From: Cyanophora paradoxa CCMP329 | Taxonomy: Eukaryota; Plantae; Glaucophyta | NCBI GenBank assembly: GCA_004431415.1 | Contig: QPMI01000072.1 | Coordinates: 50,113-114,112 of the forward strand | Reading direction: 5' to 3' | DNA: 64,000 nucleotides | Part shown: positions 1-64,000 of the stretch, piece after piece | How the letters are laid out: every line of letters begins with the position of its first letter | Position numbering within the stretch: position 1 is the first letter of the stretch | Notes under the pieces: model-generated | The model's input: the letters and a program-made list of their open reading frames with translations, nothing else | What the model was told of the DNA's origin: nothing | The model's database searches: none | Program-made: the position numbers and the translations under genes

Positions 1-438
1 CTAGAAGCCCTAGAAGCCAGAAGCCGCCCCCCTCCGCCCCTCCGAAGGCTAGAAGCCAAGCTTAGGAGCTTGAAAAAGCTTAAACCGCCGACCCCCCGGT
101 TCCTCGCACTCGCCCGCGCCCCCCCATCCGCCCCTCCGAAGGCTGGGAGCGTGACTTGAAGCTAATTGTAGCTTCTTAAATCGCTGCCTTCGAATAATTT
201 TCAAGTCTAGAAGCTCAGAAGCTCAGAAGCTTAACTTAGAAGCCCCCCCCCCCCCCCCCCCCCCGCCCCCTTCTCACTCACTCTTCCCTTCTCGCCGCCC
301 GCTGCCCCCGTCCTGTTCTCCTCGCTCACCCCTCCTCCTTCTACTCCCCGCTCCTCGCTTCCTTCGATTGATTCTTCTCCCGCTCACTCCCCGCCGCCCC
401 TCGCTCACCCCTCCTCTCCTCTCCTTCTCCCTCTTCAG

Positions 439-2535
439 GGCCGGTTCGGGGAGGCAGAGGACCTCGCCCGGCGCTCGCTGGCCCTCATGTCCCGCATCGG
501 CTCCCGCGGCTTCGGTGCGGTCCCCGAGACTGAGGCCGGAGAGGCTTAGAGGCGTAGAGAGACAGCTTAGAAGCATAGAGAGACTCAGAGGTCTAGATAT
601 ACAGCTAACTATCTAGAGGCTTCGGTGCGACTGGAGAGGCTTAGAAGCATAGAGAGATCTAGACTGGATGAGACCGGAGAGGCTTAGAAGCATAGAGAGA
701 CCCAGAGGTCTAGCTTATATATGTATAGCATACAGCTAGCGCATCGGCTCCCACAAGGGCTTCGGTGCGGTTCATAGCACAAGGCTAGGACAGAAACATA
801 GAGAGACTAAGTAAGAGATCTAGATCTAGATCTAGCGCATCGGCTCCCGCGGCTTCGGTGCCGCAGTGCGGTCCCTGAGGCTGGAGAGGCTTAGAAGCAT
901 AGATCTAGAGAGGCTAACTTAGTAAGAGGCTTCCTTAGTAAGAGAGGCTAACTCTAGTAAGGAGACAACTTATAACTTAGTAAGAGATCGCCTCCCGGGG
1001 GTTTGGTGCGGTCCCTGAGACTGGAGAGGCCTAGAATGAATGCGTGCAATCGCTTCGGTGCGGGAGAACGTGGAGTATAACGAAGAAGTTATAGCTCTTT
1101 CGTGCTCTATCTCTAACGAACTTGTCCAATCTCGCTTCCTATCTAACTCCAACCAACTAACTAACCGTGCTTACGCGCGCTTGCAGGGAGCGTGGGCTAC
1201 CGCGCGGTCTCGGGCTTCGCCGCCCTCCTCAGAGGCCGCCCCTCCGAGGCCGAGAAGCTCGCCGCCGGCGCCGCCGCCGCCGTGAGCTCCCCGCACAGCG
1301 TCTAGGGCCGGATTGATTATTAGACACTAGGATAGGAGCTCGCCGCCGCCGCCGCCGCGCCGCGCCCGCCCGCTCAGAGCTTGAACTCGCGCGCGGCCGC
1401 AGGCCGAGGCGTCGGACTTCTGGATGCAGAGCACCCTGCAGGTGCGCCCCATTTCAATGCTTGAGGCCTAGAAGCTTCTCTTGAAAGGCCGCGCCCTGTA
1501 ATAGAGGCTTAACGCTCGAAGGCACAACAGCAGCCTGCAAACAAGCTACAAGCGTTGAGATTCCTGACGCGGCGCCCGCCCTCCCCCGCAGTTCGTGGCG
1601 GGGGTCGCGCGGTGGCAGCTGCGGGGGGACCCCGCCGAGCTCGCGGCCGCCGCGCGCGCCTTCCTCCCCAAGTGGCGCAACGACGTCGGCGCCGCCTCCT
1701 GGCTCGCCGTCCGTGCGTCCTTTGTACCCGCTTCGAATTCGAGCTTATTGCATCATGAGCTGAAGTTGGCGTCCGTCTTGATTATAACCTGCGTCTCAAT
1801 TTCTTAAATGGATGTCCGGCAGTGAGCATCCTTAGCTATAGCCGGCGTCGGCATACACATAATCACATAATCAAGCTTATAACATAATCAAGCGTTTTAT
1901 GTGTGAGCGCCGAAGCTGACGACTTTTGCCCCGCAGTGAGCATCTTCTGCTGCGTGGAGTACGCCCAGTGGGCCGAGGCCGACGCCCGAGACCGCCTGGA
2001 CTGCGCTCCCTTCGAGGGAGGGCGAGGAAAACCGAGGCTGAAACCGCTGCCGCTACTCTGCGGCGGCCTGGGCCCGGCGCCGGGCGCCCCGTCCGACGTC
2101 GCCGCGTACGGCGCGGCTCGCGCCTTTGCGAGGGAGGCCGTCGCCGCGCTGGCCGAGACGCGGCGGCGGCGCCTGCCGCTTCTGGCCCCGTTCTGCGACC
2201 TCGCAGCCGGGTCGGACCCCTGCGCCGGCCCCGCGCACGCCGCGCGGCTCCTGAAGAAGGCCCGCGCCGGGTTCGAATCCGCCGGGCTCCCCTTCTTCGC
2301 GGCGCTCGCCGGCGTGCGGCTGAGCCGGGCCGAGCTGGCGCACGGGGCGCGGGCCGAGGCGGAGGCGGCGCGGGCGCAGGCGGCGCGCACGGCGGCCGCC
2401 CTCGGCTTGGTCCTGCCGGCCCTCGGCCGCATCCCAGCGGCCGCGGCCGCGGCGCCGACCGGCGCCGAGGCCGCCGCGGAGGGGCGCGGCCAGGAGACGA
2501 GGGGCCGCGTCCATTTCGCCTCGATGTGGGTCTAG
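439..2535 (+). CDS. 3' exons of a multi-exon gene that begins upstream; alpha-helical TPR-like protein, function unknown
   Basis: Exons bounded by cag|...|gtgcg: 439-514 GRFGEAEDLARRSLALMSRIGSRGF; from 1187 SVGYRAVSGFAALLRGRPSEAEKLA; AEASDFWMQSTLQ; FVAGVARWQLRG...; the last exon lies in ORF 1903-2535 ending HFASMWV*. G.F.EA..LA...L pattern is TPR-like. Confidence 0.5.
493..1065 (+). repeat. Degenerate intronic repeat built from the exon end plus donor (gcatcggctcccgcggcttcg|gtgcgg) and ggagaggcttagaagcatagaga
   Basis: Motif visible at about 493, 617, 740, 836 and 1051. Confidence 0.8.
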
Positions 2536-4580
2536 GCATGGATCTAGGCTAGCGTATGTTGCCAATTGCAAGTACTAGTATCTTTCGATTTCGATATTGG
2601 TCGTCTTCTTCAGGTTTCAGCAGCTCAGTCGACTTTTCGTGACTCGCAGTTAGTCTAGCTTGGCAGATACCTGTTCATGTACATATGCATGTTCTTCCAC
2701 TTCGTCGGAATTTCAGCAGCTTAGTCCAACTATATACTATGATAACTCAATAAAACGCACGTACTCTGCCGGCAGCTCGTGTATCCTCTGAGAATGTGCT
2801 CTCTCCAGATCTGTCGAAGAACGGCCTGACCAAAAGAAAGGATCGTTAACGTTTAGCATTCGAATGGTCGACGTCTACTCTGACGTACGCCGCTTCGAAT
2901 TCCGTACAGTAACAGTGCACGTGAGCCTGTCCATGAGACATTTTTAATTTGCGCATGCGCAGCGCTCAGCGGCGGCTCCACAAGCGGCGAGGGCGAGGGC
3001 GGGAGGGCGGGGCCACGTGCACGACTCTCGGCGAGTCGTTATAATGCTATATAGGAGATTAACTAAGATAACGTTGAAGGCTTACTACTGCGGCAGACTC
3101 AAAATGCCAGCATTCTAACTGACGGAACAGTCAAAAATCGATGTGGGGCTTTTTGCATGGGTGGTCGAGCCTGGCCGTGAACAGTCATGCCAGTGAATCT
3201 GGTAAGTGGGGAACTTATGAATTGCCGGCCAATACTAGATTTGATTCTTTCATTGGGTTTCTGAATCTTATCCTAAATGAAGGCTGCCAGGAAGGCCTTG
3301 ACTCACTAGGTTTGTCCAGCGCCTCTGGCATTTCAACAGTCGCTGAACAGTCACGTAAATGTAATTGGTCGCCGGCAAAATGGCAGAATCTGCCAGCTCT
3401 AGGCTCTAGCTAGCCCTCCCGGCCCTCCGCTGCCGGACCAATAAGCCAATTGCGTACTGGTTTAAAATCACCGTACCCATATACGTAGTGCTATAGCTAG
3501 CTACCGGTACCGGGTACTCGGCGGGTAGGCGCCGCGCCGCTAGTAGCCCGCTAGCGCTTCACTACCCGGCATATACCGGACCTATTACCAGTACTATATT
3601 TTTTTTTTGGTGAATTACCGGCCACAGTCTCTAGACACCAGCACTGCGGGGGCTATATAGCTACTTGGTTCGGCCGCGGTAGCACATATACCGGGGTAGC
3701 TGCCGGGGGGGTGCGGGGGGGGCGGAGCCCCCCCTGCTTGTTAGCTGTATATAGTCTCGTGGCTAGCTGGCCCAGTGGTCGAACGTCGAAAACGACGTCG
3801 CCAGGGCGGGCGCTCGGGGTGCCGGCGATCGCGAGAATCTAGCGCGTGGGCGAGGCCTCGGTTCCGGGGATCCGGGGATCCGGAGGCCCGGCTCAAGGGA
3901 AGACAAGCTTCGGATCCGACTCGGCGAGCTAGCCTAGTATCCTGGGCAGGTGAAATTCCTTTTCTAGTCGGTTTACCGTAGTACTTGTTTGTTTGTTGCT
4001 GAAGAAGGCACGGCTCTCGATTTGATTTAGATGACAAATTGCGCTCTCAAGTGGACATCGGACTCTGGATGGGATCCCGGAAAGGCTATATAACTAGTAG
4101 CGCTACATCCGAGCTGGACCGCACGCGCATGCGCACATGTACCTTCGCACTACGTGAACAATCGACGCAACTGGTACCGTAGTGCAGAAAGGAACTGCGG
4201 CAGCCAAGGCCTGCTACAATTGCGACGCTACTATCGAAGAAAGAAAGTGAAATTTAGTGTTAATGGCGACCGTGCACGTGCTCGCGATGGAGGTCGAACA
4301 TGGAATAGGAATAGCTATGCGCGGAACTATGCAGGCGACATATGGACATATGGCAACTTACAGCTATGCGCGGCGGAACTATTGAATGCAAGCACACCAA
4401 GCATATGCAACGAACTTATTTATGCGCGGAAACTCTAATTAAACACATCTAAGCTAGAGTTCGGCGATGAACAGGGGCGGACGCAGGGAAATAACGCGAT
4501 TCAATCACAAACTATATATAGAAAAGAGTCCGATGACCTAACGATGGAGGTCGAGGCGTGCTACAAATAGTAGGGGCTAA

Positions 4581-7500
4581 TTAGACGCCGTAAGCGGGAA
4601 CCGAATCCGCGCTGGCGCCCGAGGCAGAGTTGGACTGGACGTGCACGGTGCGGATCTCGGTGAGCGAGGCCGGCGGCATGGCGGTCGCGTTCTGCGATGC
4701 GCATGCCGCCAGTGAGCATAAGGAGATTCGGGATCGGGCGGATGGAAGCTTATAATTAAGGAACAACAACAACAGCGGACCGCGTTGCGGGCGGTGGTGG
4801 CGGCGATGGTGACGTCGCGGACCTGCTTGCGCGTGATCACCATCGCGGCGGCGATGGCGCCGACTGCGAGGCCCGCGATGCCGACCGGCACGGCTGCGAG
4901 GTTAAAAGCACCGGTCAGCTTTACTCTCAAGCTTAAGCTTAAGTAAACGGAATGGCCCGCAGGCTGCAGCTGGCGGCACGGACCGATGGCGACGGCGAGG
5001 AGCGTGTTGGACGTGCCGGCAGAGGCGGCGGGGGCGGCGACGCCGGCAACGCCCGAGGACGAGGCGCCGGCTGCGACGCCGGCGGAGGCGTCGGCGCCCG
5101 CGGCGCCGGCGTCGATCCACATGTTCGTGAGCCGGAGGCTGCCGCTGCCCGACTTGCCGTACGGGCCGCGCCACGGCTTCAGGTTCGTGCAGTAGAGGCG
5201 GTCCTGAGGCTCCGCCGAGTTCTTCCGCCCGTAGGTGTTCGCTGCAAAGGCGTCGTGGTCAGCGGCGGCAGATTCTGAACAAAGAAAGCATTGAGAGCGA
5301 TCAGAAAAACGCTTACAGGGCTGGAACCACGGGGCCGAGACGGTGCCCTCCATGAGATCGCCAAGGTCGTTGAAGTGGTTCGGAGTGCAGCAGCCGGCCG
5401 AGTTGCAGAGCTCGACGAACATGGTGTAGCAGTGCCTTTGATTATTAAGCATACGGTTAGCTGAATTATATTAATTTCTACGAGATCAACAGTGAGAGCG
5501 CACGACGGCTGCACGTTGTTCGCGAGGGTCGGCGCGTAGTTGAAGCCCGGCATGGGGAACGGCCCGGACTGCGCGGCGCTCGCGGCTTCAGCGCTCGCGC
5601 CGTGGAATGAAACTAACAGATAAATTTGAATATAACTCGCCTCGAAGACTTGGTACTTCGTGTTGTCGTAGCCGTTGATGCCCTTGATGTAACGCTGCAG
5701 CGTCAGGTTGTACGTGTACACTGCGCGCGCGCGCGCCCGAGTCAGACAATGTTAACTCTGCCACAGTCAGACAGGCAAGAAACGTGTACGCACGGGACGG
5801 GTCATCGCCGCCGCTGTAGGACATGCTGGGCCAGTACACGACGGCGGTCTTGAAGCCGAGGCTGTTGAGGTAGACCTCGTCAAGCTGGAGGGTCGGATCC
5901 GTGGCGTTGAGCTTTGCCTCGAGGGCCTGCAGCGCCCGGATGTCCTGCACGGTCGACCCGCCGTAGAGGCCGGTCGTGTATGCGTTGTGGGGGTTCTGGA
6001 AGGGCTCCGGGGCCGGGAGAGGGATGCCACAGACAGGCGCCACGACTGCGGAAATATTGAGGATCGCGTTAATATATTGATGTTGACATTACAGCGGATT
6101 CGAGGGGAGCGAATTCGAACCCGGGACCGTGATGGAGACGGTTGCGTTATTGCTGCAGCCTGCTGTGTTGCAGGCCTGCACCTTGAACTCGTACGTCAAG
6201 CCTGCGCGCGGTCCGGGCGCGTGAGCCATTTCTTGCGACCAACCATTCTGCAATCATCTTGCTGAAATTGCGAACCGGGGCACAGCAGGGTTTCGATCAA
6301 ATAGTCGGTGGCTCCATTCTCGGCTTCTCCGTTGGCATCGAAGTTATCGGCGGTAGGGTAACCACCGCCCGTAGTCGTTCTCGGGCAGTCGCCCAGGCTG
6401 CTAGGAAGGACCAGCGCCAGCTTGTACTGCGCGGTTTCGCACGCATAAGCAAACTTGCAATTGAAACACGCATGTCAATGCAGGCGTGTGCGGCGCACCT
6501 TGTTGATGAGAGCACCGCCGTCGTAGCTTGAGCGGTTGAACGTGCCATCCGTCTCCAAGCCGGACAAATCAGCCGGGGTGAACACGAAGTCGCTGCCGAA
6601 CGAGAACGGAGTGTTCCATGCGGGCACAGTCGGGGGAACCTCTGCCGGAGGCGGTACATGTGAGACACGTGTTTAGTTTCATGATCAGAATTTGAAACAT
6701 TTCTGGCACCGTCGGGAACGAATTCGTTCGCTGAAGAGTCGCAATCCGAAGGATTCGCAACGAGGCATGCCTTGAGCGTGACTTCGTACTTGTAGTCTGC
6801 GAAAGAAATGTACATAAGCAGGTTATAATTAGTACAGTGACGACTCTAGGCTGGAAAATCTGATCATGATCATGAGAAGTCGCTGAGCGCACTGGGGCAA
6901 AGGTGGGGAAGATAAAGGGTGCCGCCCGTGGTGGAAACGGTGCCAGAGGACCCAAACACGAAGTCGGACAGGGTGCCGCCGCTCGTTGTCTTGTACTGGG
7001 TGACGAAGGGACAGTCGTCGATGCCAGTTGTGCGCTTGGTGGGCGTCGCGATCGTGATCTCATACTGCGCACGCAACGAATTCATGATCATGATGATCAG
7101 ATCAGCAATGAGAACCACTTCGAGCGCTAGCTATAGCTATAGCCGGGGGTCGCACAGTAACGCCGGTCGCGGTGGCCCAGGTCAGCTCCGCGGGGTAGCC
7201 CTTGCCGGGGAGGAAGTCATCCACGGCAGGGGTCGCGGTAGGCTTGTAGTAGATATACTTCATCGTCGGATCCGGAGCGGTCACGGTGCTGTCGGTGCCC
7301 GCGTTGCAGCCGGTACCGTCCTTCTTCCCGAGCACAGGGTTGACGAACTCCCAATCGTTCTGACAAGACGCTGTCACCCCCCCAACCGTCGCAGTCTTTT
7401 GACCCTGTAGCATGCAAAGAATCATGATCATGATCAGCTGCAGCAGGAGCGCCCGCTGCCCCACGTCAAACGAAGCGCTAGCTACCTTGACATTGTTCTT

Positions 7501-8863
7501 CATGTTGTCGTAGTCACAGAAGACGTCGGCCGGTGCAGTGATCGTGTACTGGATCTTGGTGACTTTCTTCACGCTCCCGCCGCTGCCAACGTCGATGTTC
7601 GATGCCAGGATCGCCAGCGAGAGGGTGAAGGTCCCGGCCACAGCGGTGTCGCCGGTGGCCTGGTTCGTGAAGGGCTTCGGGGTTGTCGTCGCTTCGAATG
7701 TCACGAACGGAGTGACGACGATCTCCTTGTTGGCATTCGTGCCTGTGATCTGGAATGCCAGCTCAATCCCATCGTACTGCGAAGAGCTGCATGCAGACAG
7801 GGTGTACGTTTGAGCTTGGCACAAGTAACACAGTCATTAATCGTGCAACAAAATCACGAACGCGTCGACGAGGGCGATGCAAGTGACGGCGTTCGGCGTC
7901 TTGGTGCAGCTCTCGCCGTCGTTGATCCCGAAGTTCGAGAAACCGGGCACTGCGCATGCACATAACGATACAATCAGTAGAAGCTCCATAGAACACCCGT
8001 CTAAATCTGCTAGAGCTAGATACGAGGAAATAAAACAATAAAAAGCGCACGCTTCCACGGAGAGTATTCGCCTGGGTGCGGAAATCGATGCGAATGTATT
8101 AGGTCACAAAAAATGGCCAAAAATAAAAACCAGAATGGCTTACATGCGCAGGCTGGAGTCCTGTGCTCATAAACCGCAAAAGTGGAGAATGTGCCGTACT
8201 GGCAGCCACTCTTAGAGAGTTTCCCCTTTACGTGCGAGAACAAAGCGCTTCAGGGGCTGCGAACATTCGAATTCGCGAAAGAGCGACCGAGGGACCGAGG
8301 CTCCGCACCCTGATTCTGAGCTGGATTGTCGAACAGTCGAAGGTTTTGCTGGCGGTGAAGACGAGCTGCCACGGCGACGAGGTGGTTGTCAACTCGAAGG
8401 TGCCAGCGACTGTCTTCGAGCCGGCCACGGCCTCGAAATCGTATTGCTCGGCTCCCGCAGGGCTGCGCGCCATGATGGTTAGGAATACCACATGTACATG
8501 CAGGCAAATCTGACGAGGCTCACTCCACGGTAGCCTTGCAAGTCAGGGTCAAGCCGTTGTTCGACAGGGTGCATGGCTCACTCTGAGTGGCGACGACAGT
8601 CGCTGCGACGCGCGCGGTGGACGGTTAGTTGGCTGTTTAGAATGCACAAGACACCGAGGCGACGACTTGAGGGGCGAGGAAGAGCACTTACGCTTGGCAC
8701 CTGCGGAAGAGCAACCGTCGTTAAGGTCAATTTGCAAGGAGGGCACGCTCATTAATATCGTTGTATGTAAGAGTTAATTGAAGGGCGCACATGACTGGGA
8801 GAGCGCTACGGCCACGAGGGCCGCCAGGACGAGGGCAGCGAGGGGAAGATTTCCGCGCCGCAT
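4581..8863 (-). CDS. Multi-exon type-I membrane / cell-surface protein (signal peptide, Thr/Cys-containing beta-rich ectodomain, single TM, short tail); family not recognised
   Basis: ATG 8863 gives MRRGNLPLAALVLAALVAVALSQS then a gtgcg donor. Protein-like exons lie within ORFs 8228-8491, 7102-7824, 5588-6043 and 4577-5452. TM-like LLAVAI/AVPVGIAGLAVGAIAAAMVI followed by TRK. Last exon ends SVPAYGV* at 4581. Not all exon phases were resolved. Confidence 0.7.
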
Positions 8864-9949
8864 CGTGAACTGCGCGAGCCGCGGGCGCGTCCGGTCAGCG
8901 ACGGGCCGGCCTCGAGCTCTGGGCGGCCCAGGCCGGCCGGAAGGGCTCCATGGCCAGAACGTGTTTAACGCTAACGCCCGCGGCTTGCGGCCGGAAAATC
9001 TAACACGCGGACCGCGGTCCGACCGTCGCGCGGCCGGGCGGACTTTAAGAGCGCTAACGGCGGCGCCCGCGGCCGGCCGCGCGTGGGCGGGGCGGGGCGG
9101 GCTTGCGTCCGCTGGAGACGGAGACCGACGCCGCGCGCGTTCTCGGCCTTAAAAGCGGCCCGCGCACCCGGGGAAACTTGGGCGCGGGCCCGGGCGCGCA
9201 GAGGCGGCGCACCTTGTCTGATGCTCCAGGCCGCGCGCGCGGGGCCGATGGGAGAAGTCCGACGCTCGGCGACCGTCTAGATCTAGCTGCTAGCGCTGCG
9301 GTTGCAGAATGGTGCGCGACTGTGTCTGCAAGCGCAGCTGCAGCCTGAGCAGGGGGGGTAGGGGCAGCGTACGCGTGGGGCGGCACTGGGGCCACTGGAC
9401 GAGCCTCGAAATCGCGCAAATCGGCATTCGCATGCATATGAGGCGCCGGCTAGCGTTGACGTTCTGCGATTGACCGGCGCGGGTTGACCTGAAATATCAC
9501 AAGATTCACAACCAGCGTTTTTTTGCTACCGTTACTAACCTCCATCGGACTTTTCGGAGCTTTCTGCATTTTTAAGAGCGGGGCAAATTATACTTTCACC
9601 TAGTATTTATTGTGATATCTTTACTTAATGGGGAAGATTCGCGATCGACATATTTGCAATTGATTCCACAAGACAAAGAAATTTGTATACGATAAAACAG
9701 CCTTAATAAAAAGGCCACCGGCCATTTTTATTCAAATTCTTGCACTATCGAACGCTATCATGCAGAGGTTTTATAGGCGCCTTTTCATGATTCGATTGGT
9801 CGTCGTCGACTCGTCGACGTGACGCGACCGTCGCGAGACTCGCGACGACGTCAAAGTTGTCGGAGTTGAACACACGCATCATGTACACGGTACACCGTAC
9901 ACGGTAGTATGTGACGGTACATCACGGTACATCACCGTACATGTACGTA

Positions 9950-10199
9950 CTGGAGAGCTAGAAATATTCAGTGGGCTGCATATTTATAGTACTAGAAGTT
10001 TTTGGGCGATCTACTAAATATTTCCCGCCTGCTAAAGCCGAGAATTTGTAGGGGTAGTCCCGTCTCCGCCATACAAAAGCCCGGCCTGGGGCCGGCCAAG
10101 ACTGACCTACTAAAGTTTTACCACCTGCTAAAGCTTTTTAAGTGGCAGTTTTGGCGAAGTACTAATTATTTTCCTGCACTAAATTAACTAGTTCTCCAG
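9950..10199. mobile_element. Putative MITE, about 250 bp, flanked by TA
   Basis: Left tactggagagctag (9948-9961) vs right ctagttctccagta (10188-10201): inverted, 1 mismatch; AT-rich interior. Confidence 0.5.
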
Positions 10200-10435
10200 T
10201 ATACACGCAAATTGACGCAATTGCAACTTGCAACTTCAGTTGCAAGCTTTTTAAGTTTGCGAGTTGAATATTAAATTCAGCAGCACGTTCAATGCACAGT
10301 GCGTACATTGAAGTTGATTGAACATTTACATGTGTTCATATCAACTTCATAATCCATTTGCTTCACAAATAAATTAATGTTCAGTCACTGAGTGTTCAGT
10401 GTTCACTGTTCACCAGTAGTAGTCTAGTACTAGTA

Positions 10436-11374
10436 CCGTGTAACACAAAAATATGGCTGACAGATTTATGTCGTTATAAAACTTGACCCTTCTCTTGGTG
10501 AAATATGACGGTACCAAATTATGTCGTCATGAACTTTTCAGGCTTGTATGGGGCGGTAAATTGTATGGGGTACCACTGAGAGTAACCCATTAGTGAATTC
10601 GCACACACCGAGACAATACGGCTAATGATAGAACTGAGGAGTCCGTAAAGTGTCAAGTCGAAAGATGAGCCTACTGGTTACGCCGGGTAGGGAACCTATC
10701 AGCCATCGGACAGGGTGGAGCTAGTCAAGGAGACGTAAACTAAAGCAAAGCTAACCCAGAGCAGAGAGCTACTACCTATACATCTAGCCTAGCTTAGGAC
10801 TAGGCTACCGAGAGGACTACCCAGGGTCTACGAGAGGGAGGTAAATTAAAACACTACTACTGCTAGTGCTGCCTGCCTAGGGACCGTCGGGACGTCCGGA
10901 GCTCGCGGCTGTTCTACTGTACGGTAGGAAAGCCAGGACGGACCCGCGGTCTAATCTGCCTACTCTCGACGCGGCCGCGACTACAGCTAGCGCGGCGGGC
11001 TCCGCGTCGAGGGGGCCGCTCGCCCGAAGCGCGGGTGGAAGCACGTCGGCGTAGAGGGGCCGAGGGGAATGAGGCGAGGGGGGACGTTGCGGGGAAGAAG
11101 TGGGGCGGGACGGAGAAGGTCGGCGCCGGCCGTGGCGGGGAGGGGGAGGGTCGGATTTCTCGGTCAGCAGGGCTTCCAGCCTCGAACCAGCCGCCGCACC
11201 CCCGCCGCGGGCAATTGCGAGCCCCCCTCCGCGGCGGTCCTTCAACCCACGGTCCTGGTACCACTGAGAGTGTCCTACTATGACGGTCCAAAATTATGTC
11301 GTTATTTCACGTCCGAAGCGACATAAGTTGGTACCGACATAGTAAAGTGCCCGTCATATTATTGTGTTATACGG
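10436..11374. mobile_element. Non-autonomous Tc1/mariner-pogo-like TIR element with TA target duplication
   Basis: Left TA|ccgtgtaacacaaaaatatg; right catattattgtgttatacgg|TA (about 20-bp TIR, 2 mismatches); subterminal ttatgtcgt repeats; no transposase ORF. Confidence 0.7.
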
Positions 11375-12027
11375 TAGTAGACTAGTACTCAGTGACTAGT
11401 ACTGTGTACAGTGTACAGTGTACGTAGTAGTCATGTCATTAAGTTAGGCGTCGCTTTTCTTAGACGTTTGCCCACCCCGGGCCACCCGTCGTGATAGACT
11501 CTGAGACGTTAACATTCGAATTCATGCACAAAGATAGACGAGCTGCTGGTCGCTCCATACAAGCGTTACTATGGCATACCCCCTTTAGGCACAGTTAGAC
11601 GGGGTTGAAGTCAGCGAATGGGTGAACTCGTCTATCCGCGCCTAACTTTGTCCGAAGTTTGTCGTCGCCTAACGTTAACTTTGTGGATTGACATGTATAC
11701 GTACATTGTACAGTACTGTTCAGTGTTCATGATCAGTGTTCACATGCATAATATCAAAAAAAGCTTTGGCGTATATACGGGTATATATACCTCTTTTTTT
11801 GCGCCACTCTGATACTAGTACCCCCGCCGGCGAATTGGGCGCTACTAGTACGCCCCCTCCTCTCCCCCCCCCCCCCCCCCCCCCCCCCAGGCCTCCCTCA
11901 AGCCACGGCCAATTCTCGTCGGCTAGCTACATCACAGCCTACATGCAGCCGCTGAGCCACACTACTCAGCCGACGGGGCGGGGACGCCCGGCGGGGTCCA
12001 GCGTCATGGCCGGCGCGGGCGCTGGCC

Positions 12028-15000
12028 TCACCCCCCGCCCCCGCCCCTGCCCCTGCCCCGCACGGCCGCCATCGCTGCTGCGATCCGCCGCTCGGCCGAC
12101 GTCGACCGCTGCGGCGACCGCTGCGGCGAGCGGCCGGCGCCGCCGCCCCTTCTGCCCTCGCGCTCGGCGCCGGGGCCGGAGCCTCGCCCCACAGCTGTGC
12201 TTGCTCGGGGCGGGGCTGTGGCGCGGCGCCCGGCGGCGCCGGCGGCGGCGGCGGCGCCGCCGCTTATGCTAGCGCCAGCCGCGGGGGCGCCCCCGGCGAG
12301 CGTAACCGCCCTCCCGCGCCCCGCGGCGCCGGGTGCGATGCGAGCAGCGCCGGCGGCGGCCCCCGCCCTGGGCTGTAGCCCGGCGCGCGCCAGCCGGCGC
12401 CGCACCTGAAGAGGAGGAGGGGTCATGATCAAGAAGAGGGGGGGAGGTAGGGGTAGGGGGGGGGTACCGCGAAGCCTCGCCAGTGGGCCTGGATGCGGAC
12501 CGCGGCGCGCGAGAGCCGCACCACCTCGTCGACCCCTGTACCCCACCCGCGCCGCCCCGAGTCAGAGGAAAAGAAAGAAAGGGGCCGAGCACTAGTGCCG
12601 CCGAGTCATCAGAGGGGAAGAAAGCTCAAGATCGAGGGCCGCTAGCTGACGCTGGTGCAGCTAGCAAGAAAGAAAGGGCTGGTGCGCTTTTGTGAGGCTG
12701 GAAGGAAGGGCCGCTAGCTATAAATAGCTAGCTATAAAAGGGTCCCCTCTAGCGAGAGGCTCTAGTACAGTCAGAGGGAAACAAAGAAGGGGTCCAGTAC
12801 TAGGGCCGCCGAAGAAGAAGAAGAAGGGTCCAGGGCCGCCAGCTATATATAGCTCACGCCGGTGGAGCTAGCAAAAAAGAAAGGGACGGTGCGCGTTTGT
12901 GAGGCTGGACGAAAGGGCCGCTATCTATAAATAGCTCACGCCGGTGCATGGCGGGGTCCTGCAGTGCCCCCTAGGTGGGCGGCCTGTACCCCTGTATATA
13001 TAGCTCTAGGCGCTAGCTATATATAGCTCACGCCTGTACCCCTGTACCCCTGTACCCCACCCGAAAGGGCCGCTAGCCAAGTATAGCTCACGCCGGTGCA
13101 TGGCCGGATCCTGAAGCGACGAGATGACGCTCTGCAGCAGCGGCATCGCCCCCTGCAGCGCCCCCGCCTGAAGGGGGTACGGGTACCGAATTAGAATAAG
13201 GGAGGGGGGGGAAGAGGAGGGGGTACGGGTACGCGGCACCCGGCGGCGGCGCTCCTCGTCGTCGGCGGCCTCCCATTCATCGTCCTCCGCCGAGCGGGAG
13301 GGGGCCCGCCCAAGCGGGGCCGGCCGCTGCGCCGCGGCGGCGGCGGGGGCCCGCCTGCGCGAGGGCGCGTAAATAAGGTCCAGACGGAGGGGAGGGGAGG
13401 GAGGGCGGGCAGGCTGGCTCGTGTCTAAACGGAGGCTCTGGGCAAGGTCTCAATATAAGGTCTAGTACTAAGGTCTAGGCTAGGTCCTAATTATAAGGTC
13501 TAGGCCGGTGGGGCTAGGTCCTTGGGTCTGGGCGGTCCAAAAGGATGGTCCACGGTCTAGGAAGAGGGGAAGGGGGGGGATGGGGGGGAAGGGGGGGTAG
13601 GGAGGGAGGGGTAGGGAGGGAGGCCTCCGAGCGGTCCAGAAGGACTGGGCGAGCCTCGGCGGATGGTCCACGGTCTAGGAAGGGGGGGGGGGGGAAGGGG
13701 GGGGGTAGGAAGGGAAGGTGTAGGGAGGGAGGGGTAGGGAAGGAGGTCTCCGAGCGAGGATGGAGAGAGAGGGGGGGTACGCACGGCGGCACGGGGATGG
13801 CGGAGGGCTCGGGGGGTACGTCGATCGGGGACGCCGAGGCGCGCGGCGGCTGCGGCTCGGGGACGGGCGCCTGCGCGGGGGAGGTACGGGATCGCATCAG
13901 AGGGGGTAACAGCCCGGCCCTTCCCGGTCGGCCCGGTCGGTCGGCCTGGACTGACCGGCGCGCTGCGCTTGGCCCGCTCCTCGGCCAAAGTCTCCAGGTA
14001 CCTCCGGAGCTGCGCAGTTGGGACCCGGGCCCGTCAGAAGAGGAGGAAATCGAACCCTCCGGATTCGAACCCGCGCGCGCGCCTTCTCGACCTGGCCCTC
14101 GGTGTCGGCCCACTCCGTGGCGCCCCCGCGGGCCGCCCCGTCCAGGAACCTGCGAACGAGGAACGAAGCGGGGCGCCTCAGAAAATGTATGTCGAAGGCC
14201 TTATTCAGTAAAAAGTAACAGTAATAACAGTAATAAGAAGGCCTTAGAAGCCCTAGGAACCTCATTTAATATAATCAAGAACCTGAGGAGAGGAGAGGCC
14301 GATTCTTCCCAGAACCTGATTCTTCCCAGACATACAAGAAGCTCAAGAAGAAGGGGCGCCCTGACCTTAGGAGGCCGCAGAGGTCGCGCTGGCCCTGGGC
14401 CTTAGATCTAGCCTAGGAACCCTAGAAATTCTCCTATTTCAATTAACGAACCTTAGGAGTCTTAGGAACCTCATAGCTACTATTGCTATGATTACTATTA
14501 CTATTGCGAGGGCCCGGTCCTCTGCATATCCTCCCCATGCGAAAGTCTCACCTTAGGAGGCCGCGCAGGTCGCGATCGCCCTGGGCGCCCCTAGAGAAGA
14601 AGGCCCTAGAAGCCCTAGAAGGCCGCGGAGGAGGAATAAGAAGGCCCTAGAAGCCCTAGAGACCTCATCTCATCGCTATTGTTCCCATACAAAAAGCTTA
14701 AGAAGGGGCGCGCTGACCTGAGGAGGCCGCGAAGGTCGCCCTGGGCCCCCCGCTCGAACTCCCCGAGCCGCTCGGCGAGCCGGCGGCCCCGCTCCTGCGG
14801 CCCCGCCCCGCGCTCTTCAATGATAAAGGAAGGAAGGGAGGAAGGAAGGAAGGAAAGGAAGGGAGGGGAGGAGGGGGCGCGCACCTGCAGCGCCGCCACG
14901 TGCTCCATCGTCCGCCGGCGCTCCGCCGCGATCTTAGGGGAGCGAGGTATGAGCGGGGGAGAGAGGAGTGAGAGGGGGAAGGGGGGGGGGGGGGGGGAGG

Positions 15001-16657
15001 GGGAGGGGGGGGTGCAGAAGGTGAGGATTGATGGGCGTGGGAGATTAGAGCGAAGGGACAAACGGGGCGGAGGAGGGCGGAGGAGGGAGGTGTGTGCGTG
15101 TGTGTGTGTGGGTGGAGGGGGGGGAGGGGAGGGGGGTACGGGGCGCGCCTTGTCGGCGTACTCGCCGGCGGTCTGCCGCATGAGGCCCGCGCGTCGCCCT
15201 GCCGCCTCAGCTCCGCCAGCTGAAGCGAGGGGTTAGAAGGGGTAGGGGAGGGGGGGGTGGAAGGTGGAAGATGAGCAAAGACAGAGCGGAGGAGAGGAGA
15301 TGGGGCGGTGCGCTCTGAGGGCGCCCGCCAGCGCGCCACGGCAGCGCGAGGAGGAGGAGAAGGGGAGGGGGGGGGGGGCGCGGGGGGGAAGGGAGGGAGG
15401 GGCACCTTGGCTCTCGAAGCGGCGCGGACGGGCAGCCCGTCGAAGGTCTCGAGGGGGGGTACGTCGAGGACCGCGAAGCGGTAGTCCGGCAGGGAGCTCA
15501 GCGGGTTGCCCTGCGCACCGCGCGCGCGCCGCCCGGGCGTGAGCCGCCTCCCCCCCGGGGGTACGGGGCGAAAGGCTGAGGCTTGGGCGGGGTACAGGCG
15601 CGCCGAGGCGGTGAGGGAAGAGAGGCGCGGGAGGGGAGCAAGAGTCGAGACGAGGTGCCTCAGGTCCTCCAGCTTGTTGTGGGAGACGTTGAGAGACGTG
15701 AGGGAGGCGCAGGCGGCCAGCCCGGGTACGGAGGCCAGGCGGTTCCGCTGGAGCTGGAGGCTCTGTACGCGGCGCGAGCGCGCGCGAGCGAACGAAGCTA
15801 AGCAAAGGGTACGGAGCGAACGAAGTGGGAGGAAGGAAGGCGGGCGCGGGGCGCGCCTGCAGGGAGGAGAGCTGCAGCAGCCCGTCTCCGATCGTTTCGA
15901 GGGCGTTTCCCGCCAAGTTGAGCGAGGTCAGAGAAGAAGAAAGGGACGAGATTCCGGCCAGGTCCTCGATCTGGTTCACGCTCGCGTCCTGCGCGGCGCG
16001 GCGCGTGAGACGCGGTCGTGGGGCGCGGTCGCTCGCTCGGCAAAGAACAGGAAGAGGGAACCAGGTGGGAGAGCGCGGGGAGGTTATCCAGCCCTTCCAG
16101 GTGCTTCAGCTTGTTGTTCGAGAGATTCAGAGACTTTAGCTTGGGCAGCGCGAGCGTCCCGGGCGCCACCGCCGAGATTTGATTCTGCGCGGAGGACGCG
16201 CGGGTCGGCGAACGAACGGGGGCCGAGCGGGAGGCGCGCACGACGCTCAGATTCAAGGATACAAGCGACGTCCATCGGGAGAGGGGCGGCCCGACCGCCG
16301 CGAGGTCGTTCACGGACAGGTTCAAATCGACGCAAAGCTCGGCGATGTAGAGGCACTGCCGGTCCTCCGAGCTGCGCACGGGCGCCTCGTTAGCTTCTCG
16401 AGGGCGCGTGGAACCGCGGCGGAGCGCCGCGCGCACAGCGGGGGCTTCCAGACGTCCAACACGTCGAGGCCGCGCAGGAGCGCGTGCGAGAAGTCCACGC
16501 CGAACGCGGAGGCACCCACGCCGCTGAATAGGGGAATGCGGTGGGGCCTTATGGCGTCCCGCTCGTACTGCAGGTCCGCGTCCGGCGGCGCCGATGCCTT
16601 CGAGCGCGCCTTGAACGCCTCGGCCAGCGAGCGCGCCGGCGCCCCCGAGGACCGCAT
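12028..16657 (-). CDS. LRR (SDS22-like) + LRRcap + coiled coil + IQ-motif protein (LRRIQ/CEP97-like architecture)
   Basis: Exons encode LNLSVNDL, LKSLNLSNNKLKHLEGLDNLPAL, LTSLNLAGNALETIG, LTSLNVSHNKLEDL, GNPLSSLPDYRFAVL. Exon about 12467-12535 spliced to the exon starting near 12405 gives AAVRIQAHWRGFAVRRRL (IQ motif). Stop at 12028. Middle exons only partly resolved. Confidence 0.7.
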
Positions 16658-17091
16658 GAGGCTTAGCTACGCAGCTCAGCTAGTCTGGCTCATGATCGGG
16701 CCTGCTCGCGACTTGCGCGTGCTCAAGAACGCAGTAACCCCCGACCAGATCGCCTGGCATCGCCAGGTCACCGCCCCGCCCCGCCTCGCCACATGCGCAT
16801 GCGAATTCGAAAGCTCACGGCCGCGCCTCATTCGCGTATCATGCGTTACGTCGGCGCAGCTACAGCAGTCGCCCAGCTCACTGCAGCTAGCGCTGGCCGC
16901 CGGGCGCCTAAGTACACGCCGCGCGCCGCGGCGCCGTGGTACTGCGCCCGCGCCCGCTAACGACGAACGAGGCTCCGGCTCGAGCGCAGCGGCGCGCGCA
17001 GTGCGCCCGCCTAGTTCTCGAGCTCCGGATCCGGTTTGCTAGCGCTCCGGCTCCCGGAGTCCGCCTCGAGGTCAGCGCGGCGCGGGGCCCG

Positions 17092-19410
17092 CTACTTGTT
17101 CTCGTCGAAGCGCGTGTGCCCCGTCGCCTTCGCGTGCTCCAGCGCGCCCTTCTCGCCCTGCGCGCGCGCCGCCCCCGGATCGAATCAGATCAAACCAGAT
17201 CAAATCGGATCGAATCGGATCAAATCGGGAGCGGGCCTTGAGCTTGGTGCCGCACTGGAGGCACTTGAGGGAGAACGAGGACGTGTCCGTGAAGTCGTGT
17301 TTCTGGGTCGGGGCCGAGCCGCCGCGTCACGCGAAGAAGAAGACCGAAAGGCGGACTAAACGCTAAGCCTGAAGGTGAACTAAGCGCGATTTAGTCGTTT
17401 CTCTGACCCGGGGCCGAGCCACCGAGTCAGGCGAAGAAGGAGGGCTAGAAGAAGAAATCTAAGCCTGAAGGCGGGGGGGACTAATAAAGCCTGAAGGCGG
17501 ACTAAAGGCGGACTAAACGCGTGGCCTAAAAGGCGGACTTCAAAACGCATGAATCGCGTACCCGGTGGAGCTCGGCGACGAGCCTCCACGCGAGGTCCAT
17601 CGGGGCCGTCTCCGGCGGGCTGAAGACTGCGCCAAGCAAGGAAGCAGGCAAGGAGCAGAGGCGTCAGCCAGCCCTGCTTCCTCAAGGCCTCAAGCTTAAG
17701 GCCGGCCCTAATGATTGGATAGGATTATGATTGCTGACTGCGACAAGCAAGGAAGCAAGGAAGCTTCCTCATATTTATGATTATGATCATGATCGCTGAG
17801 CTCAGCGAGTGAGCCGCGGCGGTTAGCAAGCTTAAGGAAGGAGCCGAGGCTTTAGCTCTGCTCTGCTTCCTAAAGGCCTTAATTATACAGCCGGCTCATA
17901 TGGATATGATCGATATCATGATCGCTGAGCTCAGTGAATGAGCCGCGGGGGCCGCGGCTCGCTCGTACCCGTCTGGTCGGCGAAGGTGGGGGCGTCGGGG
18001 AAGGGGGCCAGGGCCAGAGCGTCGTAGTGGATGCCGTCTGGGCGGGAGGGGTAAGGGAAATAAAGGAAGGAGGGGGTAGTGGACGAGAGAGGGGGGTACG
18101 GGGTGATCACCGTAGAGGAGCATGACGCGCTGGTTGTACCCCGCGCCCTCGCCGTACAGGTCCACACGCGTACCCCTGCGCCGTTCGTTGCCCCATGTGC
18201 CGAAGGCGGGTTGTAGGGGTAGAGGCGCGGGCCGCACGAAATCAGGTCAAACGCGGCGATCTCCTGCAAACGAAGTGTGGGGTACAGGTTCATAGCAGTC
18301 CGTCGGCGATGGGGGGATTGATGGGGAGGGGTACGGAGCGCACGGTGCGGTAGTGCCTGGAGAGGATGGACAGCTCGATGGCGCCGCCCCAGCTGTTGGG
18401 GCTCAAAATCCACTTCTGGTACTCCGCGTTCGTCTTGCCCAGCACCGCCTGTACCCCCCGAACCCACCACTGAGCGGGACGCGCCGGGGGGCGAGAGCGA
18501 TCCGTTAGATGCAGCGCGGCGCCGGGGGCTACCTCGTTGTACTCTTCCGGATCCGCGCCGACGGCTGCACCGATTCCGGAGGGGTGCAGTTACAGTGAGC
18601 TTCGGAGCGCGGGGCCGCGGGCCGGGCGGCCGGGGCGGGTTGCCGGCGACTCGCCGCGCCGCGCCGCGCACCGTTCGCGATGAGGCGGCGCAGCTGCGGG
18701 GCCTTCGTGACGTCATGCCCCTCGAGGACGTACCCCACCGAGCTGAAGAGGCAGCTGTTGTCGTCCGCCACCTTGCGCCTGCGAACGCAGCTGACGGGCG
18801 GCTCGTGCGCTTCCGGACTGCACGGGGCTCACCTCACGACGCACTCCTCCTCCTGCGCCGAGAGCGCCGCCGCAGGCGCCGGTGCACGCGCGGGCGCCGG
18901 CGCCGCGGGCGCCGCCGTCGCGGGCGCCGATGACGAGGCCGGGGGAGCCGACGCCGCTGCGCCGCCGCCCCTGTCCTGGACCTGCAATCCACGCAAGCCG
19001 CATGGATGTGCATCAGCGGCGTGCACGACGCGCGTCCGTAGAGGGGGGCGGGCGCGCGGGACCTGGAGCGATTCGCCGGACCTGATTTGAAGTGGTCACG
19101 CGGCCGCGGCCCGTCGAGCCCGCGCGGGCGCAGGAGGGAGCAGGCGCACTTGATCAGGCTAGAGAGAGGGTCGGTCGGGCTCGCCGGCGCGAGCTCCTTC
19201 GGCGGGAACCCGGCGAGAACTGCGCATGCGTGGCGGCGTACGTGGGCGGCGGCAGGCGGGGGCGCGGGTCGACGGCGCACCCTTCGCGCGCTCCGCTGGC
19301 ACGCCGGCGGCGCTGGCAATCTGCGCGAGCGCCTCTTGCCAGGGGAGCACGCCGTCGAGCTTGAGCGTCGACTGGCCGCCCGGGCCCTTGACGCGCAGCT
19401 GCAGCGCCAT
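17092..19410 (-). CDS. OTU1: Ubiquitin thioesterase OTU1/YOD1 (UBL + OTU + C2H2 zinc finger)
   Basis: [12 protein letters not shown]...AGFPPK (UBL); [10 protein letters not shown] (catalytic Cys); [10 protein letters not shown]; [11 protein letters not shown] (catalytic His); [40 protein letters not shown] (ZnF). Confidence 0.93.
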
Positions 19411-19538
19411 ATGCGACTTCGAAACCGACTGAGCTTCCCGCGCACGAACTCCGAAGGCAGCACGGGGGGAGGTGCTGTACCCCAACTGTGAGGGTACAGG
19501 TCGACTGCAGACCTTGCTGAACCAGGAGCGGCGTCAGC

Positions 19539-20295
19539 GATGATCTACGACGTGTACGTTGTCCCCTGCGACGTCTGAGTCGCGTCTTGGACGCCAATGC
19601 TCGCCGCGCAGGAACTCGATCCTCTACAGGAGCTTCCTCTCCAGCGGAGGCCTTTCCAAGCAGTGCGTGTCCTCCCTCACCGATCCCGAACGCCTGAAGC
19701 CGCGAATGACGGCGTCCATCGCGGCGTCCGGCTGATCGCGCTAGTCCGATCTCGTCGCCGAACCCTCCCGCTCGGGCGTTCTGCCGATCCCGCTGACCGC
19801 GGTGCGCTCGTCGAGCAGGAAGCAGGGCGAGGGCAAGAAGCCCCGCGAGCCTCGCATCGACACGGGCAAGGACAAGATGCCCATCTCCGATGGTTAGACG
19901 CGGTGCGCTCCGCTCGCTCGCTCGCCATCGGTCGCCATCGCCGCCAAGCTAATGATCAATCGCGCAGATCGGCCAGCTGAGCCGTCGGCGGAGACCTGGC
20001 TCGGCGCCGACGGAGACGTAGACCAATAGCTTAGGCGTGTGTTCCGTCTCAGTCATTTAGATTCATAGTTGCAGTACTCTAGCTTTATCGAAGGCTTCAC
20101 TTCGTGCGTCCTCGGCGCGCTCCGTCCCGCCCGGCGTCACCACCAACTGGCCCGGGGCCGCAGTGAGGGATGGCAGTGACTACTACAAGCACACGTGTTC
20201 AGCCCCGCCCATCGCGCCCGCATCGTCGTCTTCGTCTGGCCCCGGGGGCTGAAGATTCTTGCACATGACCTAGAGACGTTGGGACCCGGGAACTA
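19539..20295 (+). other. Possible small or degenerate multi-exon gene divergent from OTU1
   Basis: ATG 19539 MIYDVYVVPCD, then cag-bounded protein-like pieces (NSILYRSFLSSGG; YSSFIEGFT; HRARIVVFVWPRGLKILAHDLE). Splice phases do not join cleanly. Confidence 0.25.
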
Positions 20296-20579
20296 GACAC
20301 CGCGGCCATGGCACAGCGACCGGCTGCCGCCGACGTGCCGCTGGCCGCACCGCGGCTCAGCTGCTGGCCGCACCGCGGCTCAGCTGCAGGCCGCGGCGGC
20401 CCATCATGGCATGCAGGCCCGAGGCTGCGGCAGCCATACCAGCGTCCGTCGGGTCAATGAGCGCCACCTCCGATTCGACTCCCGCCGCCCCCAGCGGCCG
20501 CGATTGGGATGTCTGACTAGATCTAGAGCTCGAGAGCTGATATGCAGAGCCGTGCGCTGAACGCGACTCGGAAGCGAGG

Positions 20580-22229
20580 AGGGACTCAGGCTCGTCTCTG
20601 AGGGTGCGGCGTACCCCCGGGAGGAGCCGAAACAACGAGGAGAAAGGGCGGAGGCTGCGGGGCCCTCGGCGCCAGCCCGATCGCCGCCCCGCGCGGCCGC
20701 GGCCGCCTCGCGCTGCGATCAGAGCGTAAGCAGGGGTAGGGGGGAAGCAGGGAGTGGGCACGAGCGCACGAGGTCAGCGAGGGCCGAGCGGAAGAGAGAC
20801 TCGTCCGCAAACGCGGCGCTGAAGCGCGGGTCTGCGGGCGGGGGGCGTGAGCGAGCGAGAGGGGTACAGGGACACCGGCGGGGGCGGGCGCACCGCGGAG
20901 GGCGAGCGCGAGCTGCTCGGCGGCCGCGCGGCGCAGCTCGGGATCGAGGGCCGCCCCCTGGTAGATCCGCTGGAGCTTGTCAAACTCGGAAGCCTGGAAC
21001 GAGCCCGCCGGCCCGCGCGCCGCCGGTCCCTCGTCGAACTCGTCGCCAGGGGCGTCCGCGTCGAGAAGAGAGCCGAAGGGGTCCCTCAGGCGCCGCCCCA
21101 GCCGTACGCGGTCCTGTGGGGGAACAAGGTCGGAAACGCGGAGCGGGCGGGGGGTACGACAACGCACATGGCCGTCCAGAGCGTCGAGGAAGTCAAGGGC
21201 CGCCGGCTCGGCGAGCCGCAGCGCCTCGGCCGCCTCCCGTCGGGCCCTGCCGCAAGGAATGAGTACACGGAACAAGAATGGTAGGAAGGAGGGGCGGGCG
21301 CTCGCACCACTCGGCGCCGGAGAAGAGCCCGCGAATGAGGTGGCGGAGCCGATCCGGGGCGGAGAGGCGCTGCTCCAGGGCGCGCGCGAGGCGCCCGAAC
21401 GGCCCCGGCAGCGCCGCGCGGTTCTCGAAGCCGTCGTCCTCCGCCGCCTCGCCCGCGGCGCGGGCCAGGATCCAGGCGTCAAGCGGGCCGAGTGCCGCGG
21501 CCAGGCAACCCGCCCCGTCGAGCCGCTCGGCGGCCGCGAGGACGAGTGCGGAGGCGGCGGAGGCGGCGGCCGGCTCCAGATCGTCGAGGCCGCGGGAGAG
21601 GAGGTGAAAGAGCAGATCGCCCCCCTGGGCCACCTCCCAGAGGCCCAACGGCGCCGGCCCATCCAGCAGCGCGTTTCGCAGGCGCCCGTAAGCCGCGGCC
21701 CGCACGCGCCCGTGCGGGTTACGCCTCGCCGGGCCTCGGCGGCGGTGAGGAGCATGGGGCGGCGGGCGCCGGCGCAGTTCTCGCGGAAATGGTAGGCGCC
21801 GCGCGGGGCGGGCGAGAACTGCGCCGGCGCCCGCCGCCCCATGCTCCTCACCGCCGCCGAGGCCCTCTTCGAGCCGCGGCCGCCGCCGGGTCGTCCCGCT
21901 GCGCCTCGCCGGCGGCCCGCAGGAGCGCGTCCAGCACGGGTACCGCCCGCTCCGGCTGGTACTGGAGGCCGTGCAGCCACTCGCGGGCCCGCGCGAGGGG
22001 CGCGCGCTGCGGTCCCTCGTCCAAGGCCGCGGATTCGCGAGCCGCCGCCAGGACGCGCCGGCCGTACTCTATCTCCTGCGGGGCGCGTTGGGCACAGCTA
22101 GCTGCACGTAGGGCGGAGCAGGAGGCGGCAGCGCACGTCGACCGAGGCCGGGCCGAGGCGGCGGAGGACCAGGAGGAGCGCGTCACGCAGCTGAGGGCAG
22201 GCCGCCCCAACGTACTCGTCTGCCGGCGC
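20580..22229 (-). pseudogene. Partial rotatin duplicate A (matches about 33850-35352)
   Basis: Near-identical exons and introns (QDRVRLGRRLRDPFGSLLDADAPGDEFDEG, REWLHGLQYQPER); lacks both termini; disrupted by a fold-back insertion. Confidence 0.85.
21731..21865. repeat. Perfect 54-bp inverted repeat with 27-bp spacer
   Basis: 21731-21784 is the exact reverse complement of 21812-21865. Confidence 0.95.
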
Positions 22230-22720
22230 TTCGGTCCTCGTTGCGCGATGAGATCCAGCGGGCGACGGGCGATGACAGTGGGCGGATGACGCCGTATCGA
22301 TCGTAGAAGGGTCCGGACGCCGCCACGCCGTCGGCAGGGGCCGCCGGGCGGCCTGCAGCTGCTCAGACGCCCGACAGCCATCGCCGGCGCCGCCGCCAAC
22401 ATGCAGAGGCGCCGGCTGTGGTACGGCGGGCTGGGCGCTTCGCTGGGCGCTTCAAGCCGCGCGCGCTTGCCTGACGTACAAAAGACTACCAGAGGTAAGG
22501 ACGCAGAAATGCGGCCAATAAGTGTACCCCAAGCCAGTTATCTTTACATTGTACCCGCCTGCGGTTCTCCCACAGGTGTCCTTTTGCTTGCGCTCCGCCG
22601 CTGTCATCATTTCCCGCCAACTGCAAATCGGGCTGACAAGTAAACAGGAGCGTCCACCAGATAGCCGACGCTTCCGAAAAGTAGCTCCTCGTATTCGAAG
22701 TTGGGCGCAGTTCTCAGAAT

Positions 22721-23063
22721 ATGGCAGAATCCTCGCAGGTGCGCGCAGAATCCCTGTCTCCTGACGCGTTGCTGATGAGTGTGCAGGAAGGAAGTCCTGA
22801 TGTTGGCCAGAAGGTGGCCGCCCTTGAGAACATTGTTCGCAGCCTGCAGGAGCGGGCCGACGCGGCAGAGAAGCGGGCCGAAGCCGCAGAGAAGCGGGCC
22901 GAGGGCGAAAGACGGCGGGCCGAAGCTGCAGCGAAGCGGGCTCAGGGCGAAAGACAGCGGGCCGAGGCCGCAGAGGAGCGGGCCCAGGGCGAAAGACAGC
23001 GGGCCGAGGGCGAAAGACAGCGGGCCGAGGCCGCAGCGAAAGAGATCGACCGCTTGGCGAAGG
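22721..23063 (+). CDS. Exon encoding heptad coiled-coil repeats (AEAAEKR / AQGERQR), copy A; probably a gene fragment
   Basis: ORF MAESSQVR...AEAAAKEIDRLAK followed by a gtgaga donor; 21-nt tandem units. Confidence 0.45.
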
Positions 23064-23825
23064 TGAGAGTGTGCGCCCCAGCTTCGTCTCGGTTGCGCGT
23101 GCATCTTATCTGCCGATGCAGAACCCCCTCGCCTTCCTCTTCCCTCGAAAATCCGTCCCTGACGAATGCCGGGCTCTCCTGCGCTCTTGACAGGGGCGGC
23201 GTCTTCTGGCCGGCTTGACCCTGATCTGGGGTGTGTGTTCGGTGCTCGTGGGCTACGTCGGCATCGGTGGCCGGGCGATGGGCAGTCTTGGCCCCTCGAA
23301 TTCATCCTCCTTGAATTGTGTAGTTTCCTTCTTCTCTGTTTTCGCGGCACGTAGAACTTGGAGAGGTCTGTTCGACTTCAACCTGCAATCTTGTGTAGAC
23401 CTGGTGACGCTTACAATTTTAGCAATTCTCTTCGGGTTTTCTTTCACGCATTTCGTGGTCGATGAGAAGGCGTTGGCTTTAGCAACAGCGACATCCTTGG
23501 TGATGAACGCAAGGTTGTTACTCCTGTTTGAGATTTTTCTGAGAACCCCCGGGCCAACCTTGCCCACCAACCGCCCAGTTGAGTCCGAACAGCTGCCTCG
23601 GCCTCTGACCGATTCTGTGAGCGTGTTTAATCCAGCAAGGTAGTAAGCTTGTAAAGTCAATTGCAGACGGTGCGCCCTGCCAGCCCGGCCAGCCCCGGGC
23701 CCCGCTACTCCTCGATTTGGTCGTGGGGCGAGCCGTGCATGCCAACTTTGGGCCAAGATGTACATGTGGCCACATACATGGCCATGGGGGCGTGCACGTG
23801 GGGACAGGGCCCACCTCGGTCCCTC

Positions 23826-26800
23826 CGAGCTCGGCCGCGGCGGCGGCGGCGGGGCCGGCCCACGGGACGGAGGCGGCGAGGGGCGAGTCGCGGAGGAGCG
23901 GCGTCGCGGCGGCGCGGCGGTGGGCCTCGGCGAGGCGCCGCTCGTGCGTGGCGCGCTGCAGGAGGGCCGCCAGGGGCCCCCAGCGCGCCGGCGCGCCCTC
24001 CGCCGCGAGGAGCGCGTCGGCGGCGGGCGGTGGCCGGCGAGGAGGAGCGAGGAGAGGAGCGCCGCCGCCGCGCGGCAGAGCCCGGGCGTCCCCGCCTCGT
24101 CCCGCACCGCCTCCAGGCACTGCGGCCCGCGTCGGCGCGGCCCCGAGAGGCGGGGCGGGGCGGGGCGGCGCGGCGCGCACCACCTCGGTCAGGGGAAGCG
24201 AGTCGAGGGCGGCGCGCAGCTTGGCGGGGGCGGCGGGCCCGCCGGGGACCCACGAAGCCGCCACGTAGTTCGCGACGCACGCGAGCGCCTCCTGCCGCAC
24301 CGCGGCGCACTCGCGCGCGTCCCCGGCGCGGGCCGCGGCGGCGCGGAGCCAGCCCGGGGCCGGGCCCTCCTCCCCGTCCAGCCGGTGCGCGGCGGCGAGC
24401 GCCGGCCAGGCGTCGGGCCAGCGGGCGAGCTGGGCGGCGACGGCGCCGGCCAGGGCCCGCACGCGGGCCTCCCGGTCCGACAGGAACGCGAGCGCGGCGC
24501 CCAGGGCCGCCCCGCCGCACTCCGCGACGAGCGCGCCGGGGCTCCGGAGGCCGCGTCCCGCTCCGGGGCCGCCGCGAGGGCCGCGAGGACCGCCCCCAGC
24601 GCCGCCCGCACGAGGTGCTTGTCGCGGAAGGCGTCCCCGTGGGCCGGCGCGTCCCGCGCCAGCAGCGTCAGCGCCCCGCGCAGCACCGCCGGCGCCGCCG
24701 TCCACCACCGGTCGGCCCGCCAGGCCGCCCCGCCGCCAGAGCCGCCAGCAGCTCGGCCGCGCGCACGCGGGCCGCAGCGGCGGTCGGGGAGGCGGCGGCG
24801 GGGGAGGAGGGCGGCGGCGGCGGCGCCAGGAAGCCGTCCGCGAGGGCGGCGGCGAGCGGCGAGTCGTTGAGCAGGAGGGCGGCGGGGCGGGGCGTCCCGC
24901 GGGCGCCGGATTTGCAAGCAGCCTTCGGAGGAAGACGAGCGCCGCCAGCTGGAGCCGCTCGCGCGCGGCGTGCGCGGCCGAGGCGGCCGCCAGGCGCGCC
25001 CGCGCCGACTCGTGAGCCGGCGAGGCGGCGGGGAGGGGCCGGCCCGGCGCCAGCAGCGGGACCAGCGTGTCGCACGCCGCGGAGAGGATGAGCCGGGCCT
25101 TGGAGGCAGGCAGGCCGGCCGCCGGGTCGCAGAGGGTCCCCAGAACGCGAAGCAGGGCGGCCAAGAGCTCTCGTCGGCCGGCGTGCTCGGCGCCACGCTC
25201 AGGAAGCTGCGGGCCGGTCAGCGGCTCCGCCGCGGGGCGCACGGCGCGAAAGGCGCACCGGCGGAAGGCGTCGGCCACGTCGCGGCGGCGAAGGCGCGGG
25301 CGGCGGCGGGGTCGGCCTCGCAGAGGGCCCGAGGCGTCCCAGCGCCGCCGCGCAGTCGGCGTGCGCCGCGGCGCCGGCGGCCGCGTCCAGCGCCGCGCGG
25401 ACGGCCGACGGCGGGTGCAGGCGCGCCATGGCCAGGGTCCCGTCCCGCTCCTCGGGCGTGAGAGCCCCCGCGACGGCCTCGCCGGCCGCCGCCGCCGCCG
25501 CCGCCGATCTGAGGGCGCCGGAAAGGCCCCCGACCCGCTCCAGGTGCCAGGCCGCCGCGAGGGCGCGCGCGAGGCGCGGGCTCGCGGGGGGTACGGCGCC
25601 CTCCGCGGGGCCCCGCAGCGCGCAGGGCCGCACGGCAAACGCGAATCGGAAGGCCGCCGCGAGGGGCGCCGGGAGGGGCAGGCCGGCCCAGGGCCCCGGG
25701 GCGTCGGACCCCTCCAGGGCCTCCCGGGCGAAGAGGGCGGGGGTACGGCATCCGCGGGCCCTCGCCTCTTCGTCGTCCGAGAAGAGGGCCCACGCCAGGG
25801 CGGCCGAGGCCTCGCGCCGTACCCCCGTGTGCGGGTGGAACACGTCTACGGAGGAAAGCCGGTTAAACAAGGCAGGAAAGGGGACAGGGAAGAGGAGCGC
25901 ACATGGTACGAGGGCACGAAGGGACTCGTGCTCGTCTCTGAGGGTACGGCGTACCCCCGGGAGGAGCCGGCACAGCGAGGAAAGGACCGAGGCTGCGGGG
26001 CCCTCGGCGCCGGCCCGATCGCCGCCCCGCGCGGCCGCGGCCGCCTCACGCTGCGATCAGAGCATAAGCGGGGATATGTAGGAAGGGATAGCACAGAGAA
26101 GAGGGAACGGGCGCACGAGGTCAGCGAGGGCCGAGCGGAAGAGAGACTCGTCCGCAAAGGCGGCGCTGAAGCGCGGGTCTGCGGGCGGGGTGTGTGAGCG
26201 AGCGAGAGGGGTACATAGACGCCGGCGGGGGCGGGCGTACCGCGTAGGGCGAGCGCGAGCTGCTCGGCGGCCGCGCGGCGCAGCTCGGGATCGAGGGCCG
26301 CCCCCTGGTAGATCCGCTGGAGCTTAGCAAACTCGGAAGCCTGGAACGAGCCCGCCGGCCCGCGCGCCGCCGGTCCCTCGTCGAACTCGTCGCCGGGGGC
26401 GTCCGCGTCGAGAAGAGAGCCGAACGGATCCCTCAGGCGCCGCCCTAGCCGCACGCGGTCCTGTGCGGGCACAGGGTCGGAAACGCGGGGCTGGCCGGGG
26501 GGGGGGGGGGGGGGGGGGGGAGGGGGGGGGGGAGGGGGGGGGAGGGGGGGGGAGGGGCGGCGGGAGCGCACGTGGCCGTCCAGAGCGTCGAGGAAGTCAA
26601 GGGCCGCCGGCTCGGCGAGCCGCAGCGCCTCGGCCGCCTCCCGCCGGGCCCTGCCGCGGGGAATGGGAACACGGAACAGGGGAAGGGTGGAGGGGCGGGG
26701 CGCTCGCACCACTCGGCGCCGGAGAAGAGCGCGCGCATGAGGTGGCGGAGCCGATCCGGGGCGGAGAGGCGCTGCTCCAGGGCGCGCGCGAGGCGCCCGA

Positions 26801-27500
26801 AGGGTCCCGGCAGCGCAGCGCGGTTCTCGAAACCGTCGTCCTCCGCCGCCTCTCCCGCAGCGCGGGCCAGGATCCAGGCGTCAAGCGGGCCCAGCGCCGC
26901 GGCCAGGCGGCCCGCCCCGTCGAGCCGCTCGGCGGCCGCGAGGACGAGTGCGGAGGCGGCGGCGGCGGCGGCCGGCTCCAGATCGTCGAGGCCGCGGGAG
27001 AGGAGGTGAAAGAGCAGATCGCCCCCCAGGGCCACCTCCCAGAGGCCCGGCGGCGCCGGCCCATCCAGCAGCGCGTTTCGCAGGCGCCCGTAGGCCGCGG
27101 CCCGCACGCGCCCGTGCGGGAAGGACAGAGCTGCAAGGACCGCCTCCGCGGCCGCCGCCGGGTCATCCCGCTGCGCCTCGCCGGCGGCCCGCAGGAGCGC
27201 GTCCAGGACGGGTACCGCCCTCTCCGGCTGGTACTGGAGGCCGTGCAGCCACTCGCGGGCCCGCGCGATGGGCGCGCGCTGCGGTCCCTCGTCCAACGCC
27301 GCGGATTCGCGGGCCGCCGCCAGGACGCGCCGGCCGTACTCCATCTCCTGCAGTGCGCGTTGGGCACAGCTAGCTGCACGTAGGGCGGAGCAGGAGGCGG
27401 CAGCGCACGTCGACCGAGGCCGGGCCGAGGCGGCGGAGGACCAGGAGGAGCGCGTCATGCAGCTGAGGGCGGGCCGCCCCAACGTACTCGTCTGCCGGCG
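23826..27500 (-). pseudogene. Partial rotatin duplicate B (matches about 31760-35352)
   Basis: Collinear high-identity copy of central rotatin exons and introns; no N- or C-terminus. Confidence 0.85.
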
Positions 27501-28060
27501 CTTCGGTCCTCGTTGCGCGATGAGATCCAGCGGGCGACGGGCGATGACAGTGGGCGGATGACGCCGTATCGATCGTAGAAGGGTCCGGACGCCGCCACGC
27601 CGTCGGCAGGGGCCGCCGGGCGGCCTGCAGCTGCTCAGACGCCCGACAGCCATCGCCGGCGCCGCCGCCAACATGCAGAGGCGCCGGCTCAGGCACGGCG
27701 GGCTGGGCCGCCTGGGCGCTTCGCTGGGCGCTTGCCTGATCGACGTACAAAAGACTACCAGAGGTAAGGACGCAGAAATGCGGCCAATAAGAACGATCAA
27801 CGTCTGACGTTACCCATGACGAGCTCGAGCGAGGCCTCGCCAGGTGCTAGGTGCTTTGTGTATGTACCCCAAGCCAGTTATCTTTACATTGTACCCGCCT
27901 GCGGTTCTCCCACAGCTGTCCTTTTGCTTGCGCTCCGCCGCTGTCATCATTTCCCGCCAACTGCAAATTGGGCTGACAAGTAAACAGGAGCGTCCACCAG
28001 ATAGCCGACGCTTCCGAAAAGTAGCTCCTCGTATTCGAAGTTGGGCGCAGTTCTCAGAAT

Positions 28061-28403
28061 ATGGCAGAATCCTCGCAGGTGCGCGCAGAATCCCTGTCTC
28101 CTGACACGTTGCTGATGAGTGTGCAGGAAGGAAGTCCTGATGTTGGCCAGAAGGTGGCCGCCCTTGAGAACATTGTTCGCAGCCTGCAGGAGCGGGCCGA
28201 CGCGGCAGAGAAGCGGGCCGAGGGCGAAAGACAGCGGGCCGAAGCCGCAGAGAAGCGGGCCGAGGGCGAAAGACGGCGGGCCGAAGCTGCAGCGAAGCGG
28301 GCTCAGGGCGAAAGACAGCGGGCCGAGGCCGCAGAGGAGCGGGCCCAGGGCGAAAGACAGCGGGCCGAGGCCGCAGCGAAAGAGATCGACCGCTTGGCGA
28401 AGG
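28061..28403 (+). CDS. Heptad coiled-coil exon, copy B; probably a gene fragment
   Basis: Near-identical to 22721-23063 with repeat units in a different order; followed by short cag/gtgcg-bounded exons up to about 28900. Confidence 0.45.
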
Positions 28404-29537
28404 TGAGAGTGTGCGCCCCAGCTTCGTCTCGGTTGCGCGTGCATCTTATCTGCCGATGCAGAACCCCCTCGCCTTCCTCTTCCCTCGAAAATCCGTCCCT
28501 GACGAATGCCGGGCTCTCCTGCGCTCTTGACAGGGGCGGCGTCAGGCCGGGAGCTGGCCCCGCCGCCGCCTGTGCGCCCTACCCCTCCCCTTGCCGCCGC
28601 ACCCCTCTGACAGCCCGCCCCCCCGCAGACCGCGATCTCTGCTCCCTCTCCCAGCAGGTGGTGCGCCGTACCCCCTCTCACATCTCGTACCCCCGCCCAC
28701 GCCGCCGCAGCTGCTTGGGGCGCGCATGGCGGCGGCCGACCTGGCGCTCCTACGGCCCCTCTCCGCCGCCGCCGAGCGCCCGAGGGCCCTCCTTGCGGGG
28801 CGCCGCGGTGCGGCGCCGAGCGCCGCCGCCCTCGCCACTGCCGCGCGGGAGGCGGCCGCGGCGCCCCGGCGCAGGCTGCGCTGCTCCGCGCCCTCCTCCC
28901 TGTCAGCCGGCGGGCGCGGCGGACGGGGCGGAGGCGCGGCGGGCGGCCGCGCGGCTCGTCGGGCGGGGCGGATCCGGGAGGCACGGCGGGTGGCGGCGCG
29001 GCGCGCAGGGCATATTGTCTCATTCGAAATCCCCGCAGGGGGGGGGGGGGTCTTCTGGCTGGCTTGACCCTGATCTGGGGTGTGCGCACAGAGCTCGTAG
29101 GCTATGTCGGCATCGGTGGTCGGGAGATGGGCAGTCTTGGCCCCTCGAATTCCTCCTCATTGAATTGTGTCGTTTCCTTCTTCTCTGTTTTCGCGGCACG
29201 TAGAACTTGGAGAGGTCTGTTCGACTTCAACCTGCAATCTACTGTAGACCTGGTGATACTTGCAGTGATTGCAATTCTCTTCGGTTAACACTTGCAATGA
29301 TCATGATAGCAAATGCACACTGTTCCCACGAGGGGGCAGGCGCGTTAGCTCGTAAGGCTCCGAGGCTCACGTTCACGTGCGGACGAGAGGGGGTCGCGGG
29401 TGCACTTGCCGCGCCGCTGCGAGGGACGACGTCACGCTCGAAGGCCGGAGATCAATTGCACATGCCGCAGTGCACGACCTAGAGAACCCGCCAAATCTAA
29501 CTGAACGCAGCGACCGGCCGCCGCCCCGCGCCTGGGC

Positions 29538-32500
29538 TCAGGCGGCGGCGGCGGAGCGGGCGTCGAGCAGGTCGATGAGCACCGAAACGCTCTCCAGCGC
29601 CGCCGCCGCCGCCGCCTCCTCCTCCTCCTCCGCCCCCTCGCCGCCCCCGCGCCGCCCCCCGCGGGCATCGCGCAGCAGCGCCCGCCCCTCCCCGCCGGCC
29701 CCCTCCCCGCCCTCCTCCTCCTCCTCCTCCTCCTCCTCGCGCAGGGCGGCGGCGGCGGGCCGCTGCGACAGCTCCGCCTCGAGGGCGAGGAGGGTCCGCC
29801 CCACGCCGGCGCCCTTCAGCGCCACCTTCACCTGAGTGGATAAGACGGGTGAGACGCCGCTCGGAGCTTCAGATCTGAGGCGGGGCGGGCGGGGCCCGGG
29901 CGTGCCTTCTGGTTGTTGTAGACAAGGGCCCAGAGGGCACCGGCCGCGAGGGCGCAGAGGCGCGCGCTGCCGCCCCGCACCATCGCCAGCAGCCGCGGCA
30001 GCGCCATCTCTGAGGGGGGGTAGAGGAAGAAGAAGTCAGAAGAGGTGGGGATGGGGTGGGGGGGAAGGAACGAGGGAGGGGTACGGGCCGGGGGCGAGGA
30101 TGTGGGGCTTGGCCTCCTGAAGGAACGCGAGGTTGCGGAGCAGGAGGGCGGCCCCCGCCCGCAGCGCGAGCCGCAGCGCCGCCGGCGCCCCGCGCCGCTC
30201 CTCCAGCAGCTCCACCGCGTGCCCCACCAGCCCTGCGGGGGGAGAGGGGTACGCCGTCAGCGGGGCGAACGAAGCGGGGGGGGGGGGCGGGGCTTGGGGT
30301 ACCCGGGGTGCGGACGATGGCGAGCTGGCCCTCGTGGGAGAAGGCTAAGTTGCCGAGGAAGTGGAGGAGGGCCGCCTGCCTCGCGGCGGCCGCCGGCACG
30401 CCCTCCCCGCCCCCCGCCGCCACCGACGAGGCCGAGAGCGACTCCGGAGGGGCGCCGGGGGCGCCGGGGCGGCGGCGGCGGCGGCGACGCGGGGGGCGCG
30501 CTCGCGGGCGAGGCGGTCGAGGGCGGCGGCGCAGTCGGCGAGGAAGGCCGTGCGCGCGAGGGCGGCGCGGAACTCGGGCACGAGGGCCATCGAGGCGAGC
30601 GCCGCGAAGGCCGCCCGGTGCGCCGCCACGCCGAGCCGCGCCCGCCCGCGAGCTGCAGCAGCAGCGCCGCCGCCGAGGGCGCCGCCGGGCTCGGCCGCGC
30701 CGCCGACGCGGAGGAGTGGAGCAGCAGCGCCCGCGTCGCCTCGGGGCAGCGCGCCGCGAGGTTCGCCACCAGGCCCAGCAGCTCCACCTGGGGGGTGGAG
30801 TCGGATCAGATCGGTCGCTCAGATCAGATCAGATCAGATCAGATCTGAGCGGACCTGGAGGGCCTCGCCCTCGCGGGCGGCGAGGGGCCAGAGCCGCTCG
30901 AGCAGCGCGGAGACGCGGAGGGCGAGGAGGGCGGCCTTGGCCTCCTGGGAGCCGGCCGCGAGGTTCTTGAGGAGGGCGAGCGAGAGCACGAGCTCCGCGA
31001 CGGCCGCCCCGTGCCGCAGCGCCCCCTCGCCGCCCCACTCGCCGCCCCCGCCGCCCCCGCCGGGGCCCAGCGACGAGGCCACCGCGTGCGCCTCCTCGGC
31101 CGCCGCGATGAGCGCGGCCGGCAGGCCCGCCTCGAGCGCCGCCCGCGTGCCCGTGCGCGAGGCCGCCAGCACGTTCACCAGCGCCCCCGCGATGGCGGCG
31201 CGGGTGCGGAGCTGCCCGCGGTCCGGAGCCGCCCCGTCCAGCGCGCTCCGCGACGCCCCGTAGAGCCGCACCAGCCGCCCCGAGAGCCGCGCGCCAAGCT
31301 CCCCGCCGCCTCTGCCGCCGCCCCGCCGCCGCCCCCGCCCGCGCTCTCGGACGACGGCTGAGGCCGGGGCCGAGGCTCCGCCTCCTCGGCCTCCTTTCCG
31401 TCGAGGACGCGGCGCATGGCCGCGTCGGCCCCGGCGGTGAGCGTCGCGACGAGCTGGCAGGCCGCCAGCTGCGCCCGCGGGTCGCGCCCCTCCAGAGCCG
31501 CGCAGGCCCCGCGGAGCAGCGCGGGGGCCGCCGCCGGGCCGGCCTCGGCGAGGGCGGCGCCGGCCTCCGGGCAGCGGTGGAGCAGGTTCCCGACGAGGGC
31601 CGCCAGCGGCGCGCGCGCCTCGGCCCCGCACGCGGCCTCGCCCAGCGCCCCCGCCGCGCTCGCCAGCAGCGGCGTCCGCTGCGCCACCGCCGCCCGCAGC
31701 GCCGCCCGCCCCGCCGGAGCGCCTCGTCCGCCAGCGCCGCCAGCGCCGCGCGGAGCCCGCCGAGCTCGGCCGCGGCGGCGGCGGCGGGGCCGGCCCACGG
31801 GACGGAGGCGGCGAGGGGCGAGTCGCGGAGGAGCGGCGTCGCGGCGGCGCGGCGGTGGGCCTCGGCGAGGCGCCGCTCGTGCGTGGCGCGCTGCAGGAGG
31901 GCCGCCAGGGGCCCCAGCGCGCCGGCGCGCCCTCCGCCGCGAGGAGCGCGTCGGCGGCGGGGCGGTGGCCGGCGAGGAGGAGCGAGGAGAGGAGCGCCGC
32001 CGCCGCGCGGCAGAGCCCGGGCGTCCCCGCCTCGTCCCGCACCGCCTCCAGGCACTGCGGCCCGCGTCGGCGCGGCCCCGAGAGGCGGGGCGGGGCGGGG
32101 CGGCGCGGCGCGCACCACCTCGGTCAGGGAAGCGAGTCGAGGGCGGCGCGCAGCTCGGCGGGGCGGCGGGCCCGCCGGGGACCCACGAGGCCGCCACGTA
32201 GTTCGCGACGCACGCGAGCGCCTCCTGCCGCACCGCGGCGCACTCGCGCGCGTCCCCGGCGCGGGCCGCCGCGGCGCGGAGCCAGCCCGGGGCCGGACCC
32301 TCCTCCCCGTCGGGCCGGTGCGCGGCGGCGAGCGCCGGCCAGGCGTCGGGCCAGCGGGCGAGCTGGGCGGCGACGGCGCCGGCCAGGGCCCGCACGCGGG
32401 CCTCGCGGTCCGACAGGAACGCGAGCGCGGCGCCCAGGGCCGCCCCGCCGCACTCCGCGACGAGCGCGCCTGGGCTCCGGGAGGCCGCGTCCCGCTCCGG

Positions 32501-35500
32501 GGCCGCCGCGAGGGCCGCCAGGACCGCCCCAGCGCCGCCCGCACGAGGTGCTTGTCGCGGAAGGCGTCCCCGTGGGCCGGCGCGTCCCGCGCCAGCAGCG
32601 TCAGCGCCCCGCGCAGCACCGCCGGCGCCGCCGTCCACCACCGGTCGGCGCGCCAGGCCGCCCCCGCCGCCAGAGCCGCCAGCAGCTCGGCTGCGCGCAC
32701 GCGGGCCGCGGCGGCGGTCGGGGAGGCGGCGGCGGGGCGGAGGGCGGCGGCGGCGGGGCCAGGAAGCCGTCCGCGAGGGCAGCGGCGAGCGGCGAGTCGT
32801 TGAGCAGGAGGGCGGCGGGGCGGGGCGTCCCGCGGGCGCCGGGGTCGCAAGCAGCCTTCGAAGGAAGACGAGGGCCGCCAGCTGGAGCCGCTCGCGCGCG
32901 GCGTGCGCGGCCGAGGCGGCCGCCAGGCGCGCCCGCGCCGACTCGTGGGCCGGCGAGGCGGCGGGGAGGGGCCGGCCCGGCGCCAGCAGCGGGACCAGCG
33001 TGTCGCACGCCGCAGAGAGAATGAGCCGGGCCTTGGAGGCCGGCAGGCCGGCCGCCGGGTCGCAAAGGCTCCACAGAACGCGAAGCAGGGCGGCCAAGAG
33101 CTCCTCGTCGGCCGGCGTGCTCGGTGCCACGCTCAGGAAGCTGCGGGCCGGTCAGCGGCCGAGCGGCGGGGCGCACGGCACGAAAGGCGAACCGGCGGAA
33201 GGCGTCGGGCCACGACGCGGCGGCGAAGGCGCGGGCGGCGGCGGGGTCGGCCTCGCAGAGGGCCCGAGGCGCCCCAGCGCCGCCGCGCAGTCGGCGTGCG
33301 CCGCGGCGCCGGCGGCCGCGTCCAGCGCCGTGCGGACGGCCGAGGGCGGGTGCAGGCGCGCCATGGCCAGGGTCCCGTCCCGCTCCTCGGGCGTGAGGGC
33401 CCCGCGACGGCCTCGCCGGCCGCCGCCGCCGCCGATCGGAGGGCGCCGGGAAGGCCCCGACCCGCTCCAGGTGCCAGGCCGCCGCGAGGGAGCGCGCGAG
33501 GCGCGGGCTCGCGGGGGGTACGGCGCCCTCCGCGGGGCCCCGCAGCGCACACGGCCGCACGGCGAAGGCGAATCGGAAGGCCGCCGCGAGGGGCGCCGGG
33601 AGGGGCGGGCCGGCCCAGGGCCCCGGGGCGTCGGACCCCTCCAGGGCCTCCCGGGCGAAGAGGGCGGGGGTACGGCATCCGCGGGCCCTCGCCTCCTCGT
33701 CATCCGAGAAGAGGGCCCACGCCAGGGCGGCCGAGGCCTCGCGCCGTACCCCCGTGTGCGGGTGGAACACGTCTACGGAGGAAAGCCGGTTAAAAAAGGC
33801 AGGAAAGGGGACAGGGGAGAGGCGCGCACAGGGTACGAGGGCACGAAGGGACTCGGGCTCGTCTCTGAGGGTACGGCGTACCCCCGGGAGAAGCCGGCAC
33901 AGCGAGGAAAGGACCGAGGCTGCGGGGCCCTCGGCGCCGGCCCGATCGCCGCCCCGCGCGGCCGCGGCCGCCTCACGCTGCGATCAGAGCATAAGCAGGG
34001 GTAGTGGGAAGCAGGGAGTGGGCACGAGCGCACGAGGTCAGCGAGGGCCGAGCGGAAGAGAGACTCGTCCGCAAAGGCGGCGCTGAAGCGCGGGTCTGCG
34101 GGCGGGGAGCGTGAGCGAGCGAGAGGGGTACATAGACGCCGGCGGGGGCGGGCGTACCGCGTAGGGCGAGCGCGAGCTGCTCGGCGGCCGCGCGGCGCAG
34201 CTCGGGATCGAGGGCCGCCCCCTGGTAGATCCGCTGGAGCTTGGCGAACTCGGAAGCCTGGAACGAGCCCGCCGGCCCGCGCGACGCCGGTCCCTCGTCG
34301 AACTCGTCGCCGGGGGCGTCCGCGTCGAGAAGAGAGCCGAAGGGGTCCCTCAGGCGCCGCCCCAGCCGCACGCGGTCCTGTGGGGGTACAGGATCAAAAA
34401 CGCGGGGCGGGAGGGGGGTACGGGAGCGCACGTGGCCGTCCAGAGCGTCGAGGAAGTCGAGGGCCGCCGGCTCCGCGAGCCGCAGCGCTTCTGCCGCCTC
34501 CCGCCGGGCCCTGCCGCAAGGAATGGGTATACAGAACAGGAACGATAGGGTGGAGATGCGGGGCGCTCGCACCACTCGGCGCCGGAGAAGAGCGCGCGGA
34601 TGAGATGGCGGAGCCGGTCCGGGGCGGAGAGGCGCTGCTCCAGGGCGCGCGCGAGGCGCCCGAAAGGTCCCGGCAGCGCCGCGCGGTTCTCGAAGCCGTC
34701 GTCCTCCGCCGCCTCTCCCGCGGCGCGGGCCAGGATCCAGGCGTCAAGCGGGCCGAGTGCCGCGGCCAGGCAACCCGCCCCGTCGAGCCGCTCGGCGGCC
34801 GCGAGGACGAGTGCGGAGGCGGCGGAGGCGGCGGCCGGCTCCAGATCGTCGAGGCCGCGGGAGAGGAGGTGGAAGAGCAGATCGCCCCCCAGGGCCACCT
34901 CCCAGAGGCCCAACGGCGCCGGCCCATCCAGCAGCGCGTTTCGCAGGCGCCCGTAGGCCGCGGCCCGCACGCGCCCGTGCGGGAAGGACAGAGCTGCAAG
35001 GACCGCCTCCGCGGCCGCCGCCGGGTCGTCCCGCTGCGCCTCGCCGGCGGCCCGCAGGAGCGCGTCCAGGACGGGTACCGCCCGCTCCGGCTGGTACTGG
35101 AGGCCGTGCAGCCACTCGCGGGCCCGCGCGATGGGCGCGCGCTGCGGTCCCTCGTCCAACGCCGCGGACTCGCGGGCCGCCGCCAGGACGCGCCGGCCGT
35201 ACTCCATCTCCTGCGGTGCGCGTTTGGCACAGCGGGGCGGAGCAGGAGGCCGCGGCGCACGTCGACCGAGGCCGGGTCGAGCCTGCGGAGGACCGGGAGG
35301 AGCGCGCCGCGCAGCTGAGGCCTGGCCGCCCCCACGTACTCGTCTGCCGGCGGGCGCCCGCGTAAGGCCGACGCGGAGCGGAGAAAGCGAGCGAGCGGAC
35401 CGAGGGCTAGAGCCGAGTAGAGGCGCAGCAGGTCGCCCGGCGCCGCCTCGGTCTGCCAGCGCTCCGGGACGGCCGAGAGCAGGTCCAGCGTCCAGTGGAC

Positions 35501-37142
35501 GGCCGGCGCAAGGAGCGGCTCGGCCGCCACCGCCGCCGCCCCGTCCCCGGCGCCGTGCTCCGCGATGGCCTCGGCTGCGGCCACCAGGTACCCGCGCACA
35601 CGCGTCGCCTCGTCGCCCGCCTCTCGCTCGCCGCAACCGGGGGCCAGGCCCCGAAGCCGGGGCACCGCAAAAGGAAGAAGGGCACGGAGGGCAGCAAGAG
35701 CCGGGGCGAGGAGGGCGGCCTGTCGGAGGGCCGGGAGGACGGCGGAGATGCAGAGGTGGGCGGCGGTCTCGAGGCCCATGGCGGGCTCGCCGCCGGCGGA
35801 GGGCGGCGGCGCAGCCAGGAGAGCCTCCACTGACTGCTGTGCGATGCGCTTGCTGGAGATGGCTCGCTGCGAGGCCGCACGGCGAACGCTGGGGTAGTGT
35901 AGCTCCTCGGCCGCCCCGGCCGTGGCGTCGCGCGGCCCCTCCTCGCCCTCCCGCGCCGGGAGGCGGTACCCCGGCTCGCACAGGAAGCGCAGGCTGGCGG
36001 CCCAGCCGCGCGCAACCGCCTCCACACACCGCAGCGCCTCCGTCCGCACCGCCGCCGCCGCCTCCGCGCCGGCCGCGGCGCCGCCGCCCGTGCGCAGCGT
36101 CGCGAGGATAGCCTGCGGCGCGGGCGCGTCAGCGGCGCCGAGAAGCGGGCGGGGCGCGGGGTGGAGGGCGGACCGAGAGCAGATCGGCGCCGCAAGGCTG
36201 GAGCAGGACTTCGGAGGGGAGCGCGGGCAACACGTGGGCGCGGAGGGCCGCGAGGGCGTCCGCCACGAGGCCCGAGTCGGTCATCTTTAGGCGCACCTCC
36301 CACTCGAGGAGCCACTGGTCGTCCGCCCGCGTCGTGTGGACGTGCGGGTACGTCAGCCGGTCCTGCGTTCCCACGCGCTCCGAACGCCGGCCGGCGGCGC
36401 CCGCCACCGTCCTTTCGACGAAGCGCGGATCGTACTTCGGCGCCGTCGCGGCGAGCACTTCGTAGATGCCCTCCCGCCCGCTGCTCGCCGCTCCGGGGGT
36501 GAAGAGCGCTGCCGCTGACGTGCTGCTGAACGGAGCTATGGGCGACGCCGCGTCGTGAAGCGGTAACGTGGGCTCGGGGACGGGCTGCGGCGGCTGCGGC
36601 GCTGTGCTCGCGCGGCCGCGCGGAGAAGCAGAGGACGAAGAGGTCGGCCAGCCATCGGCGCGGCTGGTCGCCGAAGTAGCCGCCGCCACGGGCCTCGGCT
36701 CCTGCTCGCCCTTCGGACGCGCCTCGGGCGCGAACGCTGACATGGGCGACCGGAGGAGGAGCGCCTGGATGGCGTCCAGCCGCCCCTGCAGCTCCGGCGG
36801 CGCCCCCGCACGGTACTCGTCAAAGAACTGCATCCCTCCTATCCTAATGAAGCCGGCGGCACCGGCTGGCTCCTGCGTGAGGGCCAGTGAGGAAGCGGCT
36901 CGCGCATGGCGGCGACCGCGGGACCGCACCGCCGCGAGCAATTCGATGAGCCTTAGCGCCTCGGTCTCACAGGTGCAGTCGTCGTGGTTGAACCACTCCA
37001 GGAGGTGCACGAAGGCCGCATCGAGCTGGACGAGCTCCGACGCGGCGGCGAGCCCGTTCTCGAGCTTGAAAAGCAGGCTCTTGAGTGCGCGCACCCTGAC
37101 GTCGCGCAGCTGGTGCGCCAGCTTCGCCACCAGCGCCTCCAT
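29538..37142 (-). CDS. RTTN: Rotatin (ARM/HEAT-repeat centriole/basal-body protein); several apparent 1-nt indels in the central GC-rich exons
   Basis: N-terminus MEALVAKLAHQLRDVRVRALKSLLFKLENGL...FVHLLEWFN matches the rotatin N-terminal signature (KLxHxLxxxRxRALKS...HLLEWFN) as I recall it; long Ala/Leu helical repeats; last exon ends LIDLLDARSAAAA* at 29538. Confidence 0.88.
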
Positions 37143-37629
37143 CGCGGCGGCTCTGGCGGGAACTGGACAGAAACCGCGTACCCGTGCCGACCACGCCCGC
37201 TACTCCTCCTACGCCCCGGCGAGCTCACGGTCGCCAGCGCGGACTGCACACAAGCATGTTGTCGTCTCGGGCACGTTTCTGGCAGCCCCGCACCGGACCG
37301 ACCCGCCTTCGTGCGATTTCCAGCAGGCGGGTGGCGCGCGTCACGGCATTCCAAGTCGCGCGAGAGAGCACGACACTCGCTCCAGATCGAGCAGCGGAAA
37401 GCAGCAATTAGAGACGTGCACTCGGCGAGCTCACTCGTCTTTACTCAAGCTCAGCCGCGGACGACTCGAGCTCCAACTATAGTTGCAGCGCGCGAGGCCG
37501 CACCGACGCCGACACCGCTACTGCTGCCGATAACTTGGCGATAAGCAGCTGAACCGGAGAGAGACTCTGAGAGAGCAAGCTCCTGCAGCTCCTGTTCCAC
37601 GCGCAATCGCACCGGATCGAATTCCAGGC
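37143..37629. promoter_or_regulatory. Short divergent intergenic region (candidate bidirectional promoter) between rotatin and cysteine synthase
   Basis: Head-to-head ATGs at 37142 (-) and 37630 (+), 487 bp between them; no specific motif identified. Confidence 0.45.
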
Positions 37630-40600
37630 ATGGTGCGGCACGAGAGCATCCTTAACACGATCGGCGGGACGCCCTCCGTCCGCTACACGACTCTGTACGG
37701 CCACAGAAAGGTGCACTCCAAACCAGGAGGTCGCGCGCGCGCGCGCGCTGAGCCCAAGATCTAGAAGTGCCCCCCGCGCGCCGGCGCCCCTCGGCCTTGC
37801 GCTAATGCCTTTTGGCCGTTCGCAGGTGTCCGTCTGGTCCAAGCTCGGTACGCTTGAGCTTTCCGTCCGTCTAATGCCGGCTTCGTGTCTGCCGCCGCCG
37901 TCATTGTAGGGCGGGCCGGCGCCGGCGCCGGCGCCGGCTTGCGTGGCTCGATCTCGCTTCATTCCTGACCCGTCGAGCTCGTTCTCCACGCAGAGCGCTT
38001 CAACCCGGGATCGAGCATCAAGGCACGCGCGCCCCCGCAGCGCCCGCCTCCGCCTCCGCCGCGGCCGCCGCGCTGGCTGACCCCGACCCGTCCCTCGCGC
38101 AGGACAGGATCGGGCTGGTGCTCGCGCATCCTTCAGCAGCACGCCCCGCTCTCCCCAGGCTCTCTCTGATCCGGGGCCGGCCCGGCCCTGGCCCGCAGGC
38201 CATGATCGAGGACGCGGAGAAGCGCGGCCTGCTCACGCCCGGCTCATCTGAGATCATCGAGCCGGTGCGCTCACCTGAGCCCTAAGCCAAGCCTTCTGAG
38301 CATTCCCTCTGCTCTCTTGTTTCCTTAGGCCTTCCGGATCCCTCTGCGCCCTCTGGCTTCGCCCCCGTCCCCGCTGACTGACTGCCCCCGCCGTGGCGCA
38401 GACCTCCGGAAACACTGGAATCGGTACCCCACCCCAACAACCCCCCCCCCCCTTCCTCGCCCAACACTCGCGTGCCGCCGACTGATCGCTTTCCTCCCCC
38501 CGCAGGACTCGCCCTCGTCTGCGGTACCCCCCCTTTCCCCCCTCCCCCTTCGGCTCGAGCTGAGGATACCCCCGGCCCCTGACCGCAGCGGTGAAGAAGT
38601 ACCCCCTCACGCTCGTCATGCCAGAGTCCATGTCCGAGGAGCGGCGCCGCATCATGGTATATCCGCGTACCCCTCCGATCCGCCGTACCCCTCCGGCTGA
38701 CCGGTCGCCTCCCCCCCCCCCCCAAAAAAAAGGTCGTGTACGGGGCCAAGCTCGAGCTGACGCCGCGCGACAAGGGCATGTCCGGCGCCATCGCCCGCGC
38801 CAAGGAACTGGTACCCCCTCACGCCTCCCCCCCCCCCGTTATGACACCCCTTCTGAGGCCTCCGGGGTACAGGTGGCGCAGCGGCCGAACGCGTGGATGC
38901 CGCAGCAGTTCGAGAACGAAGCGAACGTCGCCGTTCACCAGCGGGCGAGCACCCGTACCCCCTTGTCCTCTTCCCTCCCCCGCTCACACGTACTTACGTC
39001 CCCCCACAGACGACCGCGGAAGAGATCGCGGCTGACTTTCCGGAGGGTACGCCTTCTTCCTCCTTTCTTTGTCTAGAGTTTTGCGATGTCTGCATCGTAT
39101 TGACGGCGCGGCGCGCGGCAGGGATCGACTACATGATTACGGGCGTCGGCACCGGTGCGTACCAAAAGGCTCCGCCCCGCCCCCACCCGCCCCGCCCTCC
39201 TAACGACTCCCCGCCCTGCGCAGGCGGCCACATTTCCGGTACCCCCGTCCCGAGGGCGCCACGCGGCCGCACTGGAGGCCGTCTCATCCCCCCTTCCCCC
39301 GCAGGCTGCGCCAAGGTCCTCAAGGAGCGATTCCCGGTACCCCCGCTTCCGCCTCGCGACTTGTACCCCCCTCTGACTCTCTCTTCAGAAGCTCAAGGTA
39401 TTCGCCGTCGAGCCCGACGCCTCCCCCGTCATCTCCGGGGGTACAGCTTTCCTTCATTCTTCCGGAGGGGGTACGGCGATTGACCCCGGAGGGGGGTACG
39501 CCCCCCGCGCAGGCAAGCCGGCGCCGCACAAGATCCAGGGTATCGGCGCCGGATTCATCCCCAAGAACCTCTTCACGGACGTGCGCCCGTACCCCCTACT
39601 TCTCAATATTCCTGCACCCCCTACCCCAACTTGAGCTCGAACCCGTACCCCCCGCATGCGCGCAGCTCCTCGACGGGGTCATCAAAGTGACGAACGAGGA
39701 GGTACGCATGCCTCTACCTCTACCCGTCTTCGGGCTCGGCTTGAACACATTTTCGCGCGCAGGCGTTCGAGTACGCTGTGCGCTCGGCGCGGGAGGAGGG
39801 CATTTTCGTCGGTCCGCCCCGCGCCCCCGCGCCCCCGCGCCCCACCTTCAATACAGTCTGCGAGCCTAGGTTATCTTCATACAAGCTACGAAGTCCTAGG
39901 AAGATAGATCTCTCCCGATCCGATCGAACCTGATTTGATCCGGCCCGGCGCAGGCATCTCCTCGGGGGCCTCCCTCGCCGCCGTCGCCAAGAAGCTCCCC
40001 GACATCCCGGACGGGTGTGTACCCCCCTTCCTTCCTGCCCCCCCCCCCCCCCTTCCCCCTTTTCTACCCTTCCCCCTTCCCCCTTAAGCCGAGGCCCGCG
40101 CCCGGACTCTCGCTCCTCCGCCCCCGCTTCACGCGCCCCCGGACGGGTACCCCCCTTCCTCTCTCCCTCTCTTCCCCCCCCCCCTTCCCTTCCCCTCCCC
40201 TCTCCCTCCCCTCTTAGCTTCCCCTCTCCCTCCCCTCTTAGCCTCTTAGCTTAGCTTCCCTCGAACCCCCCTTCTAACCATGTTTTAGGGCCGTTGTTCT
40301 GACCTTCGGCTACGACACCGGCGAGCGGTGCGCTGCGAACGGTGTACCCCCGCCCCGCCCGGCTGAGGCCTCGGCCCCGCCCGCCCTTCCCCCGGGCCGC
40401 GCCCACAGGTACCTCTCCGTCGACTCGCTCTTCTCGACCCCGGAAGGCGCGCCCCCTTCTCTCTTTGCTTGTTACTTCCTTCTTTCCTTTCTTTCTTTTG
40501 ATCTGAACTCTTGTTTCTTCGTTCTCAGGCTCGATCAACTTCGCGCCGGGCTGCTTCACGGACCCGAAGAACAAGCCGGCGGCGCCCGTACCCCCCGCCC

Positions 40601-40818
40601 CGGCACCCGTACCCCCCGCCCCGGCCCCGGCACCTGCCCCGGCTCCCGCCCCGGCGCTGAAAGCCGTACCCCCCGCTGCGGCGCCGGCCTCCTCGGCCGT
40701 TGCTCCGGGGGCGTACAAGGCGCAGGCGGCGCAGCCCGCGGCGCCCCAGAAGGCAGCGGCATCGAAGGCCCCCGCCGAGGAAGGCGGGAAGCGCAGCGCG
40801 GCCTGCTCCGTGATGTGA
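37630..40818 (+). CDS. cysK: Cysteine synthase / O-acetylserine(thiol)lyase (CysK-type, PLP), 22 exons, with a Pro/Ala-rich C-terminal extension ending CSVM*
   Basis: All 22 exons join in phase: [26 protein letters not shown] (PLP Lys), [70 protein letters not shown]. Confidence 0.95.
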
Positions 40819-42288
40819 TATGATGCGAGCCCAGCTCGCAGACGTCATTAATTACGTCGGCGTCCATTATTATTTATAAGTACCTTGCCATCGATATCGC
40901 CAGCATGCTTGATCCCCCGGGGACCTGCACATGCTCGGCCGGATCCGCTCCGATCCGTGATACGTAGTGCGAGCCCAGCGGCATCGACGTCGACGTCGCG
41001 CCTTGCCAATGTACAAAGCCCTTTCCTTGCCAACTGTCGAAGCTGTATTTTCCTTGACCTGCGAATTATCTTTGAGCCCGAAACTGGTTTTCTAAGCCCA
41101 GAATCAGCCTCGGTATGCGTAGCTATATATATATAGCGGCAGTAGATTTAGTAGCGAAAGTCGATTTCAAGCCCGAAGATTATAGATCCCTGCGCCCACC
41201 TTCTCAATGAATGCTGCATCTAGTTCAATGCAGCGTTCAGTCTTCAAGTAATCATAAATATTCATAAATCATTTTGAATATAGTTGACGCCTAATAGGAC
41301 CTATAAATTCGCTATAATGGGTCCTATATGTCATCTTCTTCCTGATCATAAATCATGATACTATGATGCCCAGGCCCCAGGCCCCAGCGCGGCAGCGCCG
41401 GCCCAGCGGGCGCCGTACCGCGGTACTTATAATAATTACATGCATATGTATGTGTGGCTGCATTGCAATCATCAATGCAATCGCACAGGCTGGCAGGCTA
41501 GTGGCAGCCACTGGCACTGGCATGGCAGCTGCTCAGCAAGCAGGCGGACTCCGGGAGCTCAGCTGCAGAGCCGGAATCGAATGAACGCGCCGCAAATCGC
41601 CGGAGGAGCTTCATTTGTATTTACGTATATATCATATATAGTATATATATATATACACGTGTATCTATTTATCATAGTATATATATCACATAAATTATTA
41701 TAATATATATAAATGATGTAATTAAAATCAGGAGAAATCAAAATTAAACCGGCCGGCGCCGATATTTTCGAATTCGCATGAACCGAGAACGCATGAAAAC
41801 AAAAAGGTTGACCGTTACCTGTGGCTGTTGAAAACGCAAGCAGCCGCTCGCGCGGGCCGCGCCGCGGGCCGCGGGCCGCGCGGGGCGCGGGCCGCGCGGC
41901 TGCCGGGCCAGTCACTGAGTGCGCATGCCGGGCCCAGTGCCGGGCACTGCCGCGGCCGGCCGCGGCCGGGGCGCCTGCCAGGCTGACCGCGCCACGTCAC
42001 GCACTCAATTGCAAGGCGAGTCATATATATAGGCTAGCGCTTGTTCGGAATTCGAAGGCAAGATATCCCTCAGCAATTCGCAAGAGACCTCGTCCGGAAG
42101 GCAAGCTCGCAGGCGCGGCAGATTACTCTGTCAGTCTTAGGCGTTCTTGGGAGATCAGATCCCCGGAGACATCTAGATCTAGCTCTAGGCGCGACGTAAC
42201 GGCGACAGCACCAGAGCTAGCTCCGGGCGCCGAAACAGCAGAGCTTCGCCGCAGCGCAGCACAGCAGCAGCAGCCGCGGCTCGCAGAA

Positions 42289-45200
42289 ATGCCGGCTCTC
42301 GACGAAGTCCGCGTTCATCCGGCGCAGCCGGCGGATCCTGAGGCGCCCGACGCGCGCGCCGAGCTCCGCAACCTAGGCATCCTCCCGGCCTCCGGCAGCA
42401 AGAAGGCCGCCGACGGATAGTGCGCCCCGCGCCCCCGCGCCGCCCTGCGCTTTCTACGCCCTTCCCCAGAAATAGGACAAGGGCGCCTGTTGATCCGCGG
42501 CCGCACGCACGGCGTCCCTAAATTCGCCGGCGCTAAAGTCGCGGCTTTTCGTGCCTTGCGCCGGGGGCTGTGACTGCGGTCGCGACTTGGGGGGGTCCCG
42601 GTCGCTAATCATTTTCGATGTTTTCGCAGCGTCCATGTCTCGGCGACGTCAACGTCGAGCCGCTCGGGCAGCCGTGTGGACGGCCACGTGGACCATCTCA
42701 AGGTGGACGAGCCGATCGATGGCTTCAAGAAGGCGCCCATCGCCACGCCGGCGGGCGTGCCCACCGCCCCCGTCAAGAAGAGCTTCGACAGTAGCCAGCT
42801 GGGCTCCAAGCTCTACGCCGCATTCGTCGAGCCGCTCGGAATTGGCAAGAAGGTCGACCACGTCAAGTCGATCCTGACCACCCGCGAAGGCTTCCTTGCC
42901 TTCCTAAACCGCAACAAGATCACTATTGTGCGTCCTACGCCGACGGCCGCGCGCGCGGCCCCGGCCCCCGATCGATCGCGACCTTTCGGTCTGCGATCGC
43001 GACCATGACCATATGCATGACCTCCGGCGTCGACCAGATTGCGACGGCCATTTATGCGATCCTTTTCGGAACGCTCGCGAATACCCGGTGGAAGGACCAG
43101 CTCACGTGGAAGGGACACGTGCGCACTCTTGTGTCTACTCTCCGCCTTCGATCGCGAGCGATCGCGGTTTGAAATTCAATTCGCTGACGGTTTCATCGCA
43201 GGTGATGCTCGTGATCCTGTACTTGTAAGTCGGCTCTGGATCTGCTTTCTAAAGAACGAACGCTGTTCCTGACTTGAATTCCTCGCCCTCCGCAGCCTCA
43301 TGTTTGCCTTGGTGAAGGACTTCTCTGCTGGCCTGGCCTTCCTCGGCGCACTTACGGCCGCCCTCGTGTGTGGTCTGCAATGATCTGGCGCTTGATTCCA
43401 TCTGAAAGTGCTCTAAAAGTACGCCGCCTTCAATTTCCAGACATCGTCAGTCAAGCCGACGCCTTGGCCGGGTTCTCGAACGCCGGAGTGTTCCAAGTCG
43501 GTATGCACGTGCATCAAATGAACACTCGAATCAATTGCAAGAGGCTGATTTTCTGTTCAGGTGTGCTGTACGTGATCGCCGCCGGTATCGAAGAAACGGG
43601 AGCACTGGACTACGCCCTTCGCAAGTGCGAATCCCTCCTCGCGACGATCGAACGTTAATATTGCGGAGATCCAATATTCATATCGATGTCGTTTGCCTCC
43701 GCGCAGAGTGCTCGGGTCGCCGAAAAACATGCGCTGGGCCCTCCTGCGCATGTGCGCCGCCTGCGTCTTTCTATCGACGTTCCTCAACAACACTCCCATT
43801 GTAAGCTGTTGCATTGTATTGCATGCATGTATTGCAATTGCATTGTCTAGATCTGACTGTTATCGATCGGGCAGGTCGCCATGATGTAAGCGAGCGCGAT
43901 CTACTAGATCTTGATCATGAGTTTGCAATATTGATTGCGTTCTCTGACTGTACCAATGCGCACAGGATTCCCATCATCAGCTCGTGGTGCAAGCGCACGG
44001 GCTTCGCCCCCTCGTACTTCCAGATGCCTATGTCATTCTCCGTCATCCTCGGCGGCTCCTGCTCGTACATCGGGACGTCGATCAACCTGATCGCGTACAA
44101 CCTCGCCAAGGCGCGCGAACCCACTCTCGTCATGAGTAACCTCTTCGAGGTGGGCATCGTCGGCGCGCCCTGCGCCTTCGTCGGCGTCGCCTACATGATC
44201 TTGCTCGGGCCCTACCTCCTCCCCAACCGGTGCTTTACTCTGTTCTTAGTCCTTCATGTGTTTAGTGTAGAACAGTATTATAATGAACGCCCGCCGCGCG
44301 GCCGTGCAGGAAGTCGAAGGCGGAGGAGGAGGCGGAGAAGACGACCGTGAAGTTCCAGGCGACGATGGAAATCACGGCCGAGTCGAAGCTCATCGGGCAC
44401 ACATTCCAGTCCGCCGGACTTACCTCCGTCACCGCGACCCAGATCCAGGTCAGTTTCATCTGAAATGAAGTTTACAGCGTACGCCTGCTTTATTTAACTT
44501 GAGACTTTACGCGCAGTGGCTCCTGCGGGGCGGACACCTCCACAACGCACGCGACTTCGACATCGCGAGCGCCACCGTCGCCCCAGGCGACCTGGTCCAC
44601 TTCAGCGGCCCGCAGTACGCCATCAAGGAGCTGCTCAAGGTGGAGGGGCTCCAGCCGCAGGGCAACCAGGTCCACAAGCTCGAGGAGGAGGTCGCCGAAA
44701 AGGACGAGAACCTCACCATGGCCGTGAGCCCTCCAGATCTAATCTTCAGCTTCTTATTATCACACTTTTCTTATAAGAATCTGCGCAGGACTACGCCGTG
44801 GCGTACAACTCGCCGATGGTTGGCAAGACCCCCCGCGAGCTCCGCCTCCGCCACACCATCGTCGCCGCGGTCATCGGCATCCAGCGCCACAACGAGCTCA
44901 TCGTGACGCCGGTCGCCGACACGCCGCTCCACTCCGGCGACGTCCTCACCATGGCCTGCCCGATAAGCACCATCAAGCACCAGGCCAACCTCCCGGACTT
45001 CGGCGTCGTCCAGGAAGTCGACGACGCGGAGCGCTACGTCAACAGGGTCAGTTGCACATATTATATTATCTTGCTTAGCCAAAACATATATTTGTAGCTC
45101 ACTCTCTTTTCTTGGACAGCCCTCGGCGATAAAGATGCTCATGGCTGCTTTCCTGACCATCGGAATGATTGTCTTCCCGTCCGTCGCCGACGAAGTCCCC

Positions 45201-46149
45201 CAGCTCTGGTACGCGGCCTGGACAAGGACGGCAGCGCAGAACAAGCCCAACCTCACCCACACCGTCCTCGTCGCTGGTGCTTGAAATTTTAAGCTTATGT
45301 ATAGTTTTCCAATTGGCTTATTCAATTTCTGAATTCGAACAGCGTTCCTCATGATTGCGTTCAAGATCGTGCCGTCGCGCAAGGCGTACAAGTACGTCGG
45401 CGCCGACGTGCTCCTCTGCGTCGCCTGCGCCTTCGGTGTCGGGTGCGCCAGCGAATTGCCACTTAAATTCGAATATCGACGCCTTCGCGATCTGACATCA
45501 GCCTGCGAATCGCAGCACCGCCCTCGAGCGCTCGGGTATCGCCAAGGTCTTCGCTGACTCCATCGTCGGCATCTTCAACGTGCGCCGGCACCCTCTATAT
45601 ATTATATTGATTAGTTAATTATATAATCTACGTCGGAACTGACGGGCTCCTCTCTCTTTCTTTCTCGCCCGCAGAACTCGACCATCGGGCTGCTCTTCGG
45701 CATCTACATCGCCTCTGTGCTGCTCAACGCGGTCGTCACGAACGCCGCCTGCGTCGCCCTCATCTTCCCCATCGTCTACAACGCGCTGGTCAGATTCTAT
45801 ATATATAGTTCTCTCTTTGATCTTCTCGAGATTCTTATCACTTTTTCGCAGAAGGGGAAGGTCGCCCTCAAGACGATCGTCTACATCCTGATGATGGCGG
45901 GCTCGGCCGACTTCTCCACTCCCATCGGCTACCAGACGAACCTGATGGTTCAGAAGCCCGGGGGGTACCGCTTCCTGGACTACACCAAGTTCGGCCTGCC
46001 ACTCCAGCTCACCTGCATGGTCAGGGATTTTTCGATTCATATATATATATTCGATTTCATCTCAGCCTGTGGCTGACGTGGACGCTTTTGTTCCGCAGGC
46101 GATAACAGTGCCGGTCGCGTACTACGCATTCCTCAACGGCCAGATGTAG
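42289..46149 (+). CDS. SLC13/CitMHS-type anion transporter with two TrkA-C domains (SAC1/SLT-like, putative Na+/sulfate cotransporter)
   Basis: ALAGFSN, GIEETGALD, STFLNNTPIVAMMIP, ILGGSCSYIGTSINL, TrkA-C-like ESKLIGHT and NSPMVGKTPRELRLR, VTNAAC, FSTPIGYQTNLMVQKPGGYRFLDYTKFGLP; stop 46147-46149. Substrate is inferred from family. Confidence 0.9.
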
Positions 46150-47224
46150 GCGTTCTATAGGTCGAGATTTCGATCCAGATTTTCCGTCGGCCACGGCCGG
46201 CCTGGGCCGGGGCCTCAAGAGCTGAGCGCCCCGGCACCACGTGCACGGCCCCCAGAGGCCTTTTTTCAAGTATTCGCATCGTCATCATCCGTTTTGATCG
46301 ATCGGTACATGTAGATATTCATTTTATCGCCTTCGCAGTTTCTCTTTTGAGTTTGGAAGCTATGATTGTTAAGCGTTACTATGTTAGGTCGCGATCTTTA
46401 TTTGGCAGCGTGCGCCGCTAGCGCTGCTTGCATGCGCAGGATATCGATAATAACCTCGGTACCGTACCTGTACATGTTTTGGATACGACGTTAGGCCTAC
46501 AACTGGGCGCAGGCCTGCTATAGATAGCGCTAGTAGATTACACATGAAATGAAATAAGATATCAGATCCGTTCCGGATCCTTGCAATTGTATCAATTGAT
46601 ACTTCGAATTCGAATTCGGATTTCGGATCCGGAGACTCTGAAAAGCGAAGCAGGCGCTGGGGGGGCCGGGAACTGGGCCTGCAGGCTATGCCCAGACTCT
46701 GATCGAACTTGAAACGGAGTCGGAAAGGCGAAGCAGGCGCGCGCCGCTCGGAAATTTTTAAGGGCGAATTCGAAGCAGGCGCGCGCCGCTTCGGCCTCTG
46801 TGGTGCCGGGGGCCGGCGCCAGGCCGCGCAGGGGAGGGATCGAGCTGAAGCACGAGACCTAAATCTGCAGCTCTGGAGTCCCTAGGCCTCGAGCTCGGAT
46901 ATCGATAAAAATCTAGTTCATTTAACAACGTTAACGTGCAGATACAACGGGGGGGGGGGGGGGGGGGGGGGGGGAGGGGGGGGGGGGCAGGAGGCCAGGG
47001 TCCCTCGGGAAAGAATGCTTCTAGCTATAGAGCGGGGCGAGGAGAACGACGTCGACGGGCCGCTAGCGCTGGGGCGGGGCAGGACAGGCGGCACAGGGGC
47101 CGGGCGCGCGGGGAAGTGCAGCTGCAGCCTGCAGGCACTGCGGCATGGGGAATTCGAATTTGCAATATTTTTCATTGGAACCGGGTCGGCATCGATATCT
47201 AACCTAGATCTAGCTACAGCTGCC

Positions 47225-47316
47225 GCCGAGCACTCAGCGGCGCAGGCCCTGAGGGCCCAGGGCCGGGGCCCCGAGCACTCAGCGGCGCAGGCCCTGAGGG
47301 CCCAGGGCCGGGGCCC
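47225..47316 (+). repeat. Tandem duplication of a unit of about 46 bp
   Basis: ccgagcactcagcggcgcaggccctgagggcccagggccggggccc occurs twice. Confidence 0.8.
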
Positions 47317-50300
47317 GGGGGGGCATGCCCCGGGGCGCCAGCTCGAGGCGGGCGCACCCCTCCAAATCCTGCGCCTGTACCCCCGGCGGCTGCAGGAGGC
47401 GGCTGTACCGCGCCTGTACCCCCCGACGGCTCCCCCCCGGGGAGAAGGAGGGCGGCGCAGCGGCTGCGGGGCCACCTGCAACGCCCGGGGTGAAGCTCAA
47501 GGTCCCGCGCGTAGGGGACTTGGAAAGGGCGGCGCCGGGGTGGCGGGCCCTCCGAAAGTAGCGGGGCTAGCGCTCAAAAAGAGAGGGCGGGTGGGTCGGT
47601 GAAGGAAGAGGGCGCGGGGGGGAGAAGGAGAGGAGCCGAAAACCGAAGGCGGGGGAGGGTGGATTCGGATCTGGATCCTCCTCCTCCGCTCCGAGGCACA
47701 CCGATCGCGAGGAAGGAAGGAGGGCGCGCGGGGACGAGCGGAGAAGGGGCCGGGGGGCGGGGCGGGGCAGCGGCGCTGGGCACCCCCTGGCCCTTCGCCG
47801 CCGGCCGGGGGTACCGGTGGAGGGGTGGGGGGGAGCCTGGTGGTGGCGACGGGAGCCTCGGCCGTCGACGGCGAGGCGGGGCATGGAGAGGGGGTGGGGA
47901 TGGTGGGGAAGGGGGGAGAGGGGGGCGGGAGTGTCGGGCACTCGGGCTCGGAGTGCCCGGCACAGGGGGAGGGGGAGGGGGGTGGGGGGGGGAGCAGGTG
48001 GCCCCAGTGGCACCTGGTACCCGGGCTTTCCTCCCCAGGCCACCGTCGAGGAGGCGGCCCGGGGGAAGAGAGGGGGTGGGGCAGAGGAGGAGGGAGAGGG
48101 GGGGAGGGGGTACGGGAGAACTCGGAAGGGTGAGGGGCGACGAGAGTCTCGGCCATCGACGGCCGCGCGCGGGCGATCGCGGCAAAGGGAGCGTACCCCA
48201 CCTCAAGAGGAGCCCGAGTTCGAGCCTAGGGCAGGACAGGGGCTGGAGATTGCCGGGCCGAGGTCGATAAGGTCGATAAGGAGTCTGCCGCGGAGGCCGG
48301 CCGGGCCGGGAGTGAGGCCGCGGGGCGGGGCGGGGCGGGGGCGGGCCGCGGGCGGGGCGGCTGCCTCCTCGCGCGCCCCTCGCGATCGCCAGCGGCGGCT
48401 GCGGGGCCGCGTGGGCCGCCGCCGCCGCCTGCCCCGGACCCAAAGAGGCCCCGGAGGGACCCGGGAGAGCGTCCGGGCCGGGGCCGTGCGCCCCCGCCTC
48501 GTCCGCCCGAGGCCCGCCCTGGAGCGGGGCCGGGCGGGATCGGGCGGGCGCGCGTCTCGGCGGCCCTGGAGGAGGCGGGCGGCCGCGGTCGGGGCGGGCG
48601 GGGAAGCCTTGAAAGGTGCCCTGTAGTGCGGCTGGGGCGGCGGCTCCGTGGGGGAGGGAGCGCCCGAGGCCCGGCCGGGGCGGGGTGGGGCGGCCGCGGG
48701 CGCTGGAGGGGCCGCCCGGGCCCCGGGCGCCCGGCGGCCTGCGGGGGACGCTCCTTCCGGACTCCGCCGGCCCCCGCCCTTCGCCTCGGCACCGGCCCCG
48801 AGCGCCCGCGCCACGCCATGGCCAGGGACTCTCGTTTTCTTCTCGAAGTTGTTCTCCCCTCCTAGGCCTATTGTTTTATAATTAGTTTCGAATTCTTGCT
48901 TGCTTGTTCTCTCTGATCGAAGCCTACCCCTCCTAGGCCTATTGTTTTAGTTTTGAATTCTTGCTTTCAAACTCACTCGTTTGCAATTGAGCAGGTTTCA
49001 AAGTTTTGTGCAAGTCGCATGATGTGCGTGGACTGCAGTACATACACAGCTGATCATGACGCGCTGGGCTGCGGGAGGGGCCTGTCAAGATCGATATGCG
49101 GGGGCGGAGGAGGCCTAGGGCAACCTTGCCCCTAGGCCTCCCCGGGTCGCAGTCACGGCGTGACTCATGATCAGCCTGGCAGCTGCCAGGCTGCAGTGAT
49201 CGATGATCACGATCATCAGACGGACTACAGCTGGACCGTCGGACCGTGGCTGGATCTAGACGTCTCCTGTGGCATAGACGATGCGCATACAGCCCCGCGG
49301 CTGCCAGCGCTAGCTTTCAAGTTTAGGTCCCAATACTTGAATATTCAAGTTTATGAATTATCTAGGCTTATCAAGGCTTCAAATTCAAGGCTTATGTGCT
49401 CTGGTACACATACACAAGCACCAGGCTCAGCGTGCGGCTCAGCTCCGGCCTGGCGCCGCGCGCCCCGGCGGCCTCCGAGGCGGCGGGGCGGGGCGGGGCA
49501 GGGGAGGGGGCGCCCGACCCGGCCCGGCTGCGCGTGCGGCGGCTCTTGGGGGGATGAGGCGCGGCCCGGGCCCGACCGAGGCCCGGGGAAAGGAGAGGGA
49601 GGGGGAAGGAGCCAGAGGGGAAGGAGGGCGGAGTCAGAGGGGGGAGGGGAAGGGAGGGAGGGAGGGGGGAGGGAGCCAGAGGGCGGGCCCCCTCAGCTTT
49701 GTACCGTGGAGGGAGGGCGGGCCGCCTCAGAGGGGCGGCACGCGGGGCGCCTCCAGCGCCCGCGGGCGCGGGCGGCCGCTTCGCGACGCACGGCTGGACC
49801 CGCGGGGGCGGGGTCGGGGCGGGGGCGGGGAGGGAGGCCTAGGGGAGCCGCGGCGAGGGGCGAGGCGCTACAGAGGGGGCGAGGCCAGGCGAGGGGGGCG
49901 GCCGGGCGGCGGAGGCGGCAGTCGGAGGCGGATGCGGGAGGCGGCGGGGAGGTCCAGAGTCGGGCGGCGGGGCGGGGCGGCGGGGCGTGGCGGACGGGGA
50001 GGTCAGTGGCAAAGGCCGCGAGGCGGCGGCGGCGGCGGCGCGGGGCGGGCGGAGGAGCAGCGGGGCGGCGGGGCTCGACGCGGGGCCCGGGGCGTACCTT
50101 TGGGGAGGACGGAGGCCAGAGGCGGGGGGTGGAGGCCGGAGGGCGGGGGGCGGGGGCGGGGGGGCGGGCCTCGCGTCGCCTTCGCCTCCGGAGGCGGCGC
50201 GGGCGGGGCGGAGGCGGCGGGGAAGAAAGCTGGAGAGCCGCGGGGCCGCCGGGCCTAGGCCGGCACCGGGGGCGGGCGGCTCGGGGCTCGGGGCCGTCGA

Positions 50301-50952
50301 CGGCGGCGGGACCGCGGGGGCGGCGGGGTGGGCCGAGGCCGGCGCTTGAGGCGCGGGGGCCCGCGCCGGGCGCAGAAGGCGGCGAGGCCGGGAGAAGTAG
50401 GAGGGCGGCAGGAGCGAGAGCGGGAGATCTCTGGAGCGGGGGTGGCAGGTGGCGGGGGCGGGGGCGGGCTGAACCGCAGGGGGCGGGGAGACCCCCCCAC
50501 CTTCCTCCCCGGCGGGGGAGACCGCAGGGGGAGCGGAGAGGGTCCGCGGAGGCGGGGGGGCGCGGGGGCGGGCGGGGGGCGAGCTGGGAGCACCGGCGCT
50601 GCGGCGGCAGCGGCGGCGGCGGCCCTCGAATCGGATCCGACGCCCGCCTCGAGGGACGGGGTCGGCCTCGGACGGCTCGGGCGGCCCCGGGGGCGGGCTC
50701 GCGGTCGCGCTGGGCGGAGCCGGAGGGGCGTGCCCCGGCCGCCCGGCGGGCACGCCGAAGGGGAGGGCGAAGGGAACGGGGCGGGCTCGGGGCGGGTGCG
50801 GGCAAGGGGAGCAAGGGGAGGGGCTCCGGTCAGGTGGAGGGCGCGGCCGCCCGAGGAGGGCCGGTGGCGGGCACGGGGGCCGGCGGCCCGGGGAGAGGCG
50901 GGCCGCGGGGCCGCCCGGCGCCGTCCTCCGGCGCCATCCTCCGGGAAAGGCG

Positions 50953-52444
50953 CGGGAAAGGGCGGGGACGCGCCGGCGCGCATGCGCACCCGCTCGCCCG
51001 CGCCGGTGCTGGGGCGGGCGGCGCCGTCTTCCGCGCCGGCGCCCCGGCGAGGGAGGCACGAGGCGCGCGCAGGGCGGGCGCGATGTGGCGGCCGGCGCCC
51101 CTCTCTGGCGGCGCGGGCGGGCGGCAGACCTCAGGAGACGATAGAGCGGCGGGCATGGCCGGCGCACCGATGGCCGACGGCGCACCAGCCGCGCGCCCGC
51201 TCCAGCGCCCCTCCCCGCCCCCGCCCGCCCGCCGCCCGCCCCGGTCGCCGCCAGCGCCACGCGGGGGAGCGCGGGCGCCGCGTCGCGGACCGTCCCTGCT
51301 GCGCGCTCGGCGGTCAGGCGCCGCGGGCGGGATCTCACGTGACGGGCGTGGAGCGCTGCCGGCGACGAGGCGGGCGGGGCGGCGCCGTCAGGAGCGGGCG
51401 AGGGAGCCGTGGCGGCGGGGAGGGGCGGGGCGGGGCGGGGCGGCGGGCGCGAGGGCGCACCTCCATGAAGACGCGGTGGAAGCAGTCGGGGGCCGCCGCC
51501 GCCGACACGCGCTCAGACGGCGGGAGGCGGTCCGGCGGCCGCGGGCGCACCTTCTTCGGAGGCGGGGCGGAGGAGGGCGGAGGAGACAATCTCCCTCTCT
51601 CGCTCGCTCGCGCGCGCGCAGTGCACGGCAGACGGCCAGAAGGAGCTGCGGCAGTGCGCGACCAGAAACTCCGATCGTGTTTCGATCAACGAACCCGGCG
51701 GCCAGAATCCCGCGCTGGCCGCCGGAGCCTGGGCATGGGAGCCGCAGCTGCAGCTGCAGGCTGCCAGCGTCCGACGGTCCCGATCGCCGGAGCCGGCGAC
51801 CAGAACTTCGCTTCTGATTCGGCAGAGTGCTCTGCTCGCCATGGATTACAGAAGTACTACGTATACTGAACGAGGTGCTCCGCCACCGACCCGCCAGTGG
51901 GCCGCCACCGTGGCCGGGGCTATGCTCCACCATGGCCTCGGGCCTCGGCTCCGGCTGCAGCTGCGCAGGCGCAGCTGCGTCTTGATGACTGCAGCTGCAG
52001 CTGCGCCTGCGTCCTGATAAGGATCGCTCTGCAAGGCTGGCGCATGTTGAAGTGGACAGGCAGTAGTGCACCGGTCCGGGACGCCGTTTATAGGTATATG
52101 CAGCTCACAGACCCGCCCGCCCGCCATGAAAGCAGCAGAGGCCCGCGGCGCGACCGTACCCCGGTGCTTCGGCGTGGCCGTACCCCCGCGCTTCGGTGAA
52201 TCGGCATTCATCGCGGCAGGTGCGAAGCCGACGGGTTTCTGGCATCGCTCATGTCGTTCGCTCATTGCTTGCTTGTACCGGTGCGCAGCTCCACAGGGCA
52301 GCGGGCGAGCGGCCAGCAGATCTAGACAGCACGCGACCGGCGAGGATTTCTGACCGGGCGGGCTCCGTCGGTTCCGAAAGCTCGGATCTGTTGCGTCAAG
52401 GCGATCCGTCGAAGGTGCGCTCCTCCGGGCGGGTGCAGAACCCC
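50953..52444 (+). repeat. About 1.5-kb direct repeat, copy 1
   Basis: Collinear with 57567-59094 (paired ORFs 52066/58716 and 51513/58168 are nearly identical), with scattered substitutions and indels. Confidence 0.92.
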
Positions 52445-52952
52445 GGTTGCTCGCTAGTTGCCGCTGGGCGGATTACGCCGGTCTAGAATCTACGCGTACG
52501 AATCGCTTCGAATTCGCTCTGGGCCGCACGGGTCGCCTAGAAGCGTGCGAGGGGCCGCACTGATCCCACCAAGCGACGCGGCGGGCGCGCGGACGTCGGC
52601 TAAGATGCGGGGCGAGTTATCGATATCGGTGCCGGGCCTGTGGGGGGGGCCCCACGCTCCGGCGTCGCTTGCTGCCTCGTTCGCCAACCCACGAACGGGG
52701 GGAGGGGGGGAGGACCCAGCGCGCGCCTGGGCGTGGGGGTGCAATCTCCCATAGGCCGCCGTTCGCTCCCCCGAGCCGAGACTCGGGCGGGGCGGGGCGG
52801 CCGGTAAAGGCTGAGCCCGGCGCGCGCGTGCACCGCCCCCTGCGGGAGGGGCTCAGCGCGGGTCGGGCGGCCCCCCGCAGGCTGGGGACCCGCCGGGCGG
52901 GGCGGGGGCGCGCTCCCCGCGGCGCGCTTCTGCCGCTGACCGCCCCGCAGGC

Positions 52953-55026
52953 ATGGGCAAGGGGTGGATCCCGAAGGAGGGGAAGCTGGACCTGGAAGTA
53001 GGGTTGCCGTGGTGAAGTTTCACATCGCGTAAACTTCACTACTTCAGTGAAGTTTCAGTTTCAGTTTCACCAGGCCTGCTGAAACTTCACGTGAACTTCA
53101 GGCTCCCATACAAAACTTCTTGCTGGAGCCCCTCGCGCTGAAGGCGGAAGCGGCAGCGGTTCAAGGTCTTAAACAGTACCTCCAGCCTGTAAACACATTT
53201 TATGCTTATCTGACAGCAGAAATGGGTCACTCTCGCACTTGGTTGGCCCACATGTGGGTGTACCCCCAAATGGCAGCAGTACTTCTCCCTCCAAATCTCG
53301 CATATCTTAGCAGAGCTCACATTTACAAAACATCTACAACAGTCCAGGAGGCTTCTACGCACGCTTTTGAGTCGTTTGGAGGGCAAATCTCGCAAGCGTG
53401 TGTAGTGAAACATGCAAAAATAGTGGAACTTCACGTGAAACGTGTGAAGTTTCACGGTAGTTTCAGTTTCACCCCGGGCTTGTGAAACTTCACGTGAAGC
53501 GGCAACCCTACCTGGAAGAGGAGGGGCGGACGGAGTGGCCGGCGGCGGAGATCGCGGCGGCGGGGCCCGAGAACATCCGCGCGCTCGACCTCGACGGGAA
53601 CATGCTCACGCGCATCCCGGGCGCCGAGCTCGCGAAGCTGACGAACCTGGAGGTGCTGTACTTGCGCAACAACCAGCTGACGGCGCTGCCGCCAGAGATC
53701 GGCCGCCTCGCCGCCCTGAAGATACTGAGCGTGGACAACAACCGGCTGACGGCGCTGCCGCCGGAGATCGGCTGCCTCGCCGCCCTGCGGGAGCTGTACG
53801 TGCGCGACAACCAGCTGACGGCGCTGCCGCCGGAGATCGGCCGCATCGCCGCCCTGCGGGAGCTGTGGGTGCACGGCAACCCCGTCGTGGACTCGTGGCC
53901 CGAGCCCGTCCGCCGCGCCGTGAACGATAACAGTGGCTTGTTTGGTGGTGAAGCCCAGTGCGCCGCCGTCGTGCCCTACCTCCGCTCCCTCCCCGCCCCC
54001 GCCCCCGCGGTGCGCCCCGCGCCCAGCCCCCGCGCCCCGCCCCTCACCCCTCGGCTTCCCCCGCGCACTCACCCGCCACCGCAGCCCGCCGCCGCTGCCC
54101 CACGCCCCGCCGCGCCCGCCCCACGCGCCCCTCCGGCCCCTGGTCCGTGCTTCCTTGCCCGTGCCCCTACGTACCCCCACCCGTGCTTCCCCTCCCCCGA
54201 CGCGAGCCCGCCTCGCAGCTCCGCCGCAGGCGGCCCCGCGCCCCCCCCCGGCGGGGGACGTGCGCTCCTGGAGCGAGGACGACGTCGTCGCGTGGGTCCG
54301 CTCCCGCGGCCCCCTCGCCCAGTGCGCCGCCCTCCGCCATCAGGCTCTCGGTCCCGCCCGCCGGCCTGAGGCTGCGGCAGGTTCGCGGGGGCCTTTCAGT
54401 TCACGAACGGCGTCGCCCTCCTCGCCCTCGGCCACAAGGACCTGGAGGAGATGGGCGTCGCGCACCACGGCGCACGCCACCGCCTCCTCGCCGAGATCGC
54501 CACCCTCGGCCACCCCGCGCTCGCACCCGGCCACAGCCCCACGCCCGGCTACAACAACCCCGCCCAGCGCGTCCCGCCCCTTCCCCCAGGCTACGAGTAC
54601 CACGTCTTGTGCGCAGTCGCTTACCTGTTCAGGCCCCGCGCCCGGTCGGCGAGCTCGCTGACGGCCCGGCCGCGGGGCGCAGCATCACGTACCGGCGGCT
54701 GGGGGGGAGGAACTACCTCGCGTCGCTCGTCCGCGAGGCCCTCGAGAAGCGCGGGTTCGACTCTCCCACACGCCTCTTTCAATTTGCCCTTGTCCGCTCC
54801 TCTGAGGCGCGCGGCGCGGGCCCCGCAGCTACAGGGTCTTCTTCGACACGCAGAGCCTGCAGGGCGGCGTCTTCGACAGCGCAATCCTCCACTCCCTCCG
54901 CGCCTCCTGCGTCGACGGTCCGGCCCCGCCCGCGTTGGAAACTTCTCCAGGCTGTCCCTGAGCCCGCCCCGCAGTCTTCATCCTCGTGGACGGCACCCTC
55001 GAGCGCTGCAAGGACCTCGAGGACTG
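52953..55026 (+). pseudogene. LRR-SAM-TIR gene with SARM1-like TIR; MITE inserted near the N-terminus and no exon found after the TIR DW motif
   Basis: LRR LEVLYLRNNQLTALPPEIGRL (about 4 repeats); SAM WSEDDVVAWVRS..Q/FAGAF..NGVALLALGHKDLEEMGV..HGARHRLLAEI; TIR YHVF/ITYRRLGG..LASLVREALEKRG/YRVFFDTQSLQGGVFDSAILHSL../VFILVDGTLERCKDLEDW; splice phases consistent. Confidence 0.82.
52999..53510. mobile_element. hAT-type MITE, 512 bp, 11-bp perfect TIR, 8-bp TSD
   Basis: cctggaag|TAGGGTTGCCG ... CGGCAACCCTA|cctggaag (TSD 52991-52998 and 53511-53518); many subterminal gtgaagtttca/tgaaacttcac repeats; removal restores the frame KLDLEEEGRTEW. Confidence 0.95.
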
Positions 55027-57566
55027 GTGCGCGGGCTGTGGGTGGGGGGCGGGGCGGGGGGGCGGGCGGGCGGCGTCTGGGGGCCTAGGTTAAGCGGCTA
55101 GGGCAGCGGCTAGGAGGGGCTCGAAGCTCGAGGCGAAGCTCGGGGCCCGGGAGGGGGGGTAGGGGAGGAGAGAGAAGCTGAGAAGGGATCAGCTCGAGAA
55201 GGGAGCTCGAGACGGGATGAGCCGGAGCTCGAAGGCGGCGGAGGGCGCCGGGCTCGATCGCGAGGCCCGGGCAGCCTCGGGCCTGCGGGCTCGAGGGGCG
55301 GCGTCCCCTGCCCGGCCGGCCGGGCGGCGCTCGAGCCTCGGGCCTCGGCCGGCGCGGGCTGCAGGTACCTGCGGGCTTCCGGGAGCCCGGGGGCCTCCCG
55401 GCGCCTTGAGGCCGCGCGCGATGTGAGGGGAGGCGCGCCGCGCGGGGGCATCAAGGTCGGGGCGGGGATTCATGGTGGGAAAGGCAGCGGAGAGCGCTAT
55501 AGCTAGACACGCAGCGGAGTCGGAGGCTCAAGGCGGTGTCCCCTCTAGCCGCTCGTCTAGCCGTCCCTCTAGCCGTCTAGCCGTCCCGGAGAGCGCGCAG
55601 CGCTCGCGCGCCGGGTACGCGCGAGGGGAGGAGGGGCGGCCACAGGTCCGGGCGAGATCGGACGCGGGCGGCGGGGCCGGGGCGGGGCCGCGGGGCCGGG
55701 CGCCCTCTTCGCAGCGGCGGGAAGGGCGCCTCGCGTCGGGGGGGAGCGGGGGGAGAAGGGGGGGTACCCGTGCCCGGCCAGGCGCCCCCAGAGACTCGCC
55801 GGGCCTCGAGCTGCGGGGGGCGGGGAGGAGGAAGGCCGCGGCGAGGGGCGAGCTCGAGGCGCCCGGCCCGCCCGCGCCCTGAGGCCCGATGGCAGCTCCA
55901 GCGCTCTCTCGTACATTAGAGAACTTCTCTCAATATCAGTGATGGCTTGCAAAGCTCTAGCTATCTACTTGGGCCTGATACTCGAGATCTACCACCACGC
56001 CTAAGCCACCTTCGGCTACATCTCTCCGCGCGTCGCGCGCCTGTACGGTCCAACCCTCGAGCTCTGGACTCTCCGGGATCCCCTCCTCGGCTCTTCATGA
56101 TCAGAAGCTCGGCGGAGGCGGGGGTCGGCCTCAGCGCCGAGCCAACCCCGCCTTGGGGGAAGGAGGCGGGGAGGGGAGGGGGGGAGGGTACGAGGGAGGG
56201 AGCAACGCCTGCGGAGCGGGGGTACGGGAGCTCGGGCTCGGAGGGTCGAGGTGGGCGGCGAGGCCAGGCCGCTCAGGAACGGATGAGGGACGGCAGACAG
56301 GAGGAGGGGGAGGAGGACACCAGGCCGCTCAGGAGGAGGAGGGGCGGGCGGGCGGCCGGCGGCCCGCGGCGGAACGGAGCCGAAGGGGCGGGCCAAGAGA
56401 CAGCCCGGGCGGAGCTGTGGGGGGCGGGGGGCCCGGGGCGGCCCGGGGAGGAGAGCGGGCGGGGCGGAGAGGGGCGCGGGGAAGGGCGGGCGGAAGAAGA
56501 AGACCCCCGAAGAAGATCCCCGAAGAAGAAGAGGGGGAGGAGAAGAAGAGGGGGAGGAGAGGGGCGGCCGGCCGGCCGGCGGCCCGCGGCGGATCCGGCG
56601 CGGGGCTGAAGGGGCGGGCCGAAACACAGCCCGGGAGGAGCTGTGGAGGGCGCTCGGGGGGCGCGGGGGGCGCGGGGAGGGGAGCGGGCGGGGCGGAGAG
56701 GGGCGCGGGGAAGGGCGGGCGGAAAAGAAGACCCGGGGGGGAAGGGACGGGGGAAGAAGAAGGAGGGGCGGGGGGGGGAGAAGGAGAGGGGAGGGGTCGG
56801 GCGGGGAGGCGGGAGGGAGGGCGAGACGGGGAGCACCGGCGCTGCGGCGCTGGGTGGCGGCCCTCCCATCGATACCCGATCCGATGCGGCGCTGAGGAGG
56901 AGAAGGCGAGGGCCGGGGCCCGCGGGCGGGGCCGATGATAAGGGGCGGGGCGGGGCTATTTATAAGGGGGCGGGGCGGGGCGGCCCTCCCGCGCGAGGAG
57001 CGCCTCCAGCGCGCGCCGGGGCACCGCTGCGGGGCACCCCGTGGGCGGCGTGCGGCGGGGGCGGGCGGGGCGGGGCGCACCGCTGCCCCCCTCCTCCCGC
57101 TCCAGGGAGGCCGGGGAGCCCGGGCCGCCGGCGAGGCCGGCCCCGGCGCCCCCTGAGAGCCACCGGTGCCCCCCGCGGGGCCGGCGGCGGCGCCCACCGC
57201 TCGCCATGCTCCGCCGCCCGCCGCCCGCCGCCCCGGCCTGAGGGGCCGCCGCCTCTGCGAGCAACGCGCTCGCGAGGCGCCCGGAAGGCGCCTCCGGCCC
57301 AGCCGCCGGCCGCGCACCTTCGAGGCGGGCGGCCGGGGAGAGCTCGATCGAAGGCGGGGGCGGGGCGGCGTTGAGGCGGCGCCGCCGCAGGAGCGGCGAG
57401 GGGAGGGCGGGGGGGAGCGCCCGGGCCCGGGCGGGAAGGGGGAGGGGCGGCCCCCGTGAGGGCCCTTTGAGCTCGGCTCGAGGCCGCGGAGGAGCGTTCC
57501 TCCGCAGCGGGCGCGGCGTCCACCGTTCCTCTCGAGGGGAACGCTCCCCAGCTGCCCGGTCAGGCT

Positions 57567-59094
57567 CGGGAGAGGGCGGGGGCGCGCCGGCGCGCATGCG
57601 CACCCGCTCGCCCGCGCCGGCGCTGGGGCGGGCGGCGCCGTCCTCCGCGCTGGCGCCCCGGCGAGGGAGGCACGAGGCGCGCGCAGGGCGGGCGCGATGT
57701 GGCGGCCGGCGCCCCTCTCTGGCGGCGCGGGCGGGCGGCAGACCTCAGGAGACGATAGAGCGGCGGGCGTGGCCGGCGCACCGATGGCCGACGGCGCACC
57801 AGCCGCGCGCCCGCTCCAGCGCCCCTCCCCCGCCCCGCCCGCCCGCCGCCCGCCCCGGTCGCCGCCAGCGCCACGCGGGGGAGCGCGGGCGCCGCGTCGC
57901 GGACCGTCCCTGCTGCGCGCTCGGCGGTCAGGCGCCGGCGGGTGGGTGCGCGGTGCGCGCCGGCGGGCGGGATCTCACGTGACGGGCGTGGAGCGCTGCC
58001 GGCGACGAGGCGGGCGGGGCGGCGCCGTCAGGAGCGGGCGGGGGAGCCGTGGCGGCGGGGCGGGGCGGGGCGGGGCGGGGCGGGCGGGGCGGCGGGCGCG
58101 AGGGCGCACGTCCATGAAGACGCGGTGGAAGCAGTCGGGCGCCGCCGCCGCCGCCGCCGACACGCGCTCAGACGGCGGGAGGCGGCCCGGCGGCCGCGGG
58201 CGCACCTTCTTCAGAGGCGGGGCGGAGGAGGGCGGAGGAGACAATCTCCCTCTCTCGCTCGCTCGCGCGCGCGCAGTGCACGGCAGGCGGCCAGAAGGAG
58301 CTGCGGCAGTGCGCGACCAGAAACTCCGATCGTGTTTCGATCGACGAACCCGGCGGCCAGAATCCCGCGCTGGCTGACGGAGCCTGGGCATGGGAGCCGC
58401 AGCTGCAGGCTGCCCGCGTCCGACGGTCCCGATCGCCGGAGCCGGCGACCAGAACTTCGCTGCTGATTCGGCAGAGTGCTCTGCTCGCCATGGATTACAG
58501 AAGTACTACTGAACGAGGAGCGGGCCGACCCGCCAGCCTGGCAGTGGGCCGCCACCGTGGCCGGGGCTATGCTCCACCATGGCCTCGGGCCTCGGCTGCA
58601 CCAGCTGCAGCTGCGCAGGCGCAGCTGCGTCTTGATGGCTGCAGCTGCAGCTGCGCCTGTGTCCTGATCATGATCGCTCTGGAAGGCTGGCGCACGATGA
58701 AGTGGACAGGCAGTAGTGCACCGGTCCGGAACGCCGTTTATAGGTATATGCAGCTCACAGACCCGCCCGCCTGCCAAGAAAGCAGCGGAGGCCCGCGGCG
58801 CAACCGTACCCCGGCGCTTCGGCGCGGCCGTACCCAAGAGCTTCGGTGAATCGGCATTCATCGCGGCAGGTGCGAAGCCGACGGGTTTCTGGCATCGCTC
58901 CTGTCGCTCGCTCACTGCTTGCTTGTACCGACGCGCAGCTCCACAGGGCAGCGGGCGAGCGGCCAGCAGATCTAGACAGCACGCGACCGGTGAGGATTTC
59001 TGACCGGGCGGGCTCCGTCGGTTCCGAAAGCTCGGCTCTGCTGCGTCAAGGCGATCGTTCGAAGGTGCGCTCCTCCGGGCGGGCGCAGAACCCC
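57567..59094 (+). repeat. About 1.5-kb direct repeat, copy 2; overlaps the predicted 3' end of the adjacent minus-strand gene
   Basis: Collinear with 50953-52444. Confidence 0.92.
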
Positions 59095-61691
59095 CAGGTC
59101 GCCGGGCGGAGGGGGTAGATCGCCGAAGGAGAGGCTCCCCGCGGACGCGCTCATGCCGGCCTCCTGCCGCAGCCTCCGCGCCTCCGCCCGCGCGTTCGCA
59201 AAGTCCAGAGCCTGCCGTACCCCGGTCAAGGGAAGGAGGTGTGAGATGAAGGCGGGAAGGAGTGTACGCGCACCGCCTGGTGGACGGGGTCGAGGGGGGT
59301 GGAGACGCGGACGCGGCCGGCGGCGGTCTGGGCCCGGGGGGGAGAGGCCGAGCGGGAGTCCGGGGAGGGGAGCGGGAGCCGCGCTCCCTGAGGAGCCGCA
59401 TGGACGGGAGGGGTACCGCCATGTACTTCCGGAAGAGGCGGGCACCCACGCCGCCCGACTTGAGCGGCCCTTTCGCCGCAGCCGCGGCGGCCGCCCTGCC
59501 CTCCTGCCCGGGGGCTGCGGGCCCCGCCCCCGCCCCCCGGTGCCGCGCCTTCTTGGCCTGGCGAGCGTTCGCCCAGCCCGTGAGGTTCAGCGGGTCCTCC
59601 TGCACCCAGGACCACCATCAGCGAACAGCAAACGGAATCAAACAACAGCAAACAGCGGCTCCGGCGGCGCGCCTCGCGCATCCTCTCCTCCTCGGCCTCG
59701 TCCTCCTCCTGCGCCGAGTTGGCGGCCGCCGCCTCCGCGCTGCTCCCCGAGCTGCTCTCCTCGCTCCACGCGCCGGCCCCGCCGCTGCCGCCCACCGCCT
59801 GCCACAGCGGCGAGCCGTCCGAGCTGCGCCGCGGCGAACGAAGTGAGCCTCTGCGGAGGCGCCGAAGGGAGGAGGGCGGCACCTCAGAAAGGCGGAGACC
59901 TCGGCGCCCTGGGCGGCGAGCTCGGCGAGCTTCATGAGAGACATGCGCCGCGACATGCGCCGCGCCGCGAGCTGCGCCACCGCCCCCGCGAGGCCTGGCG
60001 CCAGGCCCAGCGCCCCCGGCGCCGTCGCCGAGTGCTGCAGCTGCAGCTGCTGCAGGGCCGCCGGCGTCGCCACGCGCTCCGCGTCCGCCCGCGCCTCCGC
60101 CGCCGCCTGCCGCGCCAGCCTGCGCGGCACCGTCAGAAGAGGCCTCGTTCTCTAGCACTCACGGTGTAGATGGCTGCAGCTAGCGACGACCTGGCGCCGG
60201 GGCCGGGGTTGGGCCGGGGCGGGGGCGGGCGGCTCGCACCGGCGGCGGCGGCGGAGGCGGCGCTCCTCGCGGGCGAGCTCCTCCGCGTCGAAGACCACCG
60301 GAATCGCGTCCAGCAGCGCCTGCCGGCGCGATGAGGAGGAGGGTGCGGGCGGGTGGCGGGGGGGCAAGGCGGAGGCCGCCAGCGTTCTCTAGGTCCTCTA
60401 GGTTCTCTAAGTTCGAGCTAGATCCAGGCCCAGGTCCGGCCAGATTCGAGTCTCTCGGGCCCGGGGCCTCTGGGGGGGGGGGGGGGGGGGGGACCTGGAG
60501 GGCGCTGAGGCCGCTCGGCCGCTTCGGCGGGCCCGCCGGCGCCGTCTGCGAGGGGCGTGAGGGGCGGAAGAAGATTCGAGTGGGAGGAGAGAGGAAGGGG
60601 TCTGTTAGAGGAGGCTCAAGCAGATTCTCTCTCACTTGGGGCGGGTTGAGGAGGACGGTGGATGCGAGGGAGGTGCCGGAGTAGGTGCGCGGCAGGCTCG
60701 CCGCCGTCGACGCCCGCCTGCGCGCGGGCGGGAGGGCGGGCGGGTCAAGGACAGGTGGGCAGAGATGGAAGGGTAGATAGAGCGGCCAGCAAGCATCTTC
60801 TGTGCGGCGCAGCGCAGCGGGCGGGCGGGCGGACGGACCTGATGCCCGCGATGACCGCGCCCGGCGGGAGGAGGCTCGAGCCGGCGAGGCCATCGCTCGT
60901 CGAGGGCCGCCGCTGGTCCGGCTGCTGCCAGCTGAAGGAGTCGGGGAGAGAGCCCGGGACGGAGGCGGCGGCGGGGGGAGAAGCCGACGCCGCCGCCGCC
61001 GTTGTTGACGGGCGGGGCGCGGCGGCGCCGGCGGCGGCGGCGAGGGAGGACCCGGCGCCGGCGCCGGCTCCGGCTCCGGCGGCGGGCGGCAGCGCGGGGC
61101 GGGGCTTGAGGGTCGCCAGGAGTCCCGCAGCGTCCGAGGCGGGGGCAGCTTCCAGGGAGGCAGCGCTCCCGATCGAGGGCGCCGCCTTCCCCGGGCCGGG
61201 GGACCGCTGGCCCCTCTGCACGCCCGCCGGCTGCCCCTGCCCCTGCGGCGACTTTGCTGCACCAGCTCCTGCAGGTGCGTCGCGGACTCCTCCCCGAGGC
61301 CCGACCGGTCCACGCAGAGCGACCGCAGCGCCGGCAGCCGCGCCAGCGCGCGGAACATCTGCGGGGCCCGCCGCCCGGGGCGGGGCGGGGCCCGGGGCGG
61401 GCCTAGGGTGAGGCAGGGCGGAAAGGCGCGGGGCGGGCGCGGGGCGGGCGGCCTCACCTCCCGAACGCACTGGCGGAGGCGGCGCAGGACGGTGCGCTTG
61501 TGAGGCGGTGCGCCTGATGCCTGGGTGGAGAAGAAAGAGTGCGCAGGCGCGCTCCAGGATTCTCGTCCGAGCGAGCCGCTCGGAGCGCGCCCGAGGCTCT
61601 TCGTCCACCGCGCCGCCCGCGGCCGCACCGCGCCCTCCTCCCGCACCGCGCCGCCCGCGCCGGCGCCGCTGTACTCGTAGCGCGCAAGCAT
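58972..61691 (-). CDS. Unassigned multi-exon protein (possible single RNI-like LRR, low-complexity and coiled-coil segments); apparent frameshifts
   Basis: Splice-bounded protein-like pieces: MLARYEYS...RQCVRE, MFRALARLPALRSLCVDRSGLGEESATHLQELV, ALLDAIPVVFDAEELAREERR, RRMSLMKLAELAAQG, EDPLNLTGWANARQAKK, ALDFANARAEARRLRQEAG. Confidence 0.45.
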
Positions 61692-62400
61692 ACGCGCACG
61701 CGCGGGTCGACGGGGCTCGAGCAACCGAGGGCGATTGTGTGCGATCCGCCGGGCGCGAGGCCCCCGCTCGCGCGCGCGTGTTTCGGTCGTACATGTGCCG
61801 GCGCCGCGCGCGAGGCGAAGCGAGCTCTGCGAGCCTCGGCGATCAGAGCGGTACAGGAGCCGAGTGAGAAGGAGCGCGAGCGTACCAAATCGCAGAGAAG
61901 CATCGCTGAAGCCGTGATCAGGAGGAGCCTGCACAGCGGGCTGTACCCCAGGCCGGGCAAGATGATGCCAAGATCTCGCTCCAAAGCGAGCGGGCGGACA
62001 GCCAGGCGGCCCGCGTCGCACAGCCAGACGGCAGTAGCAGCGGCAATGGCTGGAAGCGATGGTCGCAAGAGGTCCAGGAGTCGGCAAGCAGCCGCGCATC
62101 CGGTGCGAACGCTGAGAGACCCGCTTTCTATCACGCTGAAGCCCCACAGATCGGTCCAGAATCAAGATGCCAGCGCAGCTTTTCGGGCTCGGGGTCTCGC
62201 ATCATGAATGGACCGGCAGCGGGGGAAGCGTGGGGCCGGAGACCGCAGCTGTCCATTCCTGCTTGAATTGGCGCCGGTGGGCGGCGGCAATCGAGGCGCG
62301 GCGAGGTTGCCGCCGGTGCGGGCCAGCAGCGACGGCGATGGCGGCGCCCTCCGGAGCGGGCGCCCACTGCGGCCCAGCGGCGCCCGTGCCACGCAACTTT

Positions 62401-62988
62401 CGCAGCCCGTCGCCCGGCGCGCGCTATAGCTACCGGAATTCCGTGCGTCGCCAGGGCCCGGCCGCTTAGCGCGCCCGCCTCACTCCAAAGCGCGCAGCGG
62501 TGGCTCACGCGGAAGCGATCAGACGCGCGGCGCTGGCGGCAGTTACGGCAGTTACGGCAGTTACGGCATGGCGGCAGTTAAGGCAGTTACGGCAGTCGCG
62601 GGCACGCCGTCTAACCGACGGCGCCGAGCCGGCGCAGCAACATCCCGGCGGAGCACGGTACGCTGCTCTGGCTACGGAAGTAGGTAGGCTGTGAGGGACG
62701 GGGCGGGGCGGGCGCAGCCCGTCGCCCGGCGCGCGCTATAGCTACCGGAATTCCGTGCGTCGCCAGGGCCCGGCCGCTTAGCGCGCCCGCCTCACTCCAA
62801 AGCGCGCAGCGGTGGCTCACGCGGAAGCGATCAGACGCGCGGCGCTGGCGGCAGTTACGGCAGTTACGGCAGTTACGGCATGGCGGCAGTTAAGGCAGTT
62901 ACGGCAGTCGCGGGCACGCCGTCTAACCGACGGCGCCGAGCCGGCGCAGCAACATCCCGGCGGAGCACGGTACGCTGCTCTGGCTACG
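62401..62988 (+). repeat. Tandem duplication (276-bp unit, 312-bp period) containing a GGCAGTTAC array
   Basis: 62401-62676 matches 62713-62988; each has ggcagttac x3, then ggcagttaa and ggcagttac. Confidence 0.92.
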
Positions 62989-64000
62989 AGTCCGTGAACG
63001 CCATCTAATCGCGATTCCGAAGTTCTTCGCTTTCCTCTCAGAGTCTGCAGCAGCGCCTTCCGGAGCCTGGCGCGCCGCCGCCCTCCGCCGCTGCTGCGTG
63101 CCCTGCAGCTCGGGCGGCAGCGGCGTCGCGCGGCCCCTCGCGGCCCTCCCCTCCCGCCACGCCGCCCGGAGCAGGGTGCCGGGCTCGTCTAGGCGGCGTC
63201 CAGCCCCGTCGGCGCTCTCGGAGGAGCAGCGCCGCCTGGAGCTCGAGGCCGCCGGCCCGCCGCCCTCGCCGGCGCCCGCCCCGGCGAGTCCCCGCCCCCC
63301 TCGACCTCGCCCTGGCGCCGCCGCCGGCCCCGCTGGAGCCTGCGCTGCGGGCCTCGATGCTAGTGGGCGGCGCGGGGCGCCGTCCCGTGAGAGGGTCTCG
63401 CGGCGGCCCTGACCGAGCCTTGGAGCCGCCGCCGGCGGCGCCCTCCGCCTCGCCTCCGGCCCCGTCCCCTCATTCGTAGACCCCGCAGCTCGCCATTAAT
63501 GGTGTCTAGACTGAGTAGAGCGCGCCAGAGAGACAGAGAGCTCGTTTTTCTACGAGATCAATTTCAGGAGGCCGAACCCTGTACCCTTCGATCGCAAGTT
63601 AGCCACCGGTGGCTAACTTCGGGGGGAATGAACGGGGGGGAGAAGCGCAGGGGGGACGACCGGGAAAAAAAAGAATTGGCGCGCGCCCATGCGCATGCGA
63701 CCGCGCGGCGACGAAATTTTTTGAACTGGCGGCGACGGACAGGGATACATGTTCTAGATCTCCGCGCGCGCGCGCGCGGGCGGCCGCGGGCCCAGCTGCA
63801 GCGCAAGCAGCTTTAGACCTAGATCTGGCGGAGAAGGTCCGTCCCGGGACCGCCCGTCAGGCCTGCCCGGGCGCGCTTCCTTCCGATCCTTCTAAAAACG
63901 CTGTTTCCGGGACGACATGGGAGAAGCTTGCCGGGCCGTCGGGGCGGGACGAGGTTTTAAAAATCATTGCTTAATCAAGCTTGCCGGGCCGTCGGGGAGG

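What the first reader, a model, noticed from the sequence alone, without database searches (positions are those of the whole stretch)
52953..55026. LRR-SAM-TIR protein: SARM1-like effector module with an LRR in place of the ARM domain
Seen: hand splicing gives LRRs, a Pro-rich linker, one SAM domain and a TIR with FITYRR..GG..LASL, VFFD..SL..G.F and L.RC...DW motifs. The SAM and TIR are hidden in the ORF track by short introns. Established: SARM1 is ARM-SAM-SAM-TIR, SAM oligomerisation drives TIR NAD+ cleavage, and its TIR has FISYRR..G..LASL and DWVHKE with the catalytic Glu. Inference: a cytosolic sensor(LRR)-oligomeriser(SAM)-NADase(TIR) receptor with no NB-ARC/NACHT and no TM helix, which could be an undescribed innate-immune or cell-death receptor type in a unicellular eukaryote. 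This copy looks damaged, so an intact paralogue may be the functional one.
Basis: partly seen in the sequence, partly recalled or inferred. Interest (0 to 1): 0.8.

Follow-up and report, generated by a model that had tools for sequence, protein, structure and literature searches.

The report
Broken algal LRR-SAM-TIR receptor copy
This is a real, transcribed but doubly broken copy from a gene family of the alga Cyanophora paradoxa that joins variable leucine-rich repeats to the NAD-cutting module of the human nerve-death enzyme SARM1; the family looks undescribed and immune-like, but this copy cannot make the enzyme.

Summary
Observation confirmed. The locus is Cyanophora paradoxa public gene model tig00000282_g23853: five LRR units, a Pro/Ala linker, one SAM and the first half of a SARM1-type TIR, over short GT-AG introns. 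RNA contigs show the SAM intron spliced directly, and contig-length arithmetic fits the TIR introns. The copy has two lesions. A 512-bp hAT-like MITE (11-bp terminal repeats, 8-bp target duplication) sits at codon 16. The last TIR exon(s), with the W638/E642 equivalents and the CaaX tail of the closest paralogues, are absent; transcripts splice into a cryptic exon that stops after nine codons. At least seven paralogue models keep DW-V/L-R-K/R-E, and their SAM-TIR has SARM1 as best PDB match (1e-32; model TM about 0.9 to SARM1 TIR). Among the best 150 SAM-TIR relatives in 1.84 billion representatives, only Cyanophora proteins carry LRRs. The same LRR cassette is also fused to other TIR types and to RING domains, and its concave face is hypervariable. 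No paper describing the architecture was found; SARM1-like TIRs in protists are known. The scan has noted this family before on at least eight other loci of this genome. New variant of a known kind; enzyme and immune roles untested.

The parts
50948..52444 (+). 1.5-kb upstream block holding the probable promoter and 5'UTR exon (exon ends 52414, GT donor at 52415); a 92%-identical orphan copy lies at 57562-59094
   Evidence: self-BLAST; RNA loose ends before 52949 match the end of this block (table 7; these reads differ at a few letters, so probably from paralogues); paralogue models P0122 and P0008 begin with mis-translated pieces of it
52415..52950 (+). 5'UTR intron (536 nt, GT..AG, CTGAC branch-like site)
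52953..52998 (+). Start codon and first 15 codons of the LRR N-cap
   Evidence: 93% identical to the N-termini of P0004 and P0014
52999..53510 (.). 512-bp non-autonomous hAT-like element (MITE): 11-bp perfect terminal inverted repeats beginning TAGGG, sub-terminal repeats, 49% GC; 8-bp target duplication at 52991-52998 and 53511-53518; in-frame stop at 53013
   Evidence: RNA depth 0 across it in three RNA-type runs, DNA run covers it; hAT assignment rests on TSD length and TIR start (own knowledge)
53511..54009 (+). LRR exon: rest of N-cap, five LRR units (three canonical 23-aa), C-cap
   Evidence: Pfam LRR_4 3.6e-29; 69-nt period x3.3; one RNA contig matches 53676-53768 exactly
54085..54142 (+). 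Pro/Ala linker exon (flanking introns 54010-54084 and 54143-54218 inferred, not seen in the listed RNA joints)
   Evidence: same junctions as public model P0002; frame after acceptor 54218 matches P0125/P0126
54219..54321 (+). End of linker and first SAM helix
   Evidence: 76-83% identical to P0125/P0126; intron 54322-54380 spliced GT..AG in three RNA-type runs, not in the DNA run (table 5)
54381..54608 (+). Rest of the single SAM domain, spacer, start of TIR strand A
   Evidence: SAM_1 2.9e-5; RNA contig covers exactly 54381-54608 with 0 differences and runs on at both ends
54683..54754 (+). TIR exon 1 (ITYRR, helix A)
   Evidence: junction arithmetic
54829..54917 (+). TIR exon 2 (strand B, BB loop, helix B)
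54975..55026 (+). TIR exon 3 (strand C to the D637 equivalent); last homologous exon
   Evidence: 94% identical to P0125; nothing homologous follows in the window
55193..55497 (+). Cryptic terminal exon after a 166-nt intron (55027-55192); reading stops at TGA 55218-55220 after nine codons; extends at least to 55497
   Evidence: RNA contig of run X1 lies on 55192-55497 with 0 differences from its letter 233, equal to 20+72+89+52 letters of the upstream exons; X5 starts at the same acceptor.

Best explanation
The locus is a decaying but still transcribed member of a Cyanophora-specific, birth-and-death family of sensor-effector proteins. In intact members (e.g. P0125, P0126, P0028, P0034) a mobile LRR cassette with a hypervariable concave face takes the place of SARM1's ARM domain in front of a SARM1-derived SAM-TIR module. 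The likely mechanism is that ligand binding by the LRR clusters the protein, helped by SAM-SAM contacts and in some members by a CaaX lipid anchor, so that the TIRs assemble and cleave NAD+ to give a death or alarm signal. Shown here: architecture, splicing, SARM1 kinship, conserved catalytic Glu in paralogues, LRR variability, cassette shuffling, and the two lesions. Inferred: NADase activity, oligomerisation, ligand sensing, immune role. This copy lacks about half the TIR, including the catalytic helix, and has a MITE in its first coding exon, so it makes no active enzyme.
For: Splicing and expression. Seven paralogue models with DW-V/L-R-K/R-E, aligned to SARM1 D637-W638...E642. Best PDB sequence hit SARM1, E 1e-32. 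AF2 model of P0126 SAM-TIR pLDDT 89.8, TM 0.90-0.92 and rmsd 1.8 A to SARM1 TIR, well ahead of plant and TLR TIRs. SAM is of the SARM1 first-SAM type. 13 Cyanophora SARM1-type TIRs form one clade, SH-aLRT 98, quick tree. Concave LRR positions carry 2.9-3.4 bits of entropy against under 1.6 for the conserved LRR back (positions 10-23), 66 distinct concave words in 75 repeats. The N-cap is 90% identical to P0003, whose TIR is unrelated (24%), and 70-73% to LRR-RING models. No catalytic exon in the window.
Against: No biochemical or genetic data. LRR concave faces vary in most LRR families, and no dN/dS test was possible because paralogue DNA could not be fetched. One SAM may not build the SARM1 octamer, and this subfamily's SAM is diverged (33-37 bits against 62-67 for the other subfamily). 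A conserved Glu does not guarantee activity: only 4 of 29 unicellular-eukaryote TIRs chosen for that Glu gave a detectable cADPR isomer (doi 10.64898/2026.04.20.719644). The MITE junctions of this copy were not bridged by any printed DNA contig.
Confidence: 0.6

Rival explanations
1. This copy is not dead but a regulator: the MITE is spliced out as an intron (GT at 52998, in-frame AG at 53520 or 53523) or is absent in some cultures, giving an LRR-SAM protein with a stub of TIR that joins SAM oligomers of intact paralogues and damps or tunes them.
For: Still transcribed and spliced with exact matches; no RNA over the MITE; two in-frame acceptors exist just after it; the frame from LRR to the last TIR exon has no stop or shift; another model, P0060, is LRR-SAM without TIR.
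Against: The printed RNA joints across the MITE skip 520 nt at depth 200-300 and fit paralogues with an empty site, not a 523/526-nt GT-AG splice. GAG acceptors are weak. The terminal exon is cryptic, uses codons rare in the gene (AGA 0 and AGG 2 of 28 Arg codons) and drops the CaaX. Young pseudogenes are often still transcribed.
Confidence: 0.12
2. The family works as non-enzymatic scaffolds or in general signalling or metabolite sensing rather than immunity; the LRRs bind host partners and the SAM-TIR is an adaptor.
For: No immune phenotype is known; most tested unicellular TIRs gave no detectable product; PMC13142454 states there is no evidence yet for TIR-controlled cell death in microeukaryotes.
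Against: The catalytic Glu is invariant across the 37 intact rows aligned; rapid expansion, clustering on a few contigs, cassette shuffling and many decayed copies fit conflict-driven evolution better than housekeeping.
Confidence: 0.22
3. The damage is an assembly artefact, and the real locus is intact.
For: The DNA run holds only 70% of the sampled words, and several upstream positions differ from all laid contigs.
Against: The MITE has perfect terminal repeats and an exact 8-bp target duplication; independent RNA contigs join the last TIR exon to 55193 with 0 differences.
Confidence: 0.06

Closest known systems
SARM1 / TIR-1 / dSarm (ARM-SAM-SAM-TIR NAD+ hydrolase)
   Same: TIR sequence and fold (E 1e-32; TM about 0.9), catalytic W/E motif in intact paralogues, SAM resembling SARM1's first SAM, SAM directly before TIR
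   Different: LRR instead of ARM, one SAM instead of two, multi-copy family with CaaX in some members; this copy lacks the catalytic half
SARM1-like proteins of choanoflagellates, amoebae, green algae, dinoflagellates (Richter et al. doi 10.1101/211789; PMC13142454), and hits in Trimastix and Picozoa
   Same: SARM1-clade TIR in unicellular eukaryotes; many have a single SAM
   Different: none of the 140 or so non-Cyanophora hits carries an LRR; the papers read do not mention Cyanophora
Plant TNL receptors and Toll-like receptors
   Same: LRR sensor coupled to a TIR effector; expanded and variable repertoires
   Different: no NB-ARC/NACHT, LRR is N-terminal and has no signal peptide or transmembrane segment evident by eye (not formally predicted), TIR is SARM1-type rather than plant or TLR type
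Bacterial LRR-TIR proteins (Bacteroidota and others)
   Same: soluble LRR plus TIR_2 without STAND ATPase; nearest Atlas clusters
   Different: no SAM; no introns; lead only, no alignment
hAT-superfamily MITEs
   Same: 8-bp TSD, short TIR beginning TAGGG, sub-terminal repeats, no ORF
   Different: autonomous partner not identified here

Membership tests
SARM1 family | TIR of the SARM1 clade | tested here: met
   best PDB hits by sequence and fold are SARM1/TIR-1 for paralogues P0028 and P0126; this copy's TIR half groups with P0125/P0126
SARM1 family | Catalytic Glu (E642) and W638 in a complete TIR | tested here: not met
   absent in this copy; met in seven paralogue models
SARM1 family | N-terminal ARM domain | tested here: not met
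   LRR instead
SARM1 family | Tandem SAM pair | tested here: not met
   one SAM, first-SAM-like
SARM1 family | SAM-driven oligomer and NADase activity | not testable with these tools
   needs biochemistry
NLR (TNL/STAND) | NB-ARC or NACHT ATPase | tested here: not met
   no such Pfam hit in P0002, P0028, P0034
Toll-like receptor | Signal peptide and transmembrane helix between LRR and TIR | not tested
   no predictor run; the linker is Pro/Ala-rich and holds a SAM
Cyanophora LRR-SAM-TIR family | Shared LRR cassette, SAM and SARM1-type TIR in one spliced gene | tested here: met
   SAM-to-TIR splicing supported by RNA, the LRR-to-SAM joints by frame and homology only
hAT MITE | 8-bp TSD and terminal inverted repeats | tested here: met
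hAT MITE | Cognate hAT transposase elsewhere in the genome | not tested
   genome DNA outside the window not searchable here

The most novel reading that the evidence does not exclude
Cyanophora has an undescribed receptor system in which a shuffled, hypervariable LRR cassette directly controls a SARM1-type SAM-TIR NADase, using SAM clustering (and prenyl anchoring) in place of a STAND ATPase: an independently evolved innate-immune receptor repertoire in a glaucophyte, of which this locus is a freshly inactivated member.
Probability: 0.45. Interest if true: 0.8.

Novelty: new variant of a known kind. Interest (0 to 1): 0.5.

Why it matters
If the intact members are ligand-gated NADases, they would show that the SARM1 SAM-TIR module can be rewired from a metabolite-sensing ARM to a variable pattern-recognition LRR, and would give a direct test of TIR-based immunity or cell death in a unicellular relative of plants, where none is yet shown (PMC13142454). 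This copy adds a snapshot of how the repertoire turns over: transposon insertion plus loss of the catalytic exon while transcription continues. It is not itself the copy to assay.

Tried and rejected
Pfam on single TIR exons: too short, no hit. tblastn of paralogue C-termini against the window: no catalytic exon on either strand. The cryptic exon reads S-R-R-E-L, like the paralogues' V-R-R-E-I; I rejected it as a remnant exon because of rare Arg codons, a 166-nt intron against 57-76 nt for the other internal introns, W replaced by C and an immediate stop, although an RRE at that place occurs in only 0.2% of phases of the region, so it is not fully explained. Acceptor 54229 rejected: it shifts the frame, and the frame from 54218 matches paralogues. 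Both ends of public model P0002 (start spliced into the MITE, tail from about 55830) are unsupported: no RNA over the MITE, and RNA uses acceptor 55192. Paralogue DNA not on record. Word-based searches missed even SARM1, so the big search was used. Paper searches for the architecture or for Cyanophora TIRs found nothing relevant; a search for SARM1 SAM interface mutants found nothing, so no interface claim is made.

Full report
Source and gene model. The window is Cyanophora paradoxa: the LRR exon retrieves EukProt models with tig-style names, one (P0002, tig00000282_g23853) 100% identical, and models of the same set carry the accession EP00741_Cyanophora_paradoxa. On the + strand the gene has an ATG at 52953 after an acceptor at 52950, an LRR exon to 54009, and GT-AG introns at 54010-54084, 54143-54218, 54322-54380, 54609-54682, 54755-54828 and 54918-54974. 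With these the frame is continuous from 53512 to 55026. Exon-wise Pfam gives LRR_4 E 3.6e-29 and SAM_1 E 2.9e-5; the public model adds TIR E 3.8e-5.

Expression and splicing. Four runs were laid at 88% likeness. Three are guessed RNA, and they show the 54322-54380 intron removed while the DNA run does not. An X3 contig matches 54381-54608 with no difference and runs on at both ends, fixing both borders of that 228-nt exon. An X1 contig lies on 55192-55497 with no difference from its letter 233; 233 equals 20 letters of the SAM exon plus the three TIR exons (72+89+52), with one shared G. I infer from this that all TIR introns are spliced as modelled and that the last TIR exon is joined to 55193. 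The two introns in the Pro-rich linker are supported only by frame, by homology to P0125/P0126 and by the public model. Loose RNA ends place a 5'UTR exon ending at 52414, probably read from paralogues.

First lesion. A 512-bp element occupies 52999-53510. It has 11-bp perfect terminal inverted repeats starting TAGGG, sub-terminal repeats, 49% GC and an exact 8-bp target duplication, the anatomy of a hAT-type MITE (own knowledge). Reading in from the ATG stops at 53013. No RNA covers the element. The printed RNA joints skip 520 nt at depth 200-300, against about 12-15 for this copy's own exons, and fit paralogues with an empty site. How this copy's transcript gets past the element is therefore open. 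A GT at 52998 and in-frame AGs at 53520 and 53523 would allow removal as an intron, but no such joint was among the rows printed.

Second lesion. Paralogues continue after the Asp with W-V-R-K/R-E, two more strands, two helices and in some cases a CSVQ tail. Nothing homologous exists in the window. The RNA-supported join gives Cys instead of Trp, eight more codons and a stop at 55218-55220. On the AF2 model of the close paralogue P0126 the TIR spans about residues 98-240 and this copy ends at the equivalent of 171, before the helix holding the invariant Glu. It cannot fold an active TIR.

The family. Searches found at least seven models with LRR, SAM and a TIR that keeps the Glu (P0028, P0034, P0122, P0124, P0125, P0126, P0127). 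The closest to this copy are P0125 (78%) and P0126 (72%) over SAM-TIR, both ending in CSVQ. The SAM-TIR of P0028 has human SARM1 as best solved relative (E 1e-32), with the motif aligned to D637-W638...E642. The P0126 model (pLDDT 89.8) superposes on SARM1 TIR at TM 0.90-0.92, rmsd 1.8 A, ahead of RUN1 and TLR1. The single SAM scores better against a profile of first SAMs of tandem-SAM hits than of second SAMs. In a quick maximum-likelihood tree of 158 TIRs, 13 Cyanophora SARM1-type TIRs form one clade (SH-aLRT 98) and this copy groups with P0125, P0126 and P0132 (95); deeper forks are unresolved, the careful tree did not finish, and the rows were chosen by similarity to a Cyanophora profile, so no donor or direction is claimed.

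The LRR is a mobile cassette. The same N-cap/LRR/C-cap occurs on two other TIR types, on RING domains, on SAM alone and on other tails. This copy's N-cap is 90% identical to P0003, whose TIR shares only 24%, and the mis-modelled N-terminal extension of P0001 is identical in translation to the intron just upstream of this ATG. Repeat number varies from 0 to 8 among models. Over 75 repeats the concave-face positions carry 2.9-3.4 bits of entropy while the conserved back of the repeat carries under 1.6. This is what variable sensors look like, but it is not a selection test.

Novelty. A profile search of 1.84 billion representatives gave 5587 hits at 1e-10; of the best 150, only Cyanophora models carry LRRs. 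Other hits include animal SARM1, a Trimastix SAM-SAM-TIR, a Picozoa single-SAM-TIR, and Cyanophora ZZ-SAM-TIR and TIR-WW proteins. Weaker hits were not seen, so absence elsewhere is not proved. The Atlas returned bacterial LRR-TIR clusters without SAM. SARM1-like sequences are reported from choanoflagellates (doi 10.1101/211789) and from amoebae, green algae and dinoflagellates (PMC13142454). No paper in the library was found on LRR-SAM-TIR or Cyanophora TIR proteins, and most subscription papers are not searched. The scan's own notes list the family at eight or more other loci of this genome; these were leads, and the family was re-derived here.

Mechanism and verdict. For intact members the best reading is LRR sensing, clustering through SAM and in some members a prenyl anchor, TIR assembly and NAD+ cleavage (about 0.6 for the combined reading that the family works this way and this copy is a dead member; every functional step is inferred from SARM1). 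A caution: few unicellular TIRs with the Glu gave a product in a recent screen (4 of 29; doi 10.64898/2026.04.20.719644). Rivals are a non-enzymatic or non-immune role (0.22), a spliced LRR-SAM decoy from this copy (0.12) and assembly error (0.06). The architecture is a new variant of known parts; the locus at hand is a broken example. Interest 0.5.

Noticed in passing
window 57562-59094: 92%-identical second copy of the gene's upstream block, ending just after the same 5'UTR donor (59065) but with no LRR exon behind it: an orphan promoter/5'UTR cassette.
   Followed up: partly
window 55193-55220: The cryptic exon happens to read R-R-E-L at the place of the paralogues' R-R-E-I, with Glu at the catalytic position; such a word occurs in 0.2% of phases of the region. 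Treated as chance but unexplained.
   Followed up: partly
window 52998-53523: The MITE with its target duplication supplies a GT donor and nearby in-frame AG acceptors, so it could behave as an intron (introner-like); not seen among printed RNA joints.
   Followed up: partly
window 20580-35352: Several 0.5-2.7 kb direct duplications at 91-96% identity, e.g. 23821-26501 with 31756-34418, plus 42-nt tandem arrays at 22851-23030 and 28191-28380.
   Followed up: no
window 62401-62988: 312-nt perfect tandem duplication (100%); very recent or an assembly artefact.
   Followed up: no
window 36132-37199 (-): Rotatin N-terminal domain, Pfam RTTN_N E 1e-14.
   Followed up: partly
window 14701-15927 (-): Another LRR-containing frame (LRR_4 E 4e-7), not of the same cassette by self-BLAST.
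   Followed up: partly
window 1-12000: Lower-GC stretch (52-60%) with minus-strand frames at 4580-7833 that have ordinary codon make-up and no Pfam hit.
   Followed up: partly
P0123, P0136, P0137 (Cyanophora models): Other fusions of the same SARM1-type TIR clade: SAM-TIR-second TIR with Gln at the Glu position and CSVQ; ZZ-SAM-TIR; TIR-WW.
   Followed up: partly
P0121 and P0028 (same contig tig00020704): SAM-TIR regions 100% identical in two neighbouring models, one fused to a RING: very recent duplication or a fused gene model.
   Followed up: no
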